NCBI GenBank assembly: GCA_964352335.1
Contig: CAYGRO010000003.1
Location: forward strand, 24,798 to 88,797
Length of the DNA stretch: 64,000 nucleotides
Source: an uncultured Gammaproteobacteria bacterium
Lineage (GTDB): Bacteria > Patescibacteriota > Patescibacteriia > VMEV01 > CAYQCH01
Direction of reading: 5' to 3'
In this document: positions 1 to 64,000 of the stretch, piece by piece
How the letters are laid out: the number at the start of each line of letters is the position of its first letter
How positions within the stretch are numbered: the first letter of the stretch is position 1
Program-made: the position numbers and the translations under genes
Notes under the pieces: model-generated
The model's input: only the letters and a program-made list of their open reading frames with translations
The model's database searches: none
Told to the model about the DNA's origin: nothing

Positions 1-833
1 CCAAGCTCATAATTAATACACATCAAATCAAAATACTTCCATAAAACATCTAAATGATCTGGCCTAATATTTGTAACTGTTACTGGATTTCCACAAAGAG
101 CTGCCAAAATTGCGAATGTCCCTGCTTCAATTCTATCTGGGATGATTTCTGTTTCACCACCTGATAAAGACTCAACCCCCTCTACAATAATTGTTGGTGA
201 ACCAGCACCTGTAATTTTTGCTCCGATAGAATTTAAATATTCAGCCATTGCCACAACTTCTGGCTCCATGGCAGCATTTTTAATTCTTGTTGTCCCTTCT
301 GCTAATACAGCCGCCATTAAAATAGCTTCTGTTCCTGTATGTGTCACCCATTTAAATGTATAATCTACAGCTTGCAATCTTTTTTCTGAAGTAATGACAT
401 AAGAATAGGGATTCGTTTTTACTTTAGCCCCCATCGAATAAAGAAAGTCTAATGTCATATCAATTGGTCTACGCCCGATTGAATCTCCACCTGGATGAGG
501 AAAATGCACTTCTTTAAATCTATGTAAAAGCGGAATAATAAATAAAAAAGATGCCCGCATTTTTGCGACCAACTCTACTGGCAATTTTCCGTCTTTAATC
601 GCGGCTGGTTCAATTTTAAGAGTTCTCTCATCTCTCGTTACTTTTCCACCTAATTCTGTTACAATATCAGACATCATTTGCACATCTAAAATTGCAGGAA
701 TATTTGTTAATGTACATGGTTCTGTACTTAATAAAGCGGCTGGAATCATTTTTAAAACATGGTTTTTAGCACCATAGACAGGAATTTCACCTTGCAATTC
801 TTGTTTTCCTTTGATAAGAAATGTATCTGACAT
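1..833 (-). CDS. murA: UDP-N-acetylglucosamine 1-carboxyvinyltransferase, N-terminal part; the C-terminus lies beyond the window edge
   Basis: My own minus-strand translation from the ATG at 831-833 reads MSDTFLIKGKQELQGEIPVYGAKNHVLKMIPAALL..., a typical MurA/EPSP-synthase-fold N-terminus. The ORF stays open to position 1. It is missing from the ORF track because it is truncated. Confidence 0.75.
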   Translation of the reverse strand, partial: MSDTFLIKGKQELQGEIPVYGAKNHVLKMIPAALLSTEPCTLTNIPAILDVQMMSDIVTELGGKVTRDERTLKIEPAAIKDGKLPVELVAKMRASFLFIIPLLHRFKEVHFPHPGGDSIGRRPIDMTLDFLYSMGAKVKTNPYSYVITSEKRLQAVDYTFKWVTHTGTEAILMAAVLAEGTTRIKNAAMEPEVVAMAEYLNSIGAKITGAGSPTIIVEGVESLSGGETEIIPDRIEAGTFAILAALCGNPVTVTNIRPDHLDVLWKYFDLMCINYEL

Positions 834-894
834 ATAATTAAATAAAGAGTTACACTGTTAATAACGGCAAAAAGCCTTAAATCTTACAAATAGC

Positions 895-2220
895 ATGACT
901 TTAACCCATCGAAGAATTTTAACATTTATCCTATTTTTATTGCTTATCTCTGTTGGCCCTGGCCTTATTTTTTATGGCGCTGGGTATAGAGTTAATATAA
1001 AACAAAAACGCATTGAACGCGTTGGACTTTTACATATTACAACAGATCCTGAAAATACGACAATTACCATAGATGGTCAATCTCACCCTATTTCAAACGA
1101 GCTTGTTTTGAGCAGTTTACAGCCAAAAGAATATGATATTGTCATTTCTAAAAATGAATACCATTCTTGGTATAAACGCTTAGAAATATTTCCTGGTGAA
1201 TCAACATTTATTCGTGATCTTCAGCTCTTTGTCGACAACCCCACGGAACTCATTACTTCTATTACACAAAACCCTGTCGAGCTTGCAACCACAAATGACT
1301 ATGCCTATTTTCAATCTGCTAATTCTTTAATGCAATTTGCATTTGCATCTGAAAAACTTACACAACACCCACTCGCCAACCAATTTGAAATTATTAATTT
1401 TCAAACAGATTCAAGTGGAAAAGCAGTCTTTTTACAAAATGCTATTTGGTATTATTTTGATGGATCAACTATTGCCCCACTAGATGTTAGATATCTAAAA
1501 GAAGATGTCAGTAAAATTTTTGTAGAAGGAAATCTTTTACATATCATTACTGAATCGGGAATTTATTCTGCATCTCCTCAAGAAGAGAATGCAAGTCTAA
1601 TCGTACAACAATCTTTTATACAAACACTTTTTGTTGCAAATACTCAATATTGGTTTATTGCCTATGAGCCATCAAAGAAACATAGTTTTTTGTATAAAGT
1701 TGTAAATGAACAATCACGCCCTGAATTAATAACTACATTACCCTACCAAGACCAGTATCTAATTAAAGAAAATTTTGATGGCTTTTTAACTCTTTCTTCT
1801 CCTGAAGAACTAAAAATTATTCTTGTTGATAGCAATACTTTACCCGCTATCACAGAAGAAATTCGTTCAATTAAAAACTGGCAATGGTCAAAAAACAGAA
1901 AACAACTATTGGTCGCAACTGATTTTGAATTATTGATCTTTCACTATAATGAAGCAAGAAGACAAGAATTATTGATGCGTCTTAGCAAACCGTTTTCTGA
2001 TGCCGCCTGGGAAACAAACGAAACCCATACATTCTATATTGCTGATGACCAATTGCAATTAGTCGAAAGAGATGAACGGTTCCAAAGAAATACAATCCTC
2101 CTAACAGAAAAGCTGCCTGAGTTACAAATCCTTGCAACTCCAATATCTGGTAAAACTATTTACTTAACCTCTATAAACTCAAATGGTGAGCTTTCAATTT
2201 TGAAACAAAACCTTAGATAG
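895..2220 (+). CDS. Hypothetical membrane-anchored protein with an N-terminal TM helix and a PEGA-like beta domain
   Basis: 441-aa ORF with an N-terminal hydrophobic segment. The motif ITTDPENTTITIDGQSHPISNELVLSSLQPKEYDIVISKNEYHSW resembles a PEGA domain. Confidence 0.45.
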   Translation: MTLTHRRILTFILFLLLISVGPGLIFYGAGYRVNIKQKRIERVGLLHITTDPENTTITIDGQSHPISNELVLSSLQPKEYDIVISKNEYHSWYKRLEIFPGESTFIRDLQLFVDNPTELITSITQNPVELATTNDYAYFQSANSLMQFAFASEKLTQHPLANQFEIINFQTDSSGKAVFLQNAIWYYFDGSTIAPLDVRYLKEDVSKIFVEGNLLHIITESGIYSASPQEENASLIVQQSFIQTLFVANTQYWFIAYEPSKKHSFLYKVVNEQSRPELITTLPYQDQYLIKENFDGFLTLSSPEELKIILVDSNTLPAITEEIRSIKNWQWSKNRKQLLVATDFELLIFHYNEARRQELLMRLSKPFSDAAWETNETHTFYIADDQLQLVERDERFQRNTILLTEKLPELQILATPISGKTIYLTSINSNGELSILKQNLR

Positions 2221-2223
2221 TCG

Positions 2224-3303
2224 TTATAATTCGACAAAAGTATTTTCCCCAATAACCAATTTATGGCCACTAGGAAGTGAGTGAATCGTTGAATGAACTG
2301 TACAGTTTTGACCTAAAATACTATCAACAATTCGTTCTTTTGTATCTATTGAAACACCATCCATTACAATAGAATGTTCAATTTCTGCTCGTTTAAAATT
2401 TGCATTATTTCCAATGGATGTATACGGACCGATATACGTATCTTCAATTATACAATTTTCACCAATAACAACTGGCCCACGAACTACAACATTTTTTCCA
2501 ATAACAGAACCTTTTCCAATTTGTACTAACCCTTGGATAATAGAATCTTCATGTACAGCTCCCTCAATTTTATGTTCAATTGTATGCATGACTAAACTAT
2601 TTCCCTCTAATAGTGCTTCTGGTTTTCCTGTATCTTTCCACCAACCAGTTACTTCGCTTACCGTCACTTTATGACCATTATCGATTAACCATTGGTGAGC
2701 AGGAGGTGGATAGTATTCGGCAATTGAACTATTCCCTTTTACTACAGGCTCTACATTTTCCATTGCCTCAAAAATTTCTGGACGATAAAAATAAATGGCC
2801 GTTACCGCTAAATTGCTAATAAATTCTTGTGGTTTTTCTACTGTTTTTGTAACAAGTCCATTTTCTACAACAGCTACTCCAAATCTTTCTGGATTATCTA
2901 CTTTTGTTACTAAAAGATGGGCAGCAGAATCTGATGCAAGAAATTCGTCATAATATTTTTTTATCCCGCCAGAAAGAATATTATCACCACCAAAAAGTAA
3001 AAAAGGTTCATTTCCTAATAATTCTTTGGCTAATAAAATTGGATACATCATTCCATTTGGTTCTGGTTGTTCAATATATTGAATGTTCAATCCCCATTTT
3101 GAACCATCTCCAATCGCATTGGGAATTTCTTTATCTCCTTTATTTAAATTGATAATCACATCTTTGATTCCACAGTCAGCAATATCATCTAAAACACGAA
3201 AAATCATGGGTTTCCCCGCGATCGGAATAAGATGTTTATTGATTGTATTGGTAATTGGCCGTAATCGAGTACCGCGACCACCAGCTAGGACAAGTGCTTT
3301 CAT
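2224..3303 (-). CDS. Sugar-phosphate nucleotidyltransferase, long glucose-1-phosphate thymidylyltransferase-like form with a C-terminal left-handed beta-helix
   Basis: The N-terminus MKALVLAGGRGTRLRPIT matches the G-x-G-T-R-L nucleotidyltransferase signature. The C-terminus has hexapeptide-repeat character. The gene sits next to rfbB. Confidence 0.75.
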   Translation of the reverse strand: MKALVLAGGRGTRLRPITNTINKHLIPIAGKPMIFRVLDDIADCGIKDVIINLNKGDKEIPNAIGDGSKWGLNIQYIEQPEPNGMMYPILLAKELLGNEPFLLFGGDNILSGGIKKYYDEFLASDSAAHLLVTKVDNPERFGVAVVENGLVTKTVEKPQEFISNLAVTAIYFYRPEIFEAMENVEPVVKGNSSIAEYYPPPAHQWLIDNGHKVTVSEVTGWWKDTGKPEALLEGNSLVMHTIEHKIEGAVHEDSIIQGLVQIGKGSVIGKNVVVRGPVVIGENCIIEDTYIGPYTSIGNNANFKRAEIEHSIVMDGVSIDTKERIVDSILGQNCTVHSTIHSLPSGHKLVIGENTFVEL

Positions 3304-3310
3304 ATAGATA

Positions 3311-3350
3311 TGATTCGAATAGACGAATTAATACTAATCTACGAATTTAC
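3311..3350. promoter_or_regulatory. Copy of the conserved AATCTACGAAT-containing ~35-nt motif, 5-45 nt upstream of the rmlA-like start codon
   Basis: The minus-sense sequence attcgtagattagtattaattcgtctattcgaatca matches copies at 20503-20590, 29771-29805, 30133-30175 and 30829-30866. Confidence 0.4.
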
Positions 3351-3395
3351 TGCGAATATACGAATAAAACCACAGAAAAGGCCTAATTGTCAACT

Positions 3396-3971
3396 CTAGA
3401 GCAAATGAGGGAAAGCTAACATTAGACAAGATAGGGTAAAACCATCTGTAATTTTTCCTGTTTGTACCAGTTCAAAGACTTGATCAATATCAAGTAATTC
3501 TACCGTCATCCCTTCTTCTGATTCATCTAATGTCGGTTCTGCAACCTTTTTACAACCAGAGATAAGATAAACCGTTGCGATATCATTTGAATGACCATTG
3601 GCAACATCAAACTCTCCAATGGGAAGATACGATTTACCTTCATACCCAGTTTCTTCTACTAACTCTTTTTTAATCACTTGTTCTGGTGTTGATGATAAAT
3701 CACCACCTCCTCCAGGCACCTCTAAAGAATCCCTTTGAGTCAAATATCTATACTGACGAACAAGAATAAGCTTCCTGTCTTCTGTTAATGCGATGGCTCC
3801 AACAGAAAAAACTTTCCCGACATAGAAGTAGTCGAATTTTTTTCCAGAATCAGTTTTTCCACTATCGTGTAAATAACTATACCAAGGGTTTTTATGTATT
3901 TCTTCCCTTTTTTCTAAACTCCATTTTGCTGTTTTTGATAATGGTTTTTGTTCTATAAGATCATCTGCCAT
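3396..3971 (-). CDS. NUDIX hydrolase
   Basis: Nudix box GGGGDLSSTPEQVIKKELVEETGY. The start was moved to the internal Met (MADDLIEQ) to remove an 89-bp overlap with rfbB. Confidence 0.6.
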   Translation of the reverse strand: MADDLIEQKPLSKTAKWSLEKREEIHKNPWYSYLHDSGKTDSGKKFDYFYVGKVFSVGAIALTEDRKLILVRQYRYLTQRDSLEVPGGGGDLSSTPEQVIKKELVEETGYEGKSYLPIGEFDVANGHSNDIATVYLISGCKKVAEPTLDESEEGMTVELLDIDQVFELVQTGKITDGFTLSCLMLAFPHLL

Positions 3972-4965
3972 ATTGATTTTTATACCATTCTTTATATGCT
4001 CCTGATTTAATTTTTTGCCACCATTCAGGATTGTTTTTATACCATTCAACAGTTTTTGCTAATCCCTCGTCAAAAGTAATAGAGGGATTCCATCCCATCG
4101 CTCGTAATTTACTTGAATCAACAGCATATCTTCTATCATGCCCAGGACGATCTTGAACATACTCAATTAATGATTCTGGCTTATCGAGCAATGAAAGAAT
4201 TTGTCTTGTTAGATCTAAGTTCGTTACTTCAGGCTCATTATCGGCTCCAACATTATAAATTTCTCCAGGCTTTCCTTCGTGCAAAACAAGGTCAATAGCA
4301 GAACAGTGATCATCTACATAAAGCCAATCACGAATTTGTTGCCCATCTCCATAAACAGGAACAGATTTGTCTTCGATGAGATTTGTAATGAACAAAGGGA
4401 TAATTTTTTCTGGATAGCAATACGGTCCGTAATTATTTGTGCATCTTGTAATCATTCCAGGAAAATCAAAGGTTCTATAAGCTGCGATGACTTGCACATC
4501 CCCACCAGCTTTAGAAGCTGAATAAGGACTACTTGGACGAATGGGAGAATCTTCTACCGCTTTTCCACCATTATCAAAATCACCATAAACTTCGTCTGTA
4601 GAAATCTGGAGATACTTTTTATGCCCAGCATCTCGAGCGGCTTGAATTAAGGCATAGGTTCCACGAACATCGGTATCAATAAAATCGAATGGATTTTGGA
4701 TTGACCGGTCTACATGTGTTTCTGCTGCAAAATTAATAATGACATCTACTTCATTTGCTAATTTACCTACGAGCTCATGATCAACGATATCACCTTTAAT
4801 AAATTTATATTGTTTATTGTTTTCAAAATCTGAAAGATTGTCTAAATTCCCCGCATACGTTAATTTATCAAAATTAAGAATATGATAATCGGGATATTTA
4901 TTTAACATATATCGAATAAAATTGGATCCGATAAAACCAGCTCCTCCAGTAACCATGATGCGCAT
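3961..4965 (-). CDS. rfbB: dTDP-glucose 4,6-dehydratase
   Basis: MRIMVTGGAGFIGSNF Rossmann motif, a YxxxK catalytic region (YSASKAG) and full-length similarity to the RmlB family. Confidence 0.85.
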   Translation of the reverse strand: MRIMVTGGAGFIGSNFIRYMLNKYPDYHILNFDKLTYAGNLDNLSDFENNKQYKFIKGDIVDHELVGKLANEVDVIINFAAETHVDRSIQNPFDFIDTDVRGTYALIQAARDAGHKKYLQISTDEVYGDFDNGGKAVEDSPIRPSSPYSASKAGGDVQVIAAYRTFDFPGMITRCTNNYGPYCYPEKIIPLFITNLIEDKSVPVYGDGQQIRDWLYVDDHCSAIDLVLHEGKPGEIYNVGADNEPEVTNLDLTRQILSLLDKPESLIEYVQDRPGHDRRYAVDSSKLRAMGWNPSITFDEGLAKTVEWYKNNPEWWQKIKSGAYKEWYKNQYGR

Positions 4966-4967
4966 AT

Positions 4968-5510
4968 CTACTTTTTCTTTAAATAATCAAGAAATCTATA
5001 AGCCCCAACCATGGTTGGTGCCCCAGTTAATTTACCTTGTTTTAGCATGTTTTCAAATACATTCAAAGAAACTGCTTCTATTTGGGATATTTCATCATCA
5101 ATAATAGCATTATCGATCTTTTCTAATCGTTCAGCCACATAAACAAAGGCCTTACGATTTGTGACGCCAGGAAGAAGAAAAAAACTCCCTAGTGATTTCC
5201 ATTTTTTTGCTTTTAAGCCAGTTTCTTCAAGTAATTCTCTTTTTGCTGACATTAATGGTGTTTCATTTCTATCAACCATTCCTGCTGGAACTTCCCATTG
5301 ATATTTTTTAATAGGGTGTCTAAAGTTTTTTACCAAATACACCAGTTTTTTCTTTCTATCAAAAGCAATAATGATAACACCTGCATTCGCGGTCATCACA
5401 TAATAGATTTGTTTTTTTCCTTTTGTATTTTCAAACCGATCTTCTCGTATTTGAAAATACGGATTTTTATGAATTGATTTGCTGCTAAGATTTTTTTTAG
5501 GTTTACCCAT
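4968..5510 (-). CDS. NUDIX hydrolase (ADP-ribose pyrophosphatase-like)
   Basis: Nudix box GMVDRNETPLMSAKRELLEETG. Confidence 0.65.
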   Translation of the reverse strand: MGKPKKNLSSKSIHKNPYFQIREDRFENTKGKKQIYYVMTANAGVIIIAFDRKKKLVYLVKNFRHPIKKYQWEVPAGMVDRNETPLMSAKRELLEETGLKAKKWKSLGSFFLLPGVTNRKAFVYVAERLEKIDNAIIDDEISQIEAVSLNVFENMLKQGKLTGAPTMVGAYRFLDYLKKK

Positions 5511-5518
5511 AGAAATAC

Positions 5519-5932
5519 CTATTGCAAGTTAGCTCGAATACTATTGGCCAATGTTTTTCCTTCTTCTAAATCTAAACTTCCTTTTCCATGCCAAGGAATA
5601 CGACCATCATTTTCAAATCGAGGCATAATATGTAAATGCGTATGATCAACACTTTGAGAAGCTACTTTTCCATTATTCACCCCAAGATTAAATCCCTTTG
5701 CATCCACAGATTTCATGATGGCTTTAGAAAGTTGAGGAATAATTCGCATTAAACTAGCCGCTACATCATCTAGGGTTTCTGAAAGCATTGGATAATGTTC
5801 TTTTGGAATCACAAGAGTATGCCCGTTATTTACAGGATTAACATCTAAAAACGCTAAGATTTCATCATCTTCATAAACTTTGATTGCAGGAATTTCATTC
5901 GCAACAATTTTACAAAAAAGACAATTTTCCAT
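5519..5932 (-). CDS. HIT-family (histidine triad) nucleotide hydrolase
   Basis: Contains the HxHxHxx motif (DHTHLHIMPR) and the N-terminal CLFCKI motif. Confidence 0.8.
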   Translation of the reverse strand: MENCLFCKIVANEIPAIKVYEDDEILAFLDVNPVNNGHTLVIPKEHYPMLSETLDDVAASLMRIIPQLSKAIMKSVDAKGFNLGVNNGKVASQSVDHTHLHIMPRFENDGRIPWHGKGSLDLEEGKTLANSIRANLQ

Positions 5933-5940
5933 AGATCTTA

Positions 5941-6567
5941 CTAGCTTAATAATAATGATTCTAGCTCTTTTGTATTATACAATAAATAATCAGGAGCGAC
6001 TTCTTTTAATTGTTCTTCTGTATTAAAGCCCCAAGTAACGGCAGCAGTTTGAACACCAACTTTTTTGCCTTCTTTTATATCACCAACAGTATCCGTAATG
6101 AAAAGTAACTCTTGTGGTTTAATTTTGAACTCTTCCAAAGCTAGTGCAATTTTTTTATCCTTATAAATAGAGACTTCCGGCCCCATATACATTGAAAAGA
6201 AAAGATCAATTTCTTCTCTCTCAAAAACAGGCATAATCAATGGAATAAAAGTGGAAGTATTAATAATCATAGGATACTGTTGTGCTAATTTCTGTAATGT
6301 TGATTTTATGTCATCGAATAAACTTAGATTATTGTAAGGCCCAATCAAGCCAGGTATTGAATCTTGCTTTACAGGAAGACTTGGGTCCACACCAATTTTA
6401 ACAAGAATATTCTCCCAAGAATTACCTTGAATAATTGAACGATATTCTTCTTGTGTAATGGTCTCGTTTGTTTTTTCAACTATAAAATTTTTTGCACTTT
6501 CAAAAGCATGTTCAAAAGAATCAATAATAGTTCCATCAACATCAAACATGAGTAATTTAGGTTTCAT
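5941..6567 (-). CDS. HAD-superfamily hydrolase
   Basis: N-terminal DVDGT HAD motif I (MFDVDGTIIDS). Confidence 0.65.
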   Translation of the reverse strand: MKPKLLMFDVDGTIIDSFEHAFESAKNFIVEKTNETITQEEYRSIIQGNSWENILVKIGVDPSLPVKQDSIPGLIGPYNNLSLFDDIKSTLQKLAQQYPMIINTSTFIPLIMPVFEREEIDLFFSMYMGPEVSIYKDKKIALALEEFKIKPQELLFITDTVGDIKEGKKVGVQTAAVTWGFNTEEQLKEVAPDYLLYNTKELESLLLS

Positions 6568-6667
6568 AAAATATCTACAGTTATTTTTTTAGAAAAATGC
6601 AGACCAAGTTTCCCCTAGTCTGCATCATCTGTATTTGTTTGACAAGCCTGAGTATCCTCACCCGAAG

Positions 6668-7951
6668 TTACCATTTTTTCTTTAGTTCTAGCTCGATTTC
6701 CATGAGTCTATTGTATTTTTCTACACGTTCTGACCGAGAAAGGCTTCCTGTTTTTATATATTCTGAATTTACGGCAACAGCAAGGTCCGCAATAGTTGTA
6801 TCCCCTGTTTCCCCTGAACGGTGAGAGATAATAACTTTATAACCATGTTTACGTGCTAATTTAATCGCATTCATGGTTTCTGTCATGGTTCCTATTTGAT
6901 TTACTTTAATCAAAATAGCATTTGCAACACCCATATCAATTCCTTTTTGCAAACGTTTTTCATTTGTCACAAAAAGATCGTCTCCAACAATTTGTACTTT
7001 TTTGCCCAATGCTTTTGTTAACTCGGCCCAATCTTCCCATTCACCTTCATCGAATGGATCTTCTAAAGAAATAATATGATACTTTTTAACCCATTCACCA
7101 AGCATTTTGATAATGGATTTTGCATTATGATACTTCTTCCCTGCTTTATCTTTTATTTTATAATCAAAGTCATACCCTTTTCCAATTTGGAAAAACTCAG
7201 AAGCAGCTAAATCTGAAGCAACAAAAACATCTTTTCCAGGTTTAAAGCCAGCGTCTTTAATCGCTTTAATAATATATTCCATGGCATGTTCATTGTTTTT
7301 AAGCGTTGGAGCAAAACCACCTTCATCTCCAACCAATGTCAAATAACCATCTTTGGCTAATAATGTTTTTAAGTGCTGGAATACTTCTACACCTTTCCAT
7401 ACACGCGACTCCATTGTTGGCCCTTTTGGCACAATCATGAACTCCTGAATTGATAATGGATTGTCTGCATGTTGCCCACCATTGATAATATTCATCATTG
7501 GTAAAGGAAACTTCCAACCAGTTGCTTTAACTCTATACATTGAACGCAAATGTTTATACAAAGGAATATTTTTCTGTTGCGCACCAGCTTTTGCACATGC
7601 AAGAGATACAGCTAAAATAGCATTGGCACCAAGATGTTTTTTATTATCAGTTCCGTCTAAATCAATCATTGCCTGATCAATTTGAGGTAACTTTGAAACA
7701 TCCATCCCTTTTAACTTTTTTTTGATGCTTTTATTCACATGCTCAACGGCTTTTTTTACACCTTTTCCATAAACTCGCTTTGCTTTATCTCGTAATTCCC
7801 AAGCCTCAAATGTACCTGTTGAAGCACCAGAAGGAACCGACGCATGAGCCATAGCCCCGCCTTGAAGAGTAACTTTCGCTTCAATTGTTGGCCAACCACG
7901 TGAATCGAGAATTTCTCTTGCTTTTATATCTTTAATTGCGAATTTATTCAT
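6668..7951 (-). CDS. eno: Enolase (phosphopyruvate hydratase)
   Basis: The sequence IKDIKAREILDSRGWPTIEAKV is a canonical enolase N-terminus. The likely true start is the internal MNKFAIKD, so the end was trimmed from 7975 to 7951. Confidence 0.9.
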   Translation of the reverse strand: MNKFAIKDIKAREILDSRGWPTIEAKVTLQGGAMAHASVPSGASTGTFEAWELRDKAKRVYGKGVKKAVEHVNKSIKKKLKGMDVSKLPQIDQAMIDLDGTDNKKHLGANAILAVSLACAKAGAQQKNIPLYKHLRSMYRVKATGWKFPLPMMNIINGGQHADNPLSIQEFMIVPKGPTMESRVWKGVEVFQHLKTLLAKDGYLTLVGDEGGFAPTLKNNEHAMEYIIKAIKDAGFKPGKDVFVASDLAASEFFQIGKGYDFDYKIKDKAGKKYHNAKSIIKMLGEWVKKYHIISLEDPFDEGEWEDWAELTKALGKKVQIVGDDLFVTNEKRLQKGIDMGVANAILIKVNQIGTMTETMNAIKLARKHGYKVIISHRSGETGDTTIADLAVAVNSEYIKTGSLSRSERVEKYNRLMEIELELKKKW

Positions 7952-7960
7952 AATATGACA

Positions 7961-8011
7961 CATGGTGCATGACATATGTGGGGTTTATTGCCCTATGTAT
8001 CATGCACCATG
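7961..8011. promoter_or_regulatory. Perfect 12-bp inverted repeat (catggtgcatga / tcatgcaccatg) with a 27-nt loop, 10 nt upstream of the eno start codon and just downstream of the SIMPL gene stop
   Basis: Read directly from the sequence. The same 17-mer atgtatcatgcaccatg recurs at 15737-15755, next to the tsf start. Confidence 0.4.
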
Positions 8012-8022
8012 TCTTATGGGAT

Positions 8023-8832
8023 TTATTTAACTTCGAAAACGATCGTTGCAGTTACATAAACATCTTGAGAGCCTGTTTCTAATTGTGGAGCAGGAACAGC
8101 AGTTTTTTGAACTGATTCAGCAGCCATGTCCATTGCACCACCGTAAAAAGGAACAGGATTATTTCCGTCATTTGAATATTCTGAGAAAGAAACAATTTTA
8201 CCTAGTTTCACACCAAGTGTTCTAGATAATTCATCTGCTTTTTGTTTTGCATTTTCTAACGCTTTTTGCCGAGCTTCTTCTCTATATTGTTCTGGTTCAT
8301 CAATAGTAAAGCTTAAACCACTAACTTGATTCGCACCACTATTACCAGCAGCTTGAATAACATCACCAGATTTTTCTAAGTCTCGAATAGTTACTTCTAC
8401 TGATTGTCGCACTTCATAACCATTAGAAACTCGTCCATTATCGGTATAATCATATAATGGGTTTACATTAAAGCTTGTTGTTTGCAGATCTTCTTCTTTG
8501 ATTCCTACTTCTTTTAAGGCAACCACAACTTGGTTAAATTGAGTAATATTTTCTTCTTGTGCTTCTTCAGCAGTATCTCGCTCTGTAACAATTGTCACAG
8601 TAACTTTTCCTAAATCAGGTTGAGCTGTAACTCTTCCCTCACCCATGATAGTAACAGTATCACGTTCTGTATCTAGTGTTCCTGTTGCCACCTTAATAAG
8701 CATGATAGAACCTGCAATTCCAAGCACAAGCAATGCCAATAAAATAAGATTGACTAACACTCCTGTAAAAGGATTGTTAAAATAGTTTTTCTTTTCCATA
8801 TTTTTTTGTTTAGACATAATTAATGATTTCAT
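8023..8832 (-). CDS. SIMPL-domain (DUF541) periplasmic protein with an N-terminal TM anchor
   Basis: N-terminal hydrophobic helix, followed by the segment GEGRVTAQPDLGKVTVTIV... typical of SIMPL/26-kDa periplasmic immunogenic proteins. Confidence 0.55.
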   Translation of the reverse strand: MKSLIMSKQKNMEKKNYFNNPFTGVLVNLILLALLVLGIAGSIMLIKVATGTLDTERDTVTIMGEGRVTAQPDLGKVTVTIVTERDTAEEAQEENITQFNQVVVALKEVGIKEEDLQTTSFNVNPLYDYTDNGRVSNGYEVRQSVEVTIRDLEKSGDVIQAAGNSGANQVSGLSFTIDEPEQYREEARQKALENAKQKADELSRTLGVKLGKIVSFSEYSNDGNNPVPFYGGAMDMAAESVQKTAVPAPQLETGSQDVYVTATIVFEVK

Positions 8833-8954
8833 TTATGTATTTGTATTATATCAAGAGTCAAGAAAACTACAAAGTTGCAAAATCGCACATCTACAAAAAA
8901 ATCCTTACCTTTTTGCAAATTTGCAATTTTGTCGTTTTGCAGTTTTTTACTAAC

Positions 8955-8992
8955 ATAAGTTTACGTATTTTCACTTTTGCCGTATAGTATTA
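8955..8992 (+). promoter_or_regulatory. Putative sigma-70-type promoter for hisS (TTTACG, 17-bp spacer, TATAGT)
   Basis: Hexamers read from the sequence about 30 nt upstream of the hisS ATG. The AT-rich divergent intergenic region also contains three TTGCAA repeats. Confidence 0.25.
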
Positions 8993-9022
8993 TTATCTAA
9001 ATGAGACTATTACCTAGCGTTT

Positions 9023-10303
9023 ATGGCAATTATTGAACCACAATTACTAAAAGGAACTCGAGATTTTGGACCGGAAGAAATGGCCAAACGTTTATTTATT
9101 TTAAAGAAAATGAGATCCGTTTTTAGCCAATTCGGATATGACGCCATCGAAACCCCAGCTTTAGAATATGCAAAAACAGTTTTAGGAAAATACGGAGATG
9201 AAGGAGACAAATTAACCTATACCTTTGAAGATCATGGTGGAAGAAAAATTGCTCTGCGTTATGACCAAACTGTACCAACAGCTCGTTTTGTTGCGGCTAA
9301 TCAAGGCACAATTGAATTCCCTTTCAAACGCTATCAAATCGGGCCAGTTTGGCGAGCAGATAAACCACAACGAGGGAGATACCGTGAATTTTACCAATGT
9401 GATATTGATATTGTTGGAACTGACAGTCTTTTAGCTGATGCAGAAATTGCTAAAGTGATTTATGCTGTTTTTGCAGAACTCGGGCTAAAGAAATTTTCTA
9501 TTCGACTCAATTCTCGAAAATTACTCGATGCGATTTTGGATACTTGTAAAATCAAAAAAGTAAACCGCATTGAAGTTATTCGGATAATCGACAAACTAGA
9601 TAAAATTGGATTAAACAAAGTAAAAACAGAATTAGCCAAGCATATTTCTAAAGAACAGGTAAAAGAACTTGTTTCTTTAGCATTAGATGAAAAAGTTCAA
9701 AACCAGATCAAACAGTTAGATGATTCTGAAGGAAAAAAAGAAATGGCTGAAATCTTAAACCATCTAAAAGCATTAGGAATCCCATCCAAACATATTAAAC
9801 TAGATCTCACTTTAGCTCGTGGACTGGATTATTATACGGGAATTATTTACGAAGTTGTGACAGATGATCTTTCTCTTGGTTCAATCTGTGGTGGAGGAAG
9901 ATATGACGATTTAACAGGGTTATTTAGTGTAAACAAATATCCAGGAACAGGCGTTGCCTTTGGTTTAGATAGAATCATGGTTTATATGGAAGAAAAAGGA
10001 ATGTTAAAAAACCTTATGAGAAACACCCAGGTTTTAGTAGCAAATTTTCCTGATACACTCAAAGAAAATATAGAGCTGGTAAATGAATTACAAAAAGCAG
10101 GTATGAATACAGAATTGTATCTAAATGATGCAAATTTAAAAAAACAATTTAAATATGCCGACAAAAAAGGTATTCCCTGGATGATTATTCAAGGAAGTGA
10201 AGAAGTCAAAAAGAAAAAAGTTGCTTTAAGAAATATGATGAGCGGAAAACAAGAATTCTTAACGGTAAAACAAGTTTTAAAAAAGTTAACAAAAGTAAAT
10301 TAA
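9023..10303 (+). CDS. hisS: Histidyl-tRNA synthetase
   Basis: The N-terminus LLKGTRDFGPEEMAKR and class-II aaRS motifs match HisRS over the full 426 aa. Confidence 0.9.
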   Translation: MAIIEPQLLKGTRDFGPEEMAKRLFILKKMRSVFSQFGYDAIETPALEYAKTVLGKYGDEGDKLTYTFEDHGGRKIALRYDQTVPTARFVAANQGTIEFPFKRYQIGPVWRADKPQRGRYREFYQCDIDIVGTDSLLADAEIAKVIYAVFAELGLKKFSIRLNSRKLLDAILDTCKIKKVNRIEVIRIIDKLDKIGLNKVKTELAKHISKEQVKELVSLALDEKVQNQIKQLDDSEGKKEMAEILNHLKALGIPSKHIKLDLTLARGLDYYTGIIYEVVTDDLSLGSICGGGRYDDLTGLFSVNKYPGTGVAFGLDRIMVYMEEKGMLKNLMRNTQVLVANFPDTLKENIELVNELQKAGMNTELYLNDANLKKQFKYADKKGIPWMIIQGSEEVKKKKVALRNMMSGKQEFLTVKQVLKKLTKVN

Positions 10304-10307
10304 AATT

Positions 10308-10694
10308 ATGAATCTACGAAACAAAAAACTCGTCATGGGTGTGCGAATCTTATTTGGTTTATTTATTCTCTACAGCGGAATTGGTGGATTTCTTGCTTCA
10401 GCTGCAGAGATGAAAGGCGTTCCAGAAGCAATGATAAATGCAACATTAGAATTACAAGCAAATGGATTATTTTACATGATCAAAATCACCGAAATTATTA
10501 CAGGTTTAATGCTCTTATTAAACTTCCGACCAGCTTTAGCATTATTAGGAATTGCACCAATTGGAGTTGGGGTCGTTGTTTTTAATGCAAATATTGCCCC
10601 AGCATTTGTTATCTCTGGAATTGTTGTTTGCCTTTTTACTGCTTTTCTTGGATATGCGTATTGGGATAAATACAAACCTCTGTTTGTAAAATAA
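10308..10694 (+). CDS. Small polytopic membrane protein (DoxX-like)
   Basis: 128 aa with four predicted hydrophobic helices. Confidence 0.4.
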   Translation: MNLRNKKLVMGVRILFGLFILYSGIGGFLASAAEMKGVPEAMINATLELQANGLFYMIKITEIITGLMLLLNFRPALALLGIAPIGVGVVVFNANIAPAFVISGIVVCLFTAFLGYAYWDKYKPLFVK

Positions 10695-10703
10695 ATTTGT
10701 TTT

Positions 10704-10739
10704 CAGTTTTAAAAGACCTGCCTTAGCAGGTCTTTTTAT
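10704..10739 (+). terminator. Rho-independent terminator downstream of the 10308..10694 gene
   Basis: The sequence aaaagacctgccttagcaggtcttttt is a perfect GC-containing hairpin followed by a T-run. Confidence 0.6.
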
Positions 10740-10993
10740 TTTGTTAATTTAGTTGACCCTTCTAAATGAACGTTAATAAAATTAGGGATTTCTATTTATC
10801 ACGCTCGCCGCGAGGGCCTTCATTTTTGGGCGGGCAAAAACGAAGCAAAAACCCGCTGGGGGAACTTGAGAGCTTCTTGCATGTTTTGATCATCTATTTT
10901 CTTCTCAGAAGCGCAATTCCCCCAGACCCCATAAGCACATTATTGATTTTCCCTCTATTGGAAGATCTCATTGTAATTGTAATTGTAATTGTA

Positions 10994-11058
10994 CTCCTCC
11001 CCTTGCCTTTCGACCTCGAGCTCAAGACCTGAGATGTGAAGGAGGGAGTTAGGGGGGG
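10994..11058. repeat. GC-rich palindromic intergenic repeat (ctcctcccc...cgacctcgagctca...ggagggag...ggggggg) at the left edge of GC island A; the short tandem repeat (ttgtaa)x4 at ~10973-10993 lies just upstream of the span
   Basis: Shares the ccctcc/ggaggg arms and the internal ctcgagctca core with the copy at 29065-29186. Confidence 0.5.
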
Positions 11059-11188
11059 TAATTTTAAAAGCAAAGACCCCAGAAGAAAAGTGAATAGCGA
11101 TTTGTGTTAGCCAATTGGCGTGACATTTCGCATCTCTTCTTCTGGGGCTTACGGGGCCTGCGCACGACGAACCGGGTGGTTCACGGGC

Positions 11189-11365
11189 TCAGGCGATCTT
11201 GTTGCCGTTGGGCTTGGCGTTCTTGCTCGCGTCGGGGTTGGCCCGTCGGCGGGTCGCGAGAACTTGGTCCAACAGAAAATCGGAACGACCATCGTTGAGG
11301 GCTGCCTCGACCCGCGAGCGGGGCGGCAGGGACTTCTTGATGGCCACTTGGGTGCTTGCTTTCAT
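11189..11365 (-). CDS. Hypothetical 58-aa basic protein in GC-rich island A (below the ORF-track size cutoff)
   Basis: My own translation reads MKASTQVAIKKSLPPRSRVEAALNDGRSDFLLDQVLATRRRANPDASKNAKPNGNKIA. It is preceded by a perfect GGAGGA Shine-Dalgarno and a TTGACA -35-like hexamer, and sits in a ~60% GC context. Confidence 0.3.
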   Translation of the reverse strand: MKASTQVAIKKSLPPRSRVEAALNDGRSDFLLDQVLATRRRANPDASKNAKPNGNKIA

Positions 11366-11427
11366 GTTTAGACTCCTCCTTTGTCTGATGACAGATTACC
11401 CCAAAACAGGATAATTGTCAACCGTGG

Positions 11428-11907
11428 CTACGCACCACAGTTGTCTTGGTCCGACATCCTATCTAGCACATGCAACAAGTGCATGTAGACAGCCATCCGG
11501 TATCTGTCGACGTGGTCCTGCTCCAAGGAGTGACAGAAGTACAGCTGGTCTCCTAGTCCCGCCATGTGGAAGAACAGCAGGATGCCTTCTCGGTGATTCG
11601 GATCAACGATCTCGTCGATCAAGAAAATGCGCTGGTGCATGACACCTTGCGCAGTCCTCATGATCAACGTCACTGGCTCGAAAGTCAAAGTCGGGACACG
11701 CGGGTCACCAACCCAAGCCGTTGTCAGCAAGATATCAGGAGGTGGAAACCTATCCACACCGCCGATCCCCGCCTGAATGACCACCTCACCAATCTCGTGA
11801 CTGGTTCCAGCGGTCTTGTTGTACTCAGCAACGCATCGCCGAAGCGAACGAAGGAGCTCACGGAAGACGGCTCGCCCTCCAATGATTGTAACTCGAATTT
11901 CTGCCAC
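11428..11907 (-). CDS. Hypothetical 159-aa protein in GC-rich island A, with an apparent GTG start
   Basis: Longest minus-strand ORF in the GC-rich segment, with a GAGGGG about 7 nt upstream. No recognisable family. High-GC DNA also yields spurious ORFs, so this call is tentative. Confidence 0.3.
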   Translation of the reverse strand: MAEIRVTIIGGRAVFRELLRSLRRCVAEYNKTAGTSHEIGEVVIQAGIGGVDRFPPPDILLTTAWVGDPRVPTLTFEPVTLIMRTAQGVMHQRIFLIDEIVDPNHREGILLFFHMAGLGDQLYFCHSLEQDHVDRYRMAVYMHLLHVLDRMSDQDNCGA

Positions 11908-12067
11908 TTTATATCCCCTCAGAATAGTGGTTTAATGTATTGCCAGCAAACCATTTGCTAGCTGATAAAACAAGTCCTCTGGGAACAGAGAACTTGCTGT
12001 ATCAGTAAAGATTACTATAGCACAAAAAGCCACTTTAGTCAATAAGTTATTGACTTTATTTGATCTT

Positions 12068-13078
12068 TTATTTCTTCAATTTCTTCCCCACTTCTGCAAC
12101 CATTTCAATCAAACGATTTGAATATCCCCATTCATTATCATACCAAGCAACTACTTTGACCATATCGCCATCAACCACCTTGGTAAGACTTAAATCGACA
12201 ATACTAGAATGTGGGTCACCAATAATATCGCTAGAAACGATAGGATCTGTTGTTGTGGTTAAAATATGTTTATACAAAGGATGTTCTGCTGCTTTTTTAA
12301 TTACTTCATTCACCTCTTCTACCGTAACGGATTTTTTTAATAAAAAGGTAAAATCAGATAAAGACCCAACAGCAACTGGAACACGAATAGATATTCCATC
12401 GAAAATACCTTGAAGCTCTGGAATCGTTTTGCCTGTTGCAATGGCAGCACCTGTAGACGTTGGAATAATATTTTGCGCAGCCGATCTCCCTCTACGCATA
12501 TCTTTATGTGGCCCATCTACCAATGCTTGGTCAGCAGTATAAGCGTGGATAGTTGTCATCATTGCTTTGGCTACACCAAAATTATTATTCATAATAGCTG
12601 CAACTGGAGCGATACAATTGGTAGTACAAGAAGCATTATCGATAATGAGATTATTGGCGTTATTATCTTGGTCATTTACTCCAAGCACAAATGTTTTTAC
12701 ATTCCCCCCTTTATTGGGAGCAGAAATCACAACACGTTTTGCCCCTGCATCTAAATGTTGCTTTGCACCTTCTTCATCTCTAAATACACCAGTACATTCA
12801 ATAACAACATCGATATCTAACTCTTTCCATGGCAATTGTTTAGGGTCTCGCTCTGAATACGTTAAAATCTTTTTCCCATTTACCGTAATATCGTCATCTG
12901 TAGAAGTAACTTCATGTTTATACCGACCATAAACTGTATCGTATTTTAATAAATAGGCAATAGAATCATTAGGAGCTAAATCATTAACTGCAACAAATTC
13001 TACATCGTCACGATCGAAACCAGCCTTAAAGACGTTTCGACCAATTCGGCCAAAGCCATTGATAGCAATGCGGATCAT
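12068..13078 (-). CDS. gap: Glyceraldehyde-3-phosphate dehydrogenase
   Basis: The NAD-binding motif MIRIAINGFGRIGRNVFKA and the catalytic SCTTNC motif are both present. Confidence 0.9.
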   Translation of the reverse strand: MIRIAINGFGRIGRNVFKAGFDRDDVEFVAVNDLAPNDSIAYLLKYDTVYGRYKHEVTSTDDDITVNGKKILTYSERDPKQLPWKELDIDVVIECTGVFRDEEGAKQHLDAGAKRVVISAPNKGGNVKTFVLGVNDQDNNANNLIIDNASCTTNCIAPVAAIMNNNFGVAKAMMTTIHAYTADQALVDGPHKDMRRGRSAAQNIIPTSTGAAIATGKTIPELQGIFDGISIRVPVAVGSLSDFTFLLKKSVTVEEVNEVIKKAAEHPLYKHILTTTTDPIVSSDIIGDPHSSIVDLSLTKVVDGDMVKVVAWYDNEWGYSNRLIEMVAEVGKKLKK

Positions 13079-13149
13079 AGAAAAAAATCAAATATAAAAG
13101 AGGCTTATTACAGCCTCTAGTATATCATAATTACTTATGCTTGATGAAT

Positions 13150-14934
13150 TTATTCTTCTAAATTTGCTACTTTTCGAATTCCAATAGGCGTTGCTTCATA
13201 ATGCCCAGGAACATAGATCTTACTATATTTTGTATAAGATCCGTAAAGTGTAAAGCTAATTACATAACCTTTCCCACCAAGTGCAGAATCATAAATGATA
13301 TGACTTGTAGGAGCTCCGGATTTGATATTGTCTAAGAAGACACGTCCAGTATTAGATTCAGGATGGAAACCACCATTTTCTGTTAAACGGTTTCGTCCAT
13401 TTTCACCTAATGCAACTGCATTGTCTCGCAATTCTGGATATCCACCACCTACATAGGCTGAATAATCATTTAAAGCAGAGATAATATGTTCTACTTGTGT
13501 AACAATGCGTTCAGCTTCTTTATTTACATCTACACCTTCTAGGTCAAAGACGAAGAATGGGTCACCAAGTTGATCGTACTGTTCTTGGTTTAAGAGTCCC
13601 CATTTAGAAGTCATATAATAGGTTCCAGCAGGTAATACTCCATAGTCTGTTGTCTCTAATTCTTCAGGCAAATTGAATTGCATGATTCCATTTCCTTCTG
13701 CATCTACGATAAAAGCAAAATGATTGAAGTAGAAATTAAAGAATTCATCTGTGAAATCTGACCATACCCAGAATGTTTCTTCTGTTTGATCTAATGTAAA
13801 GCCATCTTTAGTAAGATAAATAGCTTGTCCATATTCGAAAATATTTTCTAGCCATTGTGTACCAACATAATATTCATTGGCTGCATAGAATTGTTCATAA
13901 GCAGTCCATAATGATTGAGAGAATTCCCAACCATAAACAGAATTTGTATAGTCGTCAGCACGTAATGTTGATTTAATTTCGTCTAAATCTAAACGATTAT
14001 CTTTATTTTTTTGTAAGAGATCATCTTTTAATTTGTATTGATCTGAATTTACTAGATTTAAACCAGTAACAAAGTAATAAGTACCAGGAGCCAGTGTTCC
14101 ATAGTTTGGAGTATTCACTGATGCTGGTAAATAAAATTTCATTGTTGCATCTCCTGTTTCTGGATTTACATCAAAACTGAAATCATTTGTATACATTTTA
14201 TAGAATTCTGCAGAAAAGTTTTCCCATTGCCAATATGTTACTTGCGCATCAGTATCAAGAGTAAATCCTTTTTCTGTTAATGTAATCGCTTGGTTCCAAC
14301 CTAAAACATTGTCGAACCATTTAATATCTGGGTAATGATTATGATCTCGTTTAAATGATTCATATCCACGCCAAAGAGTATTTGCAAATTCCCAACCAAG
14401 TTCAGCACTTGCATAGTTTACTTGCGATACATTTGATTCAATTTGGTCTAAAGAGAAAACACGTCCTTGTGTAGGAACTTGTCCTAAATTTTCTAAGGTA
14501 ATCCCTAAAGCAACACCTTTCACTTGTTCATAGGTTTTTTCACCTGTTCCAAGATAATGTCTTGCATTTGTATGCGGGTTTACAAACCAAACTTCACCAT
14601 GATTTTCTACAGCTAAAAGGAATTGTCCTTTTAATCGATTCAATAAAGCTGGGTCTTGAGCTTTTTGACCAGGCAAAGGAAGTTTTGCTAAATCGGCATT
14701 AGAAATACCAATCATGCGGTCTTTAATAAGCATCCAAGCATTTGTGGCATCTGGAATATAAATACGTGTCCCATTTTCTGGGCTTACATACCAAATTTTA
14801 CCTCGATCTTGTACAGACAAAAGAAAGTGTCCTTTTAGACGCTCACTCAAATTAGTACTTTCGGCTGCAAATGTAGGTGCTACTGAGGTAAATACAGTCA
14901 TCACCGCTAAAGCAGCAAATACAATACGTTTCAT
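13150..14934 (-). CDS. Secreted hypothetical protein with two N-terminal ~55-aa repeats and two internal ~180-aa repeats
   Basis: Signal peptide MKRIVFAALAVMTVFTSVAPTFA. The tandem N-terminal repeats are LKGHFLLSVQDRGKIWYVSPENGTRIYIP and LKGQFLLAVENHGEVWFVNPHTNARHYLG. An internal duplication (NYASAELGWEF... / DYTNSVYGWEF...) is rich in aromatic residues. Confidence 0.5.
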   Translation of the reverse strand: MKRIVFAALAVMTVFTSVAPTFAAESTNLSERLKGHFLLSVQDRGKIWYVSPENGTRIYIPDATNAWMLIKDRMIGISNADLAKLPLPGQKAQDPALLNRLKGQFLLAVENHGEVWFVNPHTNARHYLGTGEKTYEQVKGVALGITLENLGQVPTQGRVFSLDQIESNVSQVNYASAELGWEFANTLWRGYESFKRDHNHYPDIKWFDNVLGWNQAITLTEKGFTLDTDAQVTYWQWENFSAEFYKMYTNDFSFDVNPETGDATMKFYLPASVNTPNYGTLAPGTYYFVTGLNLVNSDQYKLKDDLLQKNKDNRLDLDEIKSTLRADDYTNSVYGWEFSQSLWTAYEQFYAANEYYVGTQWLENIFEYGQAIYLTKDGFTLDQTEETFWVWSDFTDEFFNFYFNHFAFIVDAEGNGIMQFNLPEELETTDYGVLPAGTYYMTSKWGLLNQEQYDQLGDPFFVFDLEGVDVNKEAERIVTQVEHIISALNDYSAYVGGGYPELRDNAVALGENGRNRLTENGGFHPESNTGRVFLDNIKSGAPTSHIIYDSALGGKGYVISFTLYGSYTKYSKIYVPGHYEATPIGIRKVANLEE

Positions 14935-15049
14935 AGTTCTTTTTGCTAATAATCAACTAATTTCGAAACATTACCACATAATCTTAAAAATGTCAAGTAA
15001 TGAAAAGACCCCCAATTTGCAGGAGGTCTTTCATTGTGTTTTTCGCTAA

Positions 15050-15643
15050 TTAGAGCGAAAAACGAGTATATTGAGCAAGAGTAATATTTTCTCCAAGTAC
15101 TGCAATTGCATTTTGGATAAGCTCTTCAATAGTCTTAGAGTCATCTTTGATAAAAGGTTGTTTTAAAAGGACTTTTTCTTCATAAAACTTCCCTAATTTC
15201 CCTTCTACAATCTTTTCTAGCATTTCCTCTGGTTTCCCTTCTTTTCTTAAGATTTCCATTTGAATTTCTTTTTCTTTCCCTAAAGCATCTTGTGGAACAT
15301 CTTCTACATTAAGCCATTCTGGGTCAGAGGCTGCTACATGCATAGCAATATCTTTCGCTAAGGTTTGGAATCGTTCATTTCGGGCAACAAAGTCCGTTTC
15401 GCAATTTAATACGATTAAAGAACCAACTTTTCCACCAGCGTGGATATAAGCTTCTACTGTACCTTCATGTGTTTCTCGATCAGCTTTTTTTGCTGCTTTT
15501 GCAGCTCCAGCTTTTCGTAAAACATCGATTGCTTTTTCAATATCTTTACCTGCTTCTTCATAGGCTTTTTTAGCAGCCATAAGTCCGGCACCAGTACGAG
15601 CACGTAATTCAGTTACTTTTTTAATATCTTCATTCATAGTCAT
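15050..15643 (-). CDS. tsf: Elongation factor Ts (short form)
   Basis: The N-terminal UBA-like TAELVKELR-type segment (KKVTELRARTGAGLMAAKKAYEEAG) and the EF-Ts dimerisation core. Confidence 0.85.
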   Translation of the reverse strand: MTMNEDIKKVTELRARTGAGLMAAKKAYEEAGKDIEKAIDVLRKAGAAKAAKKADRETHEGTVEAYIHAGGKVGSLIVLNCETDFVARNERFQTLAKDIAMHVAASDPEWLNVEDVPQDALGKEKEIQMEILRKEGKPEEMLEKIVEGKLGKFYEEKVLLKQPFIKDDSKTIEELIQNAIAVLGENITLAQYTRFSL

Positions 15644-15755
15644 GGTTCATGGGGCATGATTCATGAGACATAATCAATACACCATTTTAATTTTTATTAC
15701 AGATTCATAGGACAGTACATGAAACACTGGAATAAACCATGTATCATGCACCATG
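15641..15755. promoter_or_regulatory. Long-range imperfect inverted repeat (catggttcatg ... catgcaccatg) spanning the rpsB-tsf intergenic region, with one arm overlapping the tsf start codon
   Basis: Read directly from the sequence. It shares the 17-mer atgtatcatgcaccatg with the element upstream of eno (7961-8011). Confidence 0.35.
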
Positions 15756-15766
15756 AATTGTTTGTT

Positions 15767-16543
15767 TTATTTTGCTTCTTTTTTTGGAGCTGTTTTCTTT
15801 GCTACTGGCTTTGTAGGTTTACTCACTTGTGCTTTTGCTGCTTTAGCTGGAACGATTTTTCGTTTCTTTTTTCCAGTAGCACAAGCTTCTGCAACTAATT
15901 TTACGATCATTTCTACTCCTTTAGTAGCATCATCATTAGCTGGAATAACATGTTTAACTGTTGTTGGGTTTACATTTGAATCACAAATAGCCACAACAGG
16001 AATTTTCATTACATTCGCTTCTTTTAGCGCTGTTTTTTCTATTCGAATATCTACAATGAAAACAATTTTAGGCATTCGGTCTAGGCTCACTAAACCAGCT
16101 ACTGAACCATCTAATTTGTCTACTTCTTTTTGTAAAAGAATTTGTTCTTTTTTTGTATATTTATCCCACTCACCGGCTTTCTTTTGCTTTTGTAAGTCTA
16201 CATATCGGCGAATAGATTTTTTTACTTCAGAAAAGTTGGTAAGCATTCCCCCAATCCATCGAGATCGGATATAAGGCATTTCTGCTTGTTTTGCATATTC
16301 TTCAATAATCGGTCGTGCTTGTGATTTTGTTCCTACAAAAAGAACATCACCACCATCTGCAACAGTTTTTTCGATAAACTTTAGAGACTCTTCTAAGTTT
16401 TTTTGCGTCTTTTTAAGATCGAAGATATGCAACCCATTTCGAGTTGTATATAAATATGATGCCATTTTAGGATGCCATCGATTTGTTTGATGCCCAAAAT
16501 GCATTCCTGCTTTGAGCATTTCTTCCATAGTTGGAATATTCAT
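15767..16543 (-). CDS. rpsB: 30S ribosomal protein S2
   Basis: The sequence MEEMLKAGMHFGHQTNRWHPKM is the canonical S2 N-terminus. The start was trimmed to the internal ATG, which is preceded by AAAGGAAAA. Confidence 0.9.
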   Translation of the reverse strand: MNIPTMEEMLKAGMHFGHQTNRWHPKMASYLYTTRNGLHIFDLKKTQKNLEESLKFIEKTVADGGDVLFVGTKSQARPIIEEYAKQAEMPYIRSRWIGGMLTNFSEVKKSIRRYVDLQKQKKAGEWDKYTKKEQILLQKEVDKLDGSVAGLVSLDRMPKIVFIVDIRIEKTALKEANVMKIPVVAICDSNVNPTTVKHVIPANDDATKGVEMIVKLVAEACATGKKKRKIVPAKAAKAQVSKPTKPVAKKTAPKKEAK

Positions 16544-16727
16544 AAAGTTTTCCTTTTTACGTCTATAGCTTTTCTTTGGGACCAATAAAAATTGGCAGGG
16601 CCAAAGATATTAGAAGCTATATGTTTGATTAGTTAAGAAAAACCAATGGGCTAAATTCCCAATTGGTTGAGTAAAATACTACCTAAAATAACTGTATTTG
16701 GCAAGATCTAGGCAAGAAGAGTATTTT

Positions 16728-17351
16728 CTAGCTTAATATACGTTGAATTTCTGGAATCATCTGTAAAGGGCTCGTAATAACAGCATTTGGATTTCCTGTG
16801 ACTAAATGCGCCTCAGGATGAAACCCCCAAGCCACACCAAGCGAAGAAATGCCTACTTTTTGCGCTTCACGTATATCGCCTAAAGTATCAGTAATAAATA
16901 AGGCATGAGACTTATTAACTTCTTTCTCATCGAGCACTCGCTGTATTTTTACAACTTTACTTTTATGAACATCTGCACCAAGTACTTGCTCAAAATAGTT
17001 CAATAAACCATGTTTATCTAAAAATTTTTGAACAGACGCATTTAATGAAGAGGAAATAATCATCATCTTATATTCATTAGAAAGCTCTTTGACAATCTCA
17101 ACTACCCCTTCTACAGGATTTAAGTTGATTAATTCTTTTGTATAATCAATAAACCAAGGATCATCAGATGGAATTTTGTCTTCATTTTTGTCATGTGAAA
17201 CTGAGGCTTCATAGACATTTCCATTAAAAAATTCACGATACATTTTACGAGTGAGCCCTGGTTTGTCATGAAATTTTTGAGAAATAGAAAAACATAATTC
17301 AAATGAATCTACAATCACTCCATCAAAATCAAATAAAAGATGTTTTTTCAT
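16728..17351 (-). CDS. HAD-superfamily hydrolase
   Basis: N-terminal FDFDGVIVDS HAD motif I. Confidence 0.6.
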   Translation of the reverse strand: MKKHLLFDFDGVIVDSFELCFSISQKFHDKPGLTRKMYREFFNGNVYEASVSHDKNEDKIPSDDPWFIDYTKELINLNPVEGVVEIVKELSNEYKMMIISSSLNASVQKFLDKHGLLNYFEQVLGADVHKSKVVKIQRVLDEKEVNKSHALFITDTLGDIREAQKVGISSLGVAWGFHPEAHLVTGNPNAVITSPLQMIPEIQRILS

Positions 17352-17353
17352 AC

Positions 17354-17509
17354 TTATTCTAAATCAAACTCTTGTTGCTCCCCACACCAAGGACAAAGCC
17401 AGTCTGTTTTATTTTCATCTGCATCTCCAATGGACCACCATTTAACGCAGTCAAGGCATTGAAAATGAAATAAGACCTCTTTAGATACTTGCCCTTTTTT
17501 CAATTCCAT
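17354..17509 (-). CDS. Small zinc-ribbon protein (51 aa, CxxC...CxxC), just upstream of and translationally coupled to the HAD hydrolase gene
   Basis: My own translation reads MELKKGQVSKEVLFHFQCLDCVKWWSIGDADENKTDWLCPWCGEQQEFDLE. It is below the 60-aa ORF-track cutoff. Its stop lies 3 nt upstream of the downstream ATG. Confidence 0.4.
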   Translation of the reverse strand: MELKKGQVSKEVLFHFQCLDCVKWWSIGDADENKTDWLCPWCGEQQEFDLE

Positions 17510-17624
17510 AGCTTTACTGAAAAAACTTTTGATAGACTGAATACCCCATATCTAGCAAGATAAGTAATACAATGAGCATGATAATTGCTTTTGCTTTTTG
17601 GTTAGACATGGGTTTATCACATAC

Positions 17625-17726
17625 CTCTCCCCAGCCCTCTCCTTAGCAAGGAGAGGGAGGAACAGAGATCGAGTACTTCCCCCTCCTAGAGTAGGAGGGG
17701 GTTAGGGGGAGGTAACATTACCCCCC
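17625..17726. repeat. GC-rich palindromic intergenic repeat (ccctctccttagcaaggagaggg ... ccccctcctagagtaggaggggg ttaggggg) overlapping the 3' end of secA
   Basis: About 40 nt are nearly identical to the copy at 21688-21786. Confidence 0.55.
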
Positions 17727-20459
17727 ATGACATTTTTTATACTTCTTCCCACTTCCACAAGGACAAGCATCATTTCTTCCTACTTTTTCAAAGTCATGCC
17801 CACCTGAATCGTGGTTTTGTTCTTTAGACGCTTCTCCAACAACGGCACCACCGGCAGAAGTTTTAGCAGGAGCAGAGAGAATTCCTCCTCCAGCTTGTTC
17901 AAGAATAGATTTTTGATCTTGTAATTGGGCTCGTACTTTAAAGATTGAGTACACAACCGTTTTTTGAATTTCTTTAAGCAAACCATTAAAGATTCTAAAC
18001 CCTTCTTTTTTATATTCCACCAATGGATCTCGTTGACCATACCCACGTAAACCAATACTCCCTCGTAAGGCATCCATGGTTTCTAAATGACCAACCCAAA
18101 GGTTATCGATTGTTCGGAGTAATAATTGTTTTTCTACATCTCTAAAGGCGCCTTCTTCGCCAACGGTTTCTTCTAGATGTTTTTCTACTTGAACGTAGAT
18201 AGCTTCTGCAATCCCATACAAATACGCGACTAATTTTTGTGCAATTTCATTCAGCACAATAGCTGATTCTGTTTTTTCTGGATTTGGCAATGCTTTGATT
18301 TTATCTATAGATAATTGTTGTTCTGCAGATAATGGATACATGGTTAAAACTGTTTCGTAAATTTCTTTTAGATTCCAGTTTGATGGATCATTATCTTGTG
18401 TATGCGCAGAAACAACGTCTTCTAGTTCCATGCGAATCATTTCTAAAACACGATTACGAGTAATTTCTGGTTTTTCTTGTGCATCGAGCAAAATTTCTCG
18501 GCGTTTTGCATAAATAACGGTCCGTTGTTTATTTAATACATCGTCGTATTGCACAACATGTTTACGGATATCGTAATTATTTGTTTCTACCCGTTTTTGC
18601 GCTTCTGTTAATGACCGAGAAACCATTTTATTTTCGATTGGCATATCTTCTGGAAGTTTGAGCGTTTCCATCATTTTACGCATACGGTCAGAAGCAAAAA
18701 TACGCATTAATTCGTCTTCCATAGACACATAAAACTGAGACATCCCAGGATCTCCTTGTCGCCCTGCACGTCCACGAAGCTGGTTATCGATACGTCGAGA
18801 TTCATGTCGTTCTGTCCCAATTACATGTAAACCACCAAGAGCTAAAACTTCTTTTTCTGTTAACTCATCTTTTGGCGCACCACCTAAAATAATGTCTACA
18901 CCACGACCTGCCATATTCGTAGCAATCGTCACAGAACCTGGTTTACCAGCTTGTGAAATAATAGAAGCTTCTCGTTCATGGTTTTTTGCATTCAACATTT
19001 CAAAAGGAATCCCTTCTTTCGTTAACAAACCAGAAAGCAATTCGTTTTTTTCAATAGAAGCTGTACCAACCAAAACTGGTTTCTTTTCTTCATGAAGCCG
19101 TTTAATTTCTTTTACAACAGCATTATATTTTCCAACCTCATTTTTATAAACACGGTCAACTTTATCGTCTCTTTGAATTGGTTTATTGGTTGGAATCACG
19201 GTTGTTTCTAAACCATAAATTTGTCTAAACTCTTCTGCCTCTGTCACAGCAGTACCTGTCATTCCTCCTAGTTTTTCGTAGATTCTAAAATAATTTTGGA
19301 AAGTAATCGTCGCAAGCGTTTTACTTTCTCTTTGGATTTGTACATTTTCTTTGGCTTCAATTGCTTGGTGCAAACCTTGAGAATAGCGTCGTCCTTCCAT
19401 TAAACGACCAGTGAATTCATCTACAATTAATACTTCTCCATTGCGAACAACATAATCTTTATCCTTTTTAAAGAGAGATTCTGCTCGTAAAGCATTTTCT
19501 AAATGGTGAATAGATTTAATACTTTTTTGTACATACAAATTCTCTACACCTAATGATTTTTCTACCTTTGCAATACCAGCCTCCGTTAAAGATGCAGCCC
19601 TTCGTTTTTCGTCTAGATTATAGTCTGTATCTTTAATCAATGTTTTAGCAATTTTAGCAAAGGTATAATATTCATCTGTAGACTCGGCATCTGGGGCGGA
19701 AATAATTAAAGGAGTTCTCGCTTCATCAATTAAAATACTGTCTACTTCGTCGACAATGGCATAAGATAAATCTCTTTGTACCATTCGCTCTGCTGTTGGA
19801 GCCATATTGTCACGCAAGTAGTCAAAACCAAATTCATTATTGGTTCCATAGGTTACATCAGCATTATAAGCTTCCTTTCGTTCACATTTTTTTAAATAAA
19901 CCTCTTCTATTTCTACTCCTTGATCTCTTACTTCATCGTCAGCTTCTGTCGCTCCATCTTCTGAATAAATATATGCTTGCGCATGCCCGATTGCCCCAAC
20001 CGTCATTCCTAGTTTTGCAAAAATTTGTCCCATCCATTCAGCATCACGTTTTGCCAAGTAATCATTGACAGTAACAAGGTGAACACCTTTTCCTGTAAGC
20101 GCATTTAAGTAAACAGGCGATGTTGAAGTTAATGTTTTTCCTTCCCCTGTTCTCATTTCGGCTACTTCTCCACGATGCAAAACAATCCCACCAACAAGCT
20201 GAACGTCATAATGACGTTGACCAAGCGTTCGTTTAGCAGCTTCCCGAACGGTTGCAAAAGCTTCTGGGAGTAGATCATCTAATGTTTCACCCTTTGCTAA
20301 ACGTTCTTTAAACTCTACAGTCTTTCCTTTTAATTGTTCATCAGAAAGAGCAATAAAATCTGGTTCGAGACCATTAATTTTATCGATAGTTGGTTGTAAT
20401 TTTTTAACGTATTTTTTATTAACATCTCCAACAAATACTTTTTCTAGTAATTTCTTCAT
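17718..20459 (-). CDS. secA: Preprotein translocase ATPase SecA
   Basis: 913 aa with DEAD-motor motifs and the C-terminal zinc-binding tail CPCGSGKKYKKCHG. Confidence 0.95.
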   Translation of the reverse strand: MKKLLEKVFVGDVNKKYVKKLQPTIDKINGLEPDFIALSDEQLKGKTVEFKERLAKGETLDDLLPEAFATVREAAKRTLGQRHYDVQLVGGIVLHRGEVAEMRTGEGKTLTSTSPVYLNALTGKGVHLVTVNDYLAKRDAEWMGQIFAKLGMTVGAIGHAQAYIYSEDGATEADDEVRDQGVEIEEVYLKKCERKEAYNADVTYGTNNEFGFDYLRDNMAPTAERMVQRDLSYAIVDEVDSILIDEARTPLIISAPDAESTDEYYTFAKIAKTLIKDTDYNLDEKRRAASLTEAGIAKVEKSLGVENLYVQKSIKSIHHLENALRAESLFKKDKDYVVRNGEVLIVDEFTGRLMEGRRYSQGLHQAIEAKENVQIQRESKTLATITFQNYFRIYEKLGGMTGTAVTEAEEFRQIYGLETTVIPTNKPIQRDDKVDRVYKNEVGKYNAVVKEIKRLHEEKKPVLVGTASIEKNELLSGLLTKEGIPFEMLNAKNHEREASIISQAGKPGSVTIATNMAGRGVDIILGGAPKDELTEKEVLALGGLHVIGTERHESRRIDNQLRGRAGRQGDPGMSQFYVSMEDELMRIFASDRMRKMMETLKLPEDMPIENKMVSRSLTEAQKRVETNNYDIRKHVVQYDDVLNKQRTVIYAKRREILLDAQEKPEITRNRVLEMIRMELEDVVSAHTQDNDPSNWNLKEIYETVLTMYPLSAEQQLSIDKIKALPNPEKTESAIVLNEIAQKLVAYLYGIAEAIYVQVEKHLEETVGEEGAFRDVEKQLLLRTIDNLWVGHLETMDALRGSIGLRGYGQRDPLVEYKKEGFRIFNGLLKEIQKTVVYSIFKVRAQLQDQKSILEQAGGGILSAPAKTSAGGAVVGEASKEQNHDSGGHDFEKVGRNDACPCGSGKKYKKCHGG

Positions 20460-20502
20460 AAATAGGGTTGGTCGATAAAGACTGAGTTTATGGATTTAGT
20501 GT

Positions 20503-20590
20503 GATGCCAATCTACGAATGCATTCTAATCTGCGAATAATGACAAATCTACGAATAGCTTATTCGTAGATTCGTTTACATTTGTAGATTC
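20503..20590. promoter_or_regulatory. Cluster of AATCTACGAAT motif copies upstream of secA, including a 12-bp perfect inverted repeat separated by 3 nt (aatctacgaata-gct-tattcgtagatt, 20545-20571)
   Basis: Read directly from the sequence. It shares the 29-mer GATTAG(A/T)AT(G/A)CATTCG(T/C)AGATTGGCATCA with the lexA upstream region. Confidence 0.45.
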
Positions 20591-20684
20591 AAGTAAATAG
20601 ACCAGCAACTGCGCTTGTTTTAAGCCAAATTAAAGTGGATTTAGTTTAGCAGAACACGGCTATTGGTTCAATTATGACCTAATT

Positions 20685-21677
20685 TTAGACAAATTGTACT
20701 TCCTCTTCTAAGTCTATACCGTAAACAGCTTTTGCTTCTTTCTTAATGATTTCGGTATATTCTTTAACGGCTTGGGCATTACCTTTTCCGGTATTTACTA
20801 AAAAGTTCGCATGTTTTTCCGAAACCTTGATCCCTTTATAGGGTTCTTTTTGTTTATACCCTAATTGTTCAATAATCCATCCAGCGGGAACTTTTCCATT
20901 TTTAATAAAATCTGGATGTTCTTTTTTAATATCAGTAAAAAATTGTTTCGTTGGTTCACCAGTACTAGCAGATGATAATTTTTCTTCACCTGGAATAAGT
21001 TCGATGTTTTTGAATAAGCACCCAGCACAAAGTTCTCCCATTGGTTGGTCGGCAAACTTTTTTTTGAGCATGTCTTTTACTCGCTGTTGTGCTTCGTCAG
21101 CATCAGCAGGCTCAAGTTCAAATGTTGCTTCTAAAACAAGTTCTTTTCCTTGAGTGTCTTTAATGGCACTTGAACGATAGCGAAAATTTAATTGATCATT
21201 CGTTCTTGTTTCAATCGTTTCGCTTGTGGCAACTTGAGCCGAAACCAATGTATCTTTTACTTCCCCACCAAATGCCCCTGCATTTCCTCGTACAGCCCCA
21301 CCAACCGTCCCTGGAACAGCAATACACCATTCTAAACCAGTTAAACCAGCTTTAGCCGTTTCTTGCGCAAGCTTTGCTAATGGCAAACCAGCTTCTGCGA
21401 TGACAGTAGACCCATTAATTTTCAAATCACGATTTCTTGGTCGGATAACAATTCCTTTGATCCCTTCATCTGGCAATAAAACATTAGCCCCTCCACCTAA
21501 AATAAAATAGGGCAAGTTATTTTTTATACAAAACTGAAATACTTCTACTAATTCTTCATTCGTTTTAGGTTCAACAAAAATTTCAGCTGGACCACCAATT
21601 TTAAAGGTTGAATATTTAGAAAGAGGTTCATTCACTTTTAAAATATCGGCAAATTGTTGTTTGAATTTTTCGTACAT
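20685..21677 (-). CDS. murB: UDP-N-acetylenolpyruvoylglucosamine reductase
   Basis: FAD-binding domain (KIGGPAEIFVEP...) and the MurB C-terminal domain. The start was trimmed to MYEKFKQ. Confidence 0.85.
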   Translation of the reverse strand: MYEKFKQQFADILKVNEPLSKYSTFKIGGPAEIFVEPKTNEELVEVFQFCIKNNLPYFILGGGANVLLPDEGIKGIVIRPRNRDLKINGSTVIAEAGLPLAKLAQETAKAGLTGLEWCIAVPGTVGGAVRGNAGAFGGEVKDTLVSAQVATSETIETRTNDQLNFRYRSSAIKDTQGKELVLEATFELEPADADEAQQRVKDMLKKKFADQPMGELCAGCLFKNIELIPGEEKLSSASTGEPTKQFFTDIKKEHPDFIKNGKVPAGWIIEQLGYKQKEPYKGIKVSEKHANFLVNTGKGNAQAVKEYTEIIKKEAKAVYGIDLEEEVQFV

Positions 21678-21687
21678 AATATTTTTG

Positions 21688-21786
21688 ACATTACCCCCTC
21701 CCAACCTCCCCCTTAGCAAAGGGGAGGAGGAATAACTTTCATGTTCTTCCCCCTCCTAGCATAGGAGGGGGCTAGGGGGTGGTAAA
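21688..21786. repeat. GC-rich palindromic intergenic repeat between the murG-murC stop and the murB start
   Basis: Contains cctcccccttagcaaaggggaggagg and ccccctcctagcataggaggggg ctagggggtggta. It is a near-copy of the 17625-17726 element. Confidence 0.55.
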
Positions 21787-21789
21787 AGA

Positions 21790-24288
21790 TCATCCTAATT
21801 CCTCTGCTAATCGATAAATATCTCCTGCGCCCATCATTAAGACCACATCATTGGGCTCGATAAGTGAATTTAACGCTGTTTTTGTTTCTTGTAAAGAACC
21901 AGAGGCAATCACTTTTGGACAACGACCACGCTTTTTAATGGCATCTACAAGCATTTGAGCATTCATTTCTTCTTTGGTAATTGTTTCTCGGCCTGCAACA
22001 GCATGAATATCTGGAATAACGGTGACATCAGCAAGGTCAAATGAAGCAACAAAATCATCAAATAATGCTTGAGTTCTATGTCTTGTATGCGCTTGAAAAA
22101 CAGCAATCAACCGTTGACCAGGATAAAATTCTTTTGCTCCTTTAATTGTGGCATGAACCGCTGTTGGGTGGTGAGCATAATCACTAATAATCACAGCTTG
22201 TTTATATTGCCCCAGAATTTGAAACCGTCGCCATGTTCCTTTAAAGCTAGATAAAGCATCACAAATTTCTTGTGGCTTATGCCCGACAATGGATAAAGCA
22301 ACAGCAATAGATGCTAATGCATTTTCAATATTAAATGTTCCTGGCAGTGGAAATGAGCAAGTCGCAACTTTGTCATTATATTGATAAAGAGATAATTCTT
22401 GTTTCTGATCTTTTACCACTACTTCTTTTAACCATAAGTCATTCTCTTTTTTAGACGAGAAAGCGAAAATATTTTTTCCTGATAAATCTAGTTTTTTTGT
22501 TTGTGTATCTTCATCGTTTATTACAAGAAGCCCGTCCTCTGGTAATTTATCTACCATTTTCTGAAAAGCGGCATAATAGTTTTCTTCTGTTTTATAATAA
22601 TCTAAATGATCAGGAACAATATTTGTAATAACAAGTACATCTGGATCTATTTCTAAAAAATGTTCTTTAAACTCATCTCCTTCTACAACTAAAATATCAC
22701 TTTTCCCTGCTCTAAAATTACATTTCCAATCGTTTACAACACTTCCAACCATTGCAGAAGGGTCACATCCCATTTGGATTAAGATATGTGAAATCATCGC
22801 TGTCGTTGTTGTTTTTCCTTTATTCCCTGCAACAACAATCGTATGATAATCCTTTGATAATTGCCCAACCACTTGAAAATTAGTCATCATTTTTATCCCT
22901 AGCTCTTTTGCTTTTACAAGCTCTGGATTATCTAATGGAATAGCATCATTATAGACAATAAGATCAATATCTTCTGTCACATTAGTTGATTCATGCCCCT
23001 TAAGCACAATTGCTCCAGCTTGAGCTAATTGATCTGTAATCATATTTTGTGACAAATCTGAACCTGAAACAACTTTATGATGATGCAAAAAGAAATAGGC
23101 AATATACGAAATACCAATCCCACCAATACCAACGAAATGAACTTTTTTAATGGTTGAAAGATCTAATTGTTTATTCACTTCTTCTTGCTCTTCTCCTTCT
23201 TCAATCGCTTCCACCTTTTGATGAGAAAGTGTTTCTACAATGATATTTGCAATTTTGCTACTAGCTTCTTTTTGATAAAAACTATGAATTTTCTTTCCAT
23301 ATTCTGCTAATTTTTCTTTATCTGAAATAATTTTTTTCAATTGAGCCGCAAATAATTGAGGACTCAATGAGGTTTGATCTAAAATATGAGCTGCTTTTTC
23401 ATTCCATAAAATCTCTGCATTATCTTCTTGATGAGAATTTGGAATTGGAATAATAACAGCAGGTTTTTTTAAGGCTGATAATTCTAAAAAGGTCCCAAGC
23501 CCACCCCGTGTAACAACAAGGTCTGCTTTATCATAGGCTTCTGCCATTTCATCTGTTAAAAATTCTTTTTGTCTATAATTATCTGCTTGAATAGTATTTC
23601 CTTTATCTTTTCCTGTGATATGAATAATATTGGCAAATTTTGTCAGCTCCTCTAACCCCCCCCAAACAAATTCATTCAATGCCTGTGCCCCTGTTCCACC
23701 ACCAAAAATGAATAGAACGGGAAGATTATTATCAAAAGTAAAAGCAGTTGTTATTGGGGTAAAAATTTCTTGTCGTACAGGACCACCTGTTACCGTTGTT
23801 TTTCCTTTTTTATAATCTTGCTCAGAAGCAGGAAAAGTCACACTAATCGTTTTGGCGAATGGAGACATTAATTTATTTGCCAAACCTGGACGGATATCTA
23901 ATTGATGTATATGACTTGGAATTTTTTTAAGCCAGGCCATCCAAACCAATGGAACAGCAATAAAGCCACCAGCGGTAATAATCGCATTTGGTTTTAATTC
24001 ATTCAGTAATTTCCATGCCTTAATACAAGCGTAAATAAGTAAAAATGGCGAAACAATATTTCGTAGGCTAAAAAAACGATCCAACTTAACCATTGGTAAT
24101 GTATAAAAACTAATCTGCTTTTGTGCTATTAATTTTCTTTCTGGACCATTTTTTGTCCCTACCCAAAGATAAGACCACTTAGAATATGATGACTTAAGCT
24201 CTTCGTATACAGCTAAAAGCGGTGTTACAGGACCAATTGTTCCACCACCTGCAAATAGAATTGTTTTTTTATCTTCATTCATAAGCAA
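21790..24288 (-). CDS. murG-murC: Fused MurG (N-terminal glycosyltransferase) and MurC (C-terminal UDP-N-acetylmuramate--L-alanine ligase) protein
   Basis: Residues ~1-360 carry the MurG glycine-rich loop (FAGGGTIGPVTP) and GT-B fold. Residues ~375-832 carry MurC motifs (HFVGIGGIGISYIA...; VAGNKGKTTTTAMISHIL). Confidence 0.85.
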   Translation of the reverse strand: MLMNEDKKTILFAGGGTIGPVTPLLAVYEELKSSYSKWSYLWVGTKNGPERKLIAQKQISFYTLPMVKLDRFFSLRNIVSPFLLIYACIKAWKLLNELKPNAIITAGGFIAVPLVWMAWLKKIPSHIHQLDIRPGLANKLMSPFAKTISVTFPASEQDYKKGKTTVTGGPVRQEIFTPITTAFTFDNNLPVLFIFGGGTGAQALNEFVWGGLEELTKFANIIHITGKDKGNTIQADNYRQKEFLTDEMAEAYDKADLVVTRGGLGTFLELSALKKPAVIIPIPNSHQEDNAEILWNEKAAHILDQTSLSPQLFAAQLKKIISDKEKLAEYGKKIHSFYQKEASSKIANIIVETLSHQKVEAIEEGEEQEEVNKQLDLSTIKKVHFVGIGGIGISYIAYFFLHHHKVVSGSDLSQNMITDQLAQAGAIVLKGHESTNVTEDIDLIVYNDAIPLDNPELVKAKELGIKMMTNFQVVGQLSKDYHTIVVAGNKGKTTTTAMISHILIQMGCDPSAMVGSVVNDWKCNFRAGKSDILVVEGDEFKEHFLEIDPDVLVITNIVPDHLDYYKTEENYYAAFQKMVDKLPEDGLLVINDEDTQTKKLDLSGKNIFAFSSKKENDLWLKEVVVKDQKQELSLYQYNDKVATCSFPLPGTFNIENALASIAVALSIVGHKPQEICDALSSFKGTWRRFQILGQYKQAVIISDYAHHPTAVHATIKGAKEFYPGQRLIAVFQAHTRHRTQALFDDFVASFDLADVTVIPDIHAVAGRETITKEEMNAQMLVDAIKKRGRCPKVIASGSLQETKTALNSLIEPNDVVLMMGAGDIYRLAEELG

Positions 24289-24293
24289 AATGA

Positions 24294-25469
24294 TTAAGCC
24301 ACAGACTCTTTCACCTGATTAAATCTTCGTACAATACGTCGCCCTCGCTCTTTTTTACTTTGTGTTTTGGTCATTTGCCGGGAAATATTAATAACAATAC
24401 CAATGGCAGCAAATAAAACAACGAGCGATGAACTTCCATAACTAACAAATGGTAATGGTAAACCGGTAATTGGGAGCAATCCAACCATAGCAGAAATATT
24501 TACAAAACTTTGAAAACCTATCCAACTCATAATTCCTGCGGCAAGTAATTTCCCAAATTGATCTGGAGCTTGCCGAGCAATATGATATCCGCGAAAAATA
24601 AGTGCAAGCATTGAAAGTAAAACAATGACAACGACAATAAATCCTAGTTCTTCTGCAATAATAGCAAAAATAGAATCTCCAATAACTTCTGGTAAATATA
24701 AATGTTTCTGCCTTGAATACCCAAATCCTAAACCGAATAACCCACCAGAACCAATCGCTAATAAAGCTTGGTTAATATGATACCCAATTCCTTGTGGATC
24801 TAATTGAGGGTGTAAAAATACGGTAAATCGAGCAGCTCTATAGGGTGCAATTTTAATCAAAACAGCTAAACCAGCAATCCCTATTAAACCTAAACTTACT
24901 AAATGTTTAATACTTGCACCTGCAACAAAATACACCATTAAAGCAATCATTACGATAATAGACATTGTTCCTACATCTGGCTGTAGGAAAATAAGGAGCA
25001 TAATAATGCTAAGTGACATTAAAAAAGGTATTAATCCTTCAGAAAAATCTTTTAACACTTTTGTATCTCGTCGCTCTAACCATGCAGCTAAATAAATAAT
25101 GAATGCAAGTTTCACAATTTCTGATGGCTGGAATGTAAAGAAACCTAGATCGATCCAACTTCTTGCCCCACCAAAACTTGCTCCCAATGGAGTAAAAACG
25201 GCTAAAAGCAATAGAATAGAAAAGACGAAAATAGGAAAAGCAATTTTTTTAAATAATTTATAATCAACAAAACTTAAAATGGCACAAAAAATTAATCCAG
25301 GTAAAAATCCATTTAATAGCTGATGTTTTACATAATACAAACTATCCCCAAAGCGTTGAAACGCCACCGCATTTGAAGCGGAAGAAAGCATTACCACACC
25401 AAAAATTGCGACAAAGGCAAAAAGACCTAAAAACAAATAATCTGGTGCATGATATTTCGCTCTTCGCAT
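24294..25469 (-). CDS. ftsW: FtsW/RodA/SpoVE-family peptidoglycan glycosyltransferase (SEDS)
   Basis: 391-aa polytopic membrane protein with conserved SEDS-family segments, located within the mur cluster. Confidence 0.8.
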   Translation of the reverse strand: MRRAKYHAPDYLFLGLFAFVAIFGVVMLSSASNAVAFQRFGDSLYYVKHQLLNGFLPGLIFCAILSFVDYKLFKKIAFPIFVFSILLLLAVFTPLGASFGGARSWIDLGFFTFQPSEIVKLAFIIYLAAWLERRDTKVLKDFSEGLIPFLMSLSIIMLLIFLQPDVGTMSIIVMIALMVYFVAGASIKHLVSLGLIGIAGLAVLIKIAPYRAARFTVFLHPQLDPQGIGYHINQALLAIGSGGLFGLGFGYSRQKHLYLPEVIGDSIFAIIAEELGFIVVVIVLLSMLALIFRGYHIARQAPDQFGKLLAAGIMSWIGFQSFVNISAMVGLLPITGLPLPFVSYGSSSLVVLFAAIGIVINISRQMTKTQSKKERGRRIVRRFNQVKESVA

Positions 25470-25479
25470 AAAAAATTAT

Positions 25480-26898
25480 CTAAGCATGGTGAGAAAGCGT
25501 TTTTTTAAGATCTATAATCGCTTGATCAAATTGATCTCCACGATCAAATTCATTATTAAATAAACCGAAACTGGCGAACCCAGGAGATAGCAATATAACA
25601 TCTCCTGCATCTGCTCGAACAAAAGCTTGTTTAACAGCTTGCTCCATACTTTCTGCGTCTCCATAATCAATATCATCCATCATCATGGTTTTGATTTTGT
25701 CTGTTCCTGAACCTGGTAGCCATATAATTGATTTGACCCCACCCAAGGCTGAAACAAAACCTTCTAACGGTAATTCTTTATCATATCCGCCTGCAATGAG
25801 AATCACTTTTCTTGAGTCCACAGATTTTAATGCAGCTTCTGCCGCCACAGGAGTTGTTGAAGTTGTATCATTAATAAAAGTAACCCCTTTTATTTCGTCA
25901 ATAAACTTGAGCCTACCATCTAAAGAAGCAAATGAGCCCATTTGTTGCCGAGCAGGATCTAGAGTATCTACAAGTTGATCAACAGTGGCGATCGCTGCGA
26001 GAATATTTGCATAATTATGCTCCCCCCTTAATGGTGCCTCATCTACACTTGAAATTTTTTCTCCATTTTTTACAATATCTCTCCCTTGTAAATAATAGCC
26101 TTTTTCTAATTGTTTTTCTGTAGAAAACCATTGAACTGGGGCTATTGTTTTCTCACCAATTACCTTTGTATACTCATTACTCGCATTCGTAATTAAAATA
26201 TCATCTTCCTTTTGATGGTTAGTAATTACTGCTTTTACATCTGCATATATTTGCATATCTCCATCATATCGATTCAAATGATCTGGTAAAACATTTAATA
26301 ACACAGCTATATGAGGACTCATCTTTTTTAGATTCAGGTATTCCAACATGAAATTAGATAATTCTAAAACAACAAAATCATCTTTTTTCATTTTATCTAA
26401 CATTTCTAATGGTGAACCTTTCGCAATATTTCCACCAACCCAAACCTTTTGTTTATAACCCTCTAGTAAATGGCCAATAAGCGCGGTTGTCGTACTTTTT
26501 CCTCTTGTACCAGTAATACCAATTATCTTTGCTGGACAGCGATCAAAAAACAAGGTCATTTCATGCTCAATAGGAATATTGTTTTCTAAGGCGAGCTGAA
26601 TCCATTTTGATGTAACTGGAATCGCTTGATTTGGTACAAGCAGATCACAATCTAAAATATCTACTTCTCTATGCTCACCCATAACCCAAGTTATTGTTCC
26701 TTGGTATTTTTTTTCTTCGATATAGTCTTTAACTCGCTTTACTTGAACAGATAGTTCTTCTTCTGTTTGTAAATCTGAAATAACTAAATCAGCGCCTTGT
26801 CTAATAAAAAATTTCACGGCAGCTAATCCGCTTCCGTGCTCGTATCGGCCTAAGCCTAAAATAGTTATTTTTTTTCCTTTCCAGTTGAGTTCTTTCAT
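25480..26898 (-). CDS. murD: UDP-N-acetylmuramoylalanine--D-glutamate ligase
   Basis: N-terminal ILGLGRYEHGSGLAAVKFF and Mur ligase P-loop GITGTRGKSTTTALIGHLL. The start was trimmed to MKELNW. Confidence 0.85.
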   Translation of the reverse strand: MKELNWKGKKITILGLGRYEHGSGLAAVKFFIRQGADLVISDLQTEEELSVQVKRVKDYIEEKKYQGTITWVMGEHREVDILDCDLLVPNQAIPVTSKWIQLALENNIPIEHEMTLFFDRCPAKIIGITGTRGKSTTTALIGHLLEGYKQKVWVGGNIAKGSPLEMLDKMKKDDFVVLELSNFMLEYLNLKKMSPHIAVLLNVLPDHLNRYDGDMQIYADVKAVITNHQKEDDILITNASNEYTKVIGEKTIAPVQWFSTEKQLEKGYYLQGRDIVKNGEKISSVDEAPLRGEHNYANILAAIATVDQLVDTLDPARQQMGSFASLDGRLKFIDEIKGVTFINDTTSTTPVAAEAALKSVDSRKVILIAGGYDKELPLEGFVSALGGVKSIIWLPGSGTDKIKTMMMDDIDYGDAESMEQAVKQAFVRADAGDVILLSPGFASFGLFNNEFDRGDQFDQAIIDLKKTLSHHA

Positions 26899-26956
26899 AT
26901 GCCAATCATAGCAAAAAAACGACTTCTCCCATACCCTTTTTTTCAACAGCATACCT

Positions 26957-27730
26957 CTATTTCAAAGAAAGGTAAGACCAAATCAATTTAGCTAATTCAT
27001 CTGGACTCCTTCGATAAGAAGCATAGTGATTATTTTCAAATGTACAGATGGAAGACAATTCAATATTTTGCTCTAAAACCCCCATTTTTAAAGCGAGTAC
27101 TTTATTTGCACAAGGTAAATCAAGGCTTATTTTGTCACCTTGTTTCTCTAAAACGACTTTATCCTCATCATTGAACAAACGATTGAATCGATCTTTTCTG
27201 TCATCAGTAACGGTAGAAATATCGTAACATTGGCCACAAATGGAAGGACCAATGACCATAAAAAGCTCTGATGACTCAGAATTGTATTCATCTTTCATTG
27301 TCTTTACCACCTCTTGTACAATGTTTTTACTCGTACCGCTCCACCCTGCATGGGCCAAACCTATCGCAAAATTTTTCGGGTCATAGAAAAAAATTGGCAC
27401 ACAATCTGCCGACTTAATAACAAGAGAAAGACCTGGCTGATTTGTTACCAAAGCATCAGCTTTGGGTAAATCATCTTCTTTTAAAAAGATATTCCCCTTT
27501 TGCCCTTCATTTATGACTAGCACATTATTATCATGCACTTGGTCTAGAACGAATGTCTTTTCTTCATCTGCTGAAATAGCTTTTAGTACTTCATTTCTAT
27601 TTTCTATCACATCAGAATCAGCTACCCCGCTTTCAAAACGAAGTACACCAAATGATTTTGATGTACTCCCATGAGAAAGATTTGAAAATTGTGACAGGAG
27701 TTTTGATTGCCAGATTAAATCACTCTTCAT
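26957..27730 (-). CDS. pgeF: YfiH/PgeF-family (DUF152, laccase-domain) protein
   Basis: Contains the H-x-G-W motif (GLAHAGWSG) and the C-terminal Cys pair (CGQCYD). Confidence 0.6.
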   Translation of the reverse strand: MKSDLIWQSKLLSQFSNLSHGSTSKSFGVLRFESGVADSDVIENRNEVLKAISADEEKTFVLDQVHDNNVLVINEGQKGNIFLKEDDLPKADALVTNQPGLSLVIKSADCVPIFFYDPKNFAIGLAHAGWSGTSKNIVQEVVKTMKDEYNSESSELFMVIGPSICGQCYDISTVTDDRKDRFNRLFNDEDKVVLEKQGDKISLDLPCANKVLALKMGVLEQNIELSSICTFENNHYASYRRSPDELAKLIWSYLSLK

Positions 27731-27792
27731 AAATCCGTGCTCATTAGTTAATACAGTCTTTATATCAAATTCATCAATGATTAGGAAACTAA

Positions 27793-29064
27793 CTAAGTAA
27801 ACTGATGAGGCTCTTTAAACCCTCCAACTTTTCGTTTTAAACGAGTATTTATAATACTTGCTCTTTGTAAAGCCTTTTCTCCATAACGATTATTAATCTT
27901 ATCTTGAGCTTCTAAAAGATTTCTATGACGTCTTTCTATACCTAAATAAGGTAATTGCATTCCATCTTTTTTAAGCATGGTTGCTCCAATACCAATTAAT
28001 CGTACAGGTAAACGAAAGAACCATTTATCTAACAAACTTTTGGCTATTTTATAGATATCATAACCATCATCAACATATGTTTTTAGTGTTTTCCCTTCAC
28101 CTGAACTTGTCATATCTTCCCATCGCAAATGCACCCAAATACGACGAGCTTCGTAACCATCTTTTCTTAGTCTTCTCCCAACCTTTTCTGATAACCGCAA
28201 AAGCATACGATAAACCTCATCTCTATTTACTGTATTTTGACTTAATGTATAGGTATGTCCAATTGATTTAGCAGGAGCCACCTCTTCTACATAGGGAACA
28301 ATTGTATGATCAATCCCTTTACCCATATCTGAAAGCATTTTTCCATTATTAGGCCCAAAGACTCGTTGTAATTCTTCTACAGGATAATTACCTAATTGCC
28401 GTAATGTTCTTATCCCCATATCGAATAAACGAATTTTTAAGCGATTACCAATACCTGGGATATCGGTTAATTCAACCCAATCTAAAACATGTCGTAATTG
28501 ATCTGGCTCAATAACAATTAATCCATCTGGCTTTTTCATGCTAGAAGCTAATTTAGACATCATTCTATTTGGAGCAATACCAATAGAACAAGTTAAAATA
28601 TCACCTATTTCTTCTTTAAGATTTTGTTTCATTTTATGAGCGATATCTATAGCCCCTTGATAATCTTTGACCCAGCCCGTTAAATCCATGAACAACTCAT
28701 CTACACTATAGACTTCTATACGATCACTATATCGCTTACCAATATTGATAAATTTTTGCGTAATTTCTTGGTACTTTGTTGGATCACCGTCTATAAACAT
28801 CAAATGAGGACAAAGTTTTAAGGCCTCTGAGGTCTTCATAGCTGTTTTTAGGCCATAGGCTTTTGCTTCTATAGAACAAGCAACAATAACACTTCTAGAC
28901 GCAGGAGAACCACCAATAGCAATAGGTTTACCACGCAAAAAAGGATTGCATTGCTGTTCAGCCGTTGCAAAATAGGAATTGAAATCGATATGTAATATAC
29001 AATTGACCCCGTATAACTCGTTACCTCGCTTACGGGGCAAGCCATTGATATGTGACATATGCAT
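27793..29064 (-). CDS. dinB: Y-family DNA polymerase (DNA polymerase IV-like)
   Basis: The N-terminal motif ILHIDFNSYFATAEQQCNPFLRGKPIAIGG matches the DinB/UmuC catalytic core. Confidence 0.8.
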   Translation of the reverse strand: MHMSHINGLPRKRGNELYGVNCILHIDFNSYFATAEQQCNPFLRGKPIAIGGSPASRSVIVACSIEAKAYGLKTAMKTSEALKLCPHLMFIDGDPTKYQEITQKFINIGKRYSDRIEVYSVDELFMDLTGWVKDYQGAIDIAHKMKQNLKEEIGDILTCSIGIAPNRMMSKLASSMKKPDGLIVIEPDQLRHVLDWVELTDIPGIGNRLKIRLFDMGIRTLRQLGNYPVEELQRVFGPNNGKMLSDMGKGIDHTIVPYVEEVAPAKSIGHTYTLSQNTVNRDEVYRMLLRLSEKVGRRLRKDGYEARRIWVHLRWEDMTSSGEGKTLKTYVDDGYDIYKIAKSLLDKWFFRLPVRLIGIGATMLKKDGMQLPYLGIERRHRNLLEAQDKINNRYGEKALQRASIINTRLKRKVGGFKEPHQFT

Positions 29065-29186
29065 ACCTCCCCCTAACCCCCTCCTTCACAGGAGGGGGAA
29101 GTATAAACAATTAAATACTACCTTCCCCTCCCATTCGGCTCGAGCTCATGGCCGAGAGCTAATTTAGGAGGGGATTGAGGGGTGGT
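29065..29186. repeat. GC-rich palindromic intergenic repeat (ccccctccttcacaggaggggg ... cccctcccattcggctcgagctcatggccgagagc ... ggaggggattgaggggtggta)
   Basis: Shares the ctcgagctca core with the 10994-11058 copy and the ggagggg-tgaggggtggta arm with the 21688-21786 copy. Confidence 0.55.
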
Positions 29187-29189
29187 ATG

Positions 29190-29438
29190 TTACTCCTGAT
29201 AATGTTCAACAAGATACCACTGCAAACTATCTGTATGAAGCTCTAAACGAAAAAACTCTGTGTCTGTAGCTACAGAGAAAAAATAAATACGTTCTTGACC
29301 ATTATGAGTTGAGTGGACATTTAAAATTTGCTTTATTTGATAAAGATTTTTTTCCCAACGTATTAATTTGGGGTGAACCTTCTTTTCATCAAAAAGAGCA
29401 ACGACTTTAATACGGTCTTGAAATTTTTCGTGAAGCAT
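29190..29438 (-). CDS. Hypothetical 82-aa protein immediately upstream of dinB (possible polymerase accessory factor)
   Basis: ORF only, with no recognisable motif. Its position between lexA and a Y-family polymerase is the sole basis for the functional guess. Confidence 0.3.
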   Translation of the reverse strand: MLHEKFQDRIKVVALFDEKKVHPKLIRWEKNLYQIKQILNVHSTHNGQERIYFFSVATDTEFFRLELHTDSLQWYLVEHYQE

Positions 29439-29439
29439 A

Positions 29440-30174
29440 AAGTTTTATTTAGGGAATAAAAAAACTTGCCAAAATTTAGAAGCAAGTTTTTTTATAAACA
29501 AGGTTACAGGTCGTTTTCAATCATCTTAAGGTTTAAAAGAACAAAAGATAACGTTAGATTGTAAACAACCTGTAAGGTTGTGCCAACAAAGTCGGAATTC
29601 TTGTACCTCTTATTAACTGAAAAAAAGGATTTAAAACAGAGAATAAGTCGGCCAATAAAGAATTTCGGTTCCCCTTCTCTTACCCGTCCCCAAATAAGAA
29701 AAGATGAATTGAATCGTTAGCAAGTGGTGTGGAGATGAAAAGATCTGTAACCTTGTTTATGTATGATGCAAATCTACGAATGAATACTAATCCTCCTTCG
29801 CTCTTGAGGAGCTTCGGCGGACAAGTCTGCAAATATTCAACGAATGAAAGGCATCATACTAATTTACTTTCTATTTCATTGTACGAGAGGAATGAAATAG
29901 GAGCAGTAAGAAACTTAGTGAGTGAAACTATACATCGCAACCTTATCTACAACTCTGCCAAGAAGTTGACGATAAAATGCTTTTGTTTTTCTTTTTTTCA
30001 TATTTTTGTTTTTCTAGACTAGGGTAAGGGCTGAAATAAGCAGCAATAAACAGGACCTGTCCAACCCATGGACCCGGATCATAGAGAATTTAGTTATTAG
30101 CGAGTTAAATTATTTTATGACAGTAGGAGGATGCGAATCTACGAATAAATACTAATCTACAAATATCCTACGAA
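29440..30174. other. 735-bp non-coding region between lexA and the dinB operon, carrying two copies of the AATCTACGAAT motif (29771-29805, 30133-30175) and a conserved hairpin (cgctcttgaggagcttcg); candidate ncRNA or regulatory region
   Basis: No convincing ORF. The 97-aa ORF at 29729-30022 has poor composition. Contains the hairpin aaaaacttgccaaaatttagaagcaagttttttt at 29460-29494 and a second copy of the hairpin motif at 31036-31058. Confidence 0.35.
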
Positions 30175-30801
30175 TTACATTGAGAGTTGTGGTGAAAACG
30201 ACCGGATCAAACCTTTAACAACCCCTTGAATAATTGGATCTCTTACAAATATTGGTGACATGGTTGAATTAGCAGGCTGTAAACGGATTTTATCTTTTTC
30301 TCGGTAGAATCGCTTAAGTGTTGCATAAGCATTATCGAGAAGGGCAACAACGATATCTCCATTTCTTGGACTTGGGTTTCTTTCTACAATTACGTAATCT
30401 CCGTCTAAAATTCCATCTTCAATCATTGATTCTCCTTTTACACGCAAGACATAGGAATTAGCAGGGTCGTCTACAAGAGTAATAGGAACAGCAATCGTTT
30501 CTCTTTCTTCTAAAGCTTCAATTGGACTACCTGCAGTAATGAGACCAACAAATGGTAAAGAAATAGACGGTGGTGCTGGTAGAGCTTTTGGTGTTAATTC
30601 AATAGAGCGAGCTTCATTATGATTTGAGGTGACATACCCTTTTTCTTCTAGAGCTTTCATATACTGATGAATACTTGAAGGAGATGAAAGATCAAATGCT
30701 TCTGCGATTTCTCTATAACTTGGCATATAGCTAAAGTCTTGGTAGAAGCTAATGAGAAAGTCGAGAATTTGCTTTTGTTTCTTTGTTAATTGAGCTGACA
30801 T
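30175..30801 (-). CDS. lexA: LexA repressor (S24 peptidase)
   Basis: N-terminal winged HTH (LTKKQKQILDFLISFYQDFSYMPSYREIAEAF) and the C-terminal Ser/Lys dyad (GESMIEDG ... TLKRF). The start was set to the ATG at 30801 (MSAQL); the ORF-track start is a TTG. Confidence 0.85.
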   Translation of the reverse strand: MSAQLTKKQKQILDFLISFYQDFSYMPSYREIAEAFDLSSPSSIHQYMKALEEKGYVTSNHNEARSIELTPKALPAPPSISLPFVGLITAGSPIEALEERETIAVPITLVDDPANSYVLRVKGESMIEDGILDGDYVIVERNPSPRNGDIVVALLDNAYATLKRFYREKDKIRLQPANSTMSPIFVRDPIIQGVVKGLIRSFSPQLSM

Positions 30802-30828
30802 ATGGTTTATGTTTTTCACAGAGAGGTA

Positions 30829-30866
30829 TGATGCCAATCTGCGAATGTATACTAATCTACAAATAA
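30829..30866. promoter_or_regulatory. Conserved ~35-nt motif (minus-sense GATTAGTATACATTCGCAGATTGGCATCATAC) ending about 24 nt upstream of the lexA ATG; candidate operator or promoter element
   Basis: Near-identical to the copies at 20503-20535 (secA upstream) and 29771-29805. Confidence 0.45.
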
Positions 30867-31089
30867 GATATGAATATTCTTTTTATTGCACCTACTAGAG
30901 TGCTGAGATCTGTTTTTCTTAACTCAATGATTGAATTATATATGAACAAAACATGAACGTCAAGTGTATTTAATTTTGGCTAAGGTAAGATCTATCTCTA
31001 TTTTTGTTCATTTTTTGTTTGTAGTTATCCACAGGTCTTCGCTCCTTGAGGAGCTTCGACCTGCACAGCATTCTTTAACCAAAACAAAA

Positions 31090-31120
31090 TCCCCTTTTTA
31101 AACAAAGGGGATTTTGAAAG
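31090..31120. terminator. Bidirectional hairpin terminator downstream of the DUF378 gene
   Basis: The sequence aaaatcccctttttaaacaaaggggatttt is a perfect palindrome flanked by A/T runs on both sides. Confidence 0.55.
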
Positions 31121-31138
31121 AATAGGGTTTATTCTTTT

Positions 31139-31387
31139 TTACATGCTTTTTTTCATTTCGCAATTTTTACAAGCTCCTTCTTTACATTTTTTGCATTTGC
31201 AACCAACGAGAAGAAGAATACCTGCTAGACCTACTAGTACGTAAACAATACGCATAACTAGCGGCCAAGAACCTAGTAAAGCTTCTACTAAGTTCCATTC
31301 GAAAGCTCCTACGAGCCCCCAATTTAGGGCACCAACGATTACCAATAACCAGGCAATCATATGTCCACTACATCCTTTTTTCATCAT
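31139..31387 (-). CDS. DUF378-family small membrane protein with an unusual Cys/Lys-rich C-terminal tail
   Basis: IAWLLVIVGALNWGLVGAFEWNLVEALLG...IVYVLVGLAGILLL matches the DUF378 pattern. The tail is GCKCKKCKEGACKNCEMKK. Confidence 0.55.
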   Translation of the reverse strand: MMKKGCSGHMIAWLLVIVGALNWGLVGAFEWNLVEALLGSWPLVMRIVYVLVGLAGILLLVGCKCKKCKEGACKNCEMKKSM

Positions 31388-31570
31388 AGCAATTAATATT
31401 ACTTATTTAGATAAAATTACGTTGTGTACATTTTATATTAGTGTCGTGACTCATGTAGTATACCATTTACTGCAGAAAATAAACAATAACTTTTACACAA
31501 AATTTCTATTGTTTTTTTATCTAAAATGATATACTTATACTAAATATTTAGTCTTATTTTAAGAGGGATT

Positions 31571-34500
31571 ATGACACAATTTAAAAAATGGAGTTTTTTA
31601 GGTAGTATTCTTTTTCTTACAATTGGTTCATTTCAGTATTTTTTTCAACAACAAAAAGTTGAACCAGCCTATGCAGCCGCTGGTGACGTAGCAGTAACAA
31701 TTACAAGAGCTGGGGATGCTCAAGCTGTAAGCGGAGCCAATATTCAAGTAAATTGTCCGGCAACTGGTAATAGTATTGTTTTAACAGAAGCTCCTCCCTC
31801 TTCTGGAAATTATTCAGGGAGTTTTCTTGGTCAATGTAATAATGGAGACGCTCTTCTTGCAACCATTCAAGTAAGTGGTTTTGTAGACCAAGCAGCACTC
31901 GCATTCCCTGGTAATTATAACCCTGGAACTGACCCAGATTGTGGTAGTAATACACAATGTTTAAATGTAACCAATTTTCAGCCAGGTGTAGCAATTACCG
32001 TAGAAGATGCTGGCTCTACCCCTATTACTGGGGCAACTGTAAGTTCTGCAAGTGTAGGATGTTATGCAGCTCCTGGTGGTGTTTATTTATGTATTGAACC
32101 AGAAGGCGCTGGTTGCCCAACAACAGATACGGCAACAGCCAATGCCAATGGATTTTTAGCTAATACTGGAAATTATAATCGAAGATGTAATGGGAACGAT
32201 GCACAAAGCCAAATAACAATCCAATTGGCTGTTGACCCCAATGCTGGAGGTGGTGGTATTTTCAAGTTTTTACAACAACAAGAATCTGAATCAAATAAGG
32301 AAACCATTCTACCTAAAATTAATACCAAGGCTATTGATATTCAAATTGAAGAATTAAAGCTTGAATCTACTAACCCCATTCTTATTTGCCCATTCCAAAC
32401 TGAAGAAAAAGATCTTGATGTCTATAGTTTTTACACCCCCCAAAATGCTCCGATTTCACCTATTCCAGGAGAAATTGTTCAACCAGGTATTTTTGGATTT
32501 AAAAATACACAAGGAAAAAATGTAAGAATTGAATTTAATAGTACAAATCCTGGTAATAACGATAATTGGAATTTTGAAGTCACACGCTCTCTTTATGAAG
32601 CTGTAGGGGTTCTTCTTTCATCTACAAAATATATTTATCGTGCTTCTTCAACAAATACTTTACAATTGGTTCAAATTTCTGATGCTCAATTTTTTAATCC
32701 ACAAACCTTACAAGTTATCGGAAACCAGACTATTTATGAATATGATGAAAACGGAAATCTAGCACGAGCTTTTATTCACCCTGATTTTAATGAAAACTTA
32801 CGAGAAGAACTTGCATTCGACGCCATTACTCCTCCTTCATCAGCCTTAGATCACTTTATCCCAAGAAGTAGTTGTCAATTAGCAAATGCCCCTCAACTTC
32901 CTCCAGAAAAAACAGCACCTCTTGAAATTGCCAATCCTATTATTCAATCCCCTTCTATTTTAGAGTTTGAATATGACGCAAATTCAAATGAAGTGCGTGT
33001 TGATTGTCCTGTAGAAACAGCCGTAGCTGGTATTGAGTCATTCCTCTTCTCTAAACTCTTTGCGCCAGGGATAATAGAACCAGGAAACTTACCTTTAGAC
33101 CTTGTTTATTTTATTGTTTGTGATAATGAAACAACGAACCTTGGTTTAGGTGAACGATTAGGAGTGATCAATTCATTTGCTTCAACCTTTAATAGAGTCC
33201 CATTGTCTACAGAAGACTGGATTGATGTTTTATTTATTGCCCATGGATCTGAACCAATACAAAAACCTTCTGAAAAGAAATTTGATGAAGCAAAAAATCT
33301 TTTCGTAAAACTCTTTGATCGACAACCAAATGAACAAGATCCACGTGACAGAGAAAAACTAGATCAATTAGTCTTTGGTATACGACCATTACAGCGAGAT
33401 CTCGAAAAAGAATATGGGGCTATTTTAGAATTTGGTTCAATCTTTAGTGCTTTCCCTGCCTCAAATATGGATTGGAATGTGGTAAGAACCCTTGCCTATG
33501 GAGATGATGTAATTGATTTAAATAAAGTAGATCGACAATTAGCAGATATTAGATCTTCATTAGAAAAAGGACCTTGTACAGAAGAAGAAATAGCCGCTTT
33601 AAATGCACAAAAAGCTCTATTAGAACAAGAAGCGGAAAGTCTTACAAAAAAACAAGATAAATTAAAAGATGAAATTAAAGCTTGTAATGATAAGTCCTCT
33701 GATATGCAGACCAAAAAGAATGATGCAAATACAAAAGCAGAAGATGCAGGAAAAAAATCTGACGACGCACAAAAAGAAGCAGATAAAGCAGATCAAGAAA
33801 TAGCAGACTTAGAAAAAGATATCAAAGATTTACAAGAAACATTAACTGGTGGTGATAATGTAGAAACAAAGTCTACAACAGATCCTCTTGGTGGCATTAA
33901 TTCTGGAGCTGCTATTACCTTTGATGGTGGGGTTACATGGGTTGTAGCAACTGGCGAAAGTGGTGCACAACAACTTGCAGAGAATTTGGCAAATAACCCA
34001 GGCATTGTAAAAGATTTGCAAAATAAGAAAAACGAATTGAATGAGAAAAAAGCTGATAAACAAAAAGCCGAAGAAAACAAAGAAAAGGCTGATAAAGAAA
34101 AAGCGGATGCCGAAAAAGAAGCCTCTGACCTAGAAAAACAACTTGAAGCAAAAAAAGCTGATACAGCAAAAAAAGAAAAGGACTTAGATGATATTGGAAA
34201 GCGTATTGATGAATTAAATAAAAAGATTGCCGAATTTAATGAAGTTGCAAAAAAATGCGATATCGCAGCTGCTGGTGCAAAAAGAGAAGCTTCTGAAAAG
34301 CTAAATGAAGCCAAAAAGAAATTAGACAAAATGCCCCCAGAAGAAAAAGAAGAAGCAGAAAATATCTTTGATGAAAATGCAACAGATGAAGAAAAAGGAG
34401 CCGATACAGATGCAGGATATGCTGGTGGAGCAGCTGATAAAGCAGCAGATAAACTAGAAGAAGCAATGCGTGCGGCTTCTGGCTGTAAAGATGGCGATAA

Positions 34501-35170
34501 AAAGTGTGGAGGAACCTATTCCACAGGCAAAACACTCATCGGTAGCGGGACAGAAGGATGGTTCCAAACCCTTCTCTATTTACGTGGCGGTGGTCTTGAT
34601 GGAGATGTTAAATACAATGAAATGGTAAATGATGTTCAAGATGCCTTTGGTAATGTAGAGTCGATTGAACAAGTAGGATTAGCTATTGGAACAACCGTTG
34701 AGGTTTTATCTGGCAGTAGTATTTTAGGGATTGGTATGGCTATTCCTGGTCTTGTTTATGGGGCTTGGTCAAATATAGCAACAGAAGCTGCCTTAAATAG
34801 AATTGCAGAAATTAGAAATGTTGTTCCTAACCCTACAATTGACGGAGACCTCTTCTTCTATGGAGGTTGGGATAAATATAGTCAAGACACCAGAATAGAA
34901 AGATTCATCTGTCTAGATGGAATTTGGCAACCAAATGGATCTTCACTTGTCTCTACCAAAATTACTTGTGAATATAGAGATCCAGCTATTGAAGTTGTCC
35001 CTATCCCAGAAGGAAACCTCCCCGACTACAGTGAAAAAGAAAATGGAAACTGGAGAAACCCAGATAGTCTTAAAAAATTCTCTGAATGGAGAGCAACCCA
35101 ATTAAATGAACACCAACCATTTGGTACCTGCAAAGAACAAATCTTTACGTATAGCCCTAGTTGTGGGTAA
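31571..35170 (+). CDS. Giant secreted protein (1199 aa) with an N-terminal signal/TM, a Cys-containing beta-rich region and a ~300-aa K/E/A/D-rich coiled-coil segment
   Basis: Hydrophobic N-terminus (WSFLGSILFLTIGSF). The coiled-coil block covers residues ~640-960 (KKADKQKAEENKEKADKEKADAEKEASDLEKQLEAKKAD...). Antisense ORFs in this block are low-complexity artefacts. Confidence 0.6.
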   Translation: MTQFKKWSFLGSILFLTIGSFQYFFQQQKVEPAYAAAGDVAVTITRAGDAQAVSGANIQVNCPATGNSIVLTEAPPSSGNYSGSFLGQCNNGDALLATIQVSGFVDQAALAFPGNYNPGTDPDCGSNTQCLNVTNFQPGVAITVEDAGSTPITGATVSSASVGCYAAPGGVYLCIEPEGAGCPTTDTATANANGFLANTGNYNRRCNGNDAQSQITIQLAVDPNAGGGGIFKFLQQQESESNKETILPKINTKAIDIQIEELKLESTNPILICPFQTEEKDLDVYSFYTPQNAPISPIPGEIVQPGIFGFKNTQGKNVRIEFNSTNPGNNDNWNFEVTRSLYEAVGVLLSSTKYIYRASSTNTLQLVQISDAQFFNPQTLQVIGNQTIYEYDENGNLARAFIHPDFNENLREELAFDAITPPSSALDHFIPRSSCQLANAPQLPPEKTAPLEIANPIIQSPSILEFEYDANSNEVRVDCPVETAVAGIESFLFSKLFAPGIIEPGNLPLDLVYFIVCDNETTNLGLGERLGVINSFASTFNRVPLSTEDWIDVLFIAHGSEPIQKPSEKKFDEAKNLFVKLFDRQPNEQDPRDREKLDQLVFGIRPLQRDLEKEYGAILEFGSIFSAFPASNMDWNVVRTLAYGDDVIDLNKVDRQLADIRSSLEKGPCTEEEIAALNAQKALLEQEAESLTKKQDKLKDEIKACNDKSSDMQTKKNDANTKAEDAGKKSDDAQKEADKADQEIADLEKDIKDLQETLTGGDNVETKSTTDPLGGINSGAAITFDGGVTWVVATGESGAQQLAENLANNPGIVKDLQNKKNELNEKKADKQKAEENKEKADKEKADAEKEASDLEKQLEAKKADTAKKEKDLDDIGKRIDELNKKIAEFNEVAKKCDIAAAGAKREASEKLNEAKKKLDKMPPEEKEEAENIFDENATDEEKGADTDAGYAGGAADKAADKLEEAMRAASGCKDGDKKCGGTYSTGKTLIGSGTEGWFQTLLYLRGGGLDGDVKYNEMVNDVQDAFGNVESIEQVGLAIGTTVEVLSGSSILGIGMAIPGLVYGAWSNIATEAALNRIAEIRNVVPNPTIDGDLFFYGGWDKYSQDTRIERFICLDGIWQPNGSSLVSTKITCEYRDPAIEVVPIPEGNLPDYSEKENGNWRNPDSLKKFSEWRATQLNEHQPFGTCKEQIFTYSPSCG

Positions 35171-35189
35171 TACATTCTCCCTTTAAAAA

Positions 35190-35230
35190 GCAAGGCCCCC
35201 ACCTCTCAGGAAGATGTGGGGGTTTTGTCT
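35190..35230 (+). terminator. Rho-independent terminator after the giant gene
   Basis: The sequence gcaaggcccccacctctcaggaagatgtgggggttttgtc is a GC hairpin followed by a T-run. Confidence 0.55.
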
Positions 35231-35478
35231 TGGCTCGTCGCCTCACTCGGAGGAAGCTTAAGACTTGCGTCATTGCTAAACGTAACCAAGGCGATACATA
35301 GACCAATGAGAATGAAGACATACCCCCCAGTGATCAGGGGATACTCTCCAGGAAGATCCTTTTCTCCGCCCACGATGAGACAGATAAAGGTTATTAATCC
35401 AACGAGACACCAGATCAGAAAAACGACCATGGTGTAGTACATCTTTTCGTCAGGAATATGAGACTTCTTTTGCGGCAT
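35206..35478 (-). CDS. Small membrane protein (90 aa, two TM helices) at the edge of GC island B
   Basis: ORF with two hydrophobic helices and intermediate GC content. Coding status is uncertain. Confidence 0.3.
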   Translation of the reverse strand: MPQKKSHIPDEKMYYTMVVFLIWCLVGLITFICLIVGGEKDLPGEYPLITGGYVFILIGLCIALVTFSNDASLKLPPSEATSQDKTPTSS

Positions 35479-35605
35479 GTCTAGCTCCTTTGCCTAAACA
35501 AGGTTTACCATACTTTTTTACAAAATGAAACGAGCTAGCAAGACAGTCCGCTCCCGTGAGGGTGCATAATGTCGAGCTAGCTCGTTGTGGGCCAATTACG
35601 CTGGC

Positions 35606-37277
35606 TTAGGGCTTGTCCCGCGCCGTGACCAGGGTCCGGGCCGGGTCGAAGGTCCCGGGGTTGAGAGGGTCTTCCCTTCGCTCGATTGCGAAGAGAAAGT
35701 CCTCACCCAGAGTGGGCGTCCCGTTCTTGATGAACATGTGGCTATCCCTCACGTCGGAGGAACGACCATCGGGCATGAACGACCACTTGTTGTCGTCCCC
35801 CAAGTCCGCGTCGTTGAATGGCAACGTGTGCCGGCCAACGGGGTTGGTGGGGTCGACGTTCAAGCGCGTCGTGCCTTCGTCGAAGGGGAACGGATGCGTT
35901 CCCAGCTGTTGATTGGCCGCATCGCGACGCACCGTGAGCGTGGGAATGACCATCGTCCCGTAGTCCGGTGGACCGAACCAGGCGGGACTGTCGGTGTTGG
36001 TGCACCGCCAGATCGACGAGACCGTGGGAAGCACCCACTTGCCTGCTGCCACCTGGTACGGAATCCCGAACCGCATGTGGGTGTCCCAGATACGGTTGGT
36101 GATATTGCCGGAGCCGTCCAGTCGAACGTGAACGGTAGGGTTACCGTCGAGCGTACGCGACTTGAACGTCTGCGTCATCCCGTTGAAGGTCGCGGTGATG
36201 GTGAAGAACGAGTTGATCCCGTTACCTCCCTTCACGTCGCGCCCCTCGATGAGGATGGGCTGGCCGTTGAAGTCGTTGACCACCGCGGCCTTGTTGGCAT
36301 CGTCGATGGACATCGTACACTGCGTGGTCACCTCCGCCATGCTCGCGAGGTCATAGACCCGGAACCGACGCCGCTCGCCCATCGAGATGAACGAGGGAGC
36401 CTGGATGACCAGCCCCGTGGAAGGAAGTGTGGGAGAGGAAGTCAGTGTCAGCTCATTGCTGACGATGACCTCATTCCAGCCCTGTTGGACGGTAGAGGTT
36501 CCACCGCCAGCGTCGGTGAAGGTCTTGGTCAAGGTGGTCTGAGCACCGACCCCGAAGGAGCGGACCTTGATCTGCTCGTTGTTGAGACGAGCGACGACCT
36601 TGCCGTCCGCATCGACAGCGGCAGCCCCAGACACGACCTCGTAGAAGACGAGGGTCCTGTTGACCGAGGAGGCGTTGTCGGTGTGAACCAGGTTGGTACC
36701 CAGCTCCGCACCGGTCCCGACGTCGATCTGAGCCGGCGCCGAGAGCGTGATGCTCTTGAGCAAGTCCGTCGTGGGGATGGGGTTGCTCCCACCACCGCCA
36801 CCGCCTCCAGTGGAAGCGACGACGACCTCCACGATGTCGGTGATCCTCTCGGTGATCGTCTTGCCGTTCTTCGTCACGGTGAACGTGATCGAAACCTTGC
36901 TAGGCGCAACGGCCAGGATCAGCCCCGTGTTGTCCAACACCTGAACGATGTTGGGGTCGGAGCTATTGACGGAGTCAGCCGTAACCTTCTCCGTCTGGCT
37001 CGTTCCCTTGAAGATCGCCACGATCTCCAGCTGCTGCTGGGTACCCTGGACGAGCTGGAAGGCACGAGGGGTCACCCCGATACCGACGAACTCGAGGTTC
37101 GCAGTGTTGGGGTTGTTGGTGGGTGGAGTGTTCGTCGGTCCACCACCGCTCGGGTTGGCACCTCCGGAGCCAGCGAGCTGGTTACCCTTGGGGCGACGAC
37201 GCGAGTCGCAGGCCTGGAAGATCATCGCCGAAACGATGACGAAGATGATCAGAAACAGGGTGCGCAATCCACGCATA
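35606..37277 (-). CDS. GC-rich putative lipoprotein with Big_2-like Ig domains, likely horizontally acquired
   Basis: Lipobox at MRGLRTLFLIIFVIVSAMIFQAC, preceded by AGGAGGTG. A Big_2-like segment (VTPRAFQLVQGTQQQLEIVAIFKGTSQTEKVTADSVNSSDPNIVQV) and G/T/S-rich linkers are present. The GC content is far above the flanks. The opposite-strand 576-aa ORF is Arg-rich antisense noise. Confidence 0.5.
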
Positions 37278-37470
37278 GTACACCTCCTAGGTGTTTGAAA
37301 CGTTGTTTGATATGAAAAAAGCACTCGCTAGCAATATGCCAGCAAATACTCTCTCCCCTTCTATTCTCTCATTACAGTGGCGCATTTAAGCGTATAATGA
37401 AAGAATAGATTAAATTACAATAAAAACGGCTTTTTGTCAAGCCATAAAGCCCCTAATAAAATAGCTAATA

Positions 37471-38661
37471 TTAGGCTAATTTTTTAAATGATTGCATATT
37501 GGAAGCGATAAAAAGGAGGGTAAAACCACCAGCTAAAACAAAAGTTAAGGCAAAGAAAGTTGTCTCATCTAAATAAAGAGCTAATGGGATAAGCAATAAA
37601 TAGAAAAAAACACGAGTAATATTGGTTAAAACTTCCCTCCCCAAAATAAAGGTTGTAGGTGCTTTTTCTCTTTTAGCGAGCTTATAAAAAATACTTGACC
37701 AAGCAACAATTAAAGCAGGATAAAATAAAAAGAAGAGCAAATGACTAATCGATGCTGTTAAAGCAGAGTCAACAAATAGACGACTAAACCAAACGAGAGC
37801 TGTTAATATCGCTGTAACACTCAACACTTTTTTTCTTTTCCCATGATCAGTCATTGAACCAGCAATAAAAGTCATTAAAGAACTGATCAATAGTGAAAGT
37901 GAAATGAGCCCTCCAAATTCTTCTAAATTCCCTATTTGAATAAATAGATACAGTTTCCACAAAACAGTCGCAACAATAAATTCATTGGCATAGCCGATAT
38001 TAGAGATTGTATGCGCCCAATGTTTTTTATTAAAAACAGATTGAAATAAATGCTTCGCAGTTAAATTCGGAGAGACTTTTCGTTTTTTAAAAAACAGAAG
38101 TGGCAAAAGTGCTAAGACTAAAATACAAGCACTTAAAAAGAAGACTGTTTTAAAATTGAATTGCGTAATAATCACAGCACCTAAAAATGGAGCAGCCAAT
38201 GCGACAAGTGAAGTAATCATATGACGCAAACCAAGTTCTTTCCCTAAATCTTTTTTATCACTTGCCCCCGAAAAATCTAAATGATACCCCGTATTAAAAA
38301 AGATCGATTTATAAACAGCAATGAGAGGAATAACCCAAAAGAGCCATGAATAATTTTCTAAAAATGGTATCAACAAAGCTGTCCCCACAAAAAAAGGAAC
38401 GCTTGCAATAAGCATCGATTTATCTGACATTTTTCGCAATATCGGAATACTCAAAAAAGCAGCGATAACAAAATAGACATTTTCTATCGCATAAAATAAT
38501 AAAATCTTCCAAAGTGGATATCCTAATTCCCAAAGAAAAATTGGAATAAAAACTGTCACAAGCCCAAGTGCAAAATTCACCAAGGCAACAGCAAAATAGA
38601 GAGATGTCACTTCCCTATTTCCAAAAAACTGGATATGCCTGGTTATATGATTATTAATCAT
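37471..38661 (-). CDS. Polytopic membrane transporter (MFS-like)
   Basis: 396 aa with about 11-12 hydrophobic helices. Confidence 0.4.
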   Translation of the reverse strand: MINNHITRHIQFFGNREVTSLYFAVALVNFALGLVTVFIPIFLWELGYPLWKILLFYAIENVYFVIAAFLSIPILRKMSDKSMLIASVPFFVGTALLIPFLENYSWLFWVIPLIAVYKSIFFNTGYHLDFSGASDKKDLGKELGLRHMITSLVALAAPFLGAVIITQFNFKTVFFLSACILVLALLPLLFFKKRKVSPNLTAKHLFQSVFNKKHWAHTISNIGYANEFIVATVLWKLYLFIQIGNLEEFGGLISLSLLISSLMTFIAGSMTDHGKRKKVLSVTAILTALVWFSRLFVDSALTASISHLLFFLFYPALIVAWSSIFYKLAKREKAPTTFILGREVLTNITRVFFYLLLIPLALYLDETTFFALTFVLAGGFTLLFIASNMQSFKKLA

Positions 38662-39710
38662 TTTTTCACAAAAAGTGTTTGTGTTGGATAAGCAAATTCA
38701 ATTTTCTCTTGAGCAAATACTTTATTTAAAGCAAATAACACTTCTTGTTGCTTATCTAGATACAAAACAAAATCATCATCATTTACAAAATAAGAAAATT
38801 CAAATGTAATAGCAGAGTCGTCAAAACTTATTAAATGAGCTCTATTGAAGGTAACTTGTTCTACCTCATCTACAATCTTTTTAAAGATCTCAGGGATTTT
38901 TTCTAATTTTTCTTGTGGAGTTTCGTAAAGAACACCAACAGAAAAAATAACATTTCTACTTTTTATTCGTCTAAAGTTATTAATTCGGCTGGTCGTTAAT
39001 TCTTGATTAGAAATGATAATCTCTTCTCCTTGCAATGACTGTAATCTTGTTGTTTTAATTCCAACCTTTTTTACTGTCCCAGAATCTTGTCCGACCTGAA
39101 TAAAATCACCAACCTCAAAAGGTTTATCAAAATAAATAGCAAAAGAACTAAATAAATCACCCAAAACATTTTGTAAGGCTAATGCGACGGCAACCCCACC
39201 AATACCTAGCCCCGCAATAAGTGATGTAATATTTACCCCTAAATTTGAAAGAATCAGTAATCCACCAATTAGCCAAAAAACTCCCATGGTCATTTGGCGT
39301 AATAAACCAATCATGGGAGCAGAGCCATTCTTTTTCATCTGATGCTCAGCGATATAGTCAATAAAAACACTAAGAGCATTCACAACCACGATAACTGACC
39401 AAACTGTAAGAATGACATTAGCTGCTGTCTTTAGGTAACTTGGTAATTGTAAAAGGCTTAACGAAATCGAAAATGCAAAAAAAAGATAAAATGAAGTAGA
39501 AATGCTTTTAAGCATTCGTATAACTAAATCATCAATTCCAATAGCTGTTTTTTGTGTTAATGCATATAGTTTATGCAGAATATAAACTATAATAACTTTA
39601 AAGAACACAAATAAGATGATAAATACACCCAAAGCAATACAATACTGTAAAAGCGTATTGGAAAAAAACATCATTCCCCAAAATGGCAAATCTAAAAAAT
39701 CATTTATCAT
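38658..39710 (-). CDS. mscS: Small-conductance mechanosensitive channel
   Basis: TM3-beta domain signature GLGIGGVAVALALQNVLGDLFSSFAIYFDKPFEVGDFIQV. Confidence 0.75.
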   Translation of the reverse strand: MINDFLDLPFWGMMFFSNTLLQYCIALGVFIILFVFFKVIIVYILHKLYALTQKTAIGIDDLVIRMLKSISTSFYLFFAFSISLSLLQLPSYLKTAANVILTVWSVIVVVNALSVFIDYIAEHQMKKNGSAPMIGLLRQMTMGVFWLIGGLLILSNLGVNITSLIAGLGIGGVAVALALQNVLGDLFSSFAIYFDKPFEVGDFIQVGQDSGTVKKVGIKTTRLQSLQGEEIIISNQELTTSRINNFRRIKSRNVIFSVGVLYETPQEKLEKIPEIFKKIVDEVEQVTFNRAHLISFDDSAITFEFSYFVNDDDFVLYLDKQQEVLFALNKVFAQEKIEFAYPTQTLFVKK

Positions 39711-39726
39711 ACAAAACCAGAATACT

Positions 39727-40263
39727 TTAGTACACTCGAACAGGAAAATCTATTGGAAGATTATTATTCGCACGTAGTTTTTCATAAGCAACGATATCTA
39801 ATGTAATATCATAGCAGTCGGTACCAGCTGCATGCTCATAATAAGTACCTGAACGATTAATATACTCGTATTTTGTATTTAGATATGGACGTTCATTTGT
39901 GTTTTCAAGTGCAAAATTAGCACAAAGTTTAAATGCATCTTTAGAAATCTTTGTATAAGTATAATACTCTTTTGTTTCAGGATCTTTTACTAAATTTTTA
40001 TCATAAATCCTTTCTTCGATTTCTGCTAAAGAATCTGGCAAATCTTGTTGTTGATTCCAATATGTAATTAACTCGCTATCAATGGCATTTAATGCATTCG
40101 ATCGTTGATCATCTAAACGTTTTAATCTTTGCTGTACTGGTGAACCAATTAAAACAAAACCAATAACAATGGTCGCAAAAACAAATAGAACCACTAACGA
40201 AATAAATGCCATTAATCCTTTATTTTTTTTCATAGTTTTTTTCATCCCAAAGATAATATCCAA
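39727..40263 (-). CDS. Hypothetical membrane-anchored protein (the start is probably an internal Met at 40212-40245)
   Basis: N-terminal TM helix, then a soluble domain with no recognisable motif. Confidence 0.35.
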   Translation of the reverse strand: MDIIFGMKKTMKKNKGLMAFISLVVLFVFATIVIGFVLIGSPVQQRLKRLDDQRSNALNAIDSELITYWNQQQDLPDSLAEIEERIYDKNLVKDPETKEYYTYTKISKDAFKLCANFALENTNERPYLNTKYEYINRSGTYYEHAAGTDCYDITLDIVAYEKLRANNNLPIDFPVRVY

Positions 40264-40693
40264 AAATAGAACCCGTTACCAAGAGAACTGTTAATAATTT
40301 AAGAATAAATCTTACTGTAATCTCACCATTCAAAAAGGTCATAACTAATGCAATCGTACTTCCAATGATGATTAATGCTGCTATAAAAAGCGTAAAATAC
40401 ACCAACCATTTTCGGATCCATTGTTTATGCTTGCTTGCATCTTTTTGATAAGACTTTGTTAATGTCCAAGAAGTAAAGAGATACACCGGGAAAACAACAA
40501 TAAGAAATGCTAAAGCAGTTCGAATAGCACTCTGAGCATTTTCTGCTGAATAATATTGATCTACAATGTCAGGAATCCAAGTATTAATCGCTTGGAAAGA
40601 AATAACGGTAACACTGATCGCACTCACATATAATGTCACCATTGACAAAAGATGTAAGAAAAAATCCTTTGGAGTTACTTTGGCTGTTTTCAT
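40220..40693 (-). CDS. Hypothetical 4-TM membrane protein
   Basis: The start was set to MKTAKVTPKDFF to remove the overlap with mutY. Four predicted hydrophobic helices. Confidence 0.35.
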   Translation of the reverse strand: MKTAKVTPKDFFLHLLSMVTLYVSAISVTVISFQAINTWIPDIVDQYYSAENAQSAIRTALAFLIVVFPVYLFTSWTLTKSYQKDASKHKQWIRKWLVYFTLFIAALIIIGSTIALVMTFLNGEITVRFILKLLTVLLVTGSIFGYYLWDEKNYEKK

Positions 40694-40740
40694 AAGTTTT
40701 GATTTATTTAGTACTTTTACTATAGCAAATTCCTCGTTCT

Positions 40741-41643
40741 TCAGGAACCTGGCAGTAAATACTTTCGTTTTTTGTATAAAATTAATCCATCTTTTATTAA
40801 TCGTGCCAATAGATGATCTAACCATTGTTTATCTTGTTTGGACTCATAGAAGAGGCCTGATATTGCTTCAATTTCTTTCCTTGTAACTCCTGCTTTGTTA
40901 TTTTTCACACACTGTAACACTTTCCCTCTATAGATTCGGTCTGGATACTTTTTCCCCATATGAATCTTTTCTTTTGCTTTTGGCAAAGAGCGTTTTGGGA
41001 TAAGAACGTTTCCAGAAAGAAATCGTTTTGATGATTTACAAGTTGTTTTAAGTGGACAAACTGAACAACTAGGCTTTTTTGAACAAACTTTTGTCCCAAG
41101 ATCAAATAATGCTTGTGGAATATCATAGTATTCTTTTGACTCCGACAAAAGTTGTAAACCAGATTTTTGTATTTTTTCATCATCTGAAAAATCAGGAAAT
41201 AGTTTTCCTAAGGAATACCTCCCTATTACTCGTCGAATAATACTATCAATGGGAAAGACTTTCTCATGAGCAGAAAATAATGCGATTGCCGATGAAGTAT
41301 AAGGACCAATTCCTTTGAGTTGAACCCATTCCTTTTGTGTTTTGGGTAAACCATCATCTATTACTTGCTTGGCGATATCTCTTAAAGCTAATGCCCGTCG
41401 GTTATAGCCTAGCCCCGACCAAGCATGAATAACATCAGCATTTGTCGCTTTTGCCAATGCAGAAAAATCTGGAAATTGTTTTAACCAATTTTTGTAAAAA
41501 TTGATTACGCGATCAACCTGCGTTTGTTGAAGCATGATTTCTGAAACCAAAATTTTATAAGGGTCTATTGTTTCTCTCCAAGGCAAGTCCCGTTTTTCTT
41601 TTTCATACCACTGTAATAATTTTGTTGCTGTTTTCATAAACAT
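40741..41643 (-). CDS. mutY: HhH-GPD base-excision DNA glycosylase (MutY/Nth-like) with a 4Fe-4S cluster loop
   Basis: LLQWYEKEKRDLPWRETIDPYKILVSEIMLQQTQV, followed by HhH (LKGIGPYTSSAIALF) and an FeS loop (CSKKPSCSVCPLKTTC). Confidence 0.6.
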   Translation of the reverse strand: MFMKTATKLLQWYEKEKRDLPWRETIDPYKILVSEIMLQQTQVDRVINFYKNWLKQFPDFSALAKATNADVIHAWSGLGYNRRALALRDIAKQVIDDGLPKTQKEWVQLKGIGPYTSSAIALFSAHEKVFPIDSIIRRVIGRYSLGKLFPDFSDDEKIQKSGLQLLSESKEYYDIPQALFDLGTKVCSKKPSCSVCPLKTTCKSSKRFLSGNVLIPKRSLPKAKEKIHMGKKYPDRIYRGKVLQCVKNNKAGVTRKEIEAISGLFYESKQDKQWLDHLLARLIKDGLILYKKRKYLLPGS

Positions 41644-41711
41644 CAAATATCGTTCTCTAAAAATAGCCCTTGTTTTTAACAAGAGCTATTAGTGTAACGT
41701 AACTAAAAAAT

Positions 41712-42092
41712 TTAGGCTAAAAACCCTTGATACAAGAAAAACAAACCAAAACAAAGATCAATAATAGCAAAAGAAATCCAAGTACTTCTTTTCGTTAATG
41801 ATTTTGTTAAAGAAATCATGCTTTGAGGAAAAAGCAAAAGCGAAATCCCTTTTAACAAAGCGATCAACCCGATAAGTGGAATAAGCATAGCCCATCCATC
41901 CCAAGAAGGATGCATAAGCAAAATACTCGCACCAGTAACTAAAGATAATAAACCAGCTAAAAGTAAAAAACCTTTATCTTTTAAATATTTATGAACCGCT
42001 TGTGCATAAAACTCTCGATTTAGTAATAAACTAATACTAATCACCGTTGTTACGATACCTATTAACCTTGTGAGAAACATTGATGGCTCCAT
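41712..42092 (-). CDS. Hypothetical small membrane protein (4 TM)
   Basis: Hydrophobic ORF with no recognisable motif. Confidence 0.3.
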   Translation of the reverse strand: MEPSMFLTRLIGIVTTVISISLLLNREFYAQAVHKYLKDKGFLLLAGLLSLVTGASILLMHPSWDGWAMLIPLIGLIALLKGISLLLFPQSMISLTKSLTKRSTWISFAIIDLCFGLFFLYQGFLA

Positions 42093-42129
42093 ATATTTTG
42101 TAATTAAATTCTAATAAATTTATTTTAGC

Positions 42130-43215
42130 TTATTTTCTAACAATAATCATCGCAGAAGAAGCATCTTCTGGAATGGGAACATAATTACCAGAAGGATAAT
42201 CTCTTAAAGAAGTCCTAATTGTTTCATAACTATATCGAAAATCTTTTCCTCGTTTTGTCCCAGGTTCATTTGTTATAAACTCTGCTGTTTCCCAATCGAA
42301 TCCTGTTACAACCAACATATGGCGTTCTGGCCCACCATTTACAAAGTGATCATTTCTTAGGGCTTTTCCATCTACTGGAATCAAGACAAGATTCCCCTTC
42401 GACAACTCTTCTCTGATAGTAGAGGCAGCAATATTGTGTCGAACCTCAACATTCATATAGTCAAAATATTCATTAAACAATCGATCAACAGTATCTTGGG
42501 CAGATGTATCTACATAAGCACCATAGCGAGTTTTTTGTTGCTCAGCCATTGCAATAATCTGATCCCGCGAATCGTCTAGTGATATGTTTTCACCACGCGC
42601 CCAAGCAATAGCCATAAGAGTAGAAGCTTCTTCACATCCTTCTTGTTGACGCAAATCATCCCATTCTGCAAATGGTGATTGCGGTGTAAATGGTACATCT
42701 AAGGTATTTGTAAGCGCGACTTGCACTCCATCAGGAATTTTTTCTAATTGCTCATTCAAGATTGGCAAACCAAGGTTTTGAATTGATTCGTATATTTCTT
42801 CCTCTACACCTAATTGATGTTTTTGCAAATTATCGGGGTCTATATACCAAGCAAATAATGCATTTTCAATATCTAAAATAATTCTTCCAGAAAGTCTTTT
42901 TCTCAAATCTAAATCACCCACAAAAGAATCGGATACCAGAGGGATTTGCTCTAAATCTTTTGAGGTAACCCCAAGCCCAACAGTTGTAATCACGGTCTTT
43001 GCTTCATTTGGTGTTCCAACAAAATATCGTTCATTTGTTAATGGATGAACATACCAAGCATCTCCCCCGTTATTTACATCTAAAAAAAACTTACCTGCAT
43101 GAGCCTCTACAAAATTTATCTTATAAGGAAAAAAGAAAAGGGTTACCGCAAAAATTGCAGCGATAATAACAAGGCAAGCGAGAATAATTCTTACAAATAA
43201 AGCAGGTTTTTTCAT
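42130..43215 (-). CDS. Membrane-anchored secreted protein with the same two N-terminal ~55-aa repeats as the 13150..14934 protein plus a C-terminal C39-like (papain-fold) domain
   Basis: The repeats are GKFFLDVNNGGDAWYVHPLTNERYFVG and SGRIILDIENALFAWYIDPDNLQKHQLG. The C-terminal region (CEEASTLMAIAWARG ... HMLVVTGFDWETAEFITNEPG) resembles Peptidase_C39-like domains. Confidence 0.4.
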   Translation of the reverse strand: MKKPALFVRIILACLVIIAAIFAVTLFFFPYKINFVEAHAGKFFLDVNNGGDAWYVHPLTNERYFVGTPNEAKTVITTVGLGVTSKDLEQIPLVSDSFVGDLDLRKRLSGRIILDIENALFAWYIDPDNLQKHQLGVEEEIYESIQNLGLPILNEQLEKIPDGVQVALTNTLDVPFTPQSPFAEWDDLRQQEGCEEASTLMAIAWARGENISLDDSRDQIIAMAEQQKTRYGAYVDTSAQDTVDRLFNEYFDYMNVEVRHNIAASTIREELSKGNLVLIPVDGKALRNDHFVNGGPERHMLVVTGFDWETAEFITNEPGTKRGKDFRYSYETIRTSLRDYPSGNYVPIPEDASSAMIIVRK

Positions 43216-43224
43216 AACTCTATT

Positions 43225-43797
43225 TTACCAAAAACTAAGAGTCATAACACCATAAGCGAGCAATACATTAAAAAAAGTATTCCCAATTAAAGCGATCGGG
43301 AAAATATAACGCAATCGATACCCAAGAAAACCAAGGGGAACGATTACCAATTCATTTGGCGCTGGTGCAATTGAAGCATAAATACCTAAAACAATTAAAG
43401 GCAAGCGAGGATTTCTTTCTTTTAATCTTGTAATTGTTGTTAAAGATTTTTGTGAAACGGCAGATGTTGTAATTTTTCTTCCCGTATCTCCAATAAAATA
43501 ACCAATTACATCTCCTGTTGTCATTCCTAAACTAATCAAAAAAATGGTAAAAAAAGGATGAAGACCTGATTGAACAAAAACAGAATAAAATGCAATAACC
43601 GGAATTGGTACAAAAACGTTAAACCCACTAATAATTGAAATAATAAATAACCCTGGATAACCAAAAGCCTGAACAATAGCTTGTATTGCCGAATCATTTG
43701 GCACAGATTTTGTTAAATAAATCGCTGTGATCAAGATAACCAAAACAATTCCTGCTTGCACAACAAGTTTAACTATTTTTTTCTGTTTTTCTTTCAT
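43225..43797 (-). CDS. DedA/VTT-family membrane protein
   Basis: 190 aa with hydrophobic helices. The glycine-containing segment GMTTGDVIGYFIGDTG is typical of DedA/SNARE-associated proteins. Confidence 0.45.
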   Translation of the reverse strand: MKEKQKKIVKLVVQAGIVLVILITAIYLTKSVPNDSAIQAIVQAFGYPGLFIISIISGFNVFVPIPVIAFYSVFVQSGLHPFFTIFLISLGMTTGDVIGYFIGDTGRKITTSAVSQKSLTTITRLKERNPRLPLIVLGIYASIAPAPNELVIVPLGFLGYRLRYIFPIALIGNTFFNVLLAYGVMTLSFW

Positions 43798-43888
43798 TCC
43801 CTTATTTTAGCACAAATTTCATAGATCTATAACGAACGACACGCCAGATAAGATTGCTCTCATCTGACGTGTCTGTTGAGATAGATAC

Positions 43889-44734
43889 CTAGTCGAGGTA
43901 GGCCATCATCGCTTCGAGGAATTTCCGTAACTGTTCAGCCCGGTCAGCTCCTCGGCGGCTGATCTCTTCGTGGTCGTGCTCTTCCTTGTCATCGTTGGTG
44001 ATCAAGCAGAGCATCAAAGCACGAACACCTAGATCTCGGTACAACCGAGCAAGGTACATTTCCCACTGCCCGCTCATTCCGATGACTTCTGCCCCCCAAC
44101 TCTTGAAGAGAGGTTTTTCCGCCCACCGCCCCTCGAGATGAGGTCCACGGCAGATCATGTGAGTGGCAAGCTTACCACCCAGCTCCTCTATGGCGACACG
44201 AGAGAGCTCATGATCAACACCGTCTTCTGGGGCAGCGAAATCGTCGCCGGCAAAAGCCATTGGCGGGCTGTAGAACGAAGCACCAAGGAAAGCCCTTGGC
44301 ACAGCGATGTCCCCAACCACGAGATCCTCGGAAAGACTCCCGCAACCGCTCGTCGAGATCAAGTAGCGGACTCCTGCGTGGAAGAGCATCTCGATTGAGA
44401 GGCGTGCGAGCTTCATGCTTGGGTCTTGGTAGCCATGGATTCGGCTACAAATGACAACATCAAGCCCCTTAACCTCCATATAGCCCAGCCACTTACCGTG
44501 ACCATCAACACCATCGAGGTTCGCGACTTCTTCCAAGCCGGGAACGTCTTGAAGACGGATCTTCACCTTGAAGTCCTTGTCTTCGAAAGCATCACCCCAG
44601 CCACTACCTGGAATGATGGCAACTGCTGGGCTGCTCCCCTTTGGAATCTGCAGAAGATCCCGAAGAGCTGCCCCGGCTTTCTCTGCCGACTCGAGGCAAG
44701 CTCGATTTACACCTTTTTCCATAAACACATCCAA
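43889..44734 (-). CDS. Purine nucleoside phosphorylase / MTA phosphorylase-family enzyme (PNP family 2), GC-rich and likely horizontally acquired
   Basis: IIPGSGWG phosphate-binding loop and VIGMSGQWEMYLARLYRDLGVRALMLCLITND, which matches the PNP/MTAP signature GMSTVPEVIVARH...SLITN. The GC content is far above that of the neighbouring genes. Confidence 0.6.
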   Translation of the reverse strand: MDVFMEKGVNRACLESAEKAGAALRDLLQIPKGSSPAVAIIPGSGWGDAFEDKDFKVKIRLQDVPGLEEVANLDGVDGHGKWLGYMEVKGLDVVICSRIHGYQDPSMKLARLSIEMLFHAGVRYLISTSGCGSLSEDLVVGDIAVPRAFLGASFYSPPMAFAGDDFAAPEDGVDHELSRVAIEELGGKLATHMICRGPHLEGRWAEKPLFKSWGAEVIGMSGQWEMYLARLYRDLGVRALMLCLITNDDKEEHDHEEISRRGADRAEQLRKFLEAMMAYLD

Positions 44735-44892
44735 TGCCCGTAGGCTCTAGAGGAAAAGTGAGATTATCAAAGTTTTTTAGAAATGACCAATATACCCTTG
44801 CCAAAAACACAATAATCTGGTAAATTTTCTTTAATCTAAATTCAATTTGATAATGATTTTCAATTTGTATTATTTTACCTAATTTTAGCTAA

Positions 44893-46332
44893 ATGTCTAA
44901 AGAAAAAGTCCAAAAAATAGCTGATCAGGAGTATAAATATGGCTTTGTAAGCGATATTGAAATGGATATTGCTCCAAAAGGCTTAAATGAAGATACGATT
45001 AGACTCATTTCTCAAAAGAAGAATGAGCCTGATTTTATGTTGGAATTTAGACTCAAAGCTTATAAACATTGGCTTACACAAACGGAGCCAAAATGGTCTA
45101 ACCTTACCTACCCTCCTATTGATTACCAAGAAATCTCGTATTATGCCGCTCCAACCAAAAAGAAGGAGCTAAAATCTTTAGACGAAGTAGATCCAGAAAT
45201 TTTAGAAACCTTTAAAAAATTAGGCATTTCTTTAGATGAACAAAAACGATTATCCAATGTTGCCGTAGATGCCGTGATGGATAGTGTTTCTGTCGCGACA
45301 ACCTTTAAAGATAAATTAGCCAAAGCCGGTGTTATTTTTTGTTCTATTTCAGAAGCGATTCAAACTCATCCTGAATTAGTAAAAAAATATCTAGGAACTG
45401 TTGTCCCCTATCATGATAATTTTTTTGCGACATTAAATTCAGCAACGTTTACCGACGGATCTTTTGTTTATATTCCAAAAGGTGTTCGTTGCCCAATGGA
45501 ATTATCTACCTACTTTAGAATCAATGCTGCCAATACCGGTCAATTTGAACGCACACTTATTATTGCCGACGAAGGTTCGCATGTAAGTTACCTCGAAGGT
45601 TGTACAGCTCCAATGCGAGATGAAAATCAATTGCATGCTGCTGTTGTAGAATTGATCGCTTTGAAGGATGCAGAAATCAAATACTCAACCGTACAGAACT
45701 GGTACCCCGGTGACGAAAACGGAAAAGGTGGTATTTATAATTTTGTTACGAAGCGTGGATTATGTCTTGGTGAGAATTCAAAAATTTCTTGGACGCAAGT
45801 AGAAACTGGTTCTGCAATTACATGGAAGTACCCTAGTTGCATTCTGCGTGGAGATAATTCTAAAGGAGAATTTTACTCTGTTGCTTTAACAAACAATATG
45901 CAACAAGCGGACACAGGAACAAAAATGATTCATGTAGGAAAAAATACAAAGAGCACAATCATTTCAAAAGGTATTTCTGCTGGAAAAAGCAAGAACACTT
46001 ATCGTGGAATGGTTAAGGTTGCCAAGAATGCATCAAATACAAGAAACTTCACACAATGTGATTCTTTATTGATTGGATCTGAATGTACCGCCGACACCTT
46101 CCCTAAAGTGGATGTAAAAAATGCAGACTCAATGGTTGAACATGAAGCAACAACATCAAAAATTTCTGATGAACAATTATTCTACCTGCAACAACGGGGA
46201 TTAAACCCAGAAGACGCAGCAAGCTTGATTGTCAACGGATTTTGTAAAGATGTCTTTGACCAACTCCCAATGGAATTTGCAGCCGAAGCTCATCAATTAT
46301 TAGCACTTAAATTAGAAGGGACTATTGGATAA
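44893..46332 (+). CDS. sufB: Fe-S cluster assembly protein SufB
   Basis: 479 aa with full-length SufB similarity (…[14 protein letters not shown]…). Confidence 0.9.
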
Positions 46333-46347
46333 GAAATCAAAGGGTCA

Positions 46348-46405
46348 AAGCGTCAGAGCGTCAAAGAAAATAACTTTGTCGCTCTGACGCTTTGACGCAC
46401 TGACC
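46348..46405. repeat. Long near-perfect palindrome (gtcaaagcgtcagagcg tcaaagaaaataactttg tcgctctgacgctttgac) in the sufB-sufC intergenic region
   Basis: Read directly from the sequence. The ~17-bp stem suggests an mRNA processing or stability hairpin, or an intra-operon attenuator. Confidence 0.5.
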
Positions 46406-46413
46406 TCACAACT

Positions 46414-47178
46414 ATGTTACAAATCAAAAATCTCCATATTCAAACAGAAGGAAAAGAAATCCTTAAAGGTCTTGATCTCACAATCAAGGCTGGTGAGGTG
46501 CATGCCATTATGGGACCAAATGGTGCTGGTAAAAGCACATTGGCCTCTGTTCTTGCTGGAAAAGATCAATATGAACTCACAGACGGATCTATTTCTTTTG
46601 AAAACAATGACTTAACAAAGCTTTCTCCGGAAGAACGTTCTTTAGCTGGCATCTTCCTTGCATTCCAATACCCTGTCGAAATCCCAGGAGTGAGTAATCT
46701 TGAATTCTTTAAATCAATTGTAAACCAACATCGTATTCACAGAGGAGAAGATGCTATGGATACATTTCAATTTCAAGCATTCATGAAAGAAAAGCTAGCT
46801 GAATTTGGAATGGACGATAAACTCATGGATAGAAACTTAAACGAAGGATTCTCTGGTGGAGAAAAGAAAAAGAATGAGTTATTACAAATGGCATTACTAA
46901 ATCCAAAGTTAAAAATTCTTGACGAAACAGATTCAGGATTAGATGTAGATGCATTAAAAACAGTTGCAGAAGGTGTGAATAAATTACAATCACCTGAGTC
47001 AGCAACATTAGTGATCACACATTATAATCGTATTCTTGATTACTTGAATATCGATTTCGTACATATTATGGTTGAAGGAAAAATTGTTGCAACGGGTGGA
47101 ATAGAGTTAGCAAAAGAAATTGAAACTGATGGTTATAAAAAGTATCTTCCTAAGAAGCCTTTGACTGTTCTCAATTAA
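46414..47178 (+). CDS. sufC: Fe-S cluster assembly ATPase SufC
   Basis: ABC ATPase Walker A (GPNGAGKST), signature (FSGGEKKK) and Walker B (ILDETDSGLD). Confidence 0.9.
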   Translation: MLQIKNLHIQTEGKEILKGLDLTIKAGEVHAIMGPNGAGKSTLASVLAGKDQYELTDGSISFENNDLTKLSPEERSLAGIFLAFQYPVEIPGVSNLEFFKSIVNQHRIHRGEDAMDTFQFQAFMKEKLAEFGMDDKLMDRNLNEGFSGGEKKKNELLQMALLNPKLKILDETDSGLDVDALKTVAEGVNKLQSPESATLVITHYNRILDYLNIDFVHIMVEGKIVATGGIELAKEIETDGYKKYLPKKPLTVLN

Positions 47179-47179
47179 T

Positions 47180-47851
47180 ATGAAAACAATCGCCGCCAAT
47201 ACAATTGAATCAATGAATCAAACAAAATCTGAGCAAATGGAAATCACCATTGAAGCTGGGGCACGTTTTAATCATGCTTTAATTGGTGGTTGTGGTGACA
47301 TTATTGTGCATGTAAAAAAAGACGCTATCTACTCCCCTTTTCTTTTTTCTAATAAAGAAGATGTTCAAAAAACGAAATTACAAATCAATCTTGCAGAACA
47401 AGGAGCAGAAGTAGACTTAAAGGGATTACTTATCGCTAATGAGAAGCAAACCATCACAAGTGATGTTATCATCTCTCATATCGCAGAACATACAAATAGT
47501 AATCAATACGTAAAAACGATGGCAAATGATGAAGCAATCATCACAGCAGACGCGACTGTTCGTATTGAACGTCATGCAGCTCATTCTTCTGCACATCAAT
47601 TAGCAAAAAATCTTCTTCTGACATCTACGGCTCAAATTCAAACCGAACCTAAGCTTGAGATTGATAATGATGACGTACAAGCAAGCCATGGAACTTCGGT
47701 TGGATCATTAGATCAACAGGCTCTCTTTTACTTGCAAGCTAGAGGGATTGCACAATCTGAAGCGAGAAAACTTCTTACAAAAGCGTTTATTGATGAAATG
47801 CTCAATGAAGTAAAAGACAAAACTATTCTTGATGCCATCAATTATGAATAA
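47180..47851 (+). CDS. sufD: Short SufD-like protein
   Basis: Position between sufC and sufS, with C-terminal similarity to the SufB/D beta-helix. Confidence 0.55.
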   Translation: MKTIAANTIESMNQTKSEQMEITIEAGARFNHALIGGCGDIIVHVKKDAIYSPFLFSNKEDVQKTKLQINLAEQGAEVDLKGLLIANEKQTITSDVIISHIAEHTNSNQYVKTMANDEAIITADATVRIERHAAHSSAHQLAKNLLLTSTAQIQTEPKLEIDNDDVQASHGTSVGSLDQQALFYLQARGIAQSEARKLLTKAFIDEMLNEVKDKTILDAINYE

Positions 47852-49049
47852 CTTTAAAAAACAATTCCCCATTTTTACACAAACCATGAATGATAAACCG
47901 CTCGTGTATCTTGATAGTGCAGCAACAACACAAAAACCTCAGGTTGTGATTGACGCTGTAAGCAATTTTTATACTGAATACAATTCCAATATTCATCGCG
48001 GTGTTTACCAACTAAGTCAAAAAGCGACTGATGCTTATGAAGGAGCACGAAAAACTGTGGCTGAATTCATCAATGCAGAAGAAAATGAAGTAGTCTTTAC
48101 AAAAGGAGCAACAGAAGCAATCAACTTAGTTGCGCAAACCTATGGAAGAATGAATATTGAAGAAGGTGATGAAATATTGCTTACAGAAATGGAACATCAT
48201 GCAAATATTGTTCCCTGGCAAATGCTAGCAGCATCAAAGCAAGCTATCATCAAATACATTCCACTTAAAGATGATGGAAGCTTAGATCTTGCACAGGTTG
48301 ATACTTTACTTACAAAGAAAACAAAGTTTGTTTCTCTCGTATACACATCAAATACACTGGGAACAATCAATGATGTAAAACAAGTCATCGAAGCAGCGCA
48401 TCAAATCGGAGCCCCCGTATTAATCGACGCCTGCCAAACAGCAGCTCATCAAGCAATCGATGTAAAACAACTTGATGCTGACTTCCTTGTATTTTCTGGC
48501 CACAAACTTTATGGACCAACTGGAATTGGTGTTTTGTATGGAAAAAGCACACTACTTGAAGCAATGCCTCCTTATCAAGGTGGTGGTGATATGATTGAGT
48601 CTGTTACTTTGGAGAAAACAACCTTCCGAGAAGCACCTGCGAAGTTTGAAGCAGGTACTCCCAATATCGCAGGAGCTATTGGATTAGGGAAAGCGATTGA
48701 GTTTATTCAAACTATTGGATTCGAATCCATCCACACTCATGAACAAACTTTACTTGAGCATGCAACAAAAGAATTACAAATGGTTGATGGATTAACTGTG
48801 ATTGGAACAGCATCAGAAAAAGCAGCCATCATTTCTTTTATTATCAAAGGAGTTCACCCACATGATATGGGAACAATTCTAGATCAAGAAGGAGTTGCTG
48901 TAAGAACAGGACATCATTGCACACAACCAATCATGCAACGATTCAAGATTCCAGCAACCACTCGAGCCTCATTTGCAATCTACAATACGAAGGAAGACGT
49001 TGATGCATTAGTAAATGGAATTAAGAAAGCACAAGAATTACTTGCGTAA
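47829..49049 (+). CDS. sufS: Cysteine desulfurase SufS
   Basis: PLP-lysine motif (FSGHKLYGPTGIGVLYGK) and the active-site Cys loop (RTGHHCTQP). Confidence 0.9.
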   Translation: MMPSIMNNFKKQFPIFTQTMNDKPLVYLDSAATTQKPQVVIDAVSNFYTEYNSNIHRGVYQLSQKATDAYEGARKTVAEFINAEENEVVFTKGATEAINLVAQTYGRMNIEEGDEILLTEMEHHANIVPWQMLAASKQAIIKYIPLKDDGSLDLAQVDTLLTKKTKFVSLVYTSNTLGTINDVKQVIEAAHQIGAPVLIDACQTAAHQAIDVKQLDADFLVFSGHKLYGPTGIGVLYGKSTLLEAMPPYQGGGDMIESVTLEKTTFREAPAKFEAGTPNIAGAIGLGKAIEFIQTIGFESIHTHEQTLLEHATKELQMVDGLTVIGTASEKAAIISFIIKGVHPHDMGTILDQEGVAVRTGHHCTQPIMQRFKIPATTRASFAIYNTKEDVDALVNGIKKAQELLA

Positions 49050-49151
49050 ACAACACTACTTGTCACTCTGAGCCTGCCGAAGAGTCTCGTCCTTCTCGAT
49101 AAACTCGAAATAGTTTATCGCAAGGGACAAGATGTCTCGGCTCCGCTCGAC

Positions 49152-49622
49152 ATGACAAAGAACATGTTTACCGCTCTAAAAACCACTATGAACTTACAAA
49201 ATCTCTACAAATCATTAATTCTCGATCATAACAAATCTCCACAAAACTTTGGAGAACTTAATGATGCCACACATTCTGCAGAAGGTTATAACCCTTTATG
49301 TGGTGATCATTATTGGGTTGAAATTAAGATGAACGGAGAGATTATTGATGATGTGAAATTTCATGGCGAAGGATGCGCAATTTCAAAAGCCTCTGCTTCT
49401 TTAATGACTTCAACAATCAAAGGGCAAGACAAACCATTTATACAAGCAACAATCAGACAATTTTTAGAAATGATCACAGGAAAAACAGAACAAGCACCAA
49501 GCCAAAGACTCGAAGCATTTAAAGGCGTGAGAGATTTCCCTACACGAACGAAGTGTGCAAGCTTAGCATGGCATGCATTGGAGGCTGCGATGGACAACAA
49601 GAACTCTGCTTCGACTGAATAA
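49152..49622 (+). CDS. sufU: SufU/IscU-type Fe-S scaffold (SufE-like sulfur acceptor)
   Basis: Conserved Cys ligands (NPLCGDHYWV ... GEGCAISKASASLM ... KCASLAWHAL). Confidence 0.8.
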   Translation: MTKNMFTALKTTMNLQNLYKSLILDHNKSPQNFGELNDATHSAEGYNPLCGDHYWVEIKMNGEIIDDVKFHGEGCAISKASASLMTSTIKGQDKPFIQATIRQFLEMITGKTEQAPSQRLEAFKGVRDFPTRTKCASLAWHALEAAMDNKNSASTE

Positions 49623-49639
49623 TTTCTTCAACTGAACAA

Positions 49640-49795
49640 AAAACAGAAGATGATAGTCGAGCGACCTAATGGGGTCCGGGGTATTAGTGGCCCCGCACAG
49701 TAAATACTTGCGGGGTAAACTTCTGGAGTCGAGCTTGCCCCGTAAATGAACGGAGTGAATTCTACGGGGCGGCGAGCAGCGTAAACATTAAAAAA
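49640..49795. ncRNA. GC-rich, highly structured ~150-nt element between sufU and the sigma-like gene; candidate small RNA or terminator cluster (family unknown)
   Basis: Several CCCCG/CGGGG helices occur in an otherwise AT-rich genome (gggtccggggtattagtggccccg; gcggggtaaacttctggagtcgagcttgccccg; ctacggggcggcgagcagcg). A T-run hairpin follows at 49797-49830. Confidence 0.25.
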
Positions 49796-49815
49796 AACGC
49801 ACCACCCAACAAGCA

Positions 49816-50496
49816 CTAAGCTTGTTTTTTGATGCGTTCTGACGCTTGCTTGAATCGTGGCGAATACAATATTCGCAAAGCACGTTGATAATCCGACTGA
49901 GCAACCGACATAGCGATGTTCAGCAAATCAGCCACCTCAGCGAATGTTCTAAAGTACCCAGCAACATCTAGCCCATGACGAAGTTGTAAAACTTTGTAGG
50001 ACCTAATATGGATACCACGAAGAACATCGAGCGCTCCTTCTTCGAGCAATGTATACAAACGACGTGTTAGCACAACATCATCGTCAGAAACATCACAAGA
50101 GTCAGACCAACCGAATTCTCTGCGAATTCTTTCTGACTTAGTTTGACGAGGATTTTTTTGAATCAATGCCTCGTTTTCTGATGAATCTGTTTCTTTTGCT
50201 ATTCGTCGACTGAGCGAGAGTGCGTTTTCTTGTGTTGTCTGTGACCAATGGCCACTGCACCCTAAATAGCAAATAATTGCCGCAATTTTTGCAGAAATAC
50301 TTGGAGGCTTTACTCCAAATTTTTCTGCAATACGGTTTTGGTTTTGATACTCTTCTTCACCCAAACCATAGTAAATTTTTGTAAACGTCCACCCTTTTGG
50401 GCAATACGTCTTAATTTTTTCTATTCGACTTGAATCTAGTTCAGCCAAATCAAGAAGAAACTGACGCCGGTTATCCCAATCGATACCTTTATACAT
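49816..50496 (-). CDS. HTH protein with two sigma-70 region-4-like domains, transcribed divergently from the surface-protein array
   Basis: The C-terminus LQLRHGLDVAGYFRTFAEVADLLNIAMSVAQSDYQRALRIL fits the sigma-70 r4 pattern. A second, weaker r4-like segment (YYGLGEEEYQNQNRIAEKFGVKPPSISAKIAAI) lies upstream. Confidence 0.45.
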   Translation of the reverse strand: MYKGIDWDNRRQFLLDLAELDSSRIEKIKTYCPKGWTFTKIYYGLGEEEYQNQNRIAEKFGVKPPSISAKIAAIICYLGCSGHWSQTTQENALSLSRRIAKETDSSENEALIQKNPRQTKSERIRREFGWSDSCDVSDDDVVLTRRLYTLLEEGALDVLRGIHIRSYKVLQLRHGLDVAGYFRTFAEVADLLNIAMSVAQSDYQRALRILYSPRFKQASERIKKQA

Positions 50497-50614
50497 GAGT
50501 TCTCCTTTCTTTGAACTGTTTACAAAGATAACAGTAATTTATCCAAAAATCAATCAAAAAATAAGTGTAGAAAAAAATTAGCAGAAAAAGCTTGTTTTTT
50601 GTTATAATAAATTC

Positions 50615-53600
50615 ATGAAAAAGCAGAAAAGAAAAAAAGCTGAGAAAGTAGAACACTATTCGCCATCAAAAAAAGAATTTCATCTTCTTTCTAGCCCAGC
50701 ACCCGCTTTTGTCCATTTTTTCCTTAAAATTGGGCATTTTTTCCATTGGTGCTTTCATCTCTTACTTCCAGACAATTTCAAAGAAGACCCAGGTTTTACA
50801 GACCATGTGAAGCTATTTTTCATGACGCGCCACTATTCCTATTTGCGAAAGTTCTTTGTTGTGTGGATGTTTGTCATTACAACAACAATTGGTGTAACCG
50901 GATATAATATTTATCAAGCCAGAGAATTAGGTGCAGCCAATGCCACATTTCCTTTTGATATTTCTGGAAGTTATACATTCGATTCAGCCAGAGTCAATGT
51001 AACCGGAAGTGAGGCAGTGCTTTTATCTGTTGATCAAATTGACAATGACAATACAGCTACAGGTTTTGCCGGAGGAACATTTTCTGACACAAACTTTGCC
51101 ACCAGCCACGTAGGACTTGATGCAACAGGCCTCACAAATGGAACAGGAACTTTTACTTCACGAATAATAAATGCGGGAGGTTCTGTTGCGTGGAATCAAT
51201 TAGACTGGACCCCAGAAAGACCAATTCAAAAAGAACTTCCAAATAATAGCGGAATTGAATCTGCTTATAGCACAGGTAATATGTCTATGACAGGGAATGT
51301 ACTTTTAATGCATTTAAATGAAACAAGTGGAACCATTACTGATTCTTCTGTGAATGGGAATACTGCAACTGGAACAGGTATTACATATGCAAGCCAAGGT
51401 ATCTTTGGAACCGGAATTGATTTAACCGGAAATGGTGATAAAATTGAATCAAGTGCCTTTAATTATGTTTTTGGAACTGAAATTACACTAGCAGGATGGT
51501 TTCGATTTACCGGCCCAGGAACTGGTTCACCTAGAATTTTAGAAATCTCAAGACTTGGTGATTCAAACACACATGCTCTTGCGCCAGACGGAGATGGTTC
51601 TCTGCGTGCTTGGGCTGTTTGTAATAATGGATCGCGTGTAGGCTCTGCCGACGACCCAACAAACTATAACGACGGCCAATGGCATCATTTTGTTTACACA
51701 TATAGTAATCCAACAGGAATTATTTATGTAGATGGCGTGCAAACAGCTACAGCTTCTAATGCATGTGCAAACTTAGATGACGGGAGTGAGCTGATTTTGG
51801 GTGCAATTTCAGATGTAAGTGGTAACTTTACAAATGCACAACATGAATTTGATGGATACATTGATGAAATGGCTGCATTTAACCGAGCATTAACCCCAAC
51901 AGAGGTTCAAGACATCTATTTACGTGGTGCGTTAAGACAACAAATTCAGGTAAGAACATGTGACGATGCTATTTGTGATACAGAAGTTTTTGTAGGATCA
52001 GACGGAACAAATGGAACTTTTTTTAGTGAGCTTTTAAATTCAACAACTGGATTGCCAAGTCTTGCAATGCCCCTCCCTAATAATCAATACTTTCAATACC
52101 AAGTTACTCTAGAAACAGATGACAATGTCACAAACTCTCGATTGAGTAATGTTACTATTGGCCCAAGCCATTTAGACGGAGGTTCACCAACTATTCAAAA
52201 TACCTCTGGTATTGCTTATACATCATCGTTGGATAGCTTTACAGAAACACTCGGAGGTGGGCATACTGGAACAACAACTTATCAACTTTCCAATAATGGT
52301 GCGAATTTCTATTATTTTAACGGAGGTTCATGGTCTCCAGCTGTGAGTTCTGTTCAATCGAATACAGCTGGAATTATTGGTGCGAATATCACAACATTTG
52401 TAAATGACGTAGGTACAGGTAACTTCTTTTTTCGTGCCTTTTTAGGTTCGAATTTAGGGACACAAGTCATTGAATTAGATCAAATTGAACTAACATTTGA
52501 CACAGGTGGAGGAGGCGGTGGTGGAGGGTCTTCGAAAATCTTTTTTCTCCCCCCCAGCGCACCAGGTGATGGGTTTCAAGTTATCATTAACGAAAAAGCA
52601 GAACAAACAACAGACCAAATTGTAGACCTTACATTTAATGCTGGTAATGAAGTATCGCTTGTAGAGTTATCAAATGAACAAAGTTTTATAGAATCAATTA
52701 CTTTAGGACTAACACCAACTATTGAGTGGGATCTTTGTTCTGTGAGTGGAAAACCTGTTTCTAGAGATTGCCCAGATGGCGAATATACTGTCTATGCAAA
52801 TTTTTTAACATCTTTAGGACAACCTCCATCTCCAATAGTTTCTGACACAATCACATTAGGAGAAGAAGAAGAAGAAGTTGTTGAAGAAGAACCAGTGGTA
52901 ACTGAACCAGAAACCGAAACTGAAGAAACTCCCGATGAAGAAGTCATTATAGAACAAGAACAAAACGAACCTCCTATTACACCAGCCCCCTCTGAACCAG
53001 AAGAAACAACTGAACAACCCGAAGATGAAACTCAAGAACCATCTGTAATCGAGGAAGAGATTGTAGAAGAAAACCAACAAGAACCTACTCCAATTCAACC
53101 TTCACCAGAACAAACACCCCCGCAACCACCTATAAACCAGAACGACCCCACAACCGCTCCGCCTTCAGAAGTAAATGAAGGGCAAATCATTCAAACAGTC
53201 ACACAAGAAATTGGAACAAATAACTATTTACTAACTGTTTCTACAGGAGAAGAACTAGAACAGAATGAAAAAGTATTTGTACAATTTTTGTCTGGAGCTC
53301 TTGCTGGTCAAAGCATTGTTTTAGATGAATACGTTGCAAATGACCAAGAAATTTTCTTTTACACCCCACTCCAAGTAAACCCAAGTCCTGGTGATAAAGT
53401 AAAAGTATCTGGAGGAACTGTGTTTAAGCAAGAAACATTTGTCTCACCAAAAACAGAATCAACTGTTTCAGACTTTAAAGTGTCGGCACCTGAAAAACCT
53501 TCTCTTCTTGCGCTACAAATTGTAATAGCTATTGGCTTGTTTTTAGGCCTGTTTATTCTCTTTTCATTGTGGAAACAAAATACTGCCCTTACAACACTCA

Positions 53601-53653
53601 TTGAACATGAACACGCGAACTTATACCATAAAGGGAAACACGGTAAGCACTAA
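50615..53653 (+). CDS. Large surface protein, paralog 1 of 3 (N-terminal TM, conserved beta domain, LamG/concanavalin-like lectin domain, acidic P/E/T-rich linker, C-terminal domain and C-terminal TM anchor)
   Basis: 1012 aa. LamG signature FDGYIDEMAAFNRALTPTEVQDIYLRG. Gly-run GGGGGGGS. C-terminal helix LLALQIVIAIGLFLGLFILF followed by a basic tail. Confidence 0.6.
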   Translation: MKKQKRKKAEKVEHYSPSKKEFHLLSSPAPAFVHFFLKIGHFFHWCFHLLLPDNFKEDPGFTDHVKLFFMTRHYSYLRKFFVVWMFVITTTIGVTGYNIYQARELGAANATFPFDISGSYTFDSARVNVTGSEAVLLSVDQIDNDNTATGFAGGTFSDTNFATSHVGLDATGLTNGTGTFTSRIINAGGSVAWNQLDWTPERPIQKELPNNSGIESAYSTGNMSMTGNVLLMHLNETSGTITDSSVNGNTATGTGITYASQGIFGTGIDLTGNGDKIESSAFNYVFGTEITLAGWFRFTGPGTGSPRILEISRLGDSNTHALAPDGDGSLRAWAVCNNGSRVGSADDPTNYNDGQWHHFVYTYSNPTGIIYVDGVQTATASNACANLDDGSELILGAISDVSGNFTNAQHEFDGYIDEMAAFNRALTPTEVQDIYLRGALRQQIQVRTCDDAICDTEVFVGSDGTNGTFFSELLNSTTGLPSLAMPLPNNQYFQYQVTLETDDNVTNSRLSNVTIGPSHLDGGSPTIQNTSGIAYTSSLDSFTETLGGGHTGTTTYQLSNNGANFYYFNGGSWSPAVSSVQSNTAGIIGANITTFVNDVGTGNFFFRAFLGSNLGTQVIELDQIELTFDTGGGGGGGGSSKIFFLPPSAPGDGFQVIINEKAEQTTDQIVDLTFNAGNEVSLVELSNEQSFIESITLGLTPTIEWDLCSVSGKPVSRDCPDGEYTVYANFLTSLGQPPSPIVSDTITLGEEEEEVVEEEPVVTEPETETEETPDEEVIIEQEQNEPPITPAPSEPEETTEQPEDETQEPSVIEEEIVEENQQEPTPIQPSPEQTPPQPPINQNDPTTAPPSEVNEGQIIQTVTQEIGTNNYLLTVSTGEELEQNEKVFVQFLSGALAGQSIVLDEYVANDQEIFFYTPLQVNPSPGDKVKVSGGTVFKQETFVSPKTESTVSDFKVSAPEKPSLLALQIVIAIGLFLGLFILFSLWKQNTALTTLIEHEHANLYHKGKHGKH

Positions 53654-56600
53654 TTGTATATGAAGAAAAAACATCATAGACCAAATCATAACCACCCTGT
53701 CATTGCCTTTTTACTAAAGACAAGTCATTTTTTTCATTGGTCTTTTCATGTTTTACTTCCCGACTTTATCTCAAAAGTACCTAGTGCCAAATTAAACAGG
53801 CTTCTTTTCTTAAAAACTCGTTACTTTTCTAAGATGAGAACTCTTGTTATCGGGTGGCTTATTATGAGCATTAGTATTTTAAGTGTCACAGGATATCAAT
53901 TTGCAAAAGCTCCAATCATAAAAGCAGCCAATACTACCTTCCCTTTTGACCTAGCAGGAAACTATACTTTTGACACAGACAGAATAGCAATTGGATCAAG
54001 TCTTGCAACGCTTCCGTCGGTCGACCAAATAGATGACGACAATACTGCTACGGGTTTTGCAGGAGGGACGTTTAGTGACACCGCGTTTTCTGGAGGCTTC
54101 TTGCAATTAGACGCAACTGGACTTACAAATACCACAGGGCTTTTTACTTCAAGAGTTATAGACGCAGGTGGTGACGTAGCATGGTCGTCAGTGGACTGGA
54201 CACCTCAACGCCCCTATCAAAAAGATCTTCCCGACTCAGGATCAGCTGAAACGGCGTATACTGCTGGGAATATCGACATGAATGGTAATCTTGCATTACT
54301 TCATGCAGACGAAACAGCTGGTGCAACAACGATTCTAGATTCATCTGGTAATGCGAATAACTTCTCTTGTACTACTTGCCCTGCTTCTGGAGGAACGGGC
54401 CGATTCAATACAACCCTAGAATTCAATGGAGGCGAAACACTTGAGGACGCAGATGGAGAAACCTATTTAAACGGGCTTACTGCATTCTCATTGGGTTTTT
54501 GGGTCAAATCCGATGTCGTTGGAACTGACAGAGGCTTTTTTATCGGAACAGCCCCAAGTGGAAGTGATGACGGACTTACTATTCGTTACGACGATGCGGG
54601 CGCAAACGGAGGAGGAAATGATGTCATTAAAGCAGGAATAACAACAACCACAGGAACAACACAAGTCGAAAGCTCTACAAATATTCAAACAACAGACTGG
54701 CAACATATTGTTCTCACATGGACCTCTGGCAGTGCTTTATCACTGTATGTAAACGGCCAACTGGACACACCAACCAGTGCAGGAGCGACCGTAGGAGGAG
54801 CCATTAGCACATTAGACCGAGCAATACTTGGGAGAGGTGGAAAAGACACAGCAGCAGGAGCCGGGTGGTTAGGACTAATCGATGAATTCTCGGTTTTTGA
54901 TAGGGCACTCGCCCCAGCAGAAATTTCTGATCATTATCTTCGGGGTGCGACAAGACTTGGAATTCAAGTTCGTTCTTGTGACGATGCAATTTGTGACATA
55001 GAACCATTTATTGGTCCAGACGGAACAGCAAGCACCTTTTACGGTGAAGGCTTAAATACAACAAATGCACTCCCAAGCACAACGACACTTTCTTCTATCG
55101 TAAACAACCGTTACTTTCAGTATCAAATAGTATTAGACTCAGATGATTCGATTACAACACCTCAATCTTCTTCATTTTCTTTTGCCCCATCTCATTTAGA
55201 TGCAGGTGGCCCAACTATTCAAAATGCAACAGGAATAACATATCAAACAATCGATGGATTTGTAGAAACTCTTGGGGGAGGAAATACTGGCACAACAAGA
55301 TACCAAGTCTCAAATAATGGAACAAATTTTTATTACTTTAATGGATTAAATTGGGTAACGGCTCTCTCTGCTGCACAAAGTAATCCTGCTGGTGTTATTA
55401 ATAGTAATGCAACAACCATTGCAACTGATATTGGAACTGGAGACTTCTTTTTTCGAGCTTTTCTAAATTCAGCACTCGGACAACAAATTGTAGAACTAGA
55501 TGAAATTGAAGTTATTTTTGACACAAGCTCAAATAATAACGGGGGTGGTGGTAGCTCATTACTCTTCTTTAGCCAACCAGTCCCCCCAACCAATGGATTT
55601 GCATTAACAATAAACGAAGAAGCAACAGTAACAGAATCACCTCTTGTTTCATTAGGTTTTAATGCTGGCTCAGATATTTCCCTTGTTGAAATTTCTAATG
55701 AACCAAATTTTTTAGAATCAATTACATTAACCTACTCAAATCCACTTTCTTGGAATCTCTGCTCCTCTAAAGGAGAAGCACAAACTGAATGTATAGATGG
55801 TGAATACACCGTTTATGCAAAATTCTATAAATCATTTGGTCAAGCCCCTTCGGTCGTTGTTCAGGATACTATTGCCCTTCTCTCCCTCGAGAACATAGAT
55901 GCTATTGATAAAAACACTGAAGAGGAAAACCCTACTGAAGAAAAATTATCACCAATTGAAATCCCCGAAGACAATACACCACCAACAGAAGAACCTCTCA
56001 TTGTTGATGCTGAAAACCAAGAAGAAAATGAAACCATTCTCTCTCCCCCATCAGAAATAGTTGAACAAGAACAAAAGAAAGAACAGGAATTATTACAACC
56101 AGAGTCTACACAAGAAAAAGAATTAAATCTTCCCACCTCACCACAAACGCCTTCGGAACAACCAAGCCAACCAATTCCTCAAAAGACTCAAACTCTGCCT
56201 CAAACACAAGTTGTACAACAAGTATCACAAGAAATTGGCACTTCTAACTTTTTGATTAGTACAACATTACCTGCTGGGTTTGATGAAAACGAATCTTTTG
56301 TTATTTCTTTTACCTCTGGTGCCCTTGCTGGTCAAAGCGTGCTTATTGATAAATATGTAGCAAATGACCAAGGTATTCTTCTTTTTACAGAGCTTAAAAC
56401 CTCACCAACTATTGGAGATTTGTTTCAGCTCTTTTCTGGAAGATTTTATGAAGAAAAAACATTTGTCTCTCCACAACTTCCCCCCTCTTCACCTGTTATA
56501 ATTCAATATGACAGCTTTACTGACCAAAGATCATTTTTCTGGTTTCTCTTTGGGTTGCTTATTGTAACTATCACAGGTTTTGGACTCCTTGTACTTGTGC

Positions 56601-56692
56601 TCTTCCGATTATGGAAACAAAACACAACGCTTACAACACTCATCGAAGCTGAGCACAAAGAATTGTTTATGAAGAAAAGAAAGCGTAAATAA
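53654..56692 (+). CDS. Large surface protein, paralog 2 of 3
   Basis: 1012 aa, colinear with paralog 1 (TFPFDLAGNYTFD...VDQIDDDNTATGFAGGTFSDT...; LIDEFSVFDRALAPAEISDHYLRG). The linker and C-terminus are divergent. Confidence 0.6.
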   Translation: MYMKKKHHRPNHNHPVIAFLLKTSHFFHWSFHVLLPDFISKVPSAKLNRLLFLKTRYFSKMRTLVIGWLIMSISILSVTGYQFAKAPIIKAANTTFPFDLAGNYTFDTDRIAIGSSLATLPSVDQIDDDNTATGFAGGTFSDTAFSGGFLQLDATGLTNTTGLFTSRVIDAGGDVAWSSVDWTPQRPYQKDLPDSGSAETAYTAGNIDMNGNLALLHADETAGATTILDSSGNANNFSCTTCPASGGTGRFNTTLEFNGGETLEDADGETYLNGLTAFSLGFWVKSDVVGTDRGFFIGTAPSGSDDGLTIRYDDAGANGGGNDVIKAGITTTTGTTQVESSTNIQTTDWQHIVLTWTSGSALSLYVNGQLDTPTSAGATVGGAISTLDRAILGRGGKDTAAGAGWLGLIDEFSVFDRALAPAEISDHYLRGATRLGIQVRSCDDAICDIEPFIGPDGTASTFYGEGLNTTNALPSTTTLSSIVNNRYFQYQIVLDSDDSITTPQSSSFSFAPSHLDAGGPTIQNATGITYQTIDGFVETLGGGNTGTTRYQVSNNGTNFYYFNGLNWVTALSAAQSNPAGVINSNATTIATDIGTGDFFFRAFLNSALGQQIVELDEIEVIFDTSSNNNGGGGSSLLFFSQPVPPTNGFALTINEEATVTESPLVSLGFNAGSDISLVEISNEPNFLESITLTYSNPLSWNLCSSKGEAQTECIDGEYTVYAKFYKSFGQAPSVVVQDTIALLSLENIDAIDKNTEEENPTEEKLSPIEIPEDNTPPTEEPLIVDAENQEENETILSPPSEIVEQEQKKEQELLQPESTQEKELNLPTSPQTPSEQPSQPIPQKTQTLPQTQVVQQVSQEIGTSNFLISTTLPAGFDENESFVISFTSGALAGQSVLIDKYVANDQGILLFTELKTSPTIGDLFQLFSGRFYEEKTFVSPQLPPSSPVIIQYDSFTDQRSFFWFLFGLLIVTITGFGLLVLVLFRLWKQNTTLTTLIEAEHKELFMKKRKRK

Positions 56693-56697
56693 TTTCT

Positions 56698-59600
56698 ATG
56701 AAGAATAGTAATCATCATAAAAATGCTTATAAACAAATCATTCAACTAAAGAATGGTGTTCTTAAATATCTTTTACTTTTTCTTCATTTTGTTCAATGGT
56801 CTATACATCTACTTATTCCAGATGAAATCACAGATATCCCTAGTCTTAAAAAAGCCTGGGAAATTGTAAAAACACATCAAAGATTTTACAGGCTACGCTA
56901 TGCATTCGGAACACTCGTACTTCTTACTGCAGTACTTGGTTCATCTGCTTTTTATAGCTTAAAAACGAGTCCTCTCCTTTTAGCAGCTGCAACAACTTTT
57001 CCGTTTACTGTACCAGCAAATTACACCTTCTCCGCAACTGCTATTAGTCTAAATGCAGGGATAGCATCTCTTATTGCTATTGATCAAATTGACGATGATA
57101 ATACAGCTACAGGATTTGCTGGTGGTACATTTTCAGATACAGAATTTTCACTCACAAACTTACAACTAGATGCTACTGGTATTACAAATGGAACAGGTAT
57201 GTTTACTTCTCGAGTCATAGACGCTGGAAGCTCTGTTGCATGGTCTACCTTTAATTGGACACCACAAGCCCCCTACCATAAAGAACTCCCAGACAATGCA
57301 GCCATAGAAACAAACTACACAAATAGAAATGTTTCTATGGTAAATAATGAATTACTCCTTCATTTAAATGAATCAGGTGGCGCAGTAAGTTTTGCAGATA
57401 CTTCTGGAAATGCTGCAAATGGTAGTTGCGCAGATTGCCCTACACAAACAAATGGTCAATTTAACAATGCATTTGAATTTGATGGAGCTACAAATGAAAT
57501 AGAACTACCAAACTCAGTCTTAAACGGAAGCGGTGATTCTAGTATTGCACTTTGGTTTCGAACAGCAAATACGGGCCAACAAGCAATTATTAGTGGAGCA
57601 AATGGATCAAATGACAATGAATACCTTCTCTTTCTTCCAAATCAAACTACTATTGCCTTTTATACAGGAGAAAGCTCAGGAGGAAACACAACTTGGGCTG
57701 TACCGTCTATGGCAGACAATAACTGGCACCATCTCGTACTCACAAGAGATGATTTAAACAATCAAGTATCTGCTTATTTTGATGGATCATTACTTTCTAC
57801 ACAAGGCACCACAATTAACCCTGTTTCAATAGACCTTGGCGGCTTATTTCTTGGGCAAGAGCAAGATTCTGTTGGGGGCGGGTTTACTCCAACACAAGCT
57901 TTTGAAGGCGATATGGATGAAGTAGCTATTTTTTCTCGTGTACTCACCGCATCAGATGTAACCGCTATCTATGAAAGAACATTTCACGATATCCGCTTTC
58001 AACTACGTTCTTGCGACGACTCACTTTGTGATACAGAACTATTTATTGGCCCAGATGGCACAGCTGGAACTTTTTATGACGAATTAGGAAATGCAACTAT
58101 AAACCTACCTTCACAAACTATTACAAATCTTTCAGATAATCGATATTTTCAGTATCAAGCAACACTTACATCTTCAGACAATATTCAAACACCACAAGTG
58201 TCTTCAATTTCTGTAGGCCCTACTCATTTTGATGCAAGCACTCCCTCTATTACTCCATTAACAGGGATTCCATACACTTCACTTACAGGGTTTACAGAAA
58301 CTTTGGGCGGAGGAAATGTAGGAACAGTTCAATACCAAATTTCTAATGACAATGTAACCTATTATTATCATAATGGAGCCAACTGGGTTTCTGCGATTAA
58401 TTCAGCACAAAGTAATACTGCATTAGGCGTGAATGCTCAAATTTCAAGCTTTGTTTCAGACATTGGCACTGGTGACTTCTATTTTAGAGCATTCTTTTTC
58501 TCAACAAACGGAGTTCAGCAAGTTGAGTTAGATGAAGTAAGTATTAGTTTTGAAAATGACCCGGGTAATGGTGGAAACGGAGGAGGCTCTTTCATCTTCT
58601 TAGCTCTCCCTCCAACACCTCCAGCAGAAGGATTTAAGGTTTTGATAAATGAAGACAATGAATTTGCAGAATCTCAAAATGTCACGCTTTCTTTTAATGC
58701 AGGTTCTGACATTAAACTAGTAGAGCTTTCTAATGAAGAAACAATGACTGAGTCTACAACTATTAGCTATAAAGAGGAACTTGCGTGGGACCTTTGTTCA
58801 ATTCGTGGTGAAACACAAAATTCAGTTTGTGAAACAGGAGAAAAAACTGTCTACGCTCGTTTTTCAAAAGGTTTTGGATCTACTCCTTCAGATGTTGTTA
58901 GTGACACCATTATTTTAAATCAAAATGTTGGAACTCCTGTTGAAACACCAAAAGAAACTATAAATGAATCAGAAACAAATCAAACAGAAGAAGAAGACTT
59001 AAATAGCGAAACACCAACGGAAAATACAACCAAAACAACAGAGGAACAGCAAGAATCAACAGAAACTTCTGATGAAACACCCTCTACAGAACAAGTAGAA
59101 ACAGAAATACCTGTAGAAACAACTGAACCGACTCCACCCTCTGCTGAGGAAAATATCAGTCAACAACCTTCACCAACTCTAGAAACAAAACAAGAAACGA
59201 CAGAACCTCTGGTGGCAGAACAGCCCGAAACAGACCAACAACTTCAAGTAACACCAAATGGTATTTTACTAACCTCTTCTATTCCCCCTGGTCCTCTAGG
59301 TCAATCAACTATTCCAACAACTCTCACAGAACCATATGCTGGTTACTACAATGGAGCATTTATTATCTTTACTTCTGGAGATGTTGTAGGACAAATGGCT
59401 CAAATAGAAAAATTTGTAGACGGTCAATTCTTCTTTACTCCCCCATTATCTATTACACCTTCTGTAAATGATCAATTCACAATTACCATTCCATTACAAA
59501 CAGAAGACACAACAATGGTTTCCTCAAATAGTTCTGATCTTCAAGGAATAGCAACAATTTTCCGAGATCTTGTCTATCCAAGAGACCTCATTAGAACAAT

Positions 59601-59733
59601 CTTTTGGGCTGGTGTCTTTATTGGAGCAGGAGTAGCAATTATTCTAACGAGAATCCTTATGATTCTCTGGCAACACCACATGCTCACACATCATGCAACA
59701 AGCATTCCAAAACGCAAAAACAAAAAAACTTGA
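56698..59733 (+). CDS. Large surface protein, paralog 3 of 3
   Basis: 1011 aa, colinear with paralogs 1 and 2 (TFPFTVPANYTFS...IDQIDDDNTATGFAGGTFSDT...; GDMDEVAIFSRVLTASDVTAIYERT). Confidence 0.6.
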   Translation: MKNSNHHKNAYKQIIQLKNGVLKYLLLFLHFVQWSIHLLIPDEITDIPSLKKAWEIVKTHQRFYRLRYAFGTLVLLTAVLGSSAFYSLKTSPLLLAAATTFPFTVPANYTFSATAISLNAGIASLIAIDQIDDDNTATGFAGGTFSDTEFSLTNLQLDATGITNGTGMFTSRVIDAGSSVAWSTFNWTPQAPYHKELPDNAAIETNYTNRNVSMVNNELLLHLNESGGAVSFADTSGNAANGSCADCPTQTNGQFNNAFEFDGATNEIELPNSVLNGSGDSSIALWFRTANTGQQAIISGANGSNDNEYLLFLPNQTTIAFYTGESSGGNTTWAVPSMADNNWHHLVLTRDDLNNQVSAYFDGSLLSTQGTTINPVSIDLGGLFLGQEQDSVGGGFTPTQAFEGDMDEVAIFSRVLTASDVTAIYERTFHDIRFQLRSCDDSLCDTELFIGPDGTAGTFYDELGNATINLPSQTITNLSDNRYFQYQATLTSSDNIQTPQVSSISVGPTHFDASTPSITPLTGIPYTSLTGFTETLGGGNVGTVQYQISNDNVTYYYHNGANWVSAINSAQSNTALGVNAQISSFVSDIGTGDFYFRAFFFSTNGVQQVELDEVSISFENDPGNGGNGGGSFIFLALPPTPPAEGFKVLINEDNEFAESQNVTLSFNAGSDIKLVELSNEETMTESTTISYKEELAWDLCSIRGETQNSVCETGEKTVYARFSKGFGSTPSDVVSDTIILNQNVGTPVETPKETINESETNQTEEEDLNSETPTENTTKTTEEQQESTETSDETPSTEQVETEIPVETTEPTPPSAEENISQQPSPTLETKQETTEPLVAEQPETDQQLQVTPNGILLTSSIPPGPLGQSTIPTTLTEPYAGYYNGAFIIFTSGDVVGQMAQIEKFVDGQFFFTPPLSITPSVNDQFTITIPLQTEDTTMVSSNSSDLQGIATIFRDLVYPRDLIRTIFWAGVFIGAGVAIILTRILMILWQHHMLTHHATSIPKRKNKKT

Positions 59734-59776
59734 TAGATCTCTATCAAGTTTTTTTTAACTTCAAAGTCCCCGCTCT

Positions 59777-59923
59777 TTATTTCAAAAGCCCAGCAAGCCC
59801 CAAAAGCACAAAAGCAATACCACTAATCATTGGTGGATTAATAGCACCTTTTCCAAAAGTCACGATCATATAAAGACCTAGAAGTAATGTGATTACGTAG
59901 AGGACTGATTTGAATGGTTTCAT
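59777..59923 (-). CDS. Possible 48-aa two-TM micro-protein
   Basis: My own translation reads MKPFKSVLYVITLLLGLYMIVTFGKGAINPPMISGIAFVLLGLAGLLK. It is below the ORF-track cutoff. Confidence 0.2.
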   Translation of the reverse strand: MKPFKSVLYVITLLLGLYMIVTFGKGAINPPMISGIAFVLLGLAGLLK

Positions 59924-59989
59924 AAAAATGTAGTTATGTTTATGAGCTTAGTATAGCAAAAAAACTCACCGAACTGATGAGCTATTATT

Positions 59990-60075
59990 TGGTTCCCAGA
60001 CAGGGATTCGAACTCCGATTCCATGGACCAGCCCTCCTTCGCTGAAGATTCGTAGGACAAGAACCATAAAATAAA
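59990..60075 (-). pseudogene. tRNA-like element whose 3' ~42 nt (through an encoded CCA) are near-identical to the 3' half of the adjacent tRNA-Gln; no canonical 5' half could be folded
   Basis: The minus-sense sequence ctggtccatggaatcggagttcgaatccctgtctgggaacca matches ctggtccatagaatcggggttcgaatcctcgtctcggaa of the tRNA-Gln. The T-arm is intact, but the 5' acceptor strand needed to pair with TCTGGGA is absent. Confidence 0.35.
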
Positions 60076-60086
60076 CAGTCACTCTG

Positions 60087-60157
60087 TTCCGAGACGAGGA
60101 TTCGAACCCCGATTCTATGGACCAGAACCATATGTCCTACCATTAGACGATCTCGGA
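60087..60157 (-). tRNA. tRNA-Gln (anticodon CUG)
   Basis: Manual fold: acceptor TCCGAGA/TCTCGGA, D-stem GTCT/GGAC with loop AATGGTA, anticodon stem TATGG/CCATA with loop TTCTGGT (anticodon CTG), variable loop GAAT, T-arm CGGGG-TTCGAAT-CCTCG, discriminator A. CCA is not encoded. Confidence 0.7.
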
Positions 60158-60209
60158 ACACAAAGACCGTTTATCAAACTTGTCACCTGCAACCTGAAAA
60201 CCTGCCCCA

Positions 60210-61988
60210 CTACTCCATCACACTTCCACCAAAGGCTTCTGCTAATTGAGAAAACTCGTTTAATAAGGCTTCTTTTTCTTCTTGTTTAGGCTCTTCTACA
60301 TCTCCGCCACTTACATAATCCATATTTTCATCAATCGCTAGCTCAAATTGCATTCTTTTTCCTGGTAACATCCTTGCTCCATGCTCAATAAGGATGTTTT
60401 TTGAACGAGCAACATGGTCATAATGCATTTGAAAACGAAAGGCTAATAATGCACCACCGCTTTCACTCTGACGCAATTCCCCTGTTCTCATGACAATAAA
60501 AAGAGAGTGAGAAGCGTCAGACAATTTATTCATGAATTCTCGCCAAACTCCTTCAATTTCTTCAAATGTCGCCAAAGGAGCATTCGGATCAACTTCAACA
60601 GATTCTAAAACAATATCCGCTGTTTCTTTCGTGCCCCCTCTGTCACTAGTCGCTTCGCTCCGCGTGACATCTCCCCCGACCTTACGTCCGGAGAGAGAAT
60701 TTTGATTGATTCCAGTTTGTTTCTGATTTTGTAATTCTGTAGCTTTGACGTTTTGCAAGTTTGCAGGTTTATTTTTTTGTTCATTTGTATTTTCAACTGG
60801 TGCTTTTGGGAGTGGTGCCGGTTTAGTCATTAGTGGTGGTGGTGGCGGTGACGAAGCAACAGGTGGTACAGAATTGGGAGCAGATTGTATTTGAGGTTGT
60901 TTACTCAATTCAACAATAGCTAATTCCAAGGGCAATTTCCCTTCATTGAAGTTTTTTAATTGCTCTCTTCGCTTCATTAAAATATCAATAGACCACAATA
61001 ATTTTTCGGCAGAATACCTCTGTGCAATAGCTTTAATTTGTTCTAATTGATCATTACCCACAATTCCATCAAAAATATCAGGGTGACTCCCAATAATCAT
61101 GAGCATCATTTCGTGGGCAAATTCAATTAATTCAGTGCAATAATGTTGAAAACGAATTCCTTGTTTCCCTAATTCATCTAAAAGCAACATCCCTTCTGAC
61201 ATCTTTGCTTGTGAAACCAAATCAAAAAAACGAATAACATGCTCCATATTCGTCACTGGTAAAACCAATGAAGCAGATTCTGGAGTGATATCACCAGGGA
61301 TGCTTAATACTTGCCCCAATAAAGACATCGCATCTCGAATATGCCCTGTGCTTTTTTTCACAATTGTCGCAATAACAGCTTCATCAACTTTTCTTTCTTC
61401 TTTTTTAACCAATTCTGTTAAATACTCTTTTAATAAAGCAGATTCAACTGGATGAAAATCAAAACGCTGACATCGAGAAATAATTGTTTCAGGAATCTTA
61501 TGAATTTCTGTGGTTGCCAAAATAAATAAAACACGTTCCGGCGGTTCTTCGATTGTTTTTAAAAGCGCATTAAAAGAATGCGTCGATAACATATGTACTT
61601 CATCGATAATAAACACTTTATACTCATCTCCCTTAACAGCTACACGAGCATTCGCAATAATATTATCTCGAATATTTTCTACACCAGTTTGTGAAGCAGC
61701 ATCAACTTCAATCAAATTTAATGATTTCCCTGCGGTAATATTTTTACAAGAATCACAAGTATTACAAGGTTCACCTTCTGTTGATTTTCTTGTTGAACAA
61801 TTTAAGGCTTTTGCTAAAACACGAGCAGAGGTTGTTTTTCCAATCCCTCGAGGACCGTAAAATAAAAAAGCATGGGGTAATTTCCCCGTAATTAATTCTT
61901 GTTGAATCGTGCTTTTTACATGCTCTTGATTCACTATTTCCGCAAAGGTTTGCGGTCGATATTTACGATAAAGGGTCACAGAAGCCAT
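60210..61988 (-). CDS. dnaX: DNA polymerase III subunit gamma/tau
   Basis: N-terminus MASVTLYRKYRPQTFAEIVNQEHV, AAA+ P-loop GPRGIGKTTSARVLAKAL and the clamp-loader zinc module CNTCDSC. Confidence 0.9.
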   Translation of the reverse strand: MASVTLYRKYRPQTFAEIVNQEHVKSTIQQELITGKLPHAFLFYGPRGIGKTTSARVLAKALNCSTRKSTEGEPCNTCDSCKNITAGKSLNLIEVDAASQTGVENIRDNIIANARVAVKGDEYKVFIIDEVHMLSTHSFNALLKTIEEPPERVLFILATTEIHKIPETIISRCQRFDFHPVESALLKEYLTELVKKEERKVDEAVIATIVKKSTGHIRDAMSLLGQVLSIPGDITPESASLVLPVTNMEHVIRFFDLVSQAKMSEGMLLLDELGKQGIRFQHYCTELIEFAHEMMLMIIGSHPDIFDGIVGNDQLEQIKAIAQRYSAEKLLWSIDILMKRREQLKNFNEGKLPLELAIVELSKQPQIQSAPNSVPPVASSPPPPPLMTKPAPLPKAPVENTNEQKNKPANLQNVKATELQNQKQTGINQNSLSGRKVGGDVTRSEATSDRGGTKETADIVLESVEVDPNAPLATFEEIEGVWREFMNKLSDASHSLFIVMRTGELRQSESGGALLAFRFQMHYDHVARSKNILIEHGARMLPGKRMQFELAIDENMDYVSGGDVEEPKQEEKEALLNEFSQLAEAFGGSVME

Positions 61989-62035
61989 GTTTTTGGGGTA
62001 AATTTAGTAGTATGAGTATACTTTATTTAAACGTG

Positions 62036-62165
62036 GGTTTCAAGGGTAGTGAACCCCTGCCTGCCGGCAGGCAGGCTCCCTCTCTTTCCTAGGGAGAGAA
62101 AAATGAAACTGTAACAAAAAACCTCCCTAGGAAAGGGAGGAAATGCGTAATACCCGAAGGGTATA
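62036..62165. repeat. Cluster of GC-rich hairpins between the dnaX start and the upstream gene: a 20-nt perfect palindrome (cctgcctgccggcaggcagg), then ctccctctctttcctagggagag, cctccctaggaaagggagg and atacccgaagggtat
   Basis: Read directly from the sequence. It carries the same ccctcc/ggaggg-type arms as the other palindromic repeats. Confidence 0.5.
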
Positions 62166-62185
62166 AGCGAAGGTGGTTTCATGTA

Positions 62186-62824
62186 CTAAATCTCTTCAAA
62201 AGGGTCATTCCCATCGGCAGAGCCAATAATATTGTCGACAGCAGCCCAAGCGCTTTGACCACCGGGAGGAGTTAAAATAATAACTTCATCCCCTGCTTTT
62301 CCATGATAATAGGTTACAGAAGCTAATAAAACTTTATATAATTTTTTATCTACCAATACTCGAAATTCTCCTGTTTCTTTATCTTTGACTAAACTTCCAC
62401 GTAAACGATCTCGATCAATTGGTTTGATTTGTTTATAAATAAAAGCTCCATCATTTGCAATGGTAAGCTTAAGCAAATCACCTTCTACTAATTTAGACTT
62501 AGAAGCATAATTTGCAGGAATAGAATACTTTTTTCCATCTGGCCCAATCATTTGGTAACCATCAAAAACACCTTCGATAATACTTCCTTCATCACCAGTA
62601 CTTTCATCTGGAGTCATTTGGAACCGATCCATATCTTCATCCGTCATTTCCATTTTTCCATTTTCCATATCACGAACCATAGCCTCGACATTGGCGAGAC
62701 TTTGTTTCATTTGATCTAAAATTTTATGGACTGCTTTTAGTTTTGCATCCTCCATAGTTTTTGTTTTGCGTTTTGTTTTATTTTTGCGCAACTTTTTACT
62801 TCTATCTACACTAAATTGTAACAA
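62186..62824 (-). CDS. Hypothetical conserved protein (212 aa; acidic N-terminal half, beta-rich C-terminal half)
   Basis: ORF only. The true start may be the internal MEDAKLKAV. Confidence 0.35.
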   Translation of the reverse strand: MLQFSVDRSKKLRKNKTKRKTKTMEDAKLKAVHKILDQMKQSLANVEAMVRDMENGKMEMTDEDMDRFQMTPDESTGDEGSIIEGVFDGYQMIGPDGKKYSIPANYASKSKLVEGDLLKLTIANDGAFIYKQIKPIDRDRLRGSLVKDKETGEFRVLVDKKLYKVLLASVTYYHGKAGDEVIILTPPGGQSAWAAVDNIIGSADGNDPFEEI

Positions 62825-62904
62825 TGTTTGTCAAATTGTGGAAGTGGATAACGGAAAAACAATTGACAGTTGACCTTTGACTACTGACAACACCGCATCT
62901 TGTC

Positions 62905-62947
62905 ATTCCCGCCCCGCATCAAGTGCGGGATAAACTCCGGCGGGAAT
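62905..62947. repeat. Nested GC-rich palindrome (attcccgcc ccgcatcaagtgcggg ... ggcgggaat)
   Basis: Read directly from the sequence. Confidence 0.4.
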
Positions 62948-63228
62948 CTAGAGGATAGATAAGAAATTATTTTATAATCCTGAACAAACCTTTGTATTCT
63001 TCATACCAGAAGTAGTCGGTACTCCCCAAATCGTAAGTCCTTTCAAAGCAAGTTCGTGATGAGACAAACAAAGCTGTTGATTTTTTTCTGTCAAAGGGAA
63101 AAAGTGATAATAGATGCCCCAAGTAATAGGAGGAGTTAACCAAAATAAACAACAACAAACAAATAATGCTATTGGGACACAAATTATGATAAAGATACTT
63201 TTTATCAGTTTCATACAGGTTTTCTTTC

Positions 63229-63280
63229 ACCTCTCCTCCCTGCCAAGGGGGAGATGCCCGATAGGACAGAGGGGGTATTC
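63229..63280. repeat. GC-rich palindromic repeat copy (cacctctcctccctgccaagggggagatg ... agagggggtattc)
   Basis: ctcc/ggag-type arms as in the other family members. It overlaps weak small ORFs. Confidence 0.4.
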
Positions 63281-64000
63281 TACAAATCATCAAAAGGACT
63301 TCTAGCTTTTGGTTTCGCTAATTTTACTTTTACCCGATCTCGAATTTCATTTTCTACTTCCATACGAGGCTTACCGTATTTAAGTCGTGATAATTCTGCA
63401 ATGGCTTGTTGAATTTCTAAATTATGCCCCTCATCTAATGGCAATCCTTTCATGCTAAATGGTTTAAGCGTTTGGTTTTGTACCAACAGTTTAACGTAAC
63501 TTGTATATTGCTCCACGTTTAAGACATCATATTCATTAAAGACAGGGGCAAATTCTTTGGCGAATGTTTCGGCATCTTCTACACCAATTTTAAACGCACA
63601 AATAGTACCAACGTTTCCAAAGACAGCATCTTTGATTTCTGAATCTCCATTTTCTACTAATTGCCCAACATATTGATGCGCAATAACTAAATTGAGTAAA
63701 TACTTACGAGCTTCAGATAAAATAATGGCAATAGAATCTGTTGTGAAGTTTTGGAATTCATCGATATATAAATAAAAATCTTTTCTATCCGCTTTTGGCT
63801 GGTCGGTTCTACTTAAAGCAGACATCAAGATCTTCCCTACAATAACCATCCCTAAAAGATGGGCATTTAATTCCCCAATTTTTCCTTTTGATAATTTAAC
63901 CAAAAGGATTTTTTGTGAGTCCATTAATTCTCTAAAGTTAAACGCACTTTTTTGCTGACCAATAATTGGTCGCATAACGTCATTGGCAACGAATTGATTT
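63280..64000 (-). CDS. C-terminal part of a P-loop NTPase (VirD4/TraG- or HerA/FtsK-like ATPase); the N-terminus lies beyond the window end
   Basis: Walker-B-like YIDEFQNF, followed by a conserved AHQ segment. The reading frame stays open upstream of the first Met to position 64000. Confidence 0.35.
   Translation of the reverse strand, partial: NQFVANDVMRPIIGQQKSAFNFRELMDSQKILLVKLSKGKIGELNAHLLGMVIVGKILMSALSRTDQPKADRKDFYLYIDEFQNFTTDSIAIILSEARKYLLNLVIAHQYVGQLVENGDSEIKDAVFGNVGTICAFKIGVEDAETFAKEFAPVFNEYDVLNVEQYTSYVKLLVQNQTLKPFSMKGLPLDEGHNLEIQQAIAELSRLKYGKPRMEVENEIRDRVKVKLAKPKARSPFDDL

Follow-up and report, generated by a model that had tools for sequence, protein, structure and literature searches.

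A repeat family in the intergenic spacers of a patescibacterial genome

The stretch of DNA analysed here (64,000 nucleotides, hereafter the window) has ~35% GC and carries genes that include secA, murB, a murG-murC fusion, murD, ftsW, dinB, lexA, dnaX and suf genes. Homologues of its SecA place it in the Patescibacteria (candidate phyla radiation), the best named ones, at ~59% identity, being those of Magasanikbacteria, Uhrbacteria and Buchananbacteria. Patescibacteria genomes are typically ~1 Mb. Three GC-rich elements of 93–124 nt lie beside secA, murB and dinB (Table 1), and each is an inverted doublet of a ~40-nt unit. Over 94 nt, the copies at 17622 and 21692 share 76% identity. A diverged single unit follows a traG-like gene, and a degenerate unit is found at 10994–11062. 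Every window copy occupies a short stop-to-start spacer between genes on the minus strand and begins 2–5 nt past the stop codon, in keeping with the position at gene ends or between serial genes given in the initial annotation of this DNA.

A triplex-motif scan (8-nt blocks, ≤1 mismatch) returned eight hits, i.e. seven units with zero Hoogsteen mismatches and one weak match at 62122–62163, against a mean of 0.07 in a control of 30 Markov-simulated windows. Six of the seven units make up the three inverted doublets, in all of which the tails point outward, and the density amounts to ~1 unit/9 kb. Scoring with a covariance model gave E-values of 2e-21 to 8.6e-16 for five compact units that had themselves been in the training set of the model. 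The terminal motif was matched 23 times in the window against 5.7 expected. A dispersed family of GC-rich palindromic intergenic repeats in an AT-rich genome, as first proposed, is therefore present, and its copies are non-coding sequence. They can nevertheless create spurious extensions of open reading frames, as in the case of a TTG "start" assigned to murB (21719) and of the ORFs 10766–11032 and 62967–63293.

Seven sites, one of them (62905–62947) as a possible copy only, had originally been listed as one family. Four of them and the degenerate copy at 10994 do belong together, and the loop core said to be common to the 10994 and 29065 copies was found again as the insert CTCGAGCTCA in the units 10994–11062 and 29121–29189. 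The other two are unrelated: 62036–62165 is a separate hairpin cluster that contains the one weak, mismatched triplex-like match (62122–62163) with a 15-nt loop, and 62905–62947 belongs to another hairpin family, TCATTCCCGC...GCGGGAAT. The list lumped three kinds of hairpin.

Table 1. Doublets and units of the repeat family in the window. Unit coordinates are those of the motif scan except for the degenerate unit, which the scan at ≤1 mismatch did not pick up. WC, Watson–Crick mismatches; H, Hoogsteen mismatches.
Feature	Position	Strand	Composition (Y / R / linker / mirror block)	Scores	Flanks and remarks
Doublet	17622–17714		units 17620–17660 (−) and 17676–17716 (+)	RNA fold −51.7 kcal/mol, z = −4.0	secA stop codon (17718–17720); start of a 31-codon ORF (17609)
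Variant unit	17624–17657	−	CCCTCTCC / GGAGAGGG / CTG / GGGAGAGG	0 WC, 0 H; 54 bits	joint change of arm GGAGAGGG and tail GGGAGAGG
Exemplar unit	17679–17712	+	CCCCCTCC / GGAGGGGG / TTA / GGGGGAGG	0 WC, 0 H; 58.9 bits (model)	DNA hairpin −11 kcal/mol, z = −3.1
Exemplar, Y block	17679–17686	+	CCCCCTCC		
Exemplar, loop	17687–17693	+			
Exemplar, R block	17694–17701	+	GGAGGGGG		
Exemplar, linker	17702–17704	+	TTA		
Exemplar, mirror (reverse-Hoogsteen) block	17705–17712	+	GGGGGAGG		
Doublet	21692–21784		units 21690–21730 (−) and 21746–21786 (+)	RNA fold −55.3 kcal/mol, z = −4.3	murG-murC fusion stop codon (21790–21792); murB start codon (21677)
Reversed-polarity unit	21694–21727	−	CCTCCCCT / GGGGGAGG / TTG / GGAGGGGG	1 WC, 0 H; 46.4 bits	arm GGGGGAGG still mirrored by tail GGAGGGGG
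Unit	21749–21782	+	CCCCCTCC / GGAGGGGG / CTA / GGGGGTGG	60.9 bits	T opposite the A-T pair
Doublet	29064–29187		units 29062–29101 (−) and 29121–29189 (+)	RNA fold −65.5 kcal/mol, z = −5.95	stop codon of an 82-aa ORF (29190–29192); dinB start codon (29058)
Canonical unit	29066–29098	−	CCCCCTCC / GGAGGGGG / TTA / GGGGGAGG	49.9 bits	
Unit	29124–29185	+	TCCCCTCC / GGAGGGGA / TTG / AGGGGTGG	0 WC, 0 H; 28.7 bits	loop 1 holds a 35-nt palindromic insert with core CTCGAGCTCA; arm GGAGGGGA with tail AGGGGTGG
Diverged single unit	63232–63277 (scan 63232–63275)	+	TCTCC(T)CCC / GGGGGAGA / 13-nt loop / AGAGGGGG-TA	one C-rich-arm position off the G-arm (1 Y mismatch), 0 H; covariance model matches the hairpin only, E = 0.05	perfect mirror tail; traG-like gene stop codon (63280–63282); next ORF start codon (63214)
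Degenerate unit	10994–11062	+		8.9 bits, E = 0.31; two mismatches each in the Y and RH blocks	adjoins a 53–64% GC island (11080–11920)

Block order of the unit

Written with the G-rich side on top, the unit (~38–41 nt) reads (T)TCCCCCTCC(TT)-nnn-(AA)GGAGGGGG-nTA-GGGGG(A/T)GG-TA or, in an alternative consensus of a ~38-nt unit, CCCCCTCC(TT)-loop-(AA)GGAGGGGG-nTA-GGGGG(A/T)GG-TA. A single strand thus carries a pyrimidine block CCCCCTCC, its Watson–Crick purine partner GGAGGGGG, a 3-nt linker and a second purine block, GGGGG(A/T)GG. The first two blocks form an 8–10 bp hairpin (DNA fold ~−11 kcal/mol, z ~−3; the ViennaRNA folding models the hairpin alone, without a third strand). The third block has no complement within its own unit and instead mirrors the G-arm. 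This defining feature had been overlooked in the initial annotation.

It is the mirror-image block that places the family among the intrastrand triplex motifs, which have been surveyed in 5246 prokaryotic genomes with one of them, TM_ECO, singled out (Holder et al, 2015, PMC4666352). TM_ECO corresponds to the BoxC repeat described in the 1990s (Bachellier) and to the PIT element of Hoyne & Maher (2000) (PMC4666352). The ITxF definition describes a class II motif as pyrimidine (Y), purine (R) and reverse-Hoogsteen purine (RH) blocks on one strand, with a stem of 6–15 nt, loops of 1–6 nt and at most one mismatch if the stem exceeds 7 nt (Holder et al, 2015, PMC4666352). Judged from its sequence, the pyrimidine/purine/antiparallel-purine order of the window unit corresponds exactly to that of an intrastrand triplex of the class II purine motif. 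All seven window units have the ITxF block order and triads (G·G-C, A/T·A-T), and class I motifs, with the reverse block order, were absent from the scan of the window. Six units have a stem of 8 nt and a loop 2 of 3 nt, with loop 1 nominally 6–7 nt, or 3 nt if the TT and AA are paired; two units go beyond the 1–6 nt range, the one at 29124 with 35 nt in loop 1 and the one at 63232 with 13 nt in loop 2. Within the doublets the linkers are paired as TTA/CTG, CTA/TTG and TTA/TTG, i.e. a unit with a YTA linker and a unit with an NTG linker.

Covariation of the hairpin and the third block

In an alignment of 138 distinct model-aligned sequences, 99% of cells were paired, a percentage that leans towards the structure because the sequences were fitted to the model. 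Double changes were found at seven of the ten pairs (63 cells), a level reached by 0 of 500 shuffles, so that the hairpin noticed at the outset is indeed conserved on alignment. The pair flips are located at the loop-proximal pairs. Within the 8-bp core the double changes exchange C-G and U-A, the sole exception being one G-C at one pair, and the 3′ arm consequently stays homopurine.

The third block follows the arm. In canonical units among the matches listed (see below), the base opposite the A-T pair was A in 60, T in 51, C in 7 and G in none; A and T are the only bases that the purine motif permits at this place (ITxF; Holder et al, 2015, PMC4666352). An arm–tail test was then applied to 86 unique units of other genomes, drawn from the matches listed, whose outermost 8-nt arm is unlike the searched pattern; this set includes register-shifted versions of the canonical arm as well as non-independent copies from within one genome, so the numbers do not count independent events. 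A perfect mirror tail was present in 63 of these variant units, compared with a mean of 14.9 and a maximum of 26 when arms and tails were permuted (2000 trials), and just 22 of the 86 tails fitted the canonical arm. Clearly distinct arms (GGGGAGGG, AGGGGAGA, GGGGAAGG, GGAGAAGG and GGGGGAGG) each had their own mirror tail. Because polymerase copying yields inverted or direct repeats and not mirror repeats, we infer that the arm–tail covariation reflects selection on a three-stranded fold. Read in this way, the covariation across genomes would be comparative evidence that the three-stranded fold, beyond the hairpin, is conserved.

Pairing of the tail with the outer stem of a partner unit was considered as the cause of tail conservation and rejected, since most copies in other genomes are singlets: a complementary outer arm within 250 nt accompanies 18 of 101 copies among the matches listed.

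The same G-runs invite a different structure. With four or more of them in a unit (GG-A-GGGGG-TTA-GGGGG-A-GG), the R and RH blocks might fold into a G-quadruplex that serves as a regulatory switch, and an analogous methanogen repeat can switch between triplex and quadruplex after annealing in K+ (PMC8044849). A quadruplex, however, needs neither the complementary C-arm nor an A or T at the mirrored position nor covariation of arm and tail, and the methanogen oligonucleotides adopt the hairpin/triplex by default, one variant never having switched (PMC8044849). We regard the quadruplex as a highly improbable basis for these repeats.

Distribution in other genomes

An exact pattern with 19 specified bases, GGAGGGGGNTAGGGGGNGGTA, was searched for in a species-representative genome collection. 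It was matched in at least 114 contigs, with more than 15 phyla among the matches listed, a sample that is seeded by this one pattern and is not a census. By record title, the hosts among the matches listed include Patescibacteria (Peribacteria, Nomurabacteria, Saccharibacteria and Parcubacteria) and Bacteroidota (Pontibacter, Dysgonomonas, Chitinophaga and Rudanella). The matches listed also include Ignavibacteria, Zixibacteria, Nitrospirales, Acidobacteriota, Cyanobacteria (Chroococcus, Aphanothece), Desulfuromonadales, Gamma- and Alphaproteobacteria, Planctomycetes, Chloroflexi, Armatimonadota, Gemmatimonadota, Binatia and a Methanoregula MAG. The GC content of the loci ranges from 23% to 71% among the matches listed. 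Loops are lineage-specific (TGTTTTTA in Pontibacter, TTAGTAA in Peribacteria and TTTATAA in Ignavibacteria), while the stems and the tail are kept. Two other genomes carry the unit in frame within a gene, for MetRS in one and for LeuRS in the other. The window elements had no Rfam match at the gathering threshold or at E ≤ 5, and a full-text literature search with the sequence strings of the repeat found nothing relevant.

Position relative to genes and a possible role in RNA

The location immediately past stop codons, together with very stable predicted RNA hairpins, would suit elements that act in the transcript, whether as intrinsic terminators, as 3′-end protectors stabilising the upstream mRNA or as translational insulators between cistrons. 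The folding energies that the initial annotation had called for bear out the stability of the hairpins (−52 to −66 kcal/mol for the doublets, z = −4 to −6). E. coli REPs are known mRNA stabilisers. In addition, a GGAGG at the end of the doublet 29064–29187 lies 7 nt 5′ of the likely dinB ATG (29058).

The details do not fit such a role well. No element has a T-run, and none was called in a terminator scan that did find canonical terminators in the same region. Two doublets lie in short spacers between co-directional genes (murG/murC–murB and 82-aa ORF–dinB), and termination in the former would cut off murB, if it is co-transcribed as the short spacer suggests. Based on crude ORF calls, the flanking genes of 65 scored copies among the matches listed were arranged ++ in 26, −− in 18, convergently in 13 and divergently in 8, which amounts to no significant orientation bias. 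In E. coli, PIT elements showed no promoter, terminator or conjugation effect in vivo (Hoyne & Maher, 2002, via PMC4666352). According to literature cited in the same paper, purine-motif triplexes do not form in RNA, so that the conserved mirror block would lack a role there. Function as a terminator or mRNA stabiliser, which had been suggested for these repeats, is thus not borne out, and we consider RNA-level action in general very unlikely to explain them.

Mimicry of the Shine–Dalgarno (SD) interaction (CCTCCTTA resembles the 16S rRNA 3′ end and AAGGAGG is the consensus SD) was rejected as the main explanation because it leaves the T-variant tail, the mirror covariation and the lack of orientation bias unexplained.

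Gain and loss between relatives

A relative with 86% SecA identity (L115) is wholly syntenic over the block from dinB to secA, with zero units in these 22.7 kb of syntenic DNA. At the junction of the 82-aa ORF and dinB it reads TAAtATG, whereas the window reads TAAca-(124-nt doublet)-tgcatATG, and its spacer from murG/murC to murB consists of 43 unrelated nucleotides. In another relative, L117, at 75% identity, just one unit is present; it starts at the secA stop codon and is of a subfamily unlike that of the window. The genes downstream of secA differ among all three. Gain in the lineage of the window would be the more parsimonious reading. Two metagenomes were scanned for filled and empty sites in close strains; one yielded nothing and the other an unrelated organism. 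In a small genome, the copies fill whole stop-to-start spacers of co-directional genes and differ between close relatives.

Dispersed copies that come and go among relatives raise the possibility of non-autonomous transposons of the REP/REPIN or MITE type, mobilised in trans by a RAYT/HUH or IS630-like enzyme, with the palindromes as recognition hairpins. The REPIN-like inverted doublets, the lineage-specific loops on conserved stems and the in-frame copies in the MetRS and LeuRS genes of other genomes are all in line with this, and the nested insert common to two copies suggests copying of whole units. Against it, reading the borders of the three doublets directly revealed no consistent target-site duplication, and the inverted repeats made by the outer arms are imperfect (12/15 and 10/15 Watson–Crick pairs in the doublets at 17622 and 21692). 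The GTAG/CGTC tag of REPs is absent: the base before TAG was T in 70, C in 32, A in 10 and G in 6 of the matches listed, and the TAG is part of the linker and not of the hairpin foot. A transposase, integrase or HUH domain was not found in any major ORF of the 64-kb window, no gene family was enriched beside the 114 copies among the matches listed (Holder et al likewise found none; PMC4666352), and GGAGGGGGNTAGGGGGNGGTA had 0 matches in 2.9 million viral contigs. Moreover, a recognition hairpin leaves the mirror relation of tail and arm unaccounted for. Of the REP/MITE-like character initially proposed, a loose likeness to REPs survives, whereas the target-site duplications, the tag and, in the window and beside the copies listed, an associated transposase are wanting; a transposon origin of this type is, in our estimate, unlikely.

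Several more specific identifications were also set aside. The REP/RAYT literature consulted contains no family with this sequence; the GGGGWSAS motif of RAYT-linked inverted repeats fits one variant tail only. Integron attC sites (GTTAGGG is close to GTTRRRY) were rejected, the flanking genes being housekeeping genes and the base before TAG variable, and the telomere-like GGGTTAGGG was put down to chance, as a by-product of the TTA linker. The idea of a transposon with a unit at either end was likewise dismissed: there is no pair of units with an ORF between them, and units do not border the GC-rich islands.

A proposed basis for the repeats

The best explanation overall, to which we assign a probability of roughly 0.8, is that the elements are intrastrand-triplex repeats of the BoxC class, which would act at the DNA level, if at all, and have no dedicated transposase. 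In this analysis it draws on the design of the sequence, the three-way covariation, the wide distribution and the gain and loss between relatives. According to this model, the strand would become single-stranded during replication or repair, in a transcription bubble or through supercoil-driven extrusion, allowing blocks 1 and 2 to form the 8–10 bp hairpin. The third block would then lie antiparallel in the major groove of the hairpin, engaged in G·G-C, A·A-T or T·A-T reverse-Hoogsteen triads. A DNA-level, orientation-independent reading is suggested by the lack of orientation bias and of terminator features and by the doublets between co-directional genes. Such structure-prone elements would promote local rearrangement, and they would persist or spread without a transposase of their own. 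In read-through transcripts the doublets would add a strong hairpin; modelled as such, they may affect mRNA processing or downstream translation, and the terminal GGAGG may be an incidental ribosome-binding site for dinB.

The published behaviour of the E. coli members gives this model both support and bounds. The single strand of an E. coli PIT forms a very stable triplex by CD and NMR, which was seen on isolated single strands only, the duplex staying in B-form, and in vivo DMS footprinting left the triplex undetected (PMC4666352). PIT elements stall DNA polymerase in vitro (PMC4666352). Among E. coli strains, rearrangement is greater at TM loci than at control loci, a correlative observation (PMC4666352).

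More speculatively, the ability to form a triplex might itself be selected, or might be what lets the repeats propagate themselves, in more than 15 bacterial phyla and perhaps in some archaea, with spread by core replication and repair; we consider this unlikely. Copies that were probably gained recently lie here between essential genes, in a window where no transposase was found. If it were true, the minimal genomes of Patescibacteria would be the best place to find the machinery behind a class unexplained since the 1990s. BoxC/PIT/TM is among the few bacterial repeat classes without a known function or means of spread. For annotation, the practical consequence is that such sites should not be labelled terminators or MITEs.

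Comparison with known repeat systems

REP, BIME and REPIN sequences are similar to the window elements in being short GC-rich extragenic palindromes that occur as singlets and inverted doublets, numerous per genome. REPs differ in having a GTAG/CGTC tag and usually a cognate RAYT gene, and they are without the homopurine/homopyrimidine asymmetry or a mirror block. Rickettsia palindromic elements are GC-rich palindromes of AT-rich compact genomes that lie in frame inside genes, as do the MetRS and LeuRS copies of the present unit elsewhere. Yeast mitochondrial GC clusters (PMC4478555) also resemble the window elements as GC-rich palindromes invading AT-rich compact genomes. Both the Rickettsia elements and the yeast clusters, however, have unrelated sequences and hosts and no triplex design. 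Closer in architecture are the repeats of Methanomicrobiaceae (PMC8044849), which are G/C-rich, intergenic and repeated, with a hairpin and an antiparallel G-rich third strand; CD and S1 nuclease support a hairpin/triplex that is convertible to a G-quadruplex (PMC8044849). Their block order is RH-R-Y (class I) with 10-nt blocks, whereas the window elements are of class II.

The nearest likeness is to BoxC/PIT/TM_ECO. The TM_ECO pattern is CCCTCNCCC N3-6 GGGNGAGGG N3 GGGNGAGGG, and its second loop is TTA in type A and CCG, CTG or TCG in type B (PMC4666352). E. coli K-12 has 23 copies per 4.6 Mb, all intergenic and with no orientation bias; its five inverted pairs always combine a type A with a type B copy, and a link to transposons, phages or plasmids was looked for and not seen (Holder et al, 2015, PMC4666352). 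The window elements agree with these repeats in the Y-R-RH order, the 3-nt second loop that is often TTA and the length of ~35–40 nt, as well as in the intergenic location, the occurrence in both orientations, the inverted pairs of two linker types and the lack of linked mobility genes. When a model built from non-E. coli units only (R1) was applied to the hrpB–mrcB region of E. coli K-12, it matched each of the two BoxC/TM_ECO units there from end to end, with 26.1 and 16.8 bits. PMC4666352 lists the two as motifs 1 and 2 in its Table 1.

There are also differences. BoxC blocks are 9 nt long (CCCTCNCCC/GGGNGAGGG) and those of the window 8 nt (CCCCCTCC/GGAGGGGG), so that the strict TM_ECO pattern, with its 9-nt blocks, has 0 matches in the window. 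The strict pattern is present in E. coli and in two non-proteobacterial MAG contigs, there beside the CCCCCTCC variant. The window, from a ~35% GC patescibacterial host and not from E. coli, is far denser in units than the 23 copies of K-12, and its doublet tails all point outward, whereas the E. coli pairs checked (Table 1 of PMC4666352) show both arrangements. Since the strict pattern finds nothing in the window, the kinship with E. coli BoxC could be convergence on the same fold instead of common descent. We know of no report of the BoxC-type class in Patescibacteria, nor did we meet one in the literature searched. On the strength of their sequence, the window elements are BoxC-type intrastrand triplex motifs, an 8-nt sequence variant of the known class. 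This assignment would extend the class to bacteria of the candidate phyla radiation and to many further phyla, with one nearly invariant 8-nt variant.

Repeats outside the triplex family

TACGAAT...ATTCGTA inverted repeats are the hallmark of a separate AT-rich repeat family in the window, exemplified at 20545-20571 by AATCTACGAATAgctTATTCGTAGATT, which is a perfect palindrome. Copies lie on both flanks of lexA (30175-30837), and others are found upstream of the gene pair formed by the 82-aa ORF and dinB and upstream of secA; a comparable inverted repeat stands ahead of dinB in L117, a relative with 75% SecA identity. This repeat is a candidate for the LexA operator (SOS box) of the lineage.

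Hairpins of a second short family, TCATTCCCGC-loop-GCGGGAAT, occur in unrelated phyla as well. The loop of the window copy holds a nested palindrome, and in L117 the hairpin directly adjoins the triplex unit downstream of secA. In the cluster at 62036-62165, which is not a triplex motif, CCTGCCTGCCGGCAGGCAGG forms a perfect palindrome of 20 nt, and there is also an inverted repeat ~65 nt long (RNA folding energy -61.4 kcal/mol, z = -5.7). A further hairpin, unrelated to the triplex family, separates sufB (44893-46332) from the gene for the suf ABC ATPase (46414-47178).

Coordinates of the repeats, genes and islands (L002, L068, L084 and L090, contigs from other genomes)
Feature	Position	Remarks
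AT-rich TACGAAT...ATTCGTA family	window 3295-3357, 20486-20571, 29761-29792, 30113-30175, 30813-30875; L117:100-205	
TCATTCCCGC-loop-GCGGGAAT hairpins	window 62900-62950; L117:12821-12842; L068:5444-5465; L090:2067-2088	
Cluster of different hairpins	window 62036-62165	downstream of dnaX
Hairpin TCAAAGGGTCAAAGCGTCAGAGCGTCAAAG/complement	window 46337-46403	30-nt arms, 87% complementary, 7-nt loop
GC-rich islands	window 11080-11920, 35200-37330, 43889-44734, also parts of 54100-54900	
ORFs without assignment	window 11120-11907	in GC-rich island
572-aa protein, Big_2 domain (weak)	window 35606-37324	in GC-rich island
PNP_UDP_1 phosphorylase ORF	window 43889-44734	in GC-rich island
Three tandem paralogous genes	window 50615-59733	~1012 aa each
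tRNA-Gln(CTG)	window 60086-60157(-)	
Triplex unit in methionyl-tRNA synthetase gene	L084:2402-2442	in frame; Patescibacteria-like MAG
Triplex unit in leucyl-tRNA synthetase gene	L002:2845-2881	in frame; Bacteroidales MAG

Gene calls, islands and duplications

Mechanical ORF calls reach into repeats at 21719, 10766-11032 and 62967-63293: a TTG 'start' of murB was called at 21719, within a doublet, and the small ORFs at the latter two sites end or start within units. Sequence comparison with L115, a relative sharing the dinB-to-secA block, supports ATG codons at 21677 and 29058 as the true starts of murB and dinB, respectively.

The ORF-bearing islands have 53-64% GC, against 35% for the genome, and may have been acquired horizontally or stem from a chimeric assembly. 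No triplex units were found as borders of these islands; the first (11080-11920) is adjoined by the degenerate unit at 10994-11062. All three tandem paralogues carry Laminin_G_3/pentaxin-like lectin domains and are likely surface proteins, expanded via tandem duplication. A 40-nt stretch at 59992-60031, 94 nt from tRNA-Gln(CTG), is 88% identical to the 3′ part of that gene; because neither ARAGORN nor Rfam called a tRNA there, it is probably a truncated duplicate.

Triplex units within genes

In the methionyl-tRNA synthetase gene, the unit is inserted immediately ahead of the WPADVHVVGKD motif. Rickettsia palindromic elements occupy in-frame positions within genes, and the units lying in frame within the methionyl- and leucyl-tRNA synthetase genes resemble them in this respect.

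Follow-up and report, generated by a model that had tools for sequence, protein, structure and literature searches.

Does the cell-wall gene cluster of this window (the whole stretch of DNA analysed, 64,000 nucleotides) encode a true MurG-MurC fusion protein, and if so, how did the fusion arise and what would it do for the cell? An earlier note on the sequence had claimed that a single ORF holds MurG and MurC, both complete, without stating its strand. The longest frame is an 832-codon ORF on the minus strand, spanning 21790..24288 and opening with a TTG codon at 24288. The ATG at 24282, which gives 830 aa, is the likelier start; it sits 11 nt past the ftsW stop codon, and a public protein, P0001, has 830 aa from this same ATG and 100% identity to the window product. 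The gene and its parts are as follows.

21790..24282, minus strand: fused murG-murC, 830 codons, ATG at 24282, stop codon at 21790-21792
23227..24282, minus strand: MurG module (GT-B, family GT28), aa 1-352 of the 830-aa protein, by PF03033, PF04101 and TIGR01133
23143..23226, minus strand: linker SHQKVEAIEEGEEQEEVNKQLDLSTIKK, aa 353-380, 28 aa, from the junction DNA and AlphaFold2
21793..23142, minus strand: MurC module, a three-domain ATP-dependent Mur ligase, aa 381-830, by TIGR01082
aa 10-148 (832-aa numbering): Glyco_transf_28 (PF03033), 90.4 bits
aa 191-336 (832-aa numbering): Glyco_tran_28_C (PF04101), 104 bits
aa 382-481 (832-aa numbering): Mur_ligase (Pfam)
aa 486-664 (832-aa numbering): Mur_ligase_M (Pfam)
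aa 687-822 (832-aa numbering): Mur_ligase_C (Pfam)

The five Pfam domains stand in the expected order, each above its gathering cut-off, and with E-values running from 1e-74 to 1e-123 a chance match can be dismissed. Each half was also aligned to its own NCBIfam model, as the earlier note had suggested, and both alignments were full length: positions 1-353 of 353 for murG (TIGR01133) and 1-448 of 449 for murC (TIGR01082). The claim of two complete enzymes in one ORF was thereby borne out, as was the remark that the two pathway steps are non-consecutive and their genes normally separate. The MurC module scored 410.6 bits against a TIGR01082 cut-off of 335.1, beating the murD, murE, murF and mpl models by more than 250 bits. 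It carries the ATP/Mg and UDP-MurNAc motifs of MurC (GxGGxG, P-loop GNKGKTTT, DHLDYY, NIENA, WRRF and DYAHHPT), and 16 of its residues were invariant in 70 aligned MurC sequences: G387, G388, G489, K490, T491, T492, E534, E537, H559, N654, R685, R686, D701, Y702, H704 and P706. It matched PDB MurC chains at E 9e-74, and Foldseek superposed it on 1p31/1p3d with TMt 0.92–0.93 and rmsd 2.0–2.2 Å. We infer that it is an L-alanine-adding ligase. The MurG module likewise matched PDB chains 7d1i, 3s2u and 1f0k (E 2e-35 to 2e-24), with Foldseek TMt of 0.86 to 3s2u and 0.76 to 1nlm, and it occupies the usual dcw slot between ftsW and murC.

An apparent fusion could also be produced by an assembly or sequencing artefact, in which a 1-nt indel error at the junction merged separate murG and murC genes. 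One feature of the junction invites this reading: an off-frame TGA (gat TGA) is followed by AAGGAG and, 14 nt on, by an in-frame GTG whose N-terminus MNKQLDLSTIKKVHF resembles that of unfused MurC, an arrangement that would be masked by a frameshift error within 'catcaaaagg'. The 14-nt spacing from AAGGAG to GTG is poor, however, and orthologs conserve neither of the two. The reading frame runs stop-free through the junction and both other frames hold several stops; off-frame stops are expected in 28 codons at 35% G+C, and several were found at every junction examined. In each of the five fused genes compared, frame 0 stayed open from one module into the other, with the other frames rich in stops. 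With orthologs lacking the pattern and off-frame stops everywhere, we regard the TGA/AAGGAG/GTG arrangement as coincidental, a footprint neither of an indel nor of an ancestral stop and start. Against the artefact also stands the recovery of the identical 830-aa protein on a 126-kb NCBI contig. A search of related genomes, another check that the earlier note had proposed, then turned up in-frame fusions in four further independent assemblies (JGI, Logan and two ENA), at 40–80% identity and with linkers differing in length and sequence. One of these proteins, P0002, has zero in-frame start codons in the 30 codons ahead of its MurC module, which again argues against two genes merged by error. 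We consider the artefact extremely unlikely, and the ORF is confirmed as a true in-frame murG-murC fusion. The earlier note had also thought a frameshift artefact unlikely, and in this it was right, on the strength of the four independent assemblies; its appeal to a continuous acidic linker was not the good argument.

The junction peptide that had been quoted is found exactly so in the translation, and the linker contains 8 acidic and 4 basic residues. Among fused proteins linker length ranges from 6 to 62 aa, and the sequence is not conserved. An internal translation start for MurC within the linker was considered and rejected, since the five fused genes share neither a start codon nor a Shine-Dalgarno sequence there. 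AlphaFold2 modelled the 830-aa protein with a mean pLDDT of 93.4, only aa 360-370 falling below 50, and with a pTM of 0.64, as expected if two rigid modules have no defined orientation to each other. The linker is thus predicted from the model to be a flexible, low-confidence tether between two confident modules. Foldseek found no solved chain spanning both halves, the best TMq being 0.52.

Gene order around the fusion is conserved. The immediate neighbours are as follows.

26957..27730, minus strand: pgeF, peptidoglycan editing factor of the Cu-oxidase_4 family, TIGR00726 156.8 bits
25480..26952, minus strand: murD, upstream of ftsW, TIGR01087 335.3 bits
24294..25469, minus strand: ftsW, directly upstream of the fusion, PF01098, TIGR02614 351.9 bits
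21720..21789, minus strand: murC-murB spacer, 70 nt, with G+C-rich palindromes, CCCCTCCT-N5-AGGAGGGG at 21750-21770
20685..21719, minus strand: murB, directly downstream of the fusion, NF010480 261.7 bits

The pgeF gene opens the conserved block, holding the same place in L010, L011 and L014, and the order DUF378-lexA-dinB-pgeF-murD-ftsW-murG/murC-murB-secA is common to the window, to fused L010 and to unfused L011. An in-frame ATG at 21677 in murB gives 330 aa, equal to the L010 MurB, and is likely the true start. The spacer palindrome pattern occurs 3 times against 0.03 expected, and the spacer RNA folds at -55.3 kcal/mol (z = -3.7); these palindromes may form a transcript-end or stabiliser hairpin, or may be a REP-like element. 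Scanning the window with Rfam gave one tRNA only and nothing bearing on the fusion; the scan for promoter-like sites gave 34 against 50.9 expected, and that for terminator-like sites 9 against 9.2 expected.

Relatives that keep the two genes apart suggest how they came together. In L011 (GCA_964503955.1), whose halves are each 59–60% identical to those of the window protein, the murG TGA is followed by 2 nt and then the murC ATG. In L001 (Candidatus Kerfeldbacteria CP181398.1) murG and murC lie in the same frame, with one stop directly before the ATG. With a gap of only 0–2 nt between murG and murC in relatives, loss of a stop codon between tightly packed neighbours is therefore a plausible explanation of the origin, as read from these sequences; fused and nearest unfused genes have diverged to ~60% protein identity, too far to trace which mutation abolished the stop. 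Both L001 and the Bacteriovoracaceae sequence L004 had initially appeared as fused, tblastn having read across both genes, and were rejected as adjacent unfused genes.

The reading that we favour, and hold to be highly probable, is a chromosomal fusion of the adjacent dcw genes murG and murC in a small-genome bacterium of the Patescibacteria (CPR) that joins two intact, full-length modules. The stop and start signals between the neighbours would have been lost, giving one 830-aa polypeptide of ~90 kDa as estimated from length. Its N-terminal MurG module would convert lipid I and UDP-GlcNAc to lipid II and its C-terminal MurC module would ligate L-alanine to UDP-MurNAc with ATP, each presumably performing its own normal reaction independently. 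The fusion would enforce 1:1 co-expression and would tether soluble MurC to membrane-peripheral MurG. Selectively it may be close to neutral, a side effect of how extremely tightly the genes are packed, and adaptation is not required to explain it.

The MurG half departs from the canonical enzyme in ways that bear on this reading. Its TIGR01133 score, 248.4 bits, misses the 250.25-bit cut-off by 1.9 bits; for NF009102 it reached 222 against a cut-off of 339. G-loop 1 reads GGGTIGP where the signature is GGTGGH, so that Pro replaces E. coli His19, and HQLD stands where E. coli reads HEQN. The G-loop His is present in all aligned non-CPR-type MurG halves showing the motif. Hu and colleagues are said to have proposed in 2003 a catalytic role for MurG His19; our literature search on this role gave one docking paper only, which placed His19 in the active site. 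Throughout the lineage, fused and unfused genes alike have Pro or Ser in place of the G-loop His (GP in L011, GS in L001). Since the stand-alone MurG of unfused relatives has the substitution, it belongs to the lineage and did not arise by decay after the fusion. With the G-loop His absent and TIGR01133 falling short, it is an assumption that the chemistry is identical to that of canonical MurG; judged from the sequence, loss of the His lowers confidence in identical catalysis while leaving homology intact.

The same substitutions and low scores could be taken to mean that the fusion is half dead, its MurG degenerated to a mere membrane anchor or scaffold for MurC while another enzyme makes lipid II; the title of PMC8092295 indicates that lipid II synthases of other kinds do, in principle, exist. 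We judge this very unlikely. The unfused MurG proteins of L011 and L001 are similarly substituted, and the UDP-GlcNAc-binding residues are kept, E. coli R164, T266, E269 and Q289 having their counterparts in GGPVR, RGGLGTFLE and SHQEDNA. Orthologs conserve the MurG and MurC halves alike, and AlphaFold2 models the former confidently as a complete GT-B fold. A further idea, improbable in our estimation, is that MurG of this lineage, fused or not, forms a mechanistically distinct subfamily of lipid II synthase with another catalytic base, acceptor or donor, the MurC attached at its C-terminal helix compensating or regulating; if so, CPR bacteria would end the cytoplasmic phase of wall synthesis with a non-canonical step, to which the fusion would give natural access.

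How widely the favoured fusion of two intact modules is shared was assessed by comparison of relatives. Three of the four further fusions, from three assemblies, are orthologs at 60–80% identity. Identities of the window protein to P0002, P0003 and P0004 were 74, 67 and 59% for MurG and 86, 68 and 64% for MurC, and 42, 36 and 12% for the linker. The fourth fusion, at 40% identity, is a separate fusion event. Among the best 150 representative clusters 42 were fused, and the window protein was only ~29–32% identical to most other fused clusters; no fused species representative was found in a scan of genome contigs. In a simple NJ distance tree of MurC, P0001–P0004, all fused, formed a clade with 84% bootstrap. 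The enclosing clade, with 100% support, otherwise contained 19 unfused MurC and two MurC-MurB fusions, and the sister relation of the fused clade to unfused P0006–8 had 56% support. On a tree of 117 MurC domains the fusion state changed at least 14 times. Being so strongly homoplastic, the fusion marks only a small local clade, four members among unfused or MurC-MurB-fused relatives, and the proposal that it would be a useful phylogenetic marker fails.

Such recurrence could instead reflect selection for a scaffold: MurG would nucleate a Mur complex, and tethered MurC would couple precursor synthesis to the membrane step. MurG-MurC fusion arose many times independently, MurC-MurB and even MurG-MurC-MurB fusions recur too (the triple proteins being P0367 and P0371), and the window fusion is retained among its orthologs. 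MurG oligomers bind Mur ligases, and MurC co-localises with MurG (PMC6420597, PMC10214165). The recurrent fusions all join immediately adjacent genes, however, and neutral stop-codon loss predicts the same. Close relatives are unfused (L011, P0006–8) or have MurC-MurB instead, and the linker varies in both sequence and length. Judged by pTM and pLDDT, nothing in the model with its disordered tether points to MurG and MurC being fixed in orientation, and the open-access literature searched yielded no experiment on any MurG-MurC chimera, biochemical studies included. We regard selection as a scaffold as possible but doubtful.

MurD, MurE, MurF and MraY act between the MurC and MurG steps, and substrate channelling between the two is for this reason impossible. 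According to the earlier note, the fusion would physically couple the early and late stages of lipid II synthesis; what survives of that claim is a covalent tether with 1:1 co-expression, but not functional coupling, which for these two reactions we could at most infer. The same point has been made for the class, channelling being said to 'not hold' for MurG-MurC (PMC10214165).

Nor is the fusion new as a type. A 2016 paper described MurG-MurC chimeras, for example from Cellulomonas gilvus (Laddomada et al., PMC4929429), and in the survey of Shirakawa et al. 2023 (PMC10214165) they made up 9% of Mur chimeras, concentrated in Actinobacteria, with unidentified species excluded. The window protein shares with them an N-terminal MurG, a short linker, a C-terminal MurC, derivation from adjacent dcw genes and non-consecutive steps; it differs from those surveyed in its occurrence in Patescibacteria/CPR and its independent origin. 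We found no mention of a MurG-MurC fusion in CPR in the open-access literature searched, and PDB/Foldseek comparison gave no solved structure of any MurG-MurC chimera. Like MurE-MurF of Bordetella pertussis (PDB 8F5D; PMC10214165, PMC6420597), it joins neighbouring mur genes, and it too would be bifunctional. The halves of MurE-MurF are independently active, and forms with and without a linker exist (PMC10214165, PMC6420597). MurE-MurF unites consecutive steps and packs head-to-tail by a hydrophobic patch, whereas the window fusion unites non-consecutive steps, has a GT-B transferase as one partner and shows a flexible tether in the model. In MurC-MurB (Verrucomicrobium spinosum MurB/C, PMC4803751) and MurC-Ddl (Chlamydia), MurC is joined to other dcw neighbours; the window fusion differs in the partner and in the side of MurC that is joined, its murB lying separate, 70 nt downstream. 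MurC-MurB fusions (P0009, P0010) do occur in the sister lineage of the fused clade.

The window fusion is thus an ordinary new example of a catalogued class that has arisen repeatedly. It adds a well-supported CPR/Patescibacteria case to the natural Mur chimeras, and its relatives, holding intermediates with a 2-nt gap or a single in-frame stop codon, show how easily such a fusion originates. Its use as a deep phylogenetic marker is discouraged. Annotators should be warned that the product is predicted to be bifunctional, while public names of such fused proteins mention MurC alone. The compact, short-linker CPR version could be a reasonable construct for probing whether MurG and MurC share a native interface, a modest and incremental value.

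In the ORF listing of the window, a minus-strand open frame of 832 codons spans 21790..24288; translation of this strand yields the junction peptide quoted in the earlier note, and the plus-strand translation of the interval is riddled with stops. A public protein of 100% identity, the window's own product on a 126-kb NCBI contig (P0001), is called from an ATG two codons inside this frame, so we use 830-aa numbering from 24282, an ATG 11 nt past the ftsW stop. Five Pfam domains follow in the order Glyco_transf_28, Glyco_tran_28_C, Mur_ligase, Mur_ligase_M and Mur_ligase_C, each above its gathering score. The NCBIfam models for murG (TIGR01133) and murC (TIGR01082) both aligned end to end, the first at 248.4 bits, 1.9 bits below its cut-off, and the second at 410.6 bits, far over its cut-off and over murD, murE, murF and mpl. 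ORF list, domain order and full-length model matches thus bear out the earlier note's single-ORF fusion of MurG to MurC, with its strand corrected to minus and its start codon probably to ATG 24282. No bifunctional MurG/MurC model was among the NCBIfam matches listed; NCBIfam does hold bifunctional models for MurC/Ddl and MurE/MurF.

Whether the fusion is real was judged by its conservation in other assemblies. In-frame fused orthologs were found in JGI 3300023202 (P0002, 80% identity), Logan ERR3484146 (P0003, 66%, on 7 contigs, one of 124 kb) and ENA ERZ23498363 (P0004, 60%), with a more distant fused protein in ENA ERZ27256875 (P0005, 40%). At the junction, frame 0 is open in all five fused genes, and each other frame holds several stops. 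Identities to P0002, P0003 and P0004 are 74, 67 and 59% in the MurG half and 86, 68 and 64% in the MurC half, but only 42, 36 and 12% in the linker; by this measure both modules are under purifying selection while the spacer drifts. An assembly indel joining separate murG and murC genes would not recur in frame, with conserved halves, across assemblies, and we consider it very improbable. The claim that a frameshift artefact is unlikely therefore stands.

Unfused relatives suggest how little is needed. At an unfused locus with the same neighbourhood (L011, GCA_964503955.1), a 357-aa murG ends in TGA and the murC ATG follows after a 2-nt gap. In a Bacteriovoracaceae MAG (L004) the two genes overlap by 14 nt. 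On the complete Candidatus Kerfeldbacteria chromosome (L001, CP181398.1, 7995-10430), murG and murC share a frame with exactly one stop between them and the murC ATG directly after it, the junction reading ...IIKLAEK*MNFSEIKNIHFIGVGG; this pair is one point mutation short of fusion, and tblastn reads right through. With genes so tightly packed, one substitution or small indel would be enough for fusion. Divergence from relatives is too great for the exact fusing event to be reconstructed.

In a neighbor-joining tree of 117 MurC domains (100 bootstraps), fused P0001-P0004 formed one clade at 84%, nested in a 100%-supported clade otherwise composed of 19 stand-alone MurC proteins and two MurC-MurB fusions (P0009, P0010), the latter belonging to a sister lineage of the fused clade. 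P0005 grouped with unfused P0032 and P0033 at 100%, and so represents a separate fusion event. Fitch parsimony gave at least 14 changes between fused and unfused states, an approximate figure given the weakness of deep NJ nodes. We also searched 1.84 billion 50%-identity representatives exhaustively with HMMER; the best 150 clusters included 42 MurG+MurC fusions, several MurC-MurB fusions, two triple MurG-MurC-MurB fusions (P0367, 1198 aa; P0371, 1155 aa), a protein with two Mur ligases in tandem, perhaps MurD-MurC (P0312), and a MurG-MurC fusion whose linker is ~120 aa long (P0297). These changes and counts show MurG-MurC fusion to be common and homoplastic; its proposed use as a phylogenetic marker was overstated, as it marks a small local clade only.

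Minus-strand gene order is lexA, an 82-aa ORF, dinB, pgeF, murD, ftsW, murG-murC, murB, secA; mraY, murE, murF and ftsZ were absent among the window ORFs scanned. The SOS-type genes lexA and dinB, with pgeF (peptidoglycan editing factor), lie directly upstream of murD (26957-30837, minus strand), in the place of the usual mraZ-mraW-ftsI-murE-murF-mraY part of the dcw cluster. This synteny is kept at L011 and at a fused locus (L010); a more distant locus (L014) has a Glycos_transf_4 (MraY-like) gene ahead of pgeF. As listed mechanically, the murB ORF begins with a TTG within a palindromic spacer; the in-frame ATG 21677 (minus strand) is the more likely start, giving 330 aa as in the L010 ortholog. 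G+C-rich palindromes CCCCTCCT-N5-AGGAGGGG occur at 21750-21770 (murC-murB spacer), 17680-17700 and 17636-17656 (just downstream of secA), three matches against 0.03 expected. For the 106-nt spacer between murC and murB, RNA folding gives -55.3 kcal/mol (z = -3.7). The palindromes may be REP-like or terminator/stabiliser elements in this 35% G+C genome.

Among named sequences, the closest to SecA (57-60% identity) are from Candidatus Veblenbacteria, Magasanikbacteria, Uhrbacteria, Buchananbacteria and 'Patescibacteria group'. G+C content in the window is 34-38%, and it encodes one tRNA, glycolytic enzymes, a Suf system and giant proteins of surface type. From these relatives and features we conclude that the host is a Patescibacteria/CPR bacterium, and the names of the relatives would put it near ABY1-type orders. 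Elsewhere in the window lie:

50615-59733, plus strand: three tandem paralogous ORFs (1012, 1012 and 1011 aa), with a Laminin_G_3 (concanavalin-like lectin) domain in both of those scanned, the first two

35585-37315 (plus strand) and 35606-37324 (minus strand): a pair of antiparallel ORFs of ~575 aa that overlap almost completely, the sole match being a weak Big_2 in the minus frame

The tandem ORFs probably encode surface proteins that multiplied through tandem duplication. The antiparallel pair falls within a stretch (34000-38000) of 45-51% G+C, against ~35% for the genome; family searches gave no assignment for the 1199-aa ORF upstream of it (31571-35170).

G-loop 1 of MurG (24228-24248, minus strand; aa 12-18) reads GGGTIGP in place of GGTGGH (GGTGGH19 in E. 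coli), and the HEQN motif reads HQLD, with HQLD, HQMD or HQQD across the lineage. Hu et al. in 2003 reportedly proposed that His19 matters for catalysis in E. coli MurG. A docking paper places this residue in the active site. Pro (GGGT[IM]GP) or Ser (GGGTxGS) replaces the histidine in P0002-P0005, P0027, P0031, L010, unfused L011 and Kerfeldbacteria L001. Among other CPR-like representative clusters, four carry the variant (P0246, P0247, P0249, P0250) and two keep His (P0248, P0251), as does every aligned fused MurG half of other lineages showing the motif. Since fused and unfused genes both carry it, the variant is a lineage trait independent of fusion, not post-fusion decay. We regard it as the one unusual element of the locus; functional novelty seems unlikely.

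The AlphaFold2 model (70-sequence alignment) had a mean pLDDT of 93.4 and a pTM of 0.64; only residues 360-370 fell below 50. The last MurG helix (340-363) enters this stretch, and the Rossmann-like N-domain of MurC begins at residue 380. By Foldseek, the MurG half matched P. aeruginosa MurG:UDP-GlcNAc (TMt 0.86) and the MurC half H. influenzae MurC (TMt 0.92, rmsd 2.0 Å); neither Foldseek nor sequence searches found a PDB chain covering both halves. MurC catalytic motifs are invariant in the alignment, and MurG donor-site residues equivalent to E. coli R164, T266, E269 and Q289 are retained. Linkers in 30 fused proteins span 6-62 aa (median 16.5) with no common sequence. In the most likely working model, the two enzymes act independently and are joined by a flexible tether, which would ensure equal synthesis of MurG and MurC and keep MurC near membrane-peripheral MurG. 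E. coli MurG is membrane-associated. Substrate hand-over is excluded because MurD, MurE, MurF and MraY act between the two steps, so the physical coupling of early and late lipid II synthesis put forward previously goes too far. Shirakawa et al. likewise argue against hand-over in MurG-MurC (PMC10214165).

A 2016 paper reported murG-murC fusions, with Cellulomonas gilvus among the examples (PMC4929429), and a 2019 paper cited them again (PMC6420597). The window's fusion is of the same kind, in a CPR host; no description of a CPR case was found in the literature searched. The earlier note thus described the fusion rightly and overreached in its functional and phylogenetic inferences. The fusion is real and a further example of an already reported class, and we lean towards regarding its tether as near-neutral, not adaptive.

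Follow-up and report, generated by a model that had tools for sequence, protein, structure and literature searches.

A 64-kb stretch of DNA (hereafter the window) carries a short repeated motif immediately upstream of lexA, and the question raised by this locus is what kind of element the motif represents. The earlier note, made from the sequence itself, had described five copies and had offered three readings of them: a novel LexA (SOS) operator, a promoter element or a MITE-like element. The window has a GC content of ca. 35%, and its LexA and SecA are nearest to Patescibacteria (CPR) proteins, being about 65% and 59% identical, respectively, to their homologues in Falkow-, Uhr- and Magasanikbacteria. 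The CPR have tiny genomes, with almost no characterised cis-regulatory or mobile DNA. As argued below, the motif is probably the terminal arm of a mini-cassette built around a GxxExxY nuclease gene, of which the copies in the window would be gene-less derivatives.

The 11-mer AATCTACGAAT, with at most one mismatch, was found 15 times in the window compared to an expected 1.77, a count reached by none of 100 shuffled sequences. When the window was scanned with a 16-nt position weight matrix (PWM) built from other genomes, strong matches were confined to five clusters (3313-3365, 20504-20594, 29766-29781, 30131-30164 and 30831-30864). Together, these counts and the scan confirm that the motif occurs as five intergenic clusters, and the reported spacing of the direct repeats, about 18 bp, was confirmed as well: on the gene strand the repeat unit reads ATTCGTAGATT-RGNAT-NN with a period of 18 bp, and in the source genome GCATCAYAC comes after the last unit of each array. 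All five copies, listed in Table 1 together with the neighboring genes, whose assignments were borne out by Pfam (lexA, secA, dinB, rmlA-like), are oriented alike, toward the downstream gene. Four of them are solo arms and one is a back-to-back array, all without a nuclease gene.

Table 1. Copies of the repeat, neighboring genes and lexA promoter elements in the 64-kb window
Feature	Coordinates	Strand	Description
NTP_transferase (rmlA-like) gene	2224-3303	-	Pfam
Copy A	3311-3365	-	Solo arm, three units; ~9 nt from its end to the ATG of the NTP-transferase (rmlA-like) gene
secA	17718-20459	-	Pfam
Copy B	20499-20594	-	Back-to-back array: three units toward secA, two toward murB
murB	20685-21719	-	Pfam
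dinB	27793-29064	-	Pfam
Copy C	29761-29859	-	Array with 9-bp inverted tips GTATGATGC...GCATCATAC
Copy D	30126-30175	-	Solo arm, two units and a degenerate third; begins at the lexA stop codon
lexA	30175-30801	-	Pfam
Copy E (motif of the earlier note)	30826-30866	-	Solo arm: units ATTTGTAGATTAGTAT and ATTCGCAGATTGGCAT, tip GCATCATAC
Conserved lexA promoter	30935-30963	-	TTGACG-N17-TATAAT; not part of the repeat
Probable LexA box	30944-30958	-	GTTCATGTTTTGTTC; GTTC-N7-GTTC in the promoter spacer

Copy B, the center of which is a 12-bp perfect palindrome, lies between the conserved extended -10 of secA (TGCTAAACT, 20643-20651) and the secA ATG. The inverted repeat reported upstream of secA, perfect over 12 bp and with a loop of 3 nt, was found as described, AATCTACGAATA-GCT-TATTCGTAGATT. 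On the same strand (-), ACTAAATCCA occurs twice, at 20634-20644 just after the secA extended -10 and at 20495-20503 right after the array; this pair could be an insertion-linked duplication, or could be due to chance. Copy C had been placed at 29771-29805; its existence stands, but its extent is larger (Table 1), and a GC-rich hairpin repeat of 31 nt, at approximately 29795-29826, interrupts one of its units. The GC-rich hairpin, CGAAGCTCCTCAAG(G)AGCGAAG, is a second small repeat, found at 29803-29816 inside the copy C unit and again at 31045-31058 (-), and a sequence related to it is present at the equivalent place upstream of lexA in locus L024. Copy E is situated in the 5' leader of lexA, downstream of the conserved lexA promoter.

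The lexA promoter was compared among orthologous loci with different degrees of LexA identity to the window (L023, 96%; L018, 90%; L024, 85%; L019/L020, 83%; L021/L022, 81%). A promoter of the form TTGAC(G/T)-N17-TATA(A/C)(A/T)T is common to the lexA loci of the relatives and the window. In all six orthologue loci its spacer carries GTTC-N7-GTTC at the same position (in L021 as the variant TTTC-N7-GTTC), and the only GTTC-N7-GTTC of the entire 64-kb window is the one in this spacer. A second site, an inverted (A/G)AAC-N7-GAAC about 55 bp upstream (31006-31020, -), is also present in 6/6 orthologue loci. The GTTC-N7-GTTC direct repeat is one of the LexA motif types listed in PMC8565304, where it is cited for the Alphaproteobacteria, and it is matched by the box inside the lexA promoter of the window. 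We regard this box as the likely true operator of LexA in this CPR clade, belonging to the direct-repeat type of the Alphaproteobacteria. The motif reported by the earlier note differs from it in sequence and in place: its unit, ATTC...GNAT, recurs every 18 bp, and it is not a conserved feature of lexA loci.

That the repeat is nevertheless a LexA operator of a new direct-repeat type is suggested by its surroundings: of the five copies in the window, three lie around lexA; arrays are found in the lexA leader of L019 and L024 as well as upstream of dinB in L019 and of uvrA in L009; and TTCGTA..TT is common to the unit and the first half of the conserved box (GTTCGTATTTTGTTC). We consider this extremely improbable. 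It is GTTC-N7-GTTC, and not the repeat, that is conserved in the promoter spacer, and the repeat is missing from the lexA loci with 96%, 90% and 81% identical LexA. The 18-bp period does not seem to fit the known spacing of LexA dimers. Across the CPR loci described below, the 54 genes downstream of the motif are mostly housekeeping genes and show no enrichment of SOS functions: no SOS family appears among the 25 Pfam families listed for arm-facing genes, and uvrA appears once. On a Roizmanbacteria contig, arrays occupy the successive intergenic spacers before rpsU, dnaX and ybaB. Both the enrichment upstream of recA, uvrA, dinB and lexA and the footprinting in related genomes, proposed by the earlier note as checks, have thus turned out against an SOS operator. 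The comparison tells a look-alike repeat apart from GTTC-N7-GTTC, the likely SOS operator in this lineage.

Several additional features of the lexA region were observed. The sequence TGTGGATAA at 31025-31033 (-), upstream of the lexA promoter, is kept in every orthologue locus examined; we take it to be the complement of the DnaA-box consensus TTATCCACA. Just downstream of lexA, at 29915-30001 (-), there is a conserved 28-codon ORF, MKKRKTKAFYRQLLGRVVDKVAMYSFTH, also found in L018, L019, L021, L023, L024 and L089. It may form one LexA-controlled operon with lexA, dinB and a conserved 82-aa ORF (29190-29438). The leader of the latter contains a conserved stem-loop with an invariant loop, CTTTTCTTAT-TTGGGGACGGG-TAAGAGAAG (29674-29703, -), which has no match in Rfam and is a candidate cis-regulatory RNA.

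Alignment of the lexA loci, and of two secA loci (SecA identity: L089, 86%; L090, 75%), revealed that the copies are polymorphic at orthologous sites, as is typical of MITEs, in the case of copies B to E. Copy E was not found at the orthologous site in L023, L018 and L021/L022, and falls in a segment of about 105 nt that is missing from these loci. Copy D is a clean insertion of about 47 nt relative to L023 and L024; in the lexA-dinB gap, the flanks of which align, it was not found in L018, L019 and L021, and copy C was not found in L023, L018, L019 and L021. Copy B was not found upstream of secA in L089 and L090, and no array was found in the 22.7 kb of L089 that are syntenic with the window. 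Altogether, 44 kb of syntenic DNA of close relatives contain no strong array, versus four in the window. Judged from these alignments, at least four of the five window copies are gains that followed the split from the nearest sampled relatives. The repeat is absent from the lexA and secA sites of the nearest relatives and is therefore not a conserved operator. Each gained copy separates either a resident promoter from the start codon or two cistrons from each other. Three lineages, the window, L019 and L024, have arrays in the lexA leader, and this recurrence in L019 and L024 exceeds chance expectation. The arrays concerned (L019, 9898-9969 and 12860-12875; L024, 769-878 and 2347-2362) are degenerate or back-to-back, and in the 20.6 kb of L019 PWM matches of at least 9 bits were limited to the lexA leader and to a position immediately before dinB.

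A search with a 22-nt pattern, for which we estimate about four chance matches, yielded 17 loci in GTDB one-per-species genomes and 63 in metagenomes, and no match in viral contigs. The genome hosts are Parcubacteria, Roizman-, Moran-, Falkow- and Zambryskiibacteria or unclassified MAGs, with a GC content of 33-50%. In these 80 loci (536 kb), 263 of 278 units (95%) lie outside ORFs, though ORFs make up 86% of the DNA. Most often the units are arranged as <<>>, a pair of two-unit arms that face outward and lie 0-22 nt apart. The 54 distinct genes that an arm faces gave 66 Pfam families, among them tRNA synthetases, ribosomal proteins, dnaX and yidC. The repeat family is thus common to several CPR phyla, turns over between near-identical genomes and reaches the leaders of essential genes. 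In a literature search on the motif sequence, on CPR promoter motifs and on GxxExxY/PF13366, no description of the repeat or of the cassette architecture was found. Comparison with the sites of IHF, Fur, ArgR, LytTR and sigma-54, with ops/JUMPstart, the DnaA box and integron attC, and with DNA uptake sequences gave no match.

The data on these loci come close to the third reading, that of a MITE-like element. Inverted tips, <<>> arrays of 70-95 bp, a high copy number and the lack of coding capacity were all observed. This reading falls short in that none of the 26 complete arrays is flanked by a target-site duplication. The gene associated with the arrays (see below) encodes a nuclease, which is a candidate for the enzyme of an autonomous form. 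Near-identity at the free positions is not seen among the copies of one genome, a divergence that would fit long-lived selected sites better than a recent burst of transposition.

The arms were also found around a gene. In several loci, outward-facing arms approximately 400 bp apart enclose an ORF of 131-133 aa that belongs to PF13366 (PDDEXK_3) / TIGR04256 ("GxxExxY protein"). The gene is enclosed in L017, L034, L066 and L053, a frame-shifted pseudogene in L080 and a remnant in L015. Of the nine PF13366 genes in all of the loci collected, seven adjoin arrays, and five of these do so on both sides. The ORF ends inside a unit (...TCG TAG, as in AAT TCG TAG, or TCG TAA) in L034, L047 and L080, while in L066 the stop codon lies a few bases before one. 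The start of the ORF, ATG(A/G)CAACGAATAA, is kept in compact arrays with a center of 21-22 nt and in the solo arm before uvrA in L009, and is consistent with what an internal deletion would leave. The proteins of L017, L034 and L066 are only about 50% identical in alignment. As an unbiased test, two homologues were picked by protein sequence alone, one from Doudnabacteria (P0286, L091) and one from Parcubacteria (P0282, L096); both genes proved to be flanked by two-unit arms on each side. No GxxExxY gene is present in the 64-kb window.

The same architecture was encountered outside the CPR. On the Bernardetia (Bacteroidota) plasmid NZ_CP147018.1 (L101), a GxxExxY gene lies between 28-nt inverted arms (1436-1466 and 1857-1886), each consisting of two repeats exactly 18 bp apart, the sequence of which (CACAGAGAnAA) is unrelated to the CPR unit. 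A PF13366 gene between outward-facing two-unit arms, which is how we define a mini-cassette, is therefore found in L017, L034, L066, L091, L096 and the Bernardetia locus. A Treponema homologue is flanked by inverted repeats of about 25 nt, and for a Persicobacter homologue no clear flanking inverted repeat was seen. The catalytic D...ExK residues are invariant in the aligned GxxExxY proteins, and a confident AlphaFold model (pLDDT 92) displays a minimal PD-(D/E)XK fold, the structural neighbors of which are only generic (Cas4, Hjc, PspGI). The family has been described as being of unknown function and as having undergone multiple horizontal transfers, with no demonstrated transposase activity (PMC3424549).

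We propose that a full copy of the element is a cassette of about 0.5 kb, in which two outward arms surround the GxxExxY/PDDEXK_3 gene of about 130 aa. Each arm consists of an inner unit (often ATTCGTTGATT), an outer unit ATTCGTAGATT and a tip RGNATCAT; the nuclease gene has its stop codon in the first unit of the arm downstream. Copies without the gene, either as 70-95-bp arrays of back-to-back arms or as solo arms, far outnumber full copies and fill intergenic DNA. The nuclease is predicted to recognise the 18-bp units, two per arm, and may spread or maintain the arms by an action resembling transposition, homing or the REPIN-RAYT system. This would provide a testable function for the large, widespread but uncharacterised GxxExxY family: the recognition of paired 18-bp repeats that flank its own gene. 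The broader proposition, that GxxExxY proteins in general are the nucleases of undescribed inverted-repeat cassettes of about 0.5 kb, the arms of which proliferate without the gene and donate promoters to secA, ileS, dnaX and lexA, is put forward more tentatively, as a possibility that we hold somewhat less likely to be right than wrong.

The second reading, that of a promoter element, was considered in view of the ordinary promoters of the window, which are canonical TTGACA-type promoters or an extended -10 of the form TGnTAnAAT. Since these are canonical, the repeat was rejected as the housekeeping promoter consensus. Several window genes have their ATG 6 nt after the -10 hexamer, and leaderless mRNAs seem to be common in the source genome, as far as such spacing can tell. 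TGnTAnAAT was seen exactly 6 nt before an ATG upstream of, for example, 50615 (+), 43797 (-) and 43215 (-).

Within an arm, T(T/A)GATT could act as a -35 element and TAGNAT, at the end of the next unit, as a -10 element of an outward sigma-70-like promoter. The spacer between the two is 17 bp because the period is 18 bp; 17 bp is the optimum spacer of sigma-70 promoters. Start codons cluster 11-13 nt after the unit, i.e. 6-8 nt after TAGNAT, which is a leaderless spacing. In a second class of genes (rmlB genes, at a distance of 28-30), the outer TAGATT is positioned as a -35 for a downstream TGnTAnAAT. An A at -11 was found in 30 of 50 start-facing arms compared to 12 of 37 end-facing ones (Fisher p = 0.017). 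In the window, copy B (TAGATT-N17-TAGAAT) and copy A (TATATT-N18-TAGTAT) provide the best candidates; in copies C (TGGCAT), D (TCGCAT) and E (TTGCAT) the outermost -10-like hexamer has no A at -11. Several downstream genes have canonical promoters of their own, at a variable distance from the array. The promoter reading agrees with the sigma-70-like hexamers and with a statistical signal of modest size, while the mixed orientation of the arms speaks against a pure promoter. The arms may act as portable promoters. If an arm does carry an outward promoter, its insertion upstream of a gene would keep or add transcription, and streamlined genomes could obtain portable promoters in this way.

One alternative to the cassette is that the arrays are cis-regulatory elements of the host, their units serving as operators or promoter modules for a conserved CPR DNA-binding protein or an alternative sigma factor with control over many housekeeping genes, and that the GxxExxY genes merely sit in these sites or home into them. 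The host arrays could have been there first, with the nuclease gene homing into them as a passenger. The units combine invariant positions with randomised free ones, like selected binding sites. Arrays lie near start codons and are depleted in convergent regions, of which they occupy 9%, as against 22% of tandem and 21% of divergent intergenic regions. The bias toward A at -11 in start-facing arms, the absence of a target-site duplication and the common orientation of the five window copies toward the downstream gene point in the same direction. A regulon, however, should be common to relatives with 86-96% identical proteins, and the distribution is patchy, as the 44 kb of syntenic DNA without a strong array demonstrate. 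Half of the arms point to gene ends: in other genomes, solo arms do so as often as they point to gene starts, and among the unidirectional clusters that adjoin a gene the share is 37 of 63 (67 clusters in all). The distance to the apparent core promoter ranges from overlap to more than 40 nt. The polarity of alpha and beta arms with respect to gene direction (about six versus three independent cases, counted by eye) was not significant. Finally, the two-by-18-bp arms of the Bacteroidota GxxExxY gene, of a different sequence, indicate that the architecture is tied to the nuclease rather than to a host factor of the CPR. On balance, a host array strikes us as unlikely, yet it deserves to be kept in mind.

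An additional scenario is that the element acts as an RNA or single-stranded DNA hairpin, the back-to-back arrays being terminators, processing sites or mRNA stabilisers of the REP/BIME kind between co-directional genes. Strong folds were obtained for copy B (z = -4.8) and for L016 (z = -8.8), as would be expected of any inverted repeat; in tandem gene pairs, arrays lie 4-12 nt behind the stop codon, and some are followed by runs of T. No significant fold was obtained for the solo arms (z = -1.8), to which four of the five copies in the window belong, and the AT-rich stems fail a terminator scan. The two arms of one array agree at 28.6 of 37 positions compared to 30.4 of 37 for arms of different arrays; they are no more alike than others, which argues against compensatory change and therefore against selection for pairing, and no hairpin covariation between arms was found. 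An Rfam scan (the window and L001-L017 at gathering thresholds, 29000-31200 at E<=1) returned only tRNAs and sub-threshold noise; it placed no known RNA next to an array, and none of nine tRNAs lies within 200 nt of one. A function as a hairpin thus appears quite improbable.

Among known systems, the proposed cassette with its gene-less arms resembles REPIN-RAYT more than a classical MITE, in that there is no duplication, copies appear long-lived and a small nuclease gene lies within the repeats. As with REP sequences and REPINs, the repeats are short and intergenic, mostly in inverted pairs, with many gene-less copies that are not burst-like and no target-site duplication, and a small dedicated nuclease-type gene is flanked by inverted repeats. 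The enclosed gene differs: it encodes a PD-(D/E)XK protein of about 130 aa (PF13366/TIGR04256) and not an HUH Y1 enzyme (IS200/IS605-like TnpA-REP). Moreover, an arm consists of two direct 18-bp units, whereas REP is a single palindrome with a GTAG head, and the host range here is the CPR, with analogues in Bacteroidota and Spirochaetota. If it is true that the nuclease mobilises or maintains the arms, this would be a REPIN-RAYT-like system based on a different enzyme fold.

MITEs of the Correia type are small, gene-less elements of intergenic DNA and 5' leaders that vary in presence between close relatives and can provide adjacent genes with promoters; the Correia elements of Neisseria, to which they are confined, are 100-155 bp long and duplicate TA. 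The small gene-less inverted-repeat elements described here share the location in intergenic DNA and leaders and the polymorphism, but show no duplication, have composite arms and possess a candidate autonomous form with a nuclease, not a DDE transposase. Directly repeated protein-binding sites at each end, the inner and outer ones differing slightly, are known from the TnsB sites of Tn7, from the ends of Mu and from the IR-DR of Sleeping Beauty. The repeated sub-sites in each arm recall this design, as do the tips, 5'-TGATGCC...GGCATCA-3' (TG...CA); in contrast to those elements, there is no DDE transposase and no target-site duplication, and the cassette measures about 0.5 kb with a single tiny ORF.

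Three other regions of the window deserve mention. Between 34000 and 38000 the GC content is 45-51% compared to 35% for the genome, the only match is a weak one to Big_2, with no rRNA, and long ORFs overlap on opposite strands (35585-37315, +; 35606-37324, -); this segment may be foreign DNA or low-complexity DNA of a surface protein. At 50615-59733 (+), three paralogous ORFs of 1011-1012 aa each are arranged in tandem. A single ORF of 832 aa at 21790-24288 (-) is a murG-murC fusion; the two genes are separate in L019/L090 and fused in L089 too.

Follow-up and report, generated by a model that had tools for sequence, protein, structure and literature searches.

A probable resident expression site for a variable surface lipoprotein with persistently GC-rich codon usage in Patescibacteria

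We analysed a GC-rich block (island B) in a 64-kb stretch of DNA, hereafter called the window. The block is probably a conserved, modular and hypervariable surface-lipoprotein expression site with a persistent codon bias, and not foreign DNA. It would represent the resident copy of a chromosomal expression site conserved in one Patescibacteria lineage. A fixed 5' frame would consist of the promoter, a two-hairpin leader, a strong Shine-Dalgarno sequence, the lipoprotein signal peptide and a short tether, and the fixed 3' frame would run from a strong terminator, usually through a gene for a small membrane protein, to DUF378; in several relatives LexA comes next. The body between these ends, which is predicted to comprise Ig-like stalk domains and a distal beta-rich domain, appears to evolve very fast and to be sometimes replaced or reshuffled. 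The synonymous bias seems to be specific to the gene: A-ending codons are nearly eliminated and C- or G-ending codons preferred, and each lineage would keep this bias on top of its own genomic composition. The protein is probably the main variable surface protein of an uncultured lineage of episymbionts and a candidate for host attachment and specificity.

The GC-rich block and its genes

The GC content was 0.61-0.63 over positions 35600-37200 and 0.29-0.39 on either side. The segment with a GC content of at least 0.50 extended over 35451-37350 and averaged about 60% GC against about 33% in its flanks (0.374 for the 64-kb window overall), in agreement with the GC-rich island noticed in the first-pass annotation. 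A chimera, in which assembly or binning has joined the DNA of two organisms, had been named there as a finding that would overturn the proposal, and the composition does change abruptly at the block edges. However, the independent run-level Logan assembly ERR3534985 was 100% identical over window positions 32589-39020, so that both junctions of the block are real, and the same arrangement was found in eight more independent contigs from other samples; a chimera is thus effectively discounted. The window contains two further GC-rich islands, one of which is a divergent purine-nucleoside phosphorylase without a counterpart in the syntenic interval of the related contig L012.

The features of the locus are listed in Table 1. 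The lipoprotein gene had a GC content of 0.616, with GC3 0.82, A3 0.04, T3 0.14, C3 0.48 and G3 0.34; the GC3 of 45 other ORFs in the window was 0.17-0.32, and hence the proposed comparison of codon usage set this gene clearly apart. The Shine-Dalgarno sequence reported earlier, AGGAGGTG, was found at 37288-37281 before the start codon. The N-terminus reads MRGLRTLFLIIFVIVSAMIFQAC, and the n- and h-regions of its signal peptide are typical. As the criterion for a lipobox, we used [LVI][ASTVI][GAS]C after a basic n-region and a hydrophobic h-region. The expected lipobox cysteine was present as Cys23, but the motif around it is loose, since F-Q-A-C is non-canonical at -3 and -2; at the aligned position the relatives have LVAGC, TAAGC, LLAGC, LLQGC and VANGC. 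The protein is accordingly predicted from its sequence to be a lipidated bacterial lipoprotein, that is, an Lgt/LspA substrate.

The assignment of Big_2 domains was borne out in part. Pfam gave one match to Big_2 (PF02368) at aa 65-140, which stayed below the threshold (20.4 bits against a cut-off of 22.8), but the AlphaFold (AF2) model showed three Ig-like beta-sandwich domains with a pLDDT of 65-90, the mean pLDDT of 60.8 indicating moderate quality. Foldseek matched this model to LigA (8gyr, E = 1.7e-8) and to the S-layer proteins Sap, EA1 and SbsC. At the fold level, the modelled protein is thus expected to be a tandem Ig-like beta-sandwich surface protein. The fold resemblance, seen in models with a pLDDT of about 60, would be consistent with an adhesin or surface-layer function, and a role in surface contact or attachment may be presumed.

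Table 1. Features in and around the GC-rich block; positions are those of the window, and aa denotes residues of the lipoprotein.
Feature	Position	Strand	Remarks
LexA	30175-30837	-	conserved downstream anchor
DUF378	31139-31387	-	conserved downstream anchor
Giant coiled-coil surface protein gene	31571-35170	+	between small membrane gene and DUF378
Small two-helix membrane protein, 90 aa	35206-35478	-	downstream of lipoprotein gene
Intrinsic-terminator-like element	35522-35585	-	long hairpin, then UUCAUUUU; directly 3' of stop codon
Antisense ORF, 576 aa	35585-37315	+	not a gene; by-product of A3 avoidance
Lipoprotein gene, 556 aa	35606-37276	-	ATG at 37276, stop at 35606
Signal peptide with Cys23	37276-37208	-	lipoprotein N-terminus; followed by G/P/N/T-rich tether
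Three Ig-like domains (predicted)	aa 62-152, 173-280, 289-376	-	after the tether
C-terminal domain (predicted)	aa 377-556	-	all-beta, conserved, no fold assigned
5' leader, about 135 nt	37277-37411	-	two long hairpins; second ends in U-run 37320-37315, then Shine-Dalgarno
Promoter (predicted)	37412-37440	-	-35 TTGACA 37440-37435, 17-nt spacer, -10 TAATTT 37417-37412
MFS transporter	37471-38661	-	Pfam; GC3 0.26, typical of host; among relatives in L008 only
MscS channel	38658-39710	-	Pfam; GC3 0.22, typical of host; also in L008, L002

The first-pass annotation had noted long ORFs on both strands and considered only the minus-strand ORF to be a gene, which our results confirmed. The 576-aa antisense frame is open because it is in register with the sense codons, and the sense TTA, CTA and TCA codons needed to interrupt it are absent. 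In the minus frame GC3 far exceeded GC1, which exceeded GC2, and this order was reversed in the plus frame; a Pfam search of the plus-strand ORF gave no family match. The frame is open over the whole island and was chosen by gene callers, but 1-4 stops interrupted the equivalent frame in 6/9 related genes, which is just as often as codon usage predicts (P(open) = 0.335 from the pooled rate), so that dual coding was rejected. In addition, the homologues, the signal peptide, the Shine-Dalgarno sequence, the promoter and the terminator are all on the minus strand. It is therefore extremely improbable that the plus-strand ORF is a real gene or that both strands code. Public gene calls (NCBI, Logan; P0016) took the plus-strand ORF, and consequently an exact look-up of the lipoprotein found no match and the real protein is missing from the protein databases. 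The antisense frame was picked in the window, L008 and L015; this recurrent annotation error means that the family is under-detected by homology searches, and for the same reason relatives with high GC3 may be scarcer in protein databases than they should be.

Upstream of the gene, TTGACA-N17-TAATTT (TAATCT in L015) was observed about 130-165 nt before the start codon also in L008, L012, L002, L005 and L015. The element is kept although the coding regions share 28-41% amino acid identity or none, and is presumed to function as a promoter. TGC directly precedes the -10 element in most relatives, and TTG in the window. The leader had a minimum free energy of -56.1 kcal/mol (z = -7.25 against shuffled sequences), and the two-hairpin layout was also predicted in the same five relatives (z -1.0 to -5.1). 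Folding of the leader alignment gave weak covariation, and an Rfam search of the leader gave no family match; the leader may serve as an mRNA stabiliser or attenuator. The terminator-like hairpin (-37.1 kcal/mol, z = -4.9) has equivalents in L008 (z = -8.2) and L012 (z = -5.5), and this region could be aligned with L008. The small membrane protein was present as had been described, and the family searches assigned it to no family. Its gene is intermediate in composition (GC3 0.53, A3 0.15); the protein is 41% identical to that of L008:5349-5618, where GC3 was 0.72, and the small gene at the same position in L002 had a GC3 of 0.30.

The site in related genomes

An exhaustive profile-free search (phmmer) against 1.84 billion representatives gave 15 matches, of which only P0001-P0005 and P0009 extended beyond the Ig-like region. 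All family members with readable DNA lie in lower-GC DNA and are GC-enriched over their flanks, and all those with long flanks lie in a syntenic Patescibacteria context. Pattern and tblastn scans found no relatives in GTDB genomes (queries: lipoprotein and MFS), JGI metagenomes (queries: family alignment and L008 protein) or viral contigs, and a tblastn search of phages and plasmids was likewise negative. Word-indexed searches that used the protein or a family alignment as query gave no match, probably being swamped by low-complexity G/N/T words. The homology search that the first-pass annotation had recommended for tracing the donor thus gave no homologue outside Patescibacteria contigs, which is the outcome it had itself regarded as contrary to acquisition.

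The gene order in the window is LIPO-small-[giant]-DUF378-LexA-82aa-DinB, where LIPO denotes the lipoprotein gene. The corresponding orders were PBP-MscS-LIPO-small-DUF378 in L002 (carrying P0001), Aldedh-98aa-LIPO-DUF378-LexA-83aa in L005 (P0004), Aldedh-LIPO-DUF378 in L006 (P0009), and malic enzyme-LIPO-DUF378-LexA in L012. A GC-rich lipoprotein gene was present at the same site, with DUF378 downstream, in L002, L005, L006, L008, L012 and L015, so that the absence from sister genomes expected of an acquired island was not observed; LexA follows DUF378 in L005, L008, L012 and L015. LexA relatives with 64-66% identity bear Patescibacteria/CPR names, so that the organism belongs to this group, in line with the earlier view of a small-genome bacterium.

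The lipoprotein gene had been thought to be inserted after the giant coiled-coil gene, but the reverse was found. The giant gene was seen only in the window and in L008 (59% amino acid identity), between the small gene and DUF378, and is therefore considered to be a lineage-specific insertion. It is absent from the equivalent interval of L002, L012, L015, L005 and L006, and in these five relatives DUF378 directly follows the lipoprotein gene, with or without the small gene between.

L008 represents a sister species, being 93%, 82% and 73% identical to the window in LexA, IMS and MFS, respectively, and 71-79% in flanking DNA. No nucleotide similarity was observed across the island, and the site in L008 carries instead a lipoprotein body of 607 aa that is unrelated to that of the window (GC3 0.85, A3 0.01). 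The promoter, leader, Shine-Dalgarno sequence, signal peptide, terminator and small membrane gene are common to both; the signal peptide and tether could be aligned (47% over aa 24-61). L015 is a mosaic of Ig-like N-terminal domains and one L008-type domain, and the closest body to that of the window is in L002 (38-41% identity). The locus is thus conserved, its body has been replaced, and mosaics have arisen, which agrees with the surface-remodelling hotspot suggested earlier. Since bodies are replaced between sister species, some horizontal exchange has occurred at the site.

The borders showed no integrase or other mobility marks, the neighbours being MFS, MscS and the coiled-coil protein. 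Comparison of the island with itself and with the remainder of the window by blastn (word size 7) detected no repeat of more than chance length and no island copy. In the 64-kb window, which covers part of a 126-kb contig, tblastn of nine family proteins against the remaining sequence revealed no paralogue or silent cassette, and there was no inverted-repeat switch. The sole tRNA gene in the window, tRNA-Gln(CUG) at 60086-60157, lies about 23 kb from the island. Among the features of a horizontally acquired island, atypical composition was present, and absence from the site in relatives, mobility marks and a matching donor were not found. The Asn/AAC richness and the missing A at third positions had raised the idea of a diversity-generating retroelement, which was rejected, no template repeat being detected by blastn (word size 7) within the window.

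Codon usage and its possible causes

The GC3 of the lipoprotein gene exceeded that of its neighbours in the window (0.82 vs 0.22), L008 (0.85 vs 0.28), L015 (0.74 vs 0.25), L002 (0.56 vs 0.27), L012 (0.85 vs 0.54), L005 (0.93 vs 0.67), L006 (0.93 vs 0.49-0.56) and L003 (0.61 vs 0.41-0.46); it was 0.92 in L004, where the flanks are too short for comparison. Host GC3 across the loci ranged from 0.22 to 0.67, and the log-odds shift of GC3 over the host was 1.2-2.8. A3 was 0.00-0.06 in 8/9 genes; the effect was much weaker in L003 (0.19 vs 0.21-0.28 in neighbours). AAA/AAG lysine codons numbered 0/17 in the window and 0/23, 0/14, 0/24, 0/13, 0/12 and 0/21 in others; Fisher tests of this depletion against the flanks gave p values of 1e-14 to 1e-52. 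The G/A shift was larger than the C/T shift in 6/6 loci tested, and in L002 T3 was at the host level (0.39) and A3 was 0.055. The coding-strand GC skew of the nine genes was -0.085 to +0.058, and GC1 in the family was merely 0.49-0.55. Asn was 1.4-3.5 times the host level, and GARP and R/(R+K) were not above the host in 4/6 loci. Both measures were somewhat higher than in the host in the window and L008, so that in these two synonymous sites are not the only ones under pressure.

Enolase, GAPDH, EF-Ts and S2 are housekeeping genes that are usually highly expressed. In the window their GC3 was 0.19-0.25, and ordinary translational selection was rejected on this ground. Transcription-associated deamination of the sense strand was also rejected, since the third base is most often C. 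A second, unrelated lipoprotein of L006 (11883-12473) showed a GC3 of 0.84 and an A3 of 0.04, against about 0.5 and about 0.2 in the host; a control scan of the available sequence for lipoproteins with host-like codon usage found none.

The bias starts at the start codon, A-to-G change is stronger than T-to-C change, and the amino acid composition is largely host-like. From these findings and the recurrence in L006, we infer that selection on codon choice tied to expression of the mRNA is the preferred explanation, ahead of biased gene conversion and of incomplete amelioration; mutation or recombination is less likely to be the cause. Such selection could take one of two forms: translation by tRNAs for which the A/T-ending bulk proteome has little use, or an mRNA that is structured and very stable. 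The site would then offer a natural example of a gene-specific composition held against genomic mutation bias, in hosts of 36-55% GC and across non-homologous bodies.

A more specific form of this selection is proposed tentatively and seems rather doubtful. A few surface lipoprotein genes would bypass U34 tRNAs and use C34/G34 isoacceptors, and would thus be made while tRNAs are depleted or attacked. The U34 tRNAs would serve the A/T-ending bulk proteome, and the C34/G34 isoacceptors, such as the tRNA-Gln(CUG) of the window, would be little used. Synthesis of the attachment protein could accordingly persist when amino acids run short away from the host, or when anticodon nucleases or A-codon-specific mRNA interferases are at work. 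Selection of this kind, at the log-odds given above, would outlast a full turnover of the protein and even replacement of the body.

Traffic of cassettes within the lineage is an unlikely cause of the composition. Homologous recombination through the conserved ends would repeatedly import bodies from higher-GC relatives, so that low-GC hosts would at all times carry recently arrived, incompletely ameliorated copies. In its favour, the window and L008 differ by a replaced body, L015 is a mosaic, the conserved 5' and 3' ends could act as recombination arms, and the GC3 of the gene groups at 0.82-0.93 irrespective of the host, with hosts spanning 0.22-0.67. However, even the GC-richest host (L005, 0.67) carries a gene of 0.93, and no source population of matching composition was found. 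Symmetric amelioration cannot yield the host-level T3 of L002 together with its depleted A3, the closest body is too diverged (38-41%) for a recent import, and the unrelated L006 lipoprotein shows the same bias at another site. For any single genome, import from higher-GC relatives may nevertheless have contributed.

GC-biased gene conversion at a recombination hotspot, with allelic exchange under diversifying selection, is improbable. Recombining bacterial genes tend toward higher GC3, and antigenic-variation loci such as Borrelia vls are GC-rich (PMC11499132); the site is demonstrably recombinogenic, the enrichment reaches the 3' UTR (GC 0.535) and the downstream small gene, and the shift acts as a constant log-odds term on the host composition. 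Biased conversion is a strand-symmetric process, yet A was removed more than T in 6/6 loci. Furthermore, the adjoining 5' UTR is host-like (GC 0.40), amino acid composition was barely shifted in 4/6 loci, and the effect on GC3, +0.26 to +0.60, is to our knowledge far beyond that reported for bacterial biased gene conversion. As to the 3' UTR and the small gene, recombination tracts, a regional process, could produce their enrichment as well as co-selection.

Recent acquisition from a high-GC donor such as an actinobacterial host, with its composition un-ameliorated, was the origin initially proposed, and is very improbable. In its third-position base usage the lipoprotein gene looks like one from a genome with 60-65% GC; the block has sharp boundaries, and one of the two other GC-rich islands is missing from the L012 interval. 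However, the relatives with long flanks are all in syntenic Patescibacteria and all GC-enriched, and both the exhaustive search and the pattern and tblastn scans failed to find a homologue elsewhere. The same locus and enrichment occur in relatives whose LexA is 74-83% identical, and a donor signal could not have survived in the lipoprotein gene, because synonymous sites are saturated at 28-41% amino acid identity. In addition, a product so rich in Asn, from a gene with so low a GC1, differs from native high-GC proteins; the lineage has conserved the promoter, the leader and the signal peptide; and the borders lack mobility genes, repeats or an adjacent tRNA. This case indicates that composition-based calls of horizontal gene transfer can mislead.

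Comparison with known variable surface systems

We found no description of this locus in the literature. In the variable lipoproteins of Mycoplasma (Vsp, Vlp, Vsa, Vpma), highly variable mature regions follow a conserved promoter, 5' UTR and signal peptide; these bacteria have a reduced wall or a small genome and live on other cells. Such lipoproteins form multigene families switched by site-specific inversion or simple-repeat slippage, and are not known for GC-rich codon usage. The window and L008 likewise share a conserved 5' UTR and signal peptide and have divergent mature regions; unlike in Mycoplasma, one copy was seen per genome and the variation is between lineages.

At the O-antigen and capsule loci of enterobacteria, several biosynthetic genes form a cluster whose GC is atypically low, which is usually ascribed to a foreign origin. 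These loci resemble the present site in the fixed position, conserved flanks, non-homologous alleles and persistently atypical composition, and in encoding a surface structure under diversifying selection, whereas a single protein gene with high GC3 and a strand-specific codon signature was found here. At the level of the predicted fold, the lipoprotein resembles Leptospira Lig proteins and Gram-positive S-layer proteins (Sap, EA1, SbsC) in its strings of Ig-like (Big-type) beta-sandwich domains. In Lig and S-layer proteins, which were the top Foldseek matches of the model, such strings project from the cell surface.

As in Borrelia vlsE/vls, a surface lipoprotein gene is far GC-richer than a small, AT-rich genome. 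The vls cassettes have 49% GC against 28.6% in the genome, and this is conserved across species and read as maintained by selection (PMC11499132). The vls system also has a strong GC skew of 0.52, G-runs on the coding strand and an adjacent silent-cassette array feeding gene conversion (PMC11499132). Here there was no strong GC skew, and no silent copies or repeats were present in the 64-kb window; a vls-like system was rejected for lack of the skew and the silent cassettes. VlsE is alpha-helical (PMC11499132), in contrast to the predicted Ig-like beta domains, and the proteins are unrelated. Avoidance of A at third positions is the hallmark of the present site. With this site, the question of what maintains anomalous GC in variable surface genes becomes testable.

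In a Gracilibacterium, another CPR organism, of very low GC, Sieber et al. (2019) reported a hypervariable surface gene with PTD repeats, in which GAC:GAT was 6.2:6.7 against 0.83:4.79 in the genome (PMC6851277). Both cases concern one hypervariable extracellular protein gene with synonymous codons shifted to C-ending. The Gracilibacterium variation occurs within a population and lies entirely in an array of 9-mer repeats, and a single amino acid was reported to show the bias (PMC6851277); in contrast, the present bias extends over a whole non-repetitive gene, in many lineages, at a syntenic locus.

The GC-rich gene and its coding strand

The lipoprotein gene of GC-rich island B is not a foreign gene. 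Its anomalous composition is a property of the locus and not of the genome in the window; that such a codon dialect persists was not expected and can be tested directly. In a 400-nt sliding profile, the GC content was 0.61-0.63 over approximately 35600-37200 against 0.29-0.39 in the flanks (window mean, 0.374), as the first-pass annotation had described. The GC fraction at third codon positions (GC3) was 0.82, compared with 0.17-0.32 for the 45 ORFs that lie outside the three GC islands of the window. The Logan assembly of run ERR3534985 was 100% identical to window positions 32589-39020. Both junctions of the island were thus assembled independently, which contradicts a chimera of two organisms, an outcome considered in that annotation.

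ORFs of about 570 aa on both strands, a lipobox and a small membrane protein had also been reported, with the minus-strand ORF as the only protein-like one, and these readings held (features are listed in the table below). The minus strand is the real gene, because its homologues at the protein level lie on this strand, because the encoded protein has a signal peptide ending in a lipobox cysteine, because the ORF is preceded by a Shine-Dalgarno sequence and by a promoter that relatives also have and is followed by a strong terminator, and because GC3 far exceeds GC1, which exceeds GC2, the order expected of a genuine GC-rich gene. The plus-strand ORF was rejected as a by-product. It is in phase with the minus-strand codons, so that stops can arise solely from sense TTA, CTA and TCA, none of which the lipoprotein gene uses. 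Among nine related genes, the antisense frame was fully open in three and interrupted by 1-4 stops in six, and the pooled frequency of these three codons in the nine genes gave P = 0.335 for an open frame that long. Nevertheless, the public record for the contig is the antisense ORF (P0016; sources NCBI and Logan). Antisense calls were likewise present in L008, the contig of a sister species (3274-3759 and 3790-5142, minus strand), and in the related contig L015 (2985-4193, minus strand), that is, in three independent genomes, and the true minus-strand protein had no entry in the exact-sequence index. Owing to these mis-calls, the real protein is missing from protein databases and the family seems rarer than it is.

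Features of the window
Feature	Coordinates	Strand	Description
GC island A	11001-11950		GC about 0.53-0.55
Island A, first ORF	11428-11907	minus	159 aa; GC3 0.64
Island A, second ORF	11189-11365	minus	58 aa; own AAAGGAGG ribosome-binding site
ORF syntenic with MurG-MurC gene	21790-24288	minus	832 aa
LexA-82aa-DinB block	27793-30837	minus	DinB/IMS, Y-family polymerase
LexA	30175-30837	minus	
DUF378	31139-31387	minus	
Giant coiled-coil gene	31571-35170	plus	
Small membrane protein	35206-35478		90 aa; two helices; downstream of lipoprotein gene
GC island B	35451-37350		limits at GC of at least 0.50
Antisense ORF	35585-37315	plus	576 aa
Lipoprotein ORF	35606-37276	minus	556 aa; ATG at 37276; upstream AGGAGGTG; signal peptide ends in Cys23
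Putative promoter and leader	37277-37440	minus	
GC island C	43889-44734	minus	GC 0.548; GC3 0.59
Laminin_G_3 paralogues	50615-59733	plus	three in tandem, 1011-1012 aa
tRNA-Gln(CUG)	60086-60157	minus	sole tRNA in window

Relatives and replacement of the protein body

Word-indexed protein searches with the lipoprotein returned no relatives. Fifteen hits came from an exhaustive phmmer search of 1.84 billion cluster representatives. P0001 (contig L002) matched over its full length with 41% identity, the matches of P0002-P0005 and P0009 (P0004 in L005, P0009 in L006) began at the second or third Ig-like domain and ran across the C-terminal domain, and those of the remaining hits were confined to the Ig-like part. 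Using LexA as an anchor, we found three further genomes: L008, L012 (NCBI assembly GCA_964503955.1) and L015, whose LexA proteins were 93%, 83% and 90% identical to that of the window, respectively. In L008, the identities of DinB, MFS and the giant protein were 82%, 73% and 59%. LexA relatives at 64-66% identity were labelled Patescibacteria group, Candidatus Uhrbacteria and Candidatus Falkowbacteria, in support of the earlier guess at an episymbiotic, small-genome (CPR) bacterium.

By these gene orders, the lipoprotein gene is ancestral at the locus. The giant coiled-coil gene, which only the window and L008 have and which separates the small ORF from DUF378 there, is a lineage-specific insertion, the reverse of the proposed insertion of the lipoprotein gene after the giant gene. 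The LexA-82aa-DinB block just downstream of the variable locus was also present in L008, L012 and L015; in L005, LexA and an 83-aa gene preceded the contig end. No link between this block and the variability of the locus was found.

Composition and gene order at the lipoprotein locus (LIPO, lipoprotein gene; neighbours, pooled neighbouring genes)
Contig	Gene GC3	Neighbour GC3	Lys AAA/AAG	Gene order
Window	0.82	0.22	0/17	MscS-MFS-LIPO-small ORF-[giant coiled-coil gene, other strand]-DUF378-LexA-82aa-DinB (minus strand)
L008	0.85	0.28	0/12	
L015	0.74	0.25	0/21	PBP-LIPO-DUF378-PNPOx-LexA
L002	0.56	0.27	0/23	178aa-PBP-MscS-LIPO-small ORF-DUF378
L012	0.85	0.54		malic enzyme-LIPO (542 aa, same family)-DUF378-LexA
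L005	0.93	0.67	0/24	TPP enzyme-aldehyde dehydrogenase-98aa-LIPO-DUF378-LexA-83aa
L006	0.93	0.49-0.56	0/13	TPP-aldehyde dehydrogenase-LIPO-DUF378-Sua5
L003	0.61	0.41-0.46		
L004	0.92 (gene GC 0.62)	(GC roughly 0.49-0.51 in very short flanks)	0/14	

The lipoprotein had no match in NCBIfam and only a sub-threshold match to Big_2 in Pfam. An AlphaFold2 model of moderate confidence (mean pLDDT 60.8), built from a seven-sequence alignment, began with a helical signal peptide and a disordered G/P/N/T tether, followed by three beta-sandwich domains (aa 62-152, 173-280 and 289-376; block pLDDT roughly 60-93) and a poorly modelled C-terminal region. Among bacterial proteins, Foldseek matched the model to Leptospira LigA (Big domains) and to the S-layer proteins Sap, EA1 and SbsC (Ig-like arrays). 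The Big_2 assignment was only partly borne out, by the modelled fold and not by Pfam. The model suggests a lipid-anchored Ig-like stalk bearing a distal domain without a recognised fold, an anatomy that would suit a role in surface contact or as a coat protein.

The flanking DNA of L008 was 71-79% identical to that of the window, whereas no nucleotide similarity was observed spanning 35172-37489. The L008 lipoprotein (607 aa; GC3 0.85, A3 0.01) contains three copies of a different domain, and the only shared protein region is the tether just after the lipobox cysteine (47% over aa 24-61). At the 5' side, the promoter, the Shine-Dalgarno sequence and the start of the coding region could be aligned, as could the terminator region and the small gene (41% amino-acid identity) at the 3' side. 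In the 428-aa lipoprotein of L015, the N-terminal half is Ig-like and the last 150 residues match the L008 repeat with 38% identity. Since the L008 body is unrelated and that of L015 is mixed, bodies and domains have been swapped between fixed ends. The surface-remodelling hotspot proposed earlier thus stands, but as body exchange and not as a foreign insertion. Silent copies, template repeats and paralogues were not found elsewhere in the window, and no phage, plasmid or viral contig was linked to the locus.

In all six loci with readable upstream DNA (window, L002, L005, L008, L012 and L015), we observed TTGACA-N17-TAATTT (TAATCT in L015), in most cases with TGC directly before the -10 element. 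The leaders, about 100-140 nt, were each predicted to fold into a pair of long hairpins, of which the second ends in a U-run (window leader: MFE -56 kcal/mol, z = -7.25). The alignment fold showed weak covariation and Rfam gave no family match; the leader may stabilise the mRNA or attenuate transcription. Long GC-rich hairpins (z -4.9 to -8.2) lie at the ends of the genes. That a conserved promoter, a structured leader, a strong ribosome-binding site and a strong terminator frame a body that evolves fast indicates strongly constrained, and probably high, expression.

Source of the codon bias

The GC3 log-odds shift was 1.2-2.8 in every lineage, as a constant directional force on top of the mutational equilibrium of each host would look. 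The lipoprotein genes share 28-41% amino-acid identity, compared with 74-83% for LexA and 71-82% for DinB; accordingly, synonymous sites have been replaced many times over, and passive retention of a donor composition is impossible. The first-pass annotation had proposed a high-GC donor. However, the top homologues come from low-GC relatives that show the same enrichment here, the outcome which that annotation had itself named as refuting the idea, and from mid-GC relatives in addition; transfer from a high-GC host was rejected.

A-ending codons were almost entirely avoided (A3 = 0.04, 0.055, 0.01, 0.02, 0.00, 0.015, 0.04 and 0.02; the exception was L003, 0.19), and AAA, GAA and CAA predominate in the flanks of the low-GC hosts. 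For two-fold NNR codons, the ratio of A-ending to G-ending was 717:157 in the window flanks versus 4:51 in the gene (p = 6e-31). The bias is strand-asymmetric, because the A-to-G purine shift exceeded the T-to-C pyrimidine shift in all six loci with poolable flanks and because L002 had host-level T3 (0.39 vs 0.41) with depleted A3 (0.055 vs 0.32). The bias is, moreover, mainly synonymous. In four of six loci, GARP content and R/(R+K) did not exceed those of the host. Asn was 1.4-3.5 times the host level, and GC1 was 0.49-0.55; the Muto-Osawa relations give a GC1 near 0.65-0.7 for native genes of genomes with GC3 of 0.8-0.9. Enrichment was even along the gene from the first codons (GC3 0.73-0.90 per 60-codon block). 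Outside it, GC was 0.40 in the 5' UTR, 0.27 in the promoter region, 0.535 in the 3' UTR and terminator, and intermediate in the small gene.

The bias is thus persistent, gene-specific, strand-asymmetric and mostly synonymous, and its 5' limit is the start codon. Biased gene conversion or amelioration retains some room as its source, as enrichment spills into the 3' UTR and the small gene; however, both processes are strand-symmetric and leave unexplained an A3 far below T3, as well as the host-like UTR. Ordinary translational selection fits poorly, since housekeeping genes with usually high expression, such as those for enolase, GAPDH, EF-Ts and ribosomal protein S2, lack the bias in the window (GC3 0.19-0.25, as for SecA). 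Sense-strand deamination does not fit either, the commonest third base being C. Because translational selection, deamination and the symmetric processes fit poorly, we favour selection on codon choice.

Under codon-choice selection, the selected property may be the identity of the tRNA reading each codon. The A/T asymmetry would then be expected, because a change from NNA to NNG can hand a codon over from a U34 to a C34 isoacceptor, while one G34 tRNA reads both NNU and NNC. A tRNA-Gln(CUG) is indeed encoded in the window. In the genome CAA is about five times as frequent as CAG, yet the lipoprotein gene has 19 CAG and 2 CAA. Elf and colleagues are said to have found in 2003 that rarely used isoacceptors remain charged under amino-acid starvation, and several toxins cleave U34 tRNAs or AAA codons. 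Starvation-proof charging or toxin evasion would favour an indispensable surface protein without A-ending codons. Alternatively, GC-rich structure may act by making the mRNA more stable.

L006 also encodes a second, unrelated 196-aa lipoprotein (11883-12473, plus strand; lipobox LLANGC) with GC3 0.84, A3 0.04, AAA/AAG 0/5 and GAA/GAG 1/12, among genes with GC3 of about 0.5 and A3 of about 0.2. This is a hint of a bias that characterises a class of lipoprotein genes and is not confined to a single locus. No control lipoprotein with host-like codon usage was found in the sequence scanned.

Comparable systems and other features of the window

We class the locus with variable surface-lipoprotein loci of anomalous composition. 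Mycoplasma variable lipoproteins likewise combine a conserved 5' end with variable bodies, but are families switched within one genome. O-antigen and capsule loci share a fixed site, non-homologous alleles and atypical composition. Closest in spirit is Borrelia vls, a GC-rich surface gene (cassettes of 49% GC in a 28.6% genome) in which the trait is kept across species and ascribed to selection (PMC11499132). However, the GC skew (0.52), the G-runs and the silent cassettes of vls are all absent here. A hypervariable surface gene of Gracilibacteria, in which GAC codons are in excess, offers a partial precedent from the CPR (PMC6851277). Our literature search found no syntenic single-copy lipoprotein site with non-homologous bodies that avoids A-ending codons across hosts of 36-55% GC.

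Neither ORF of island A matched Pfam or NCBIfam; the two may have been acquired together as a small module, for instance as toxin and antitoxin. Between SufB and a 190-aa membrane protein, island C holds a gene for a divergent purine-nucleoside phosphorylase (NCBIfam PRK08202, E = 1e-29, under the family cut-off). It is missing from the syntenic interval of L012 (SufB-128aa-C39 peptidase) and, unlike island B, may be a genuine acquisition.

The three tandem paralogues each carry a Laminin_G_3/pentaxin-like lectin domain (Pfam E 1e-19 to 1e-24) and have host-typical GC3 (0.20-0.26); in contig L016, a 2506-aa LamG protein lies directly upstream of LexA. Finally, an 834-aa gene of L008 (17097-19601) contains MurG (Glyco_transf_28) and MurC (Mur_ligase) domains, and the 832-aa ORF of the window resembles it in size and position. 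MurG and MurC are separate genes in L012 (17638-20099) and L016, and the combined gene looks like a lineage-specific fusion.
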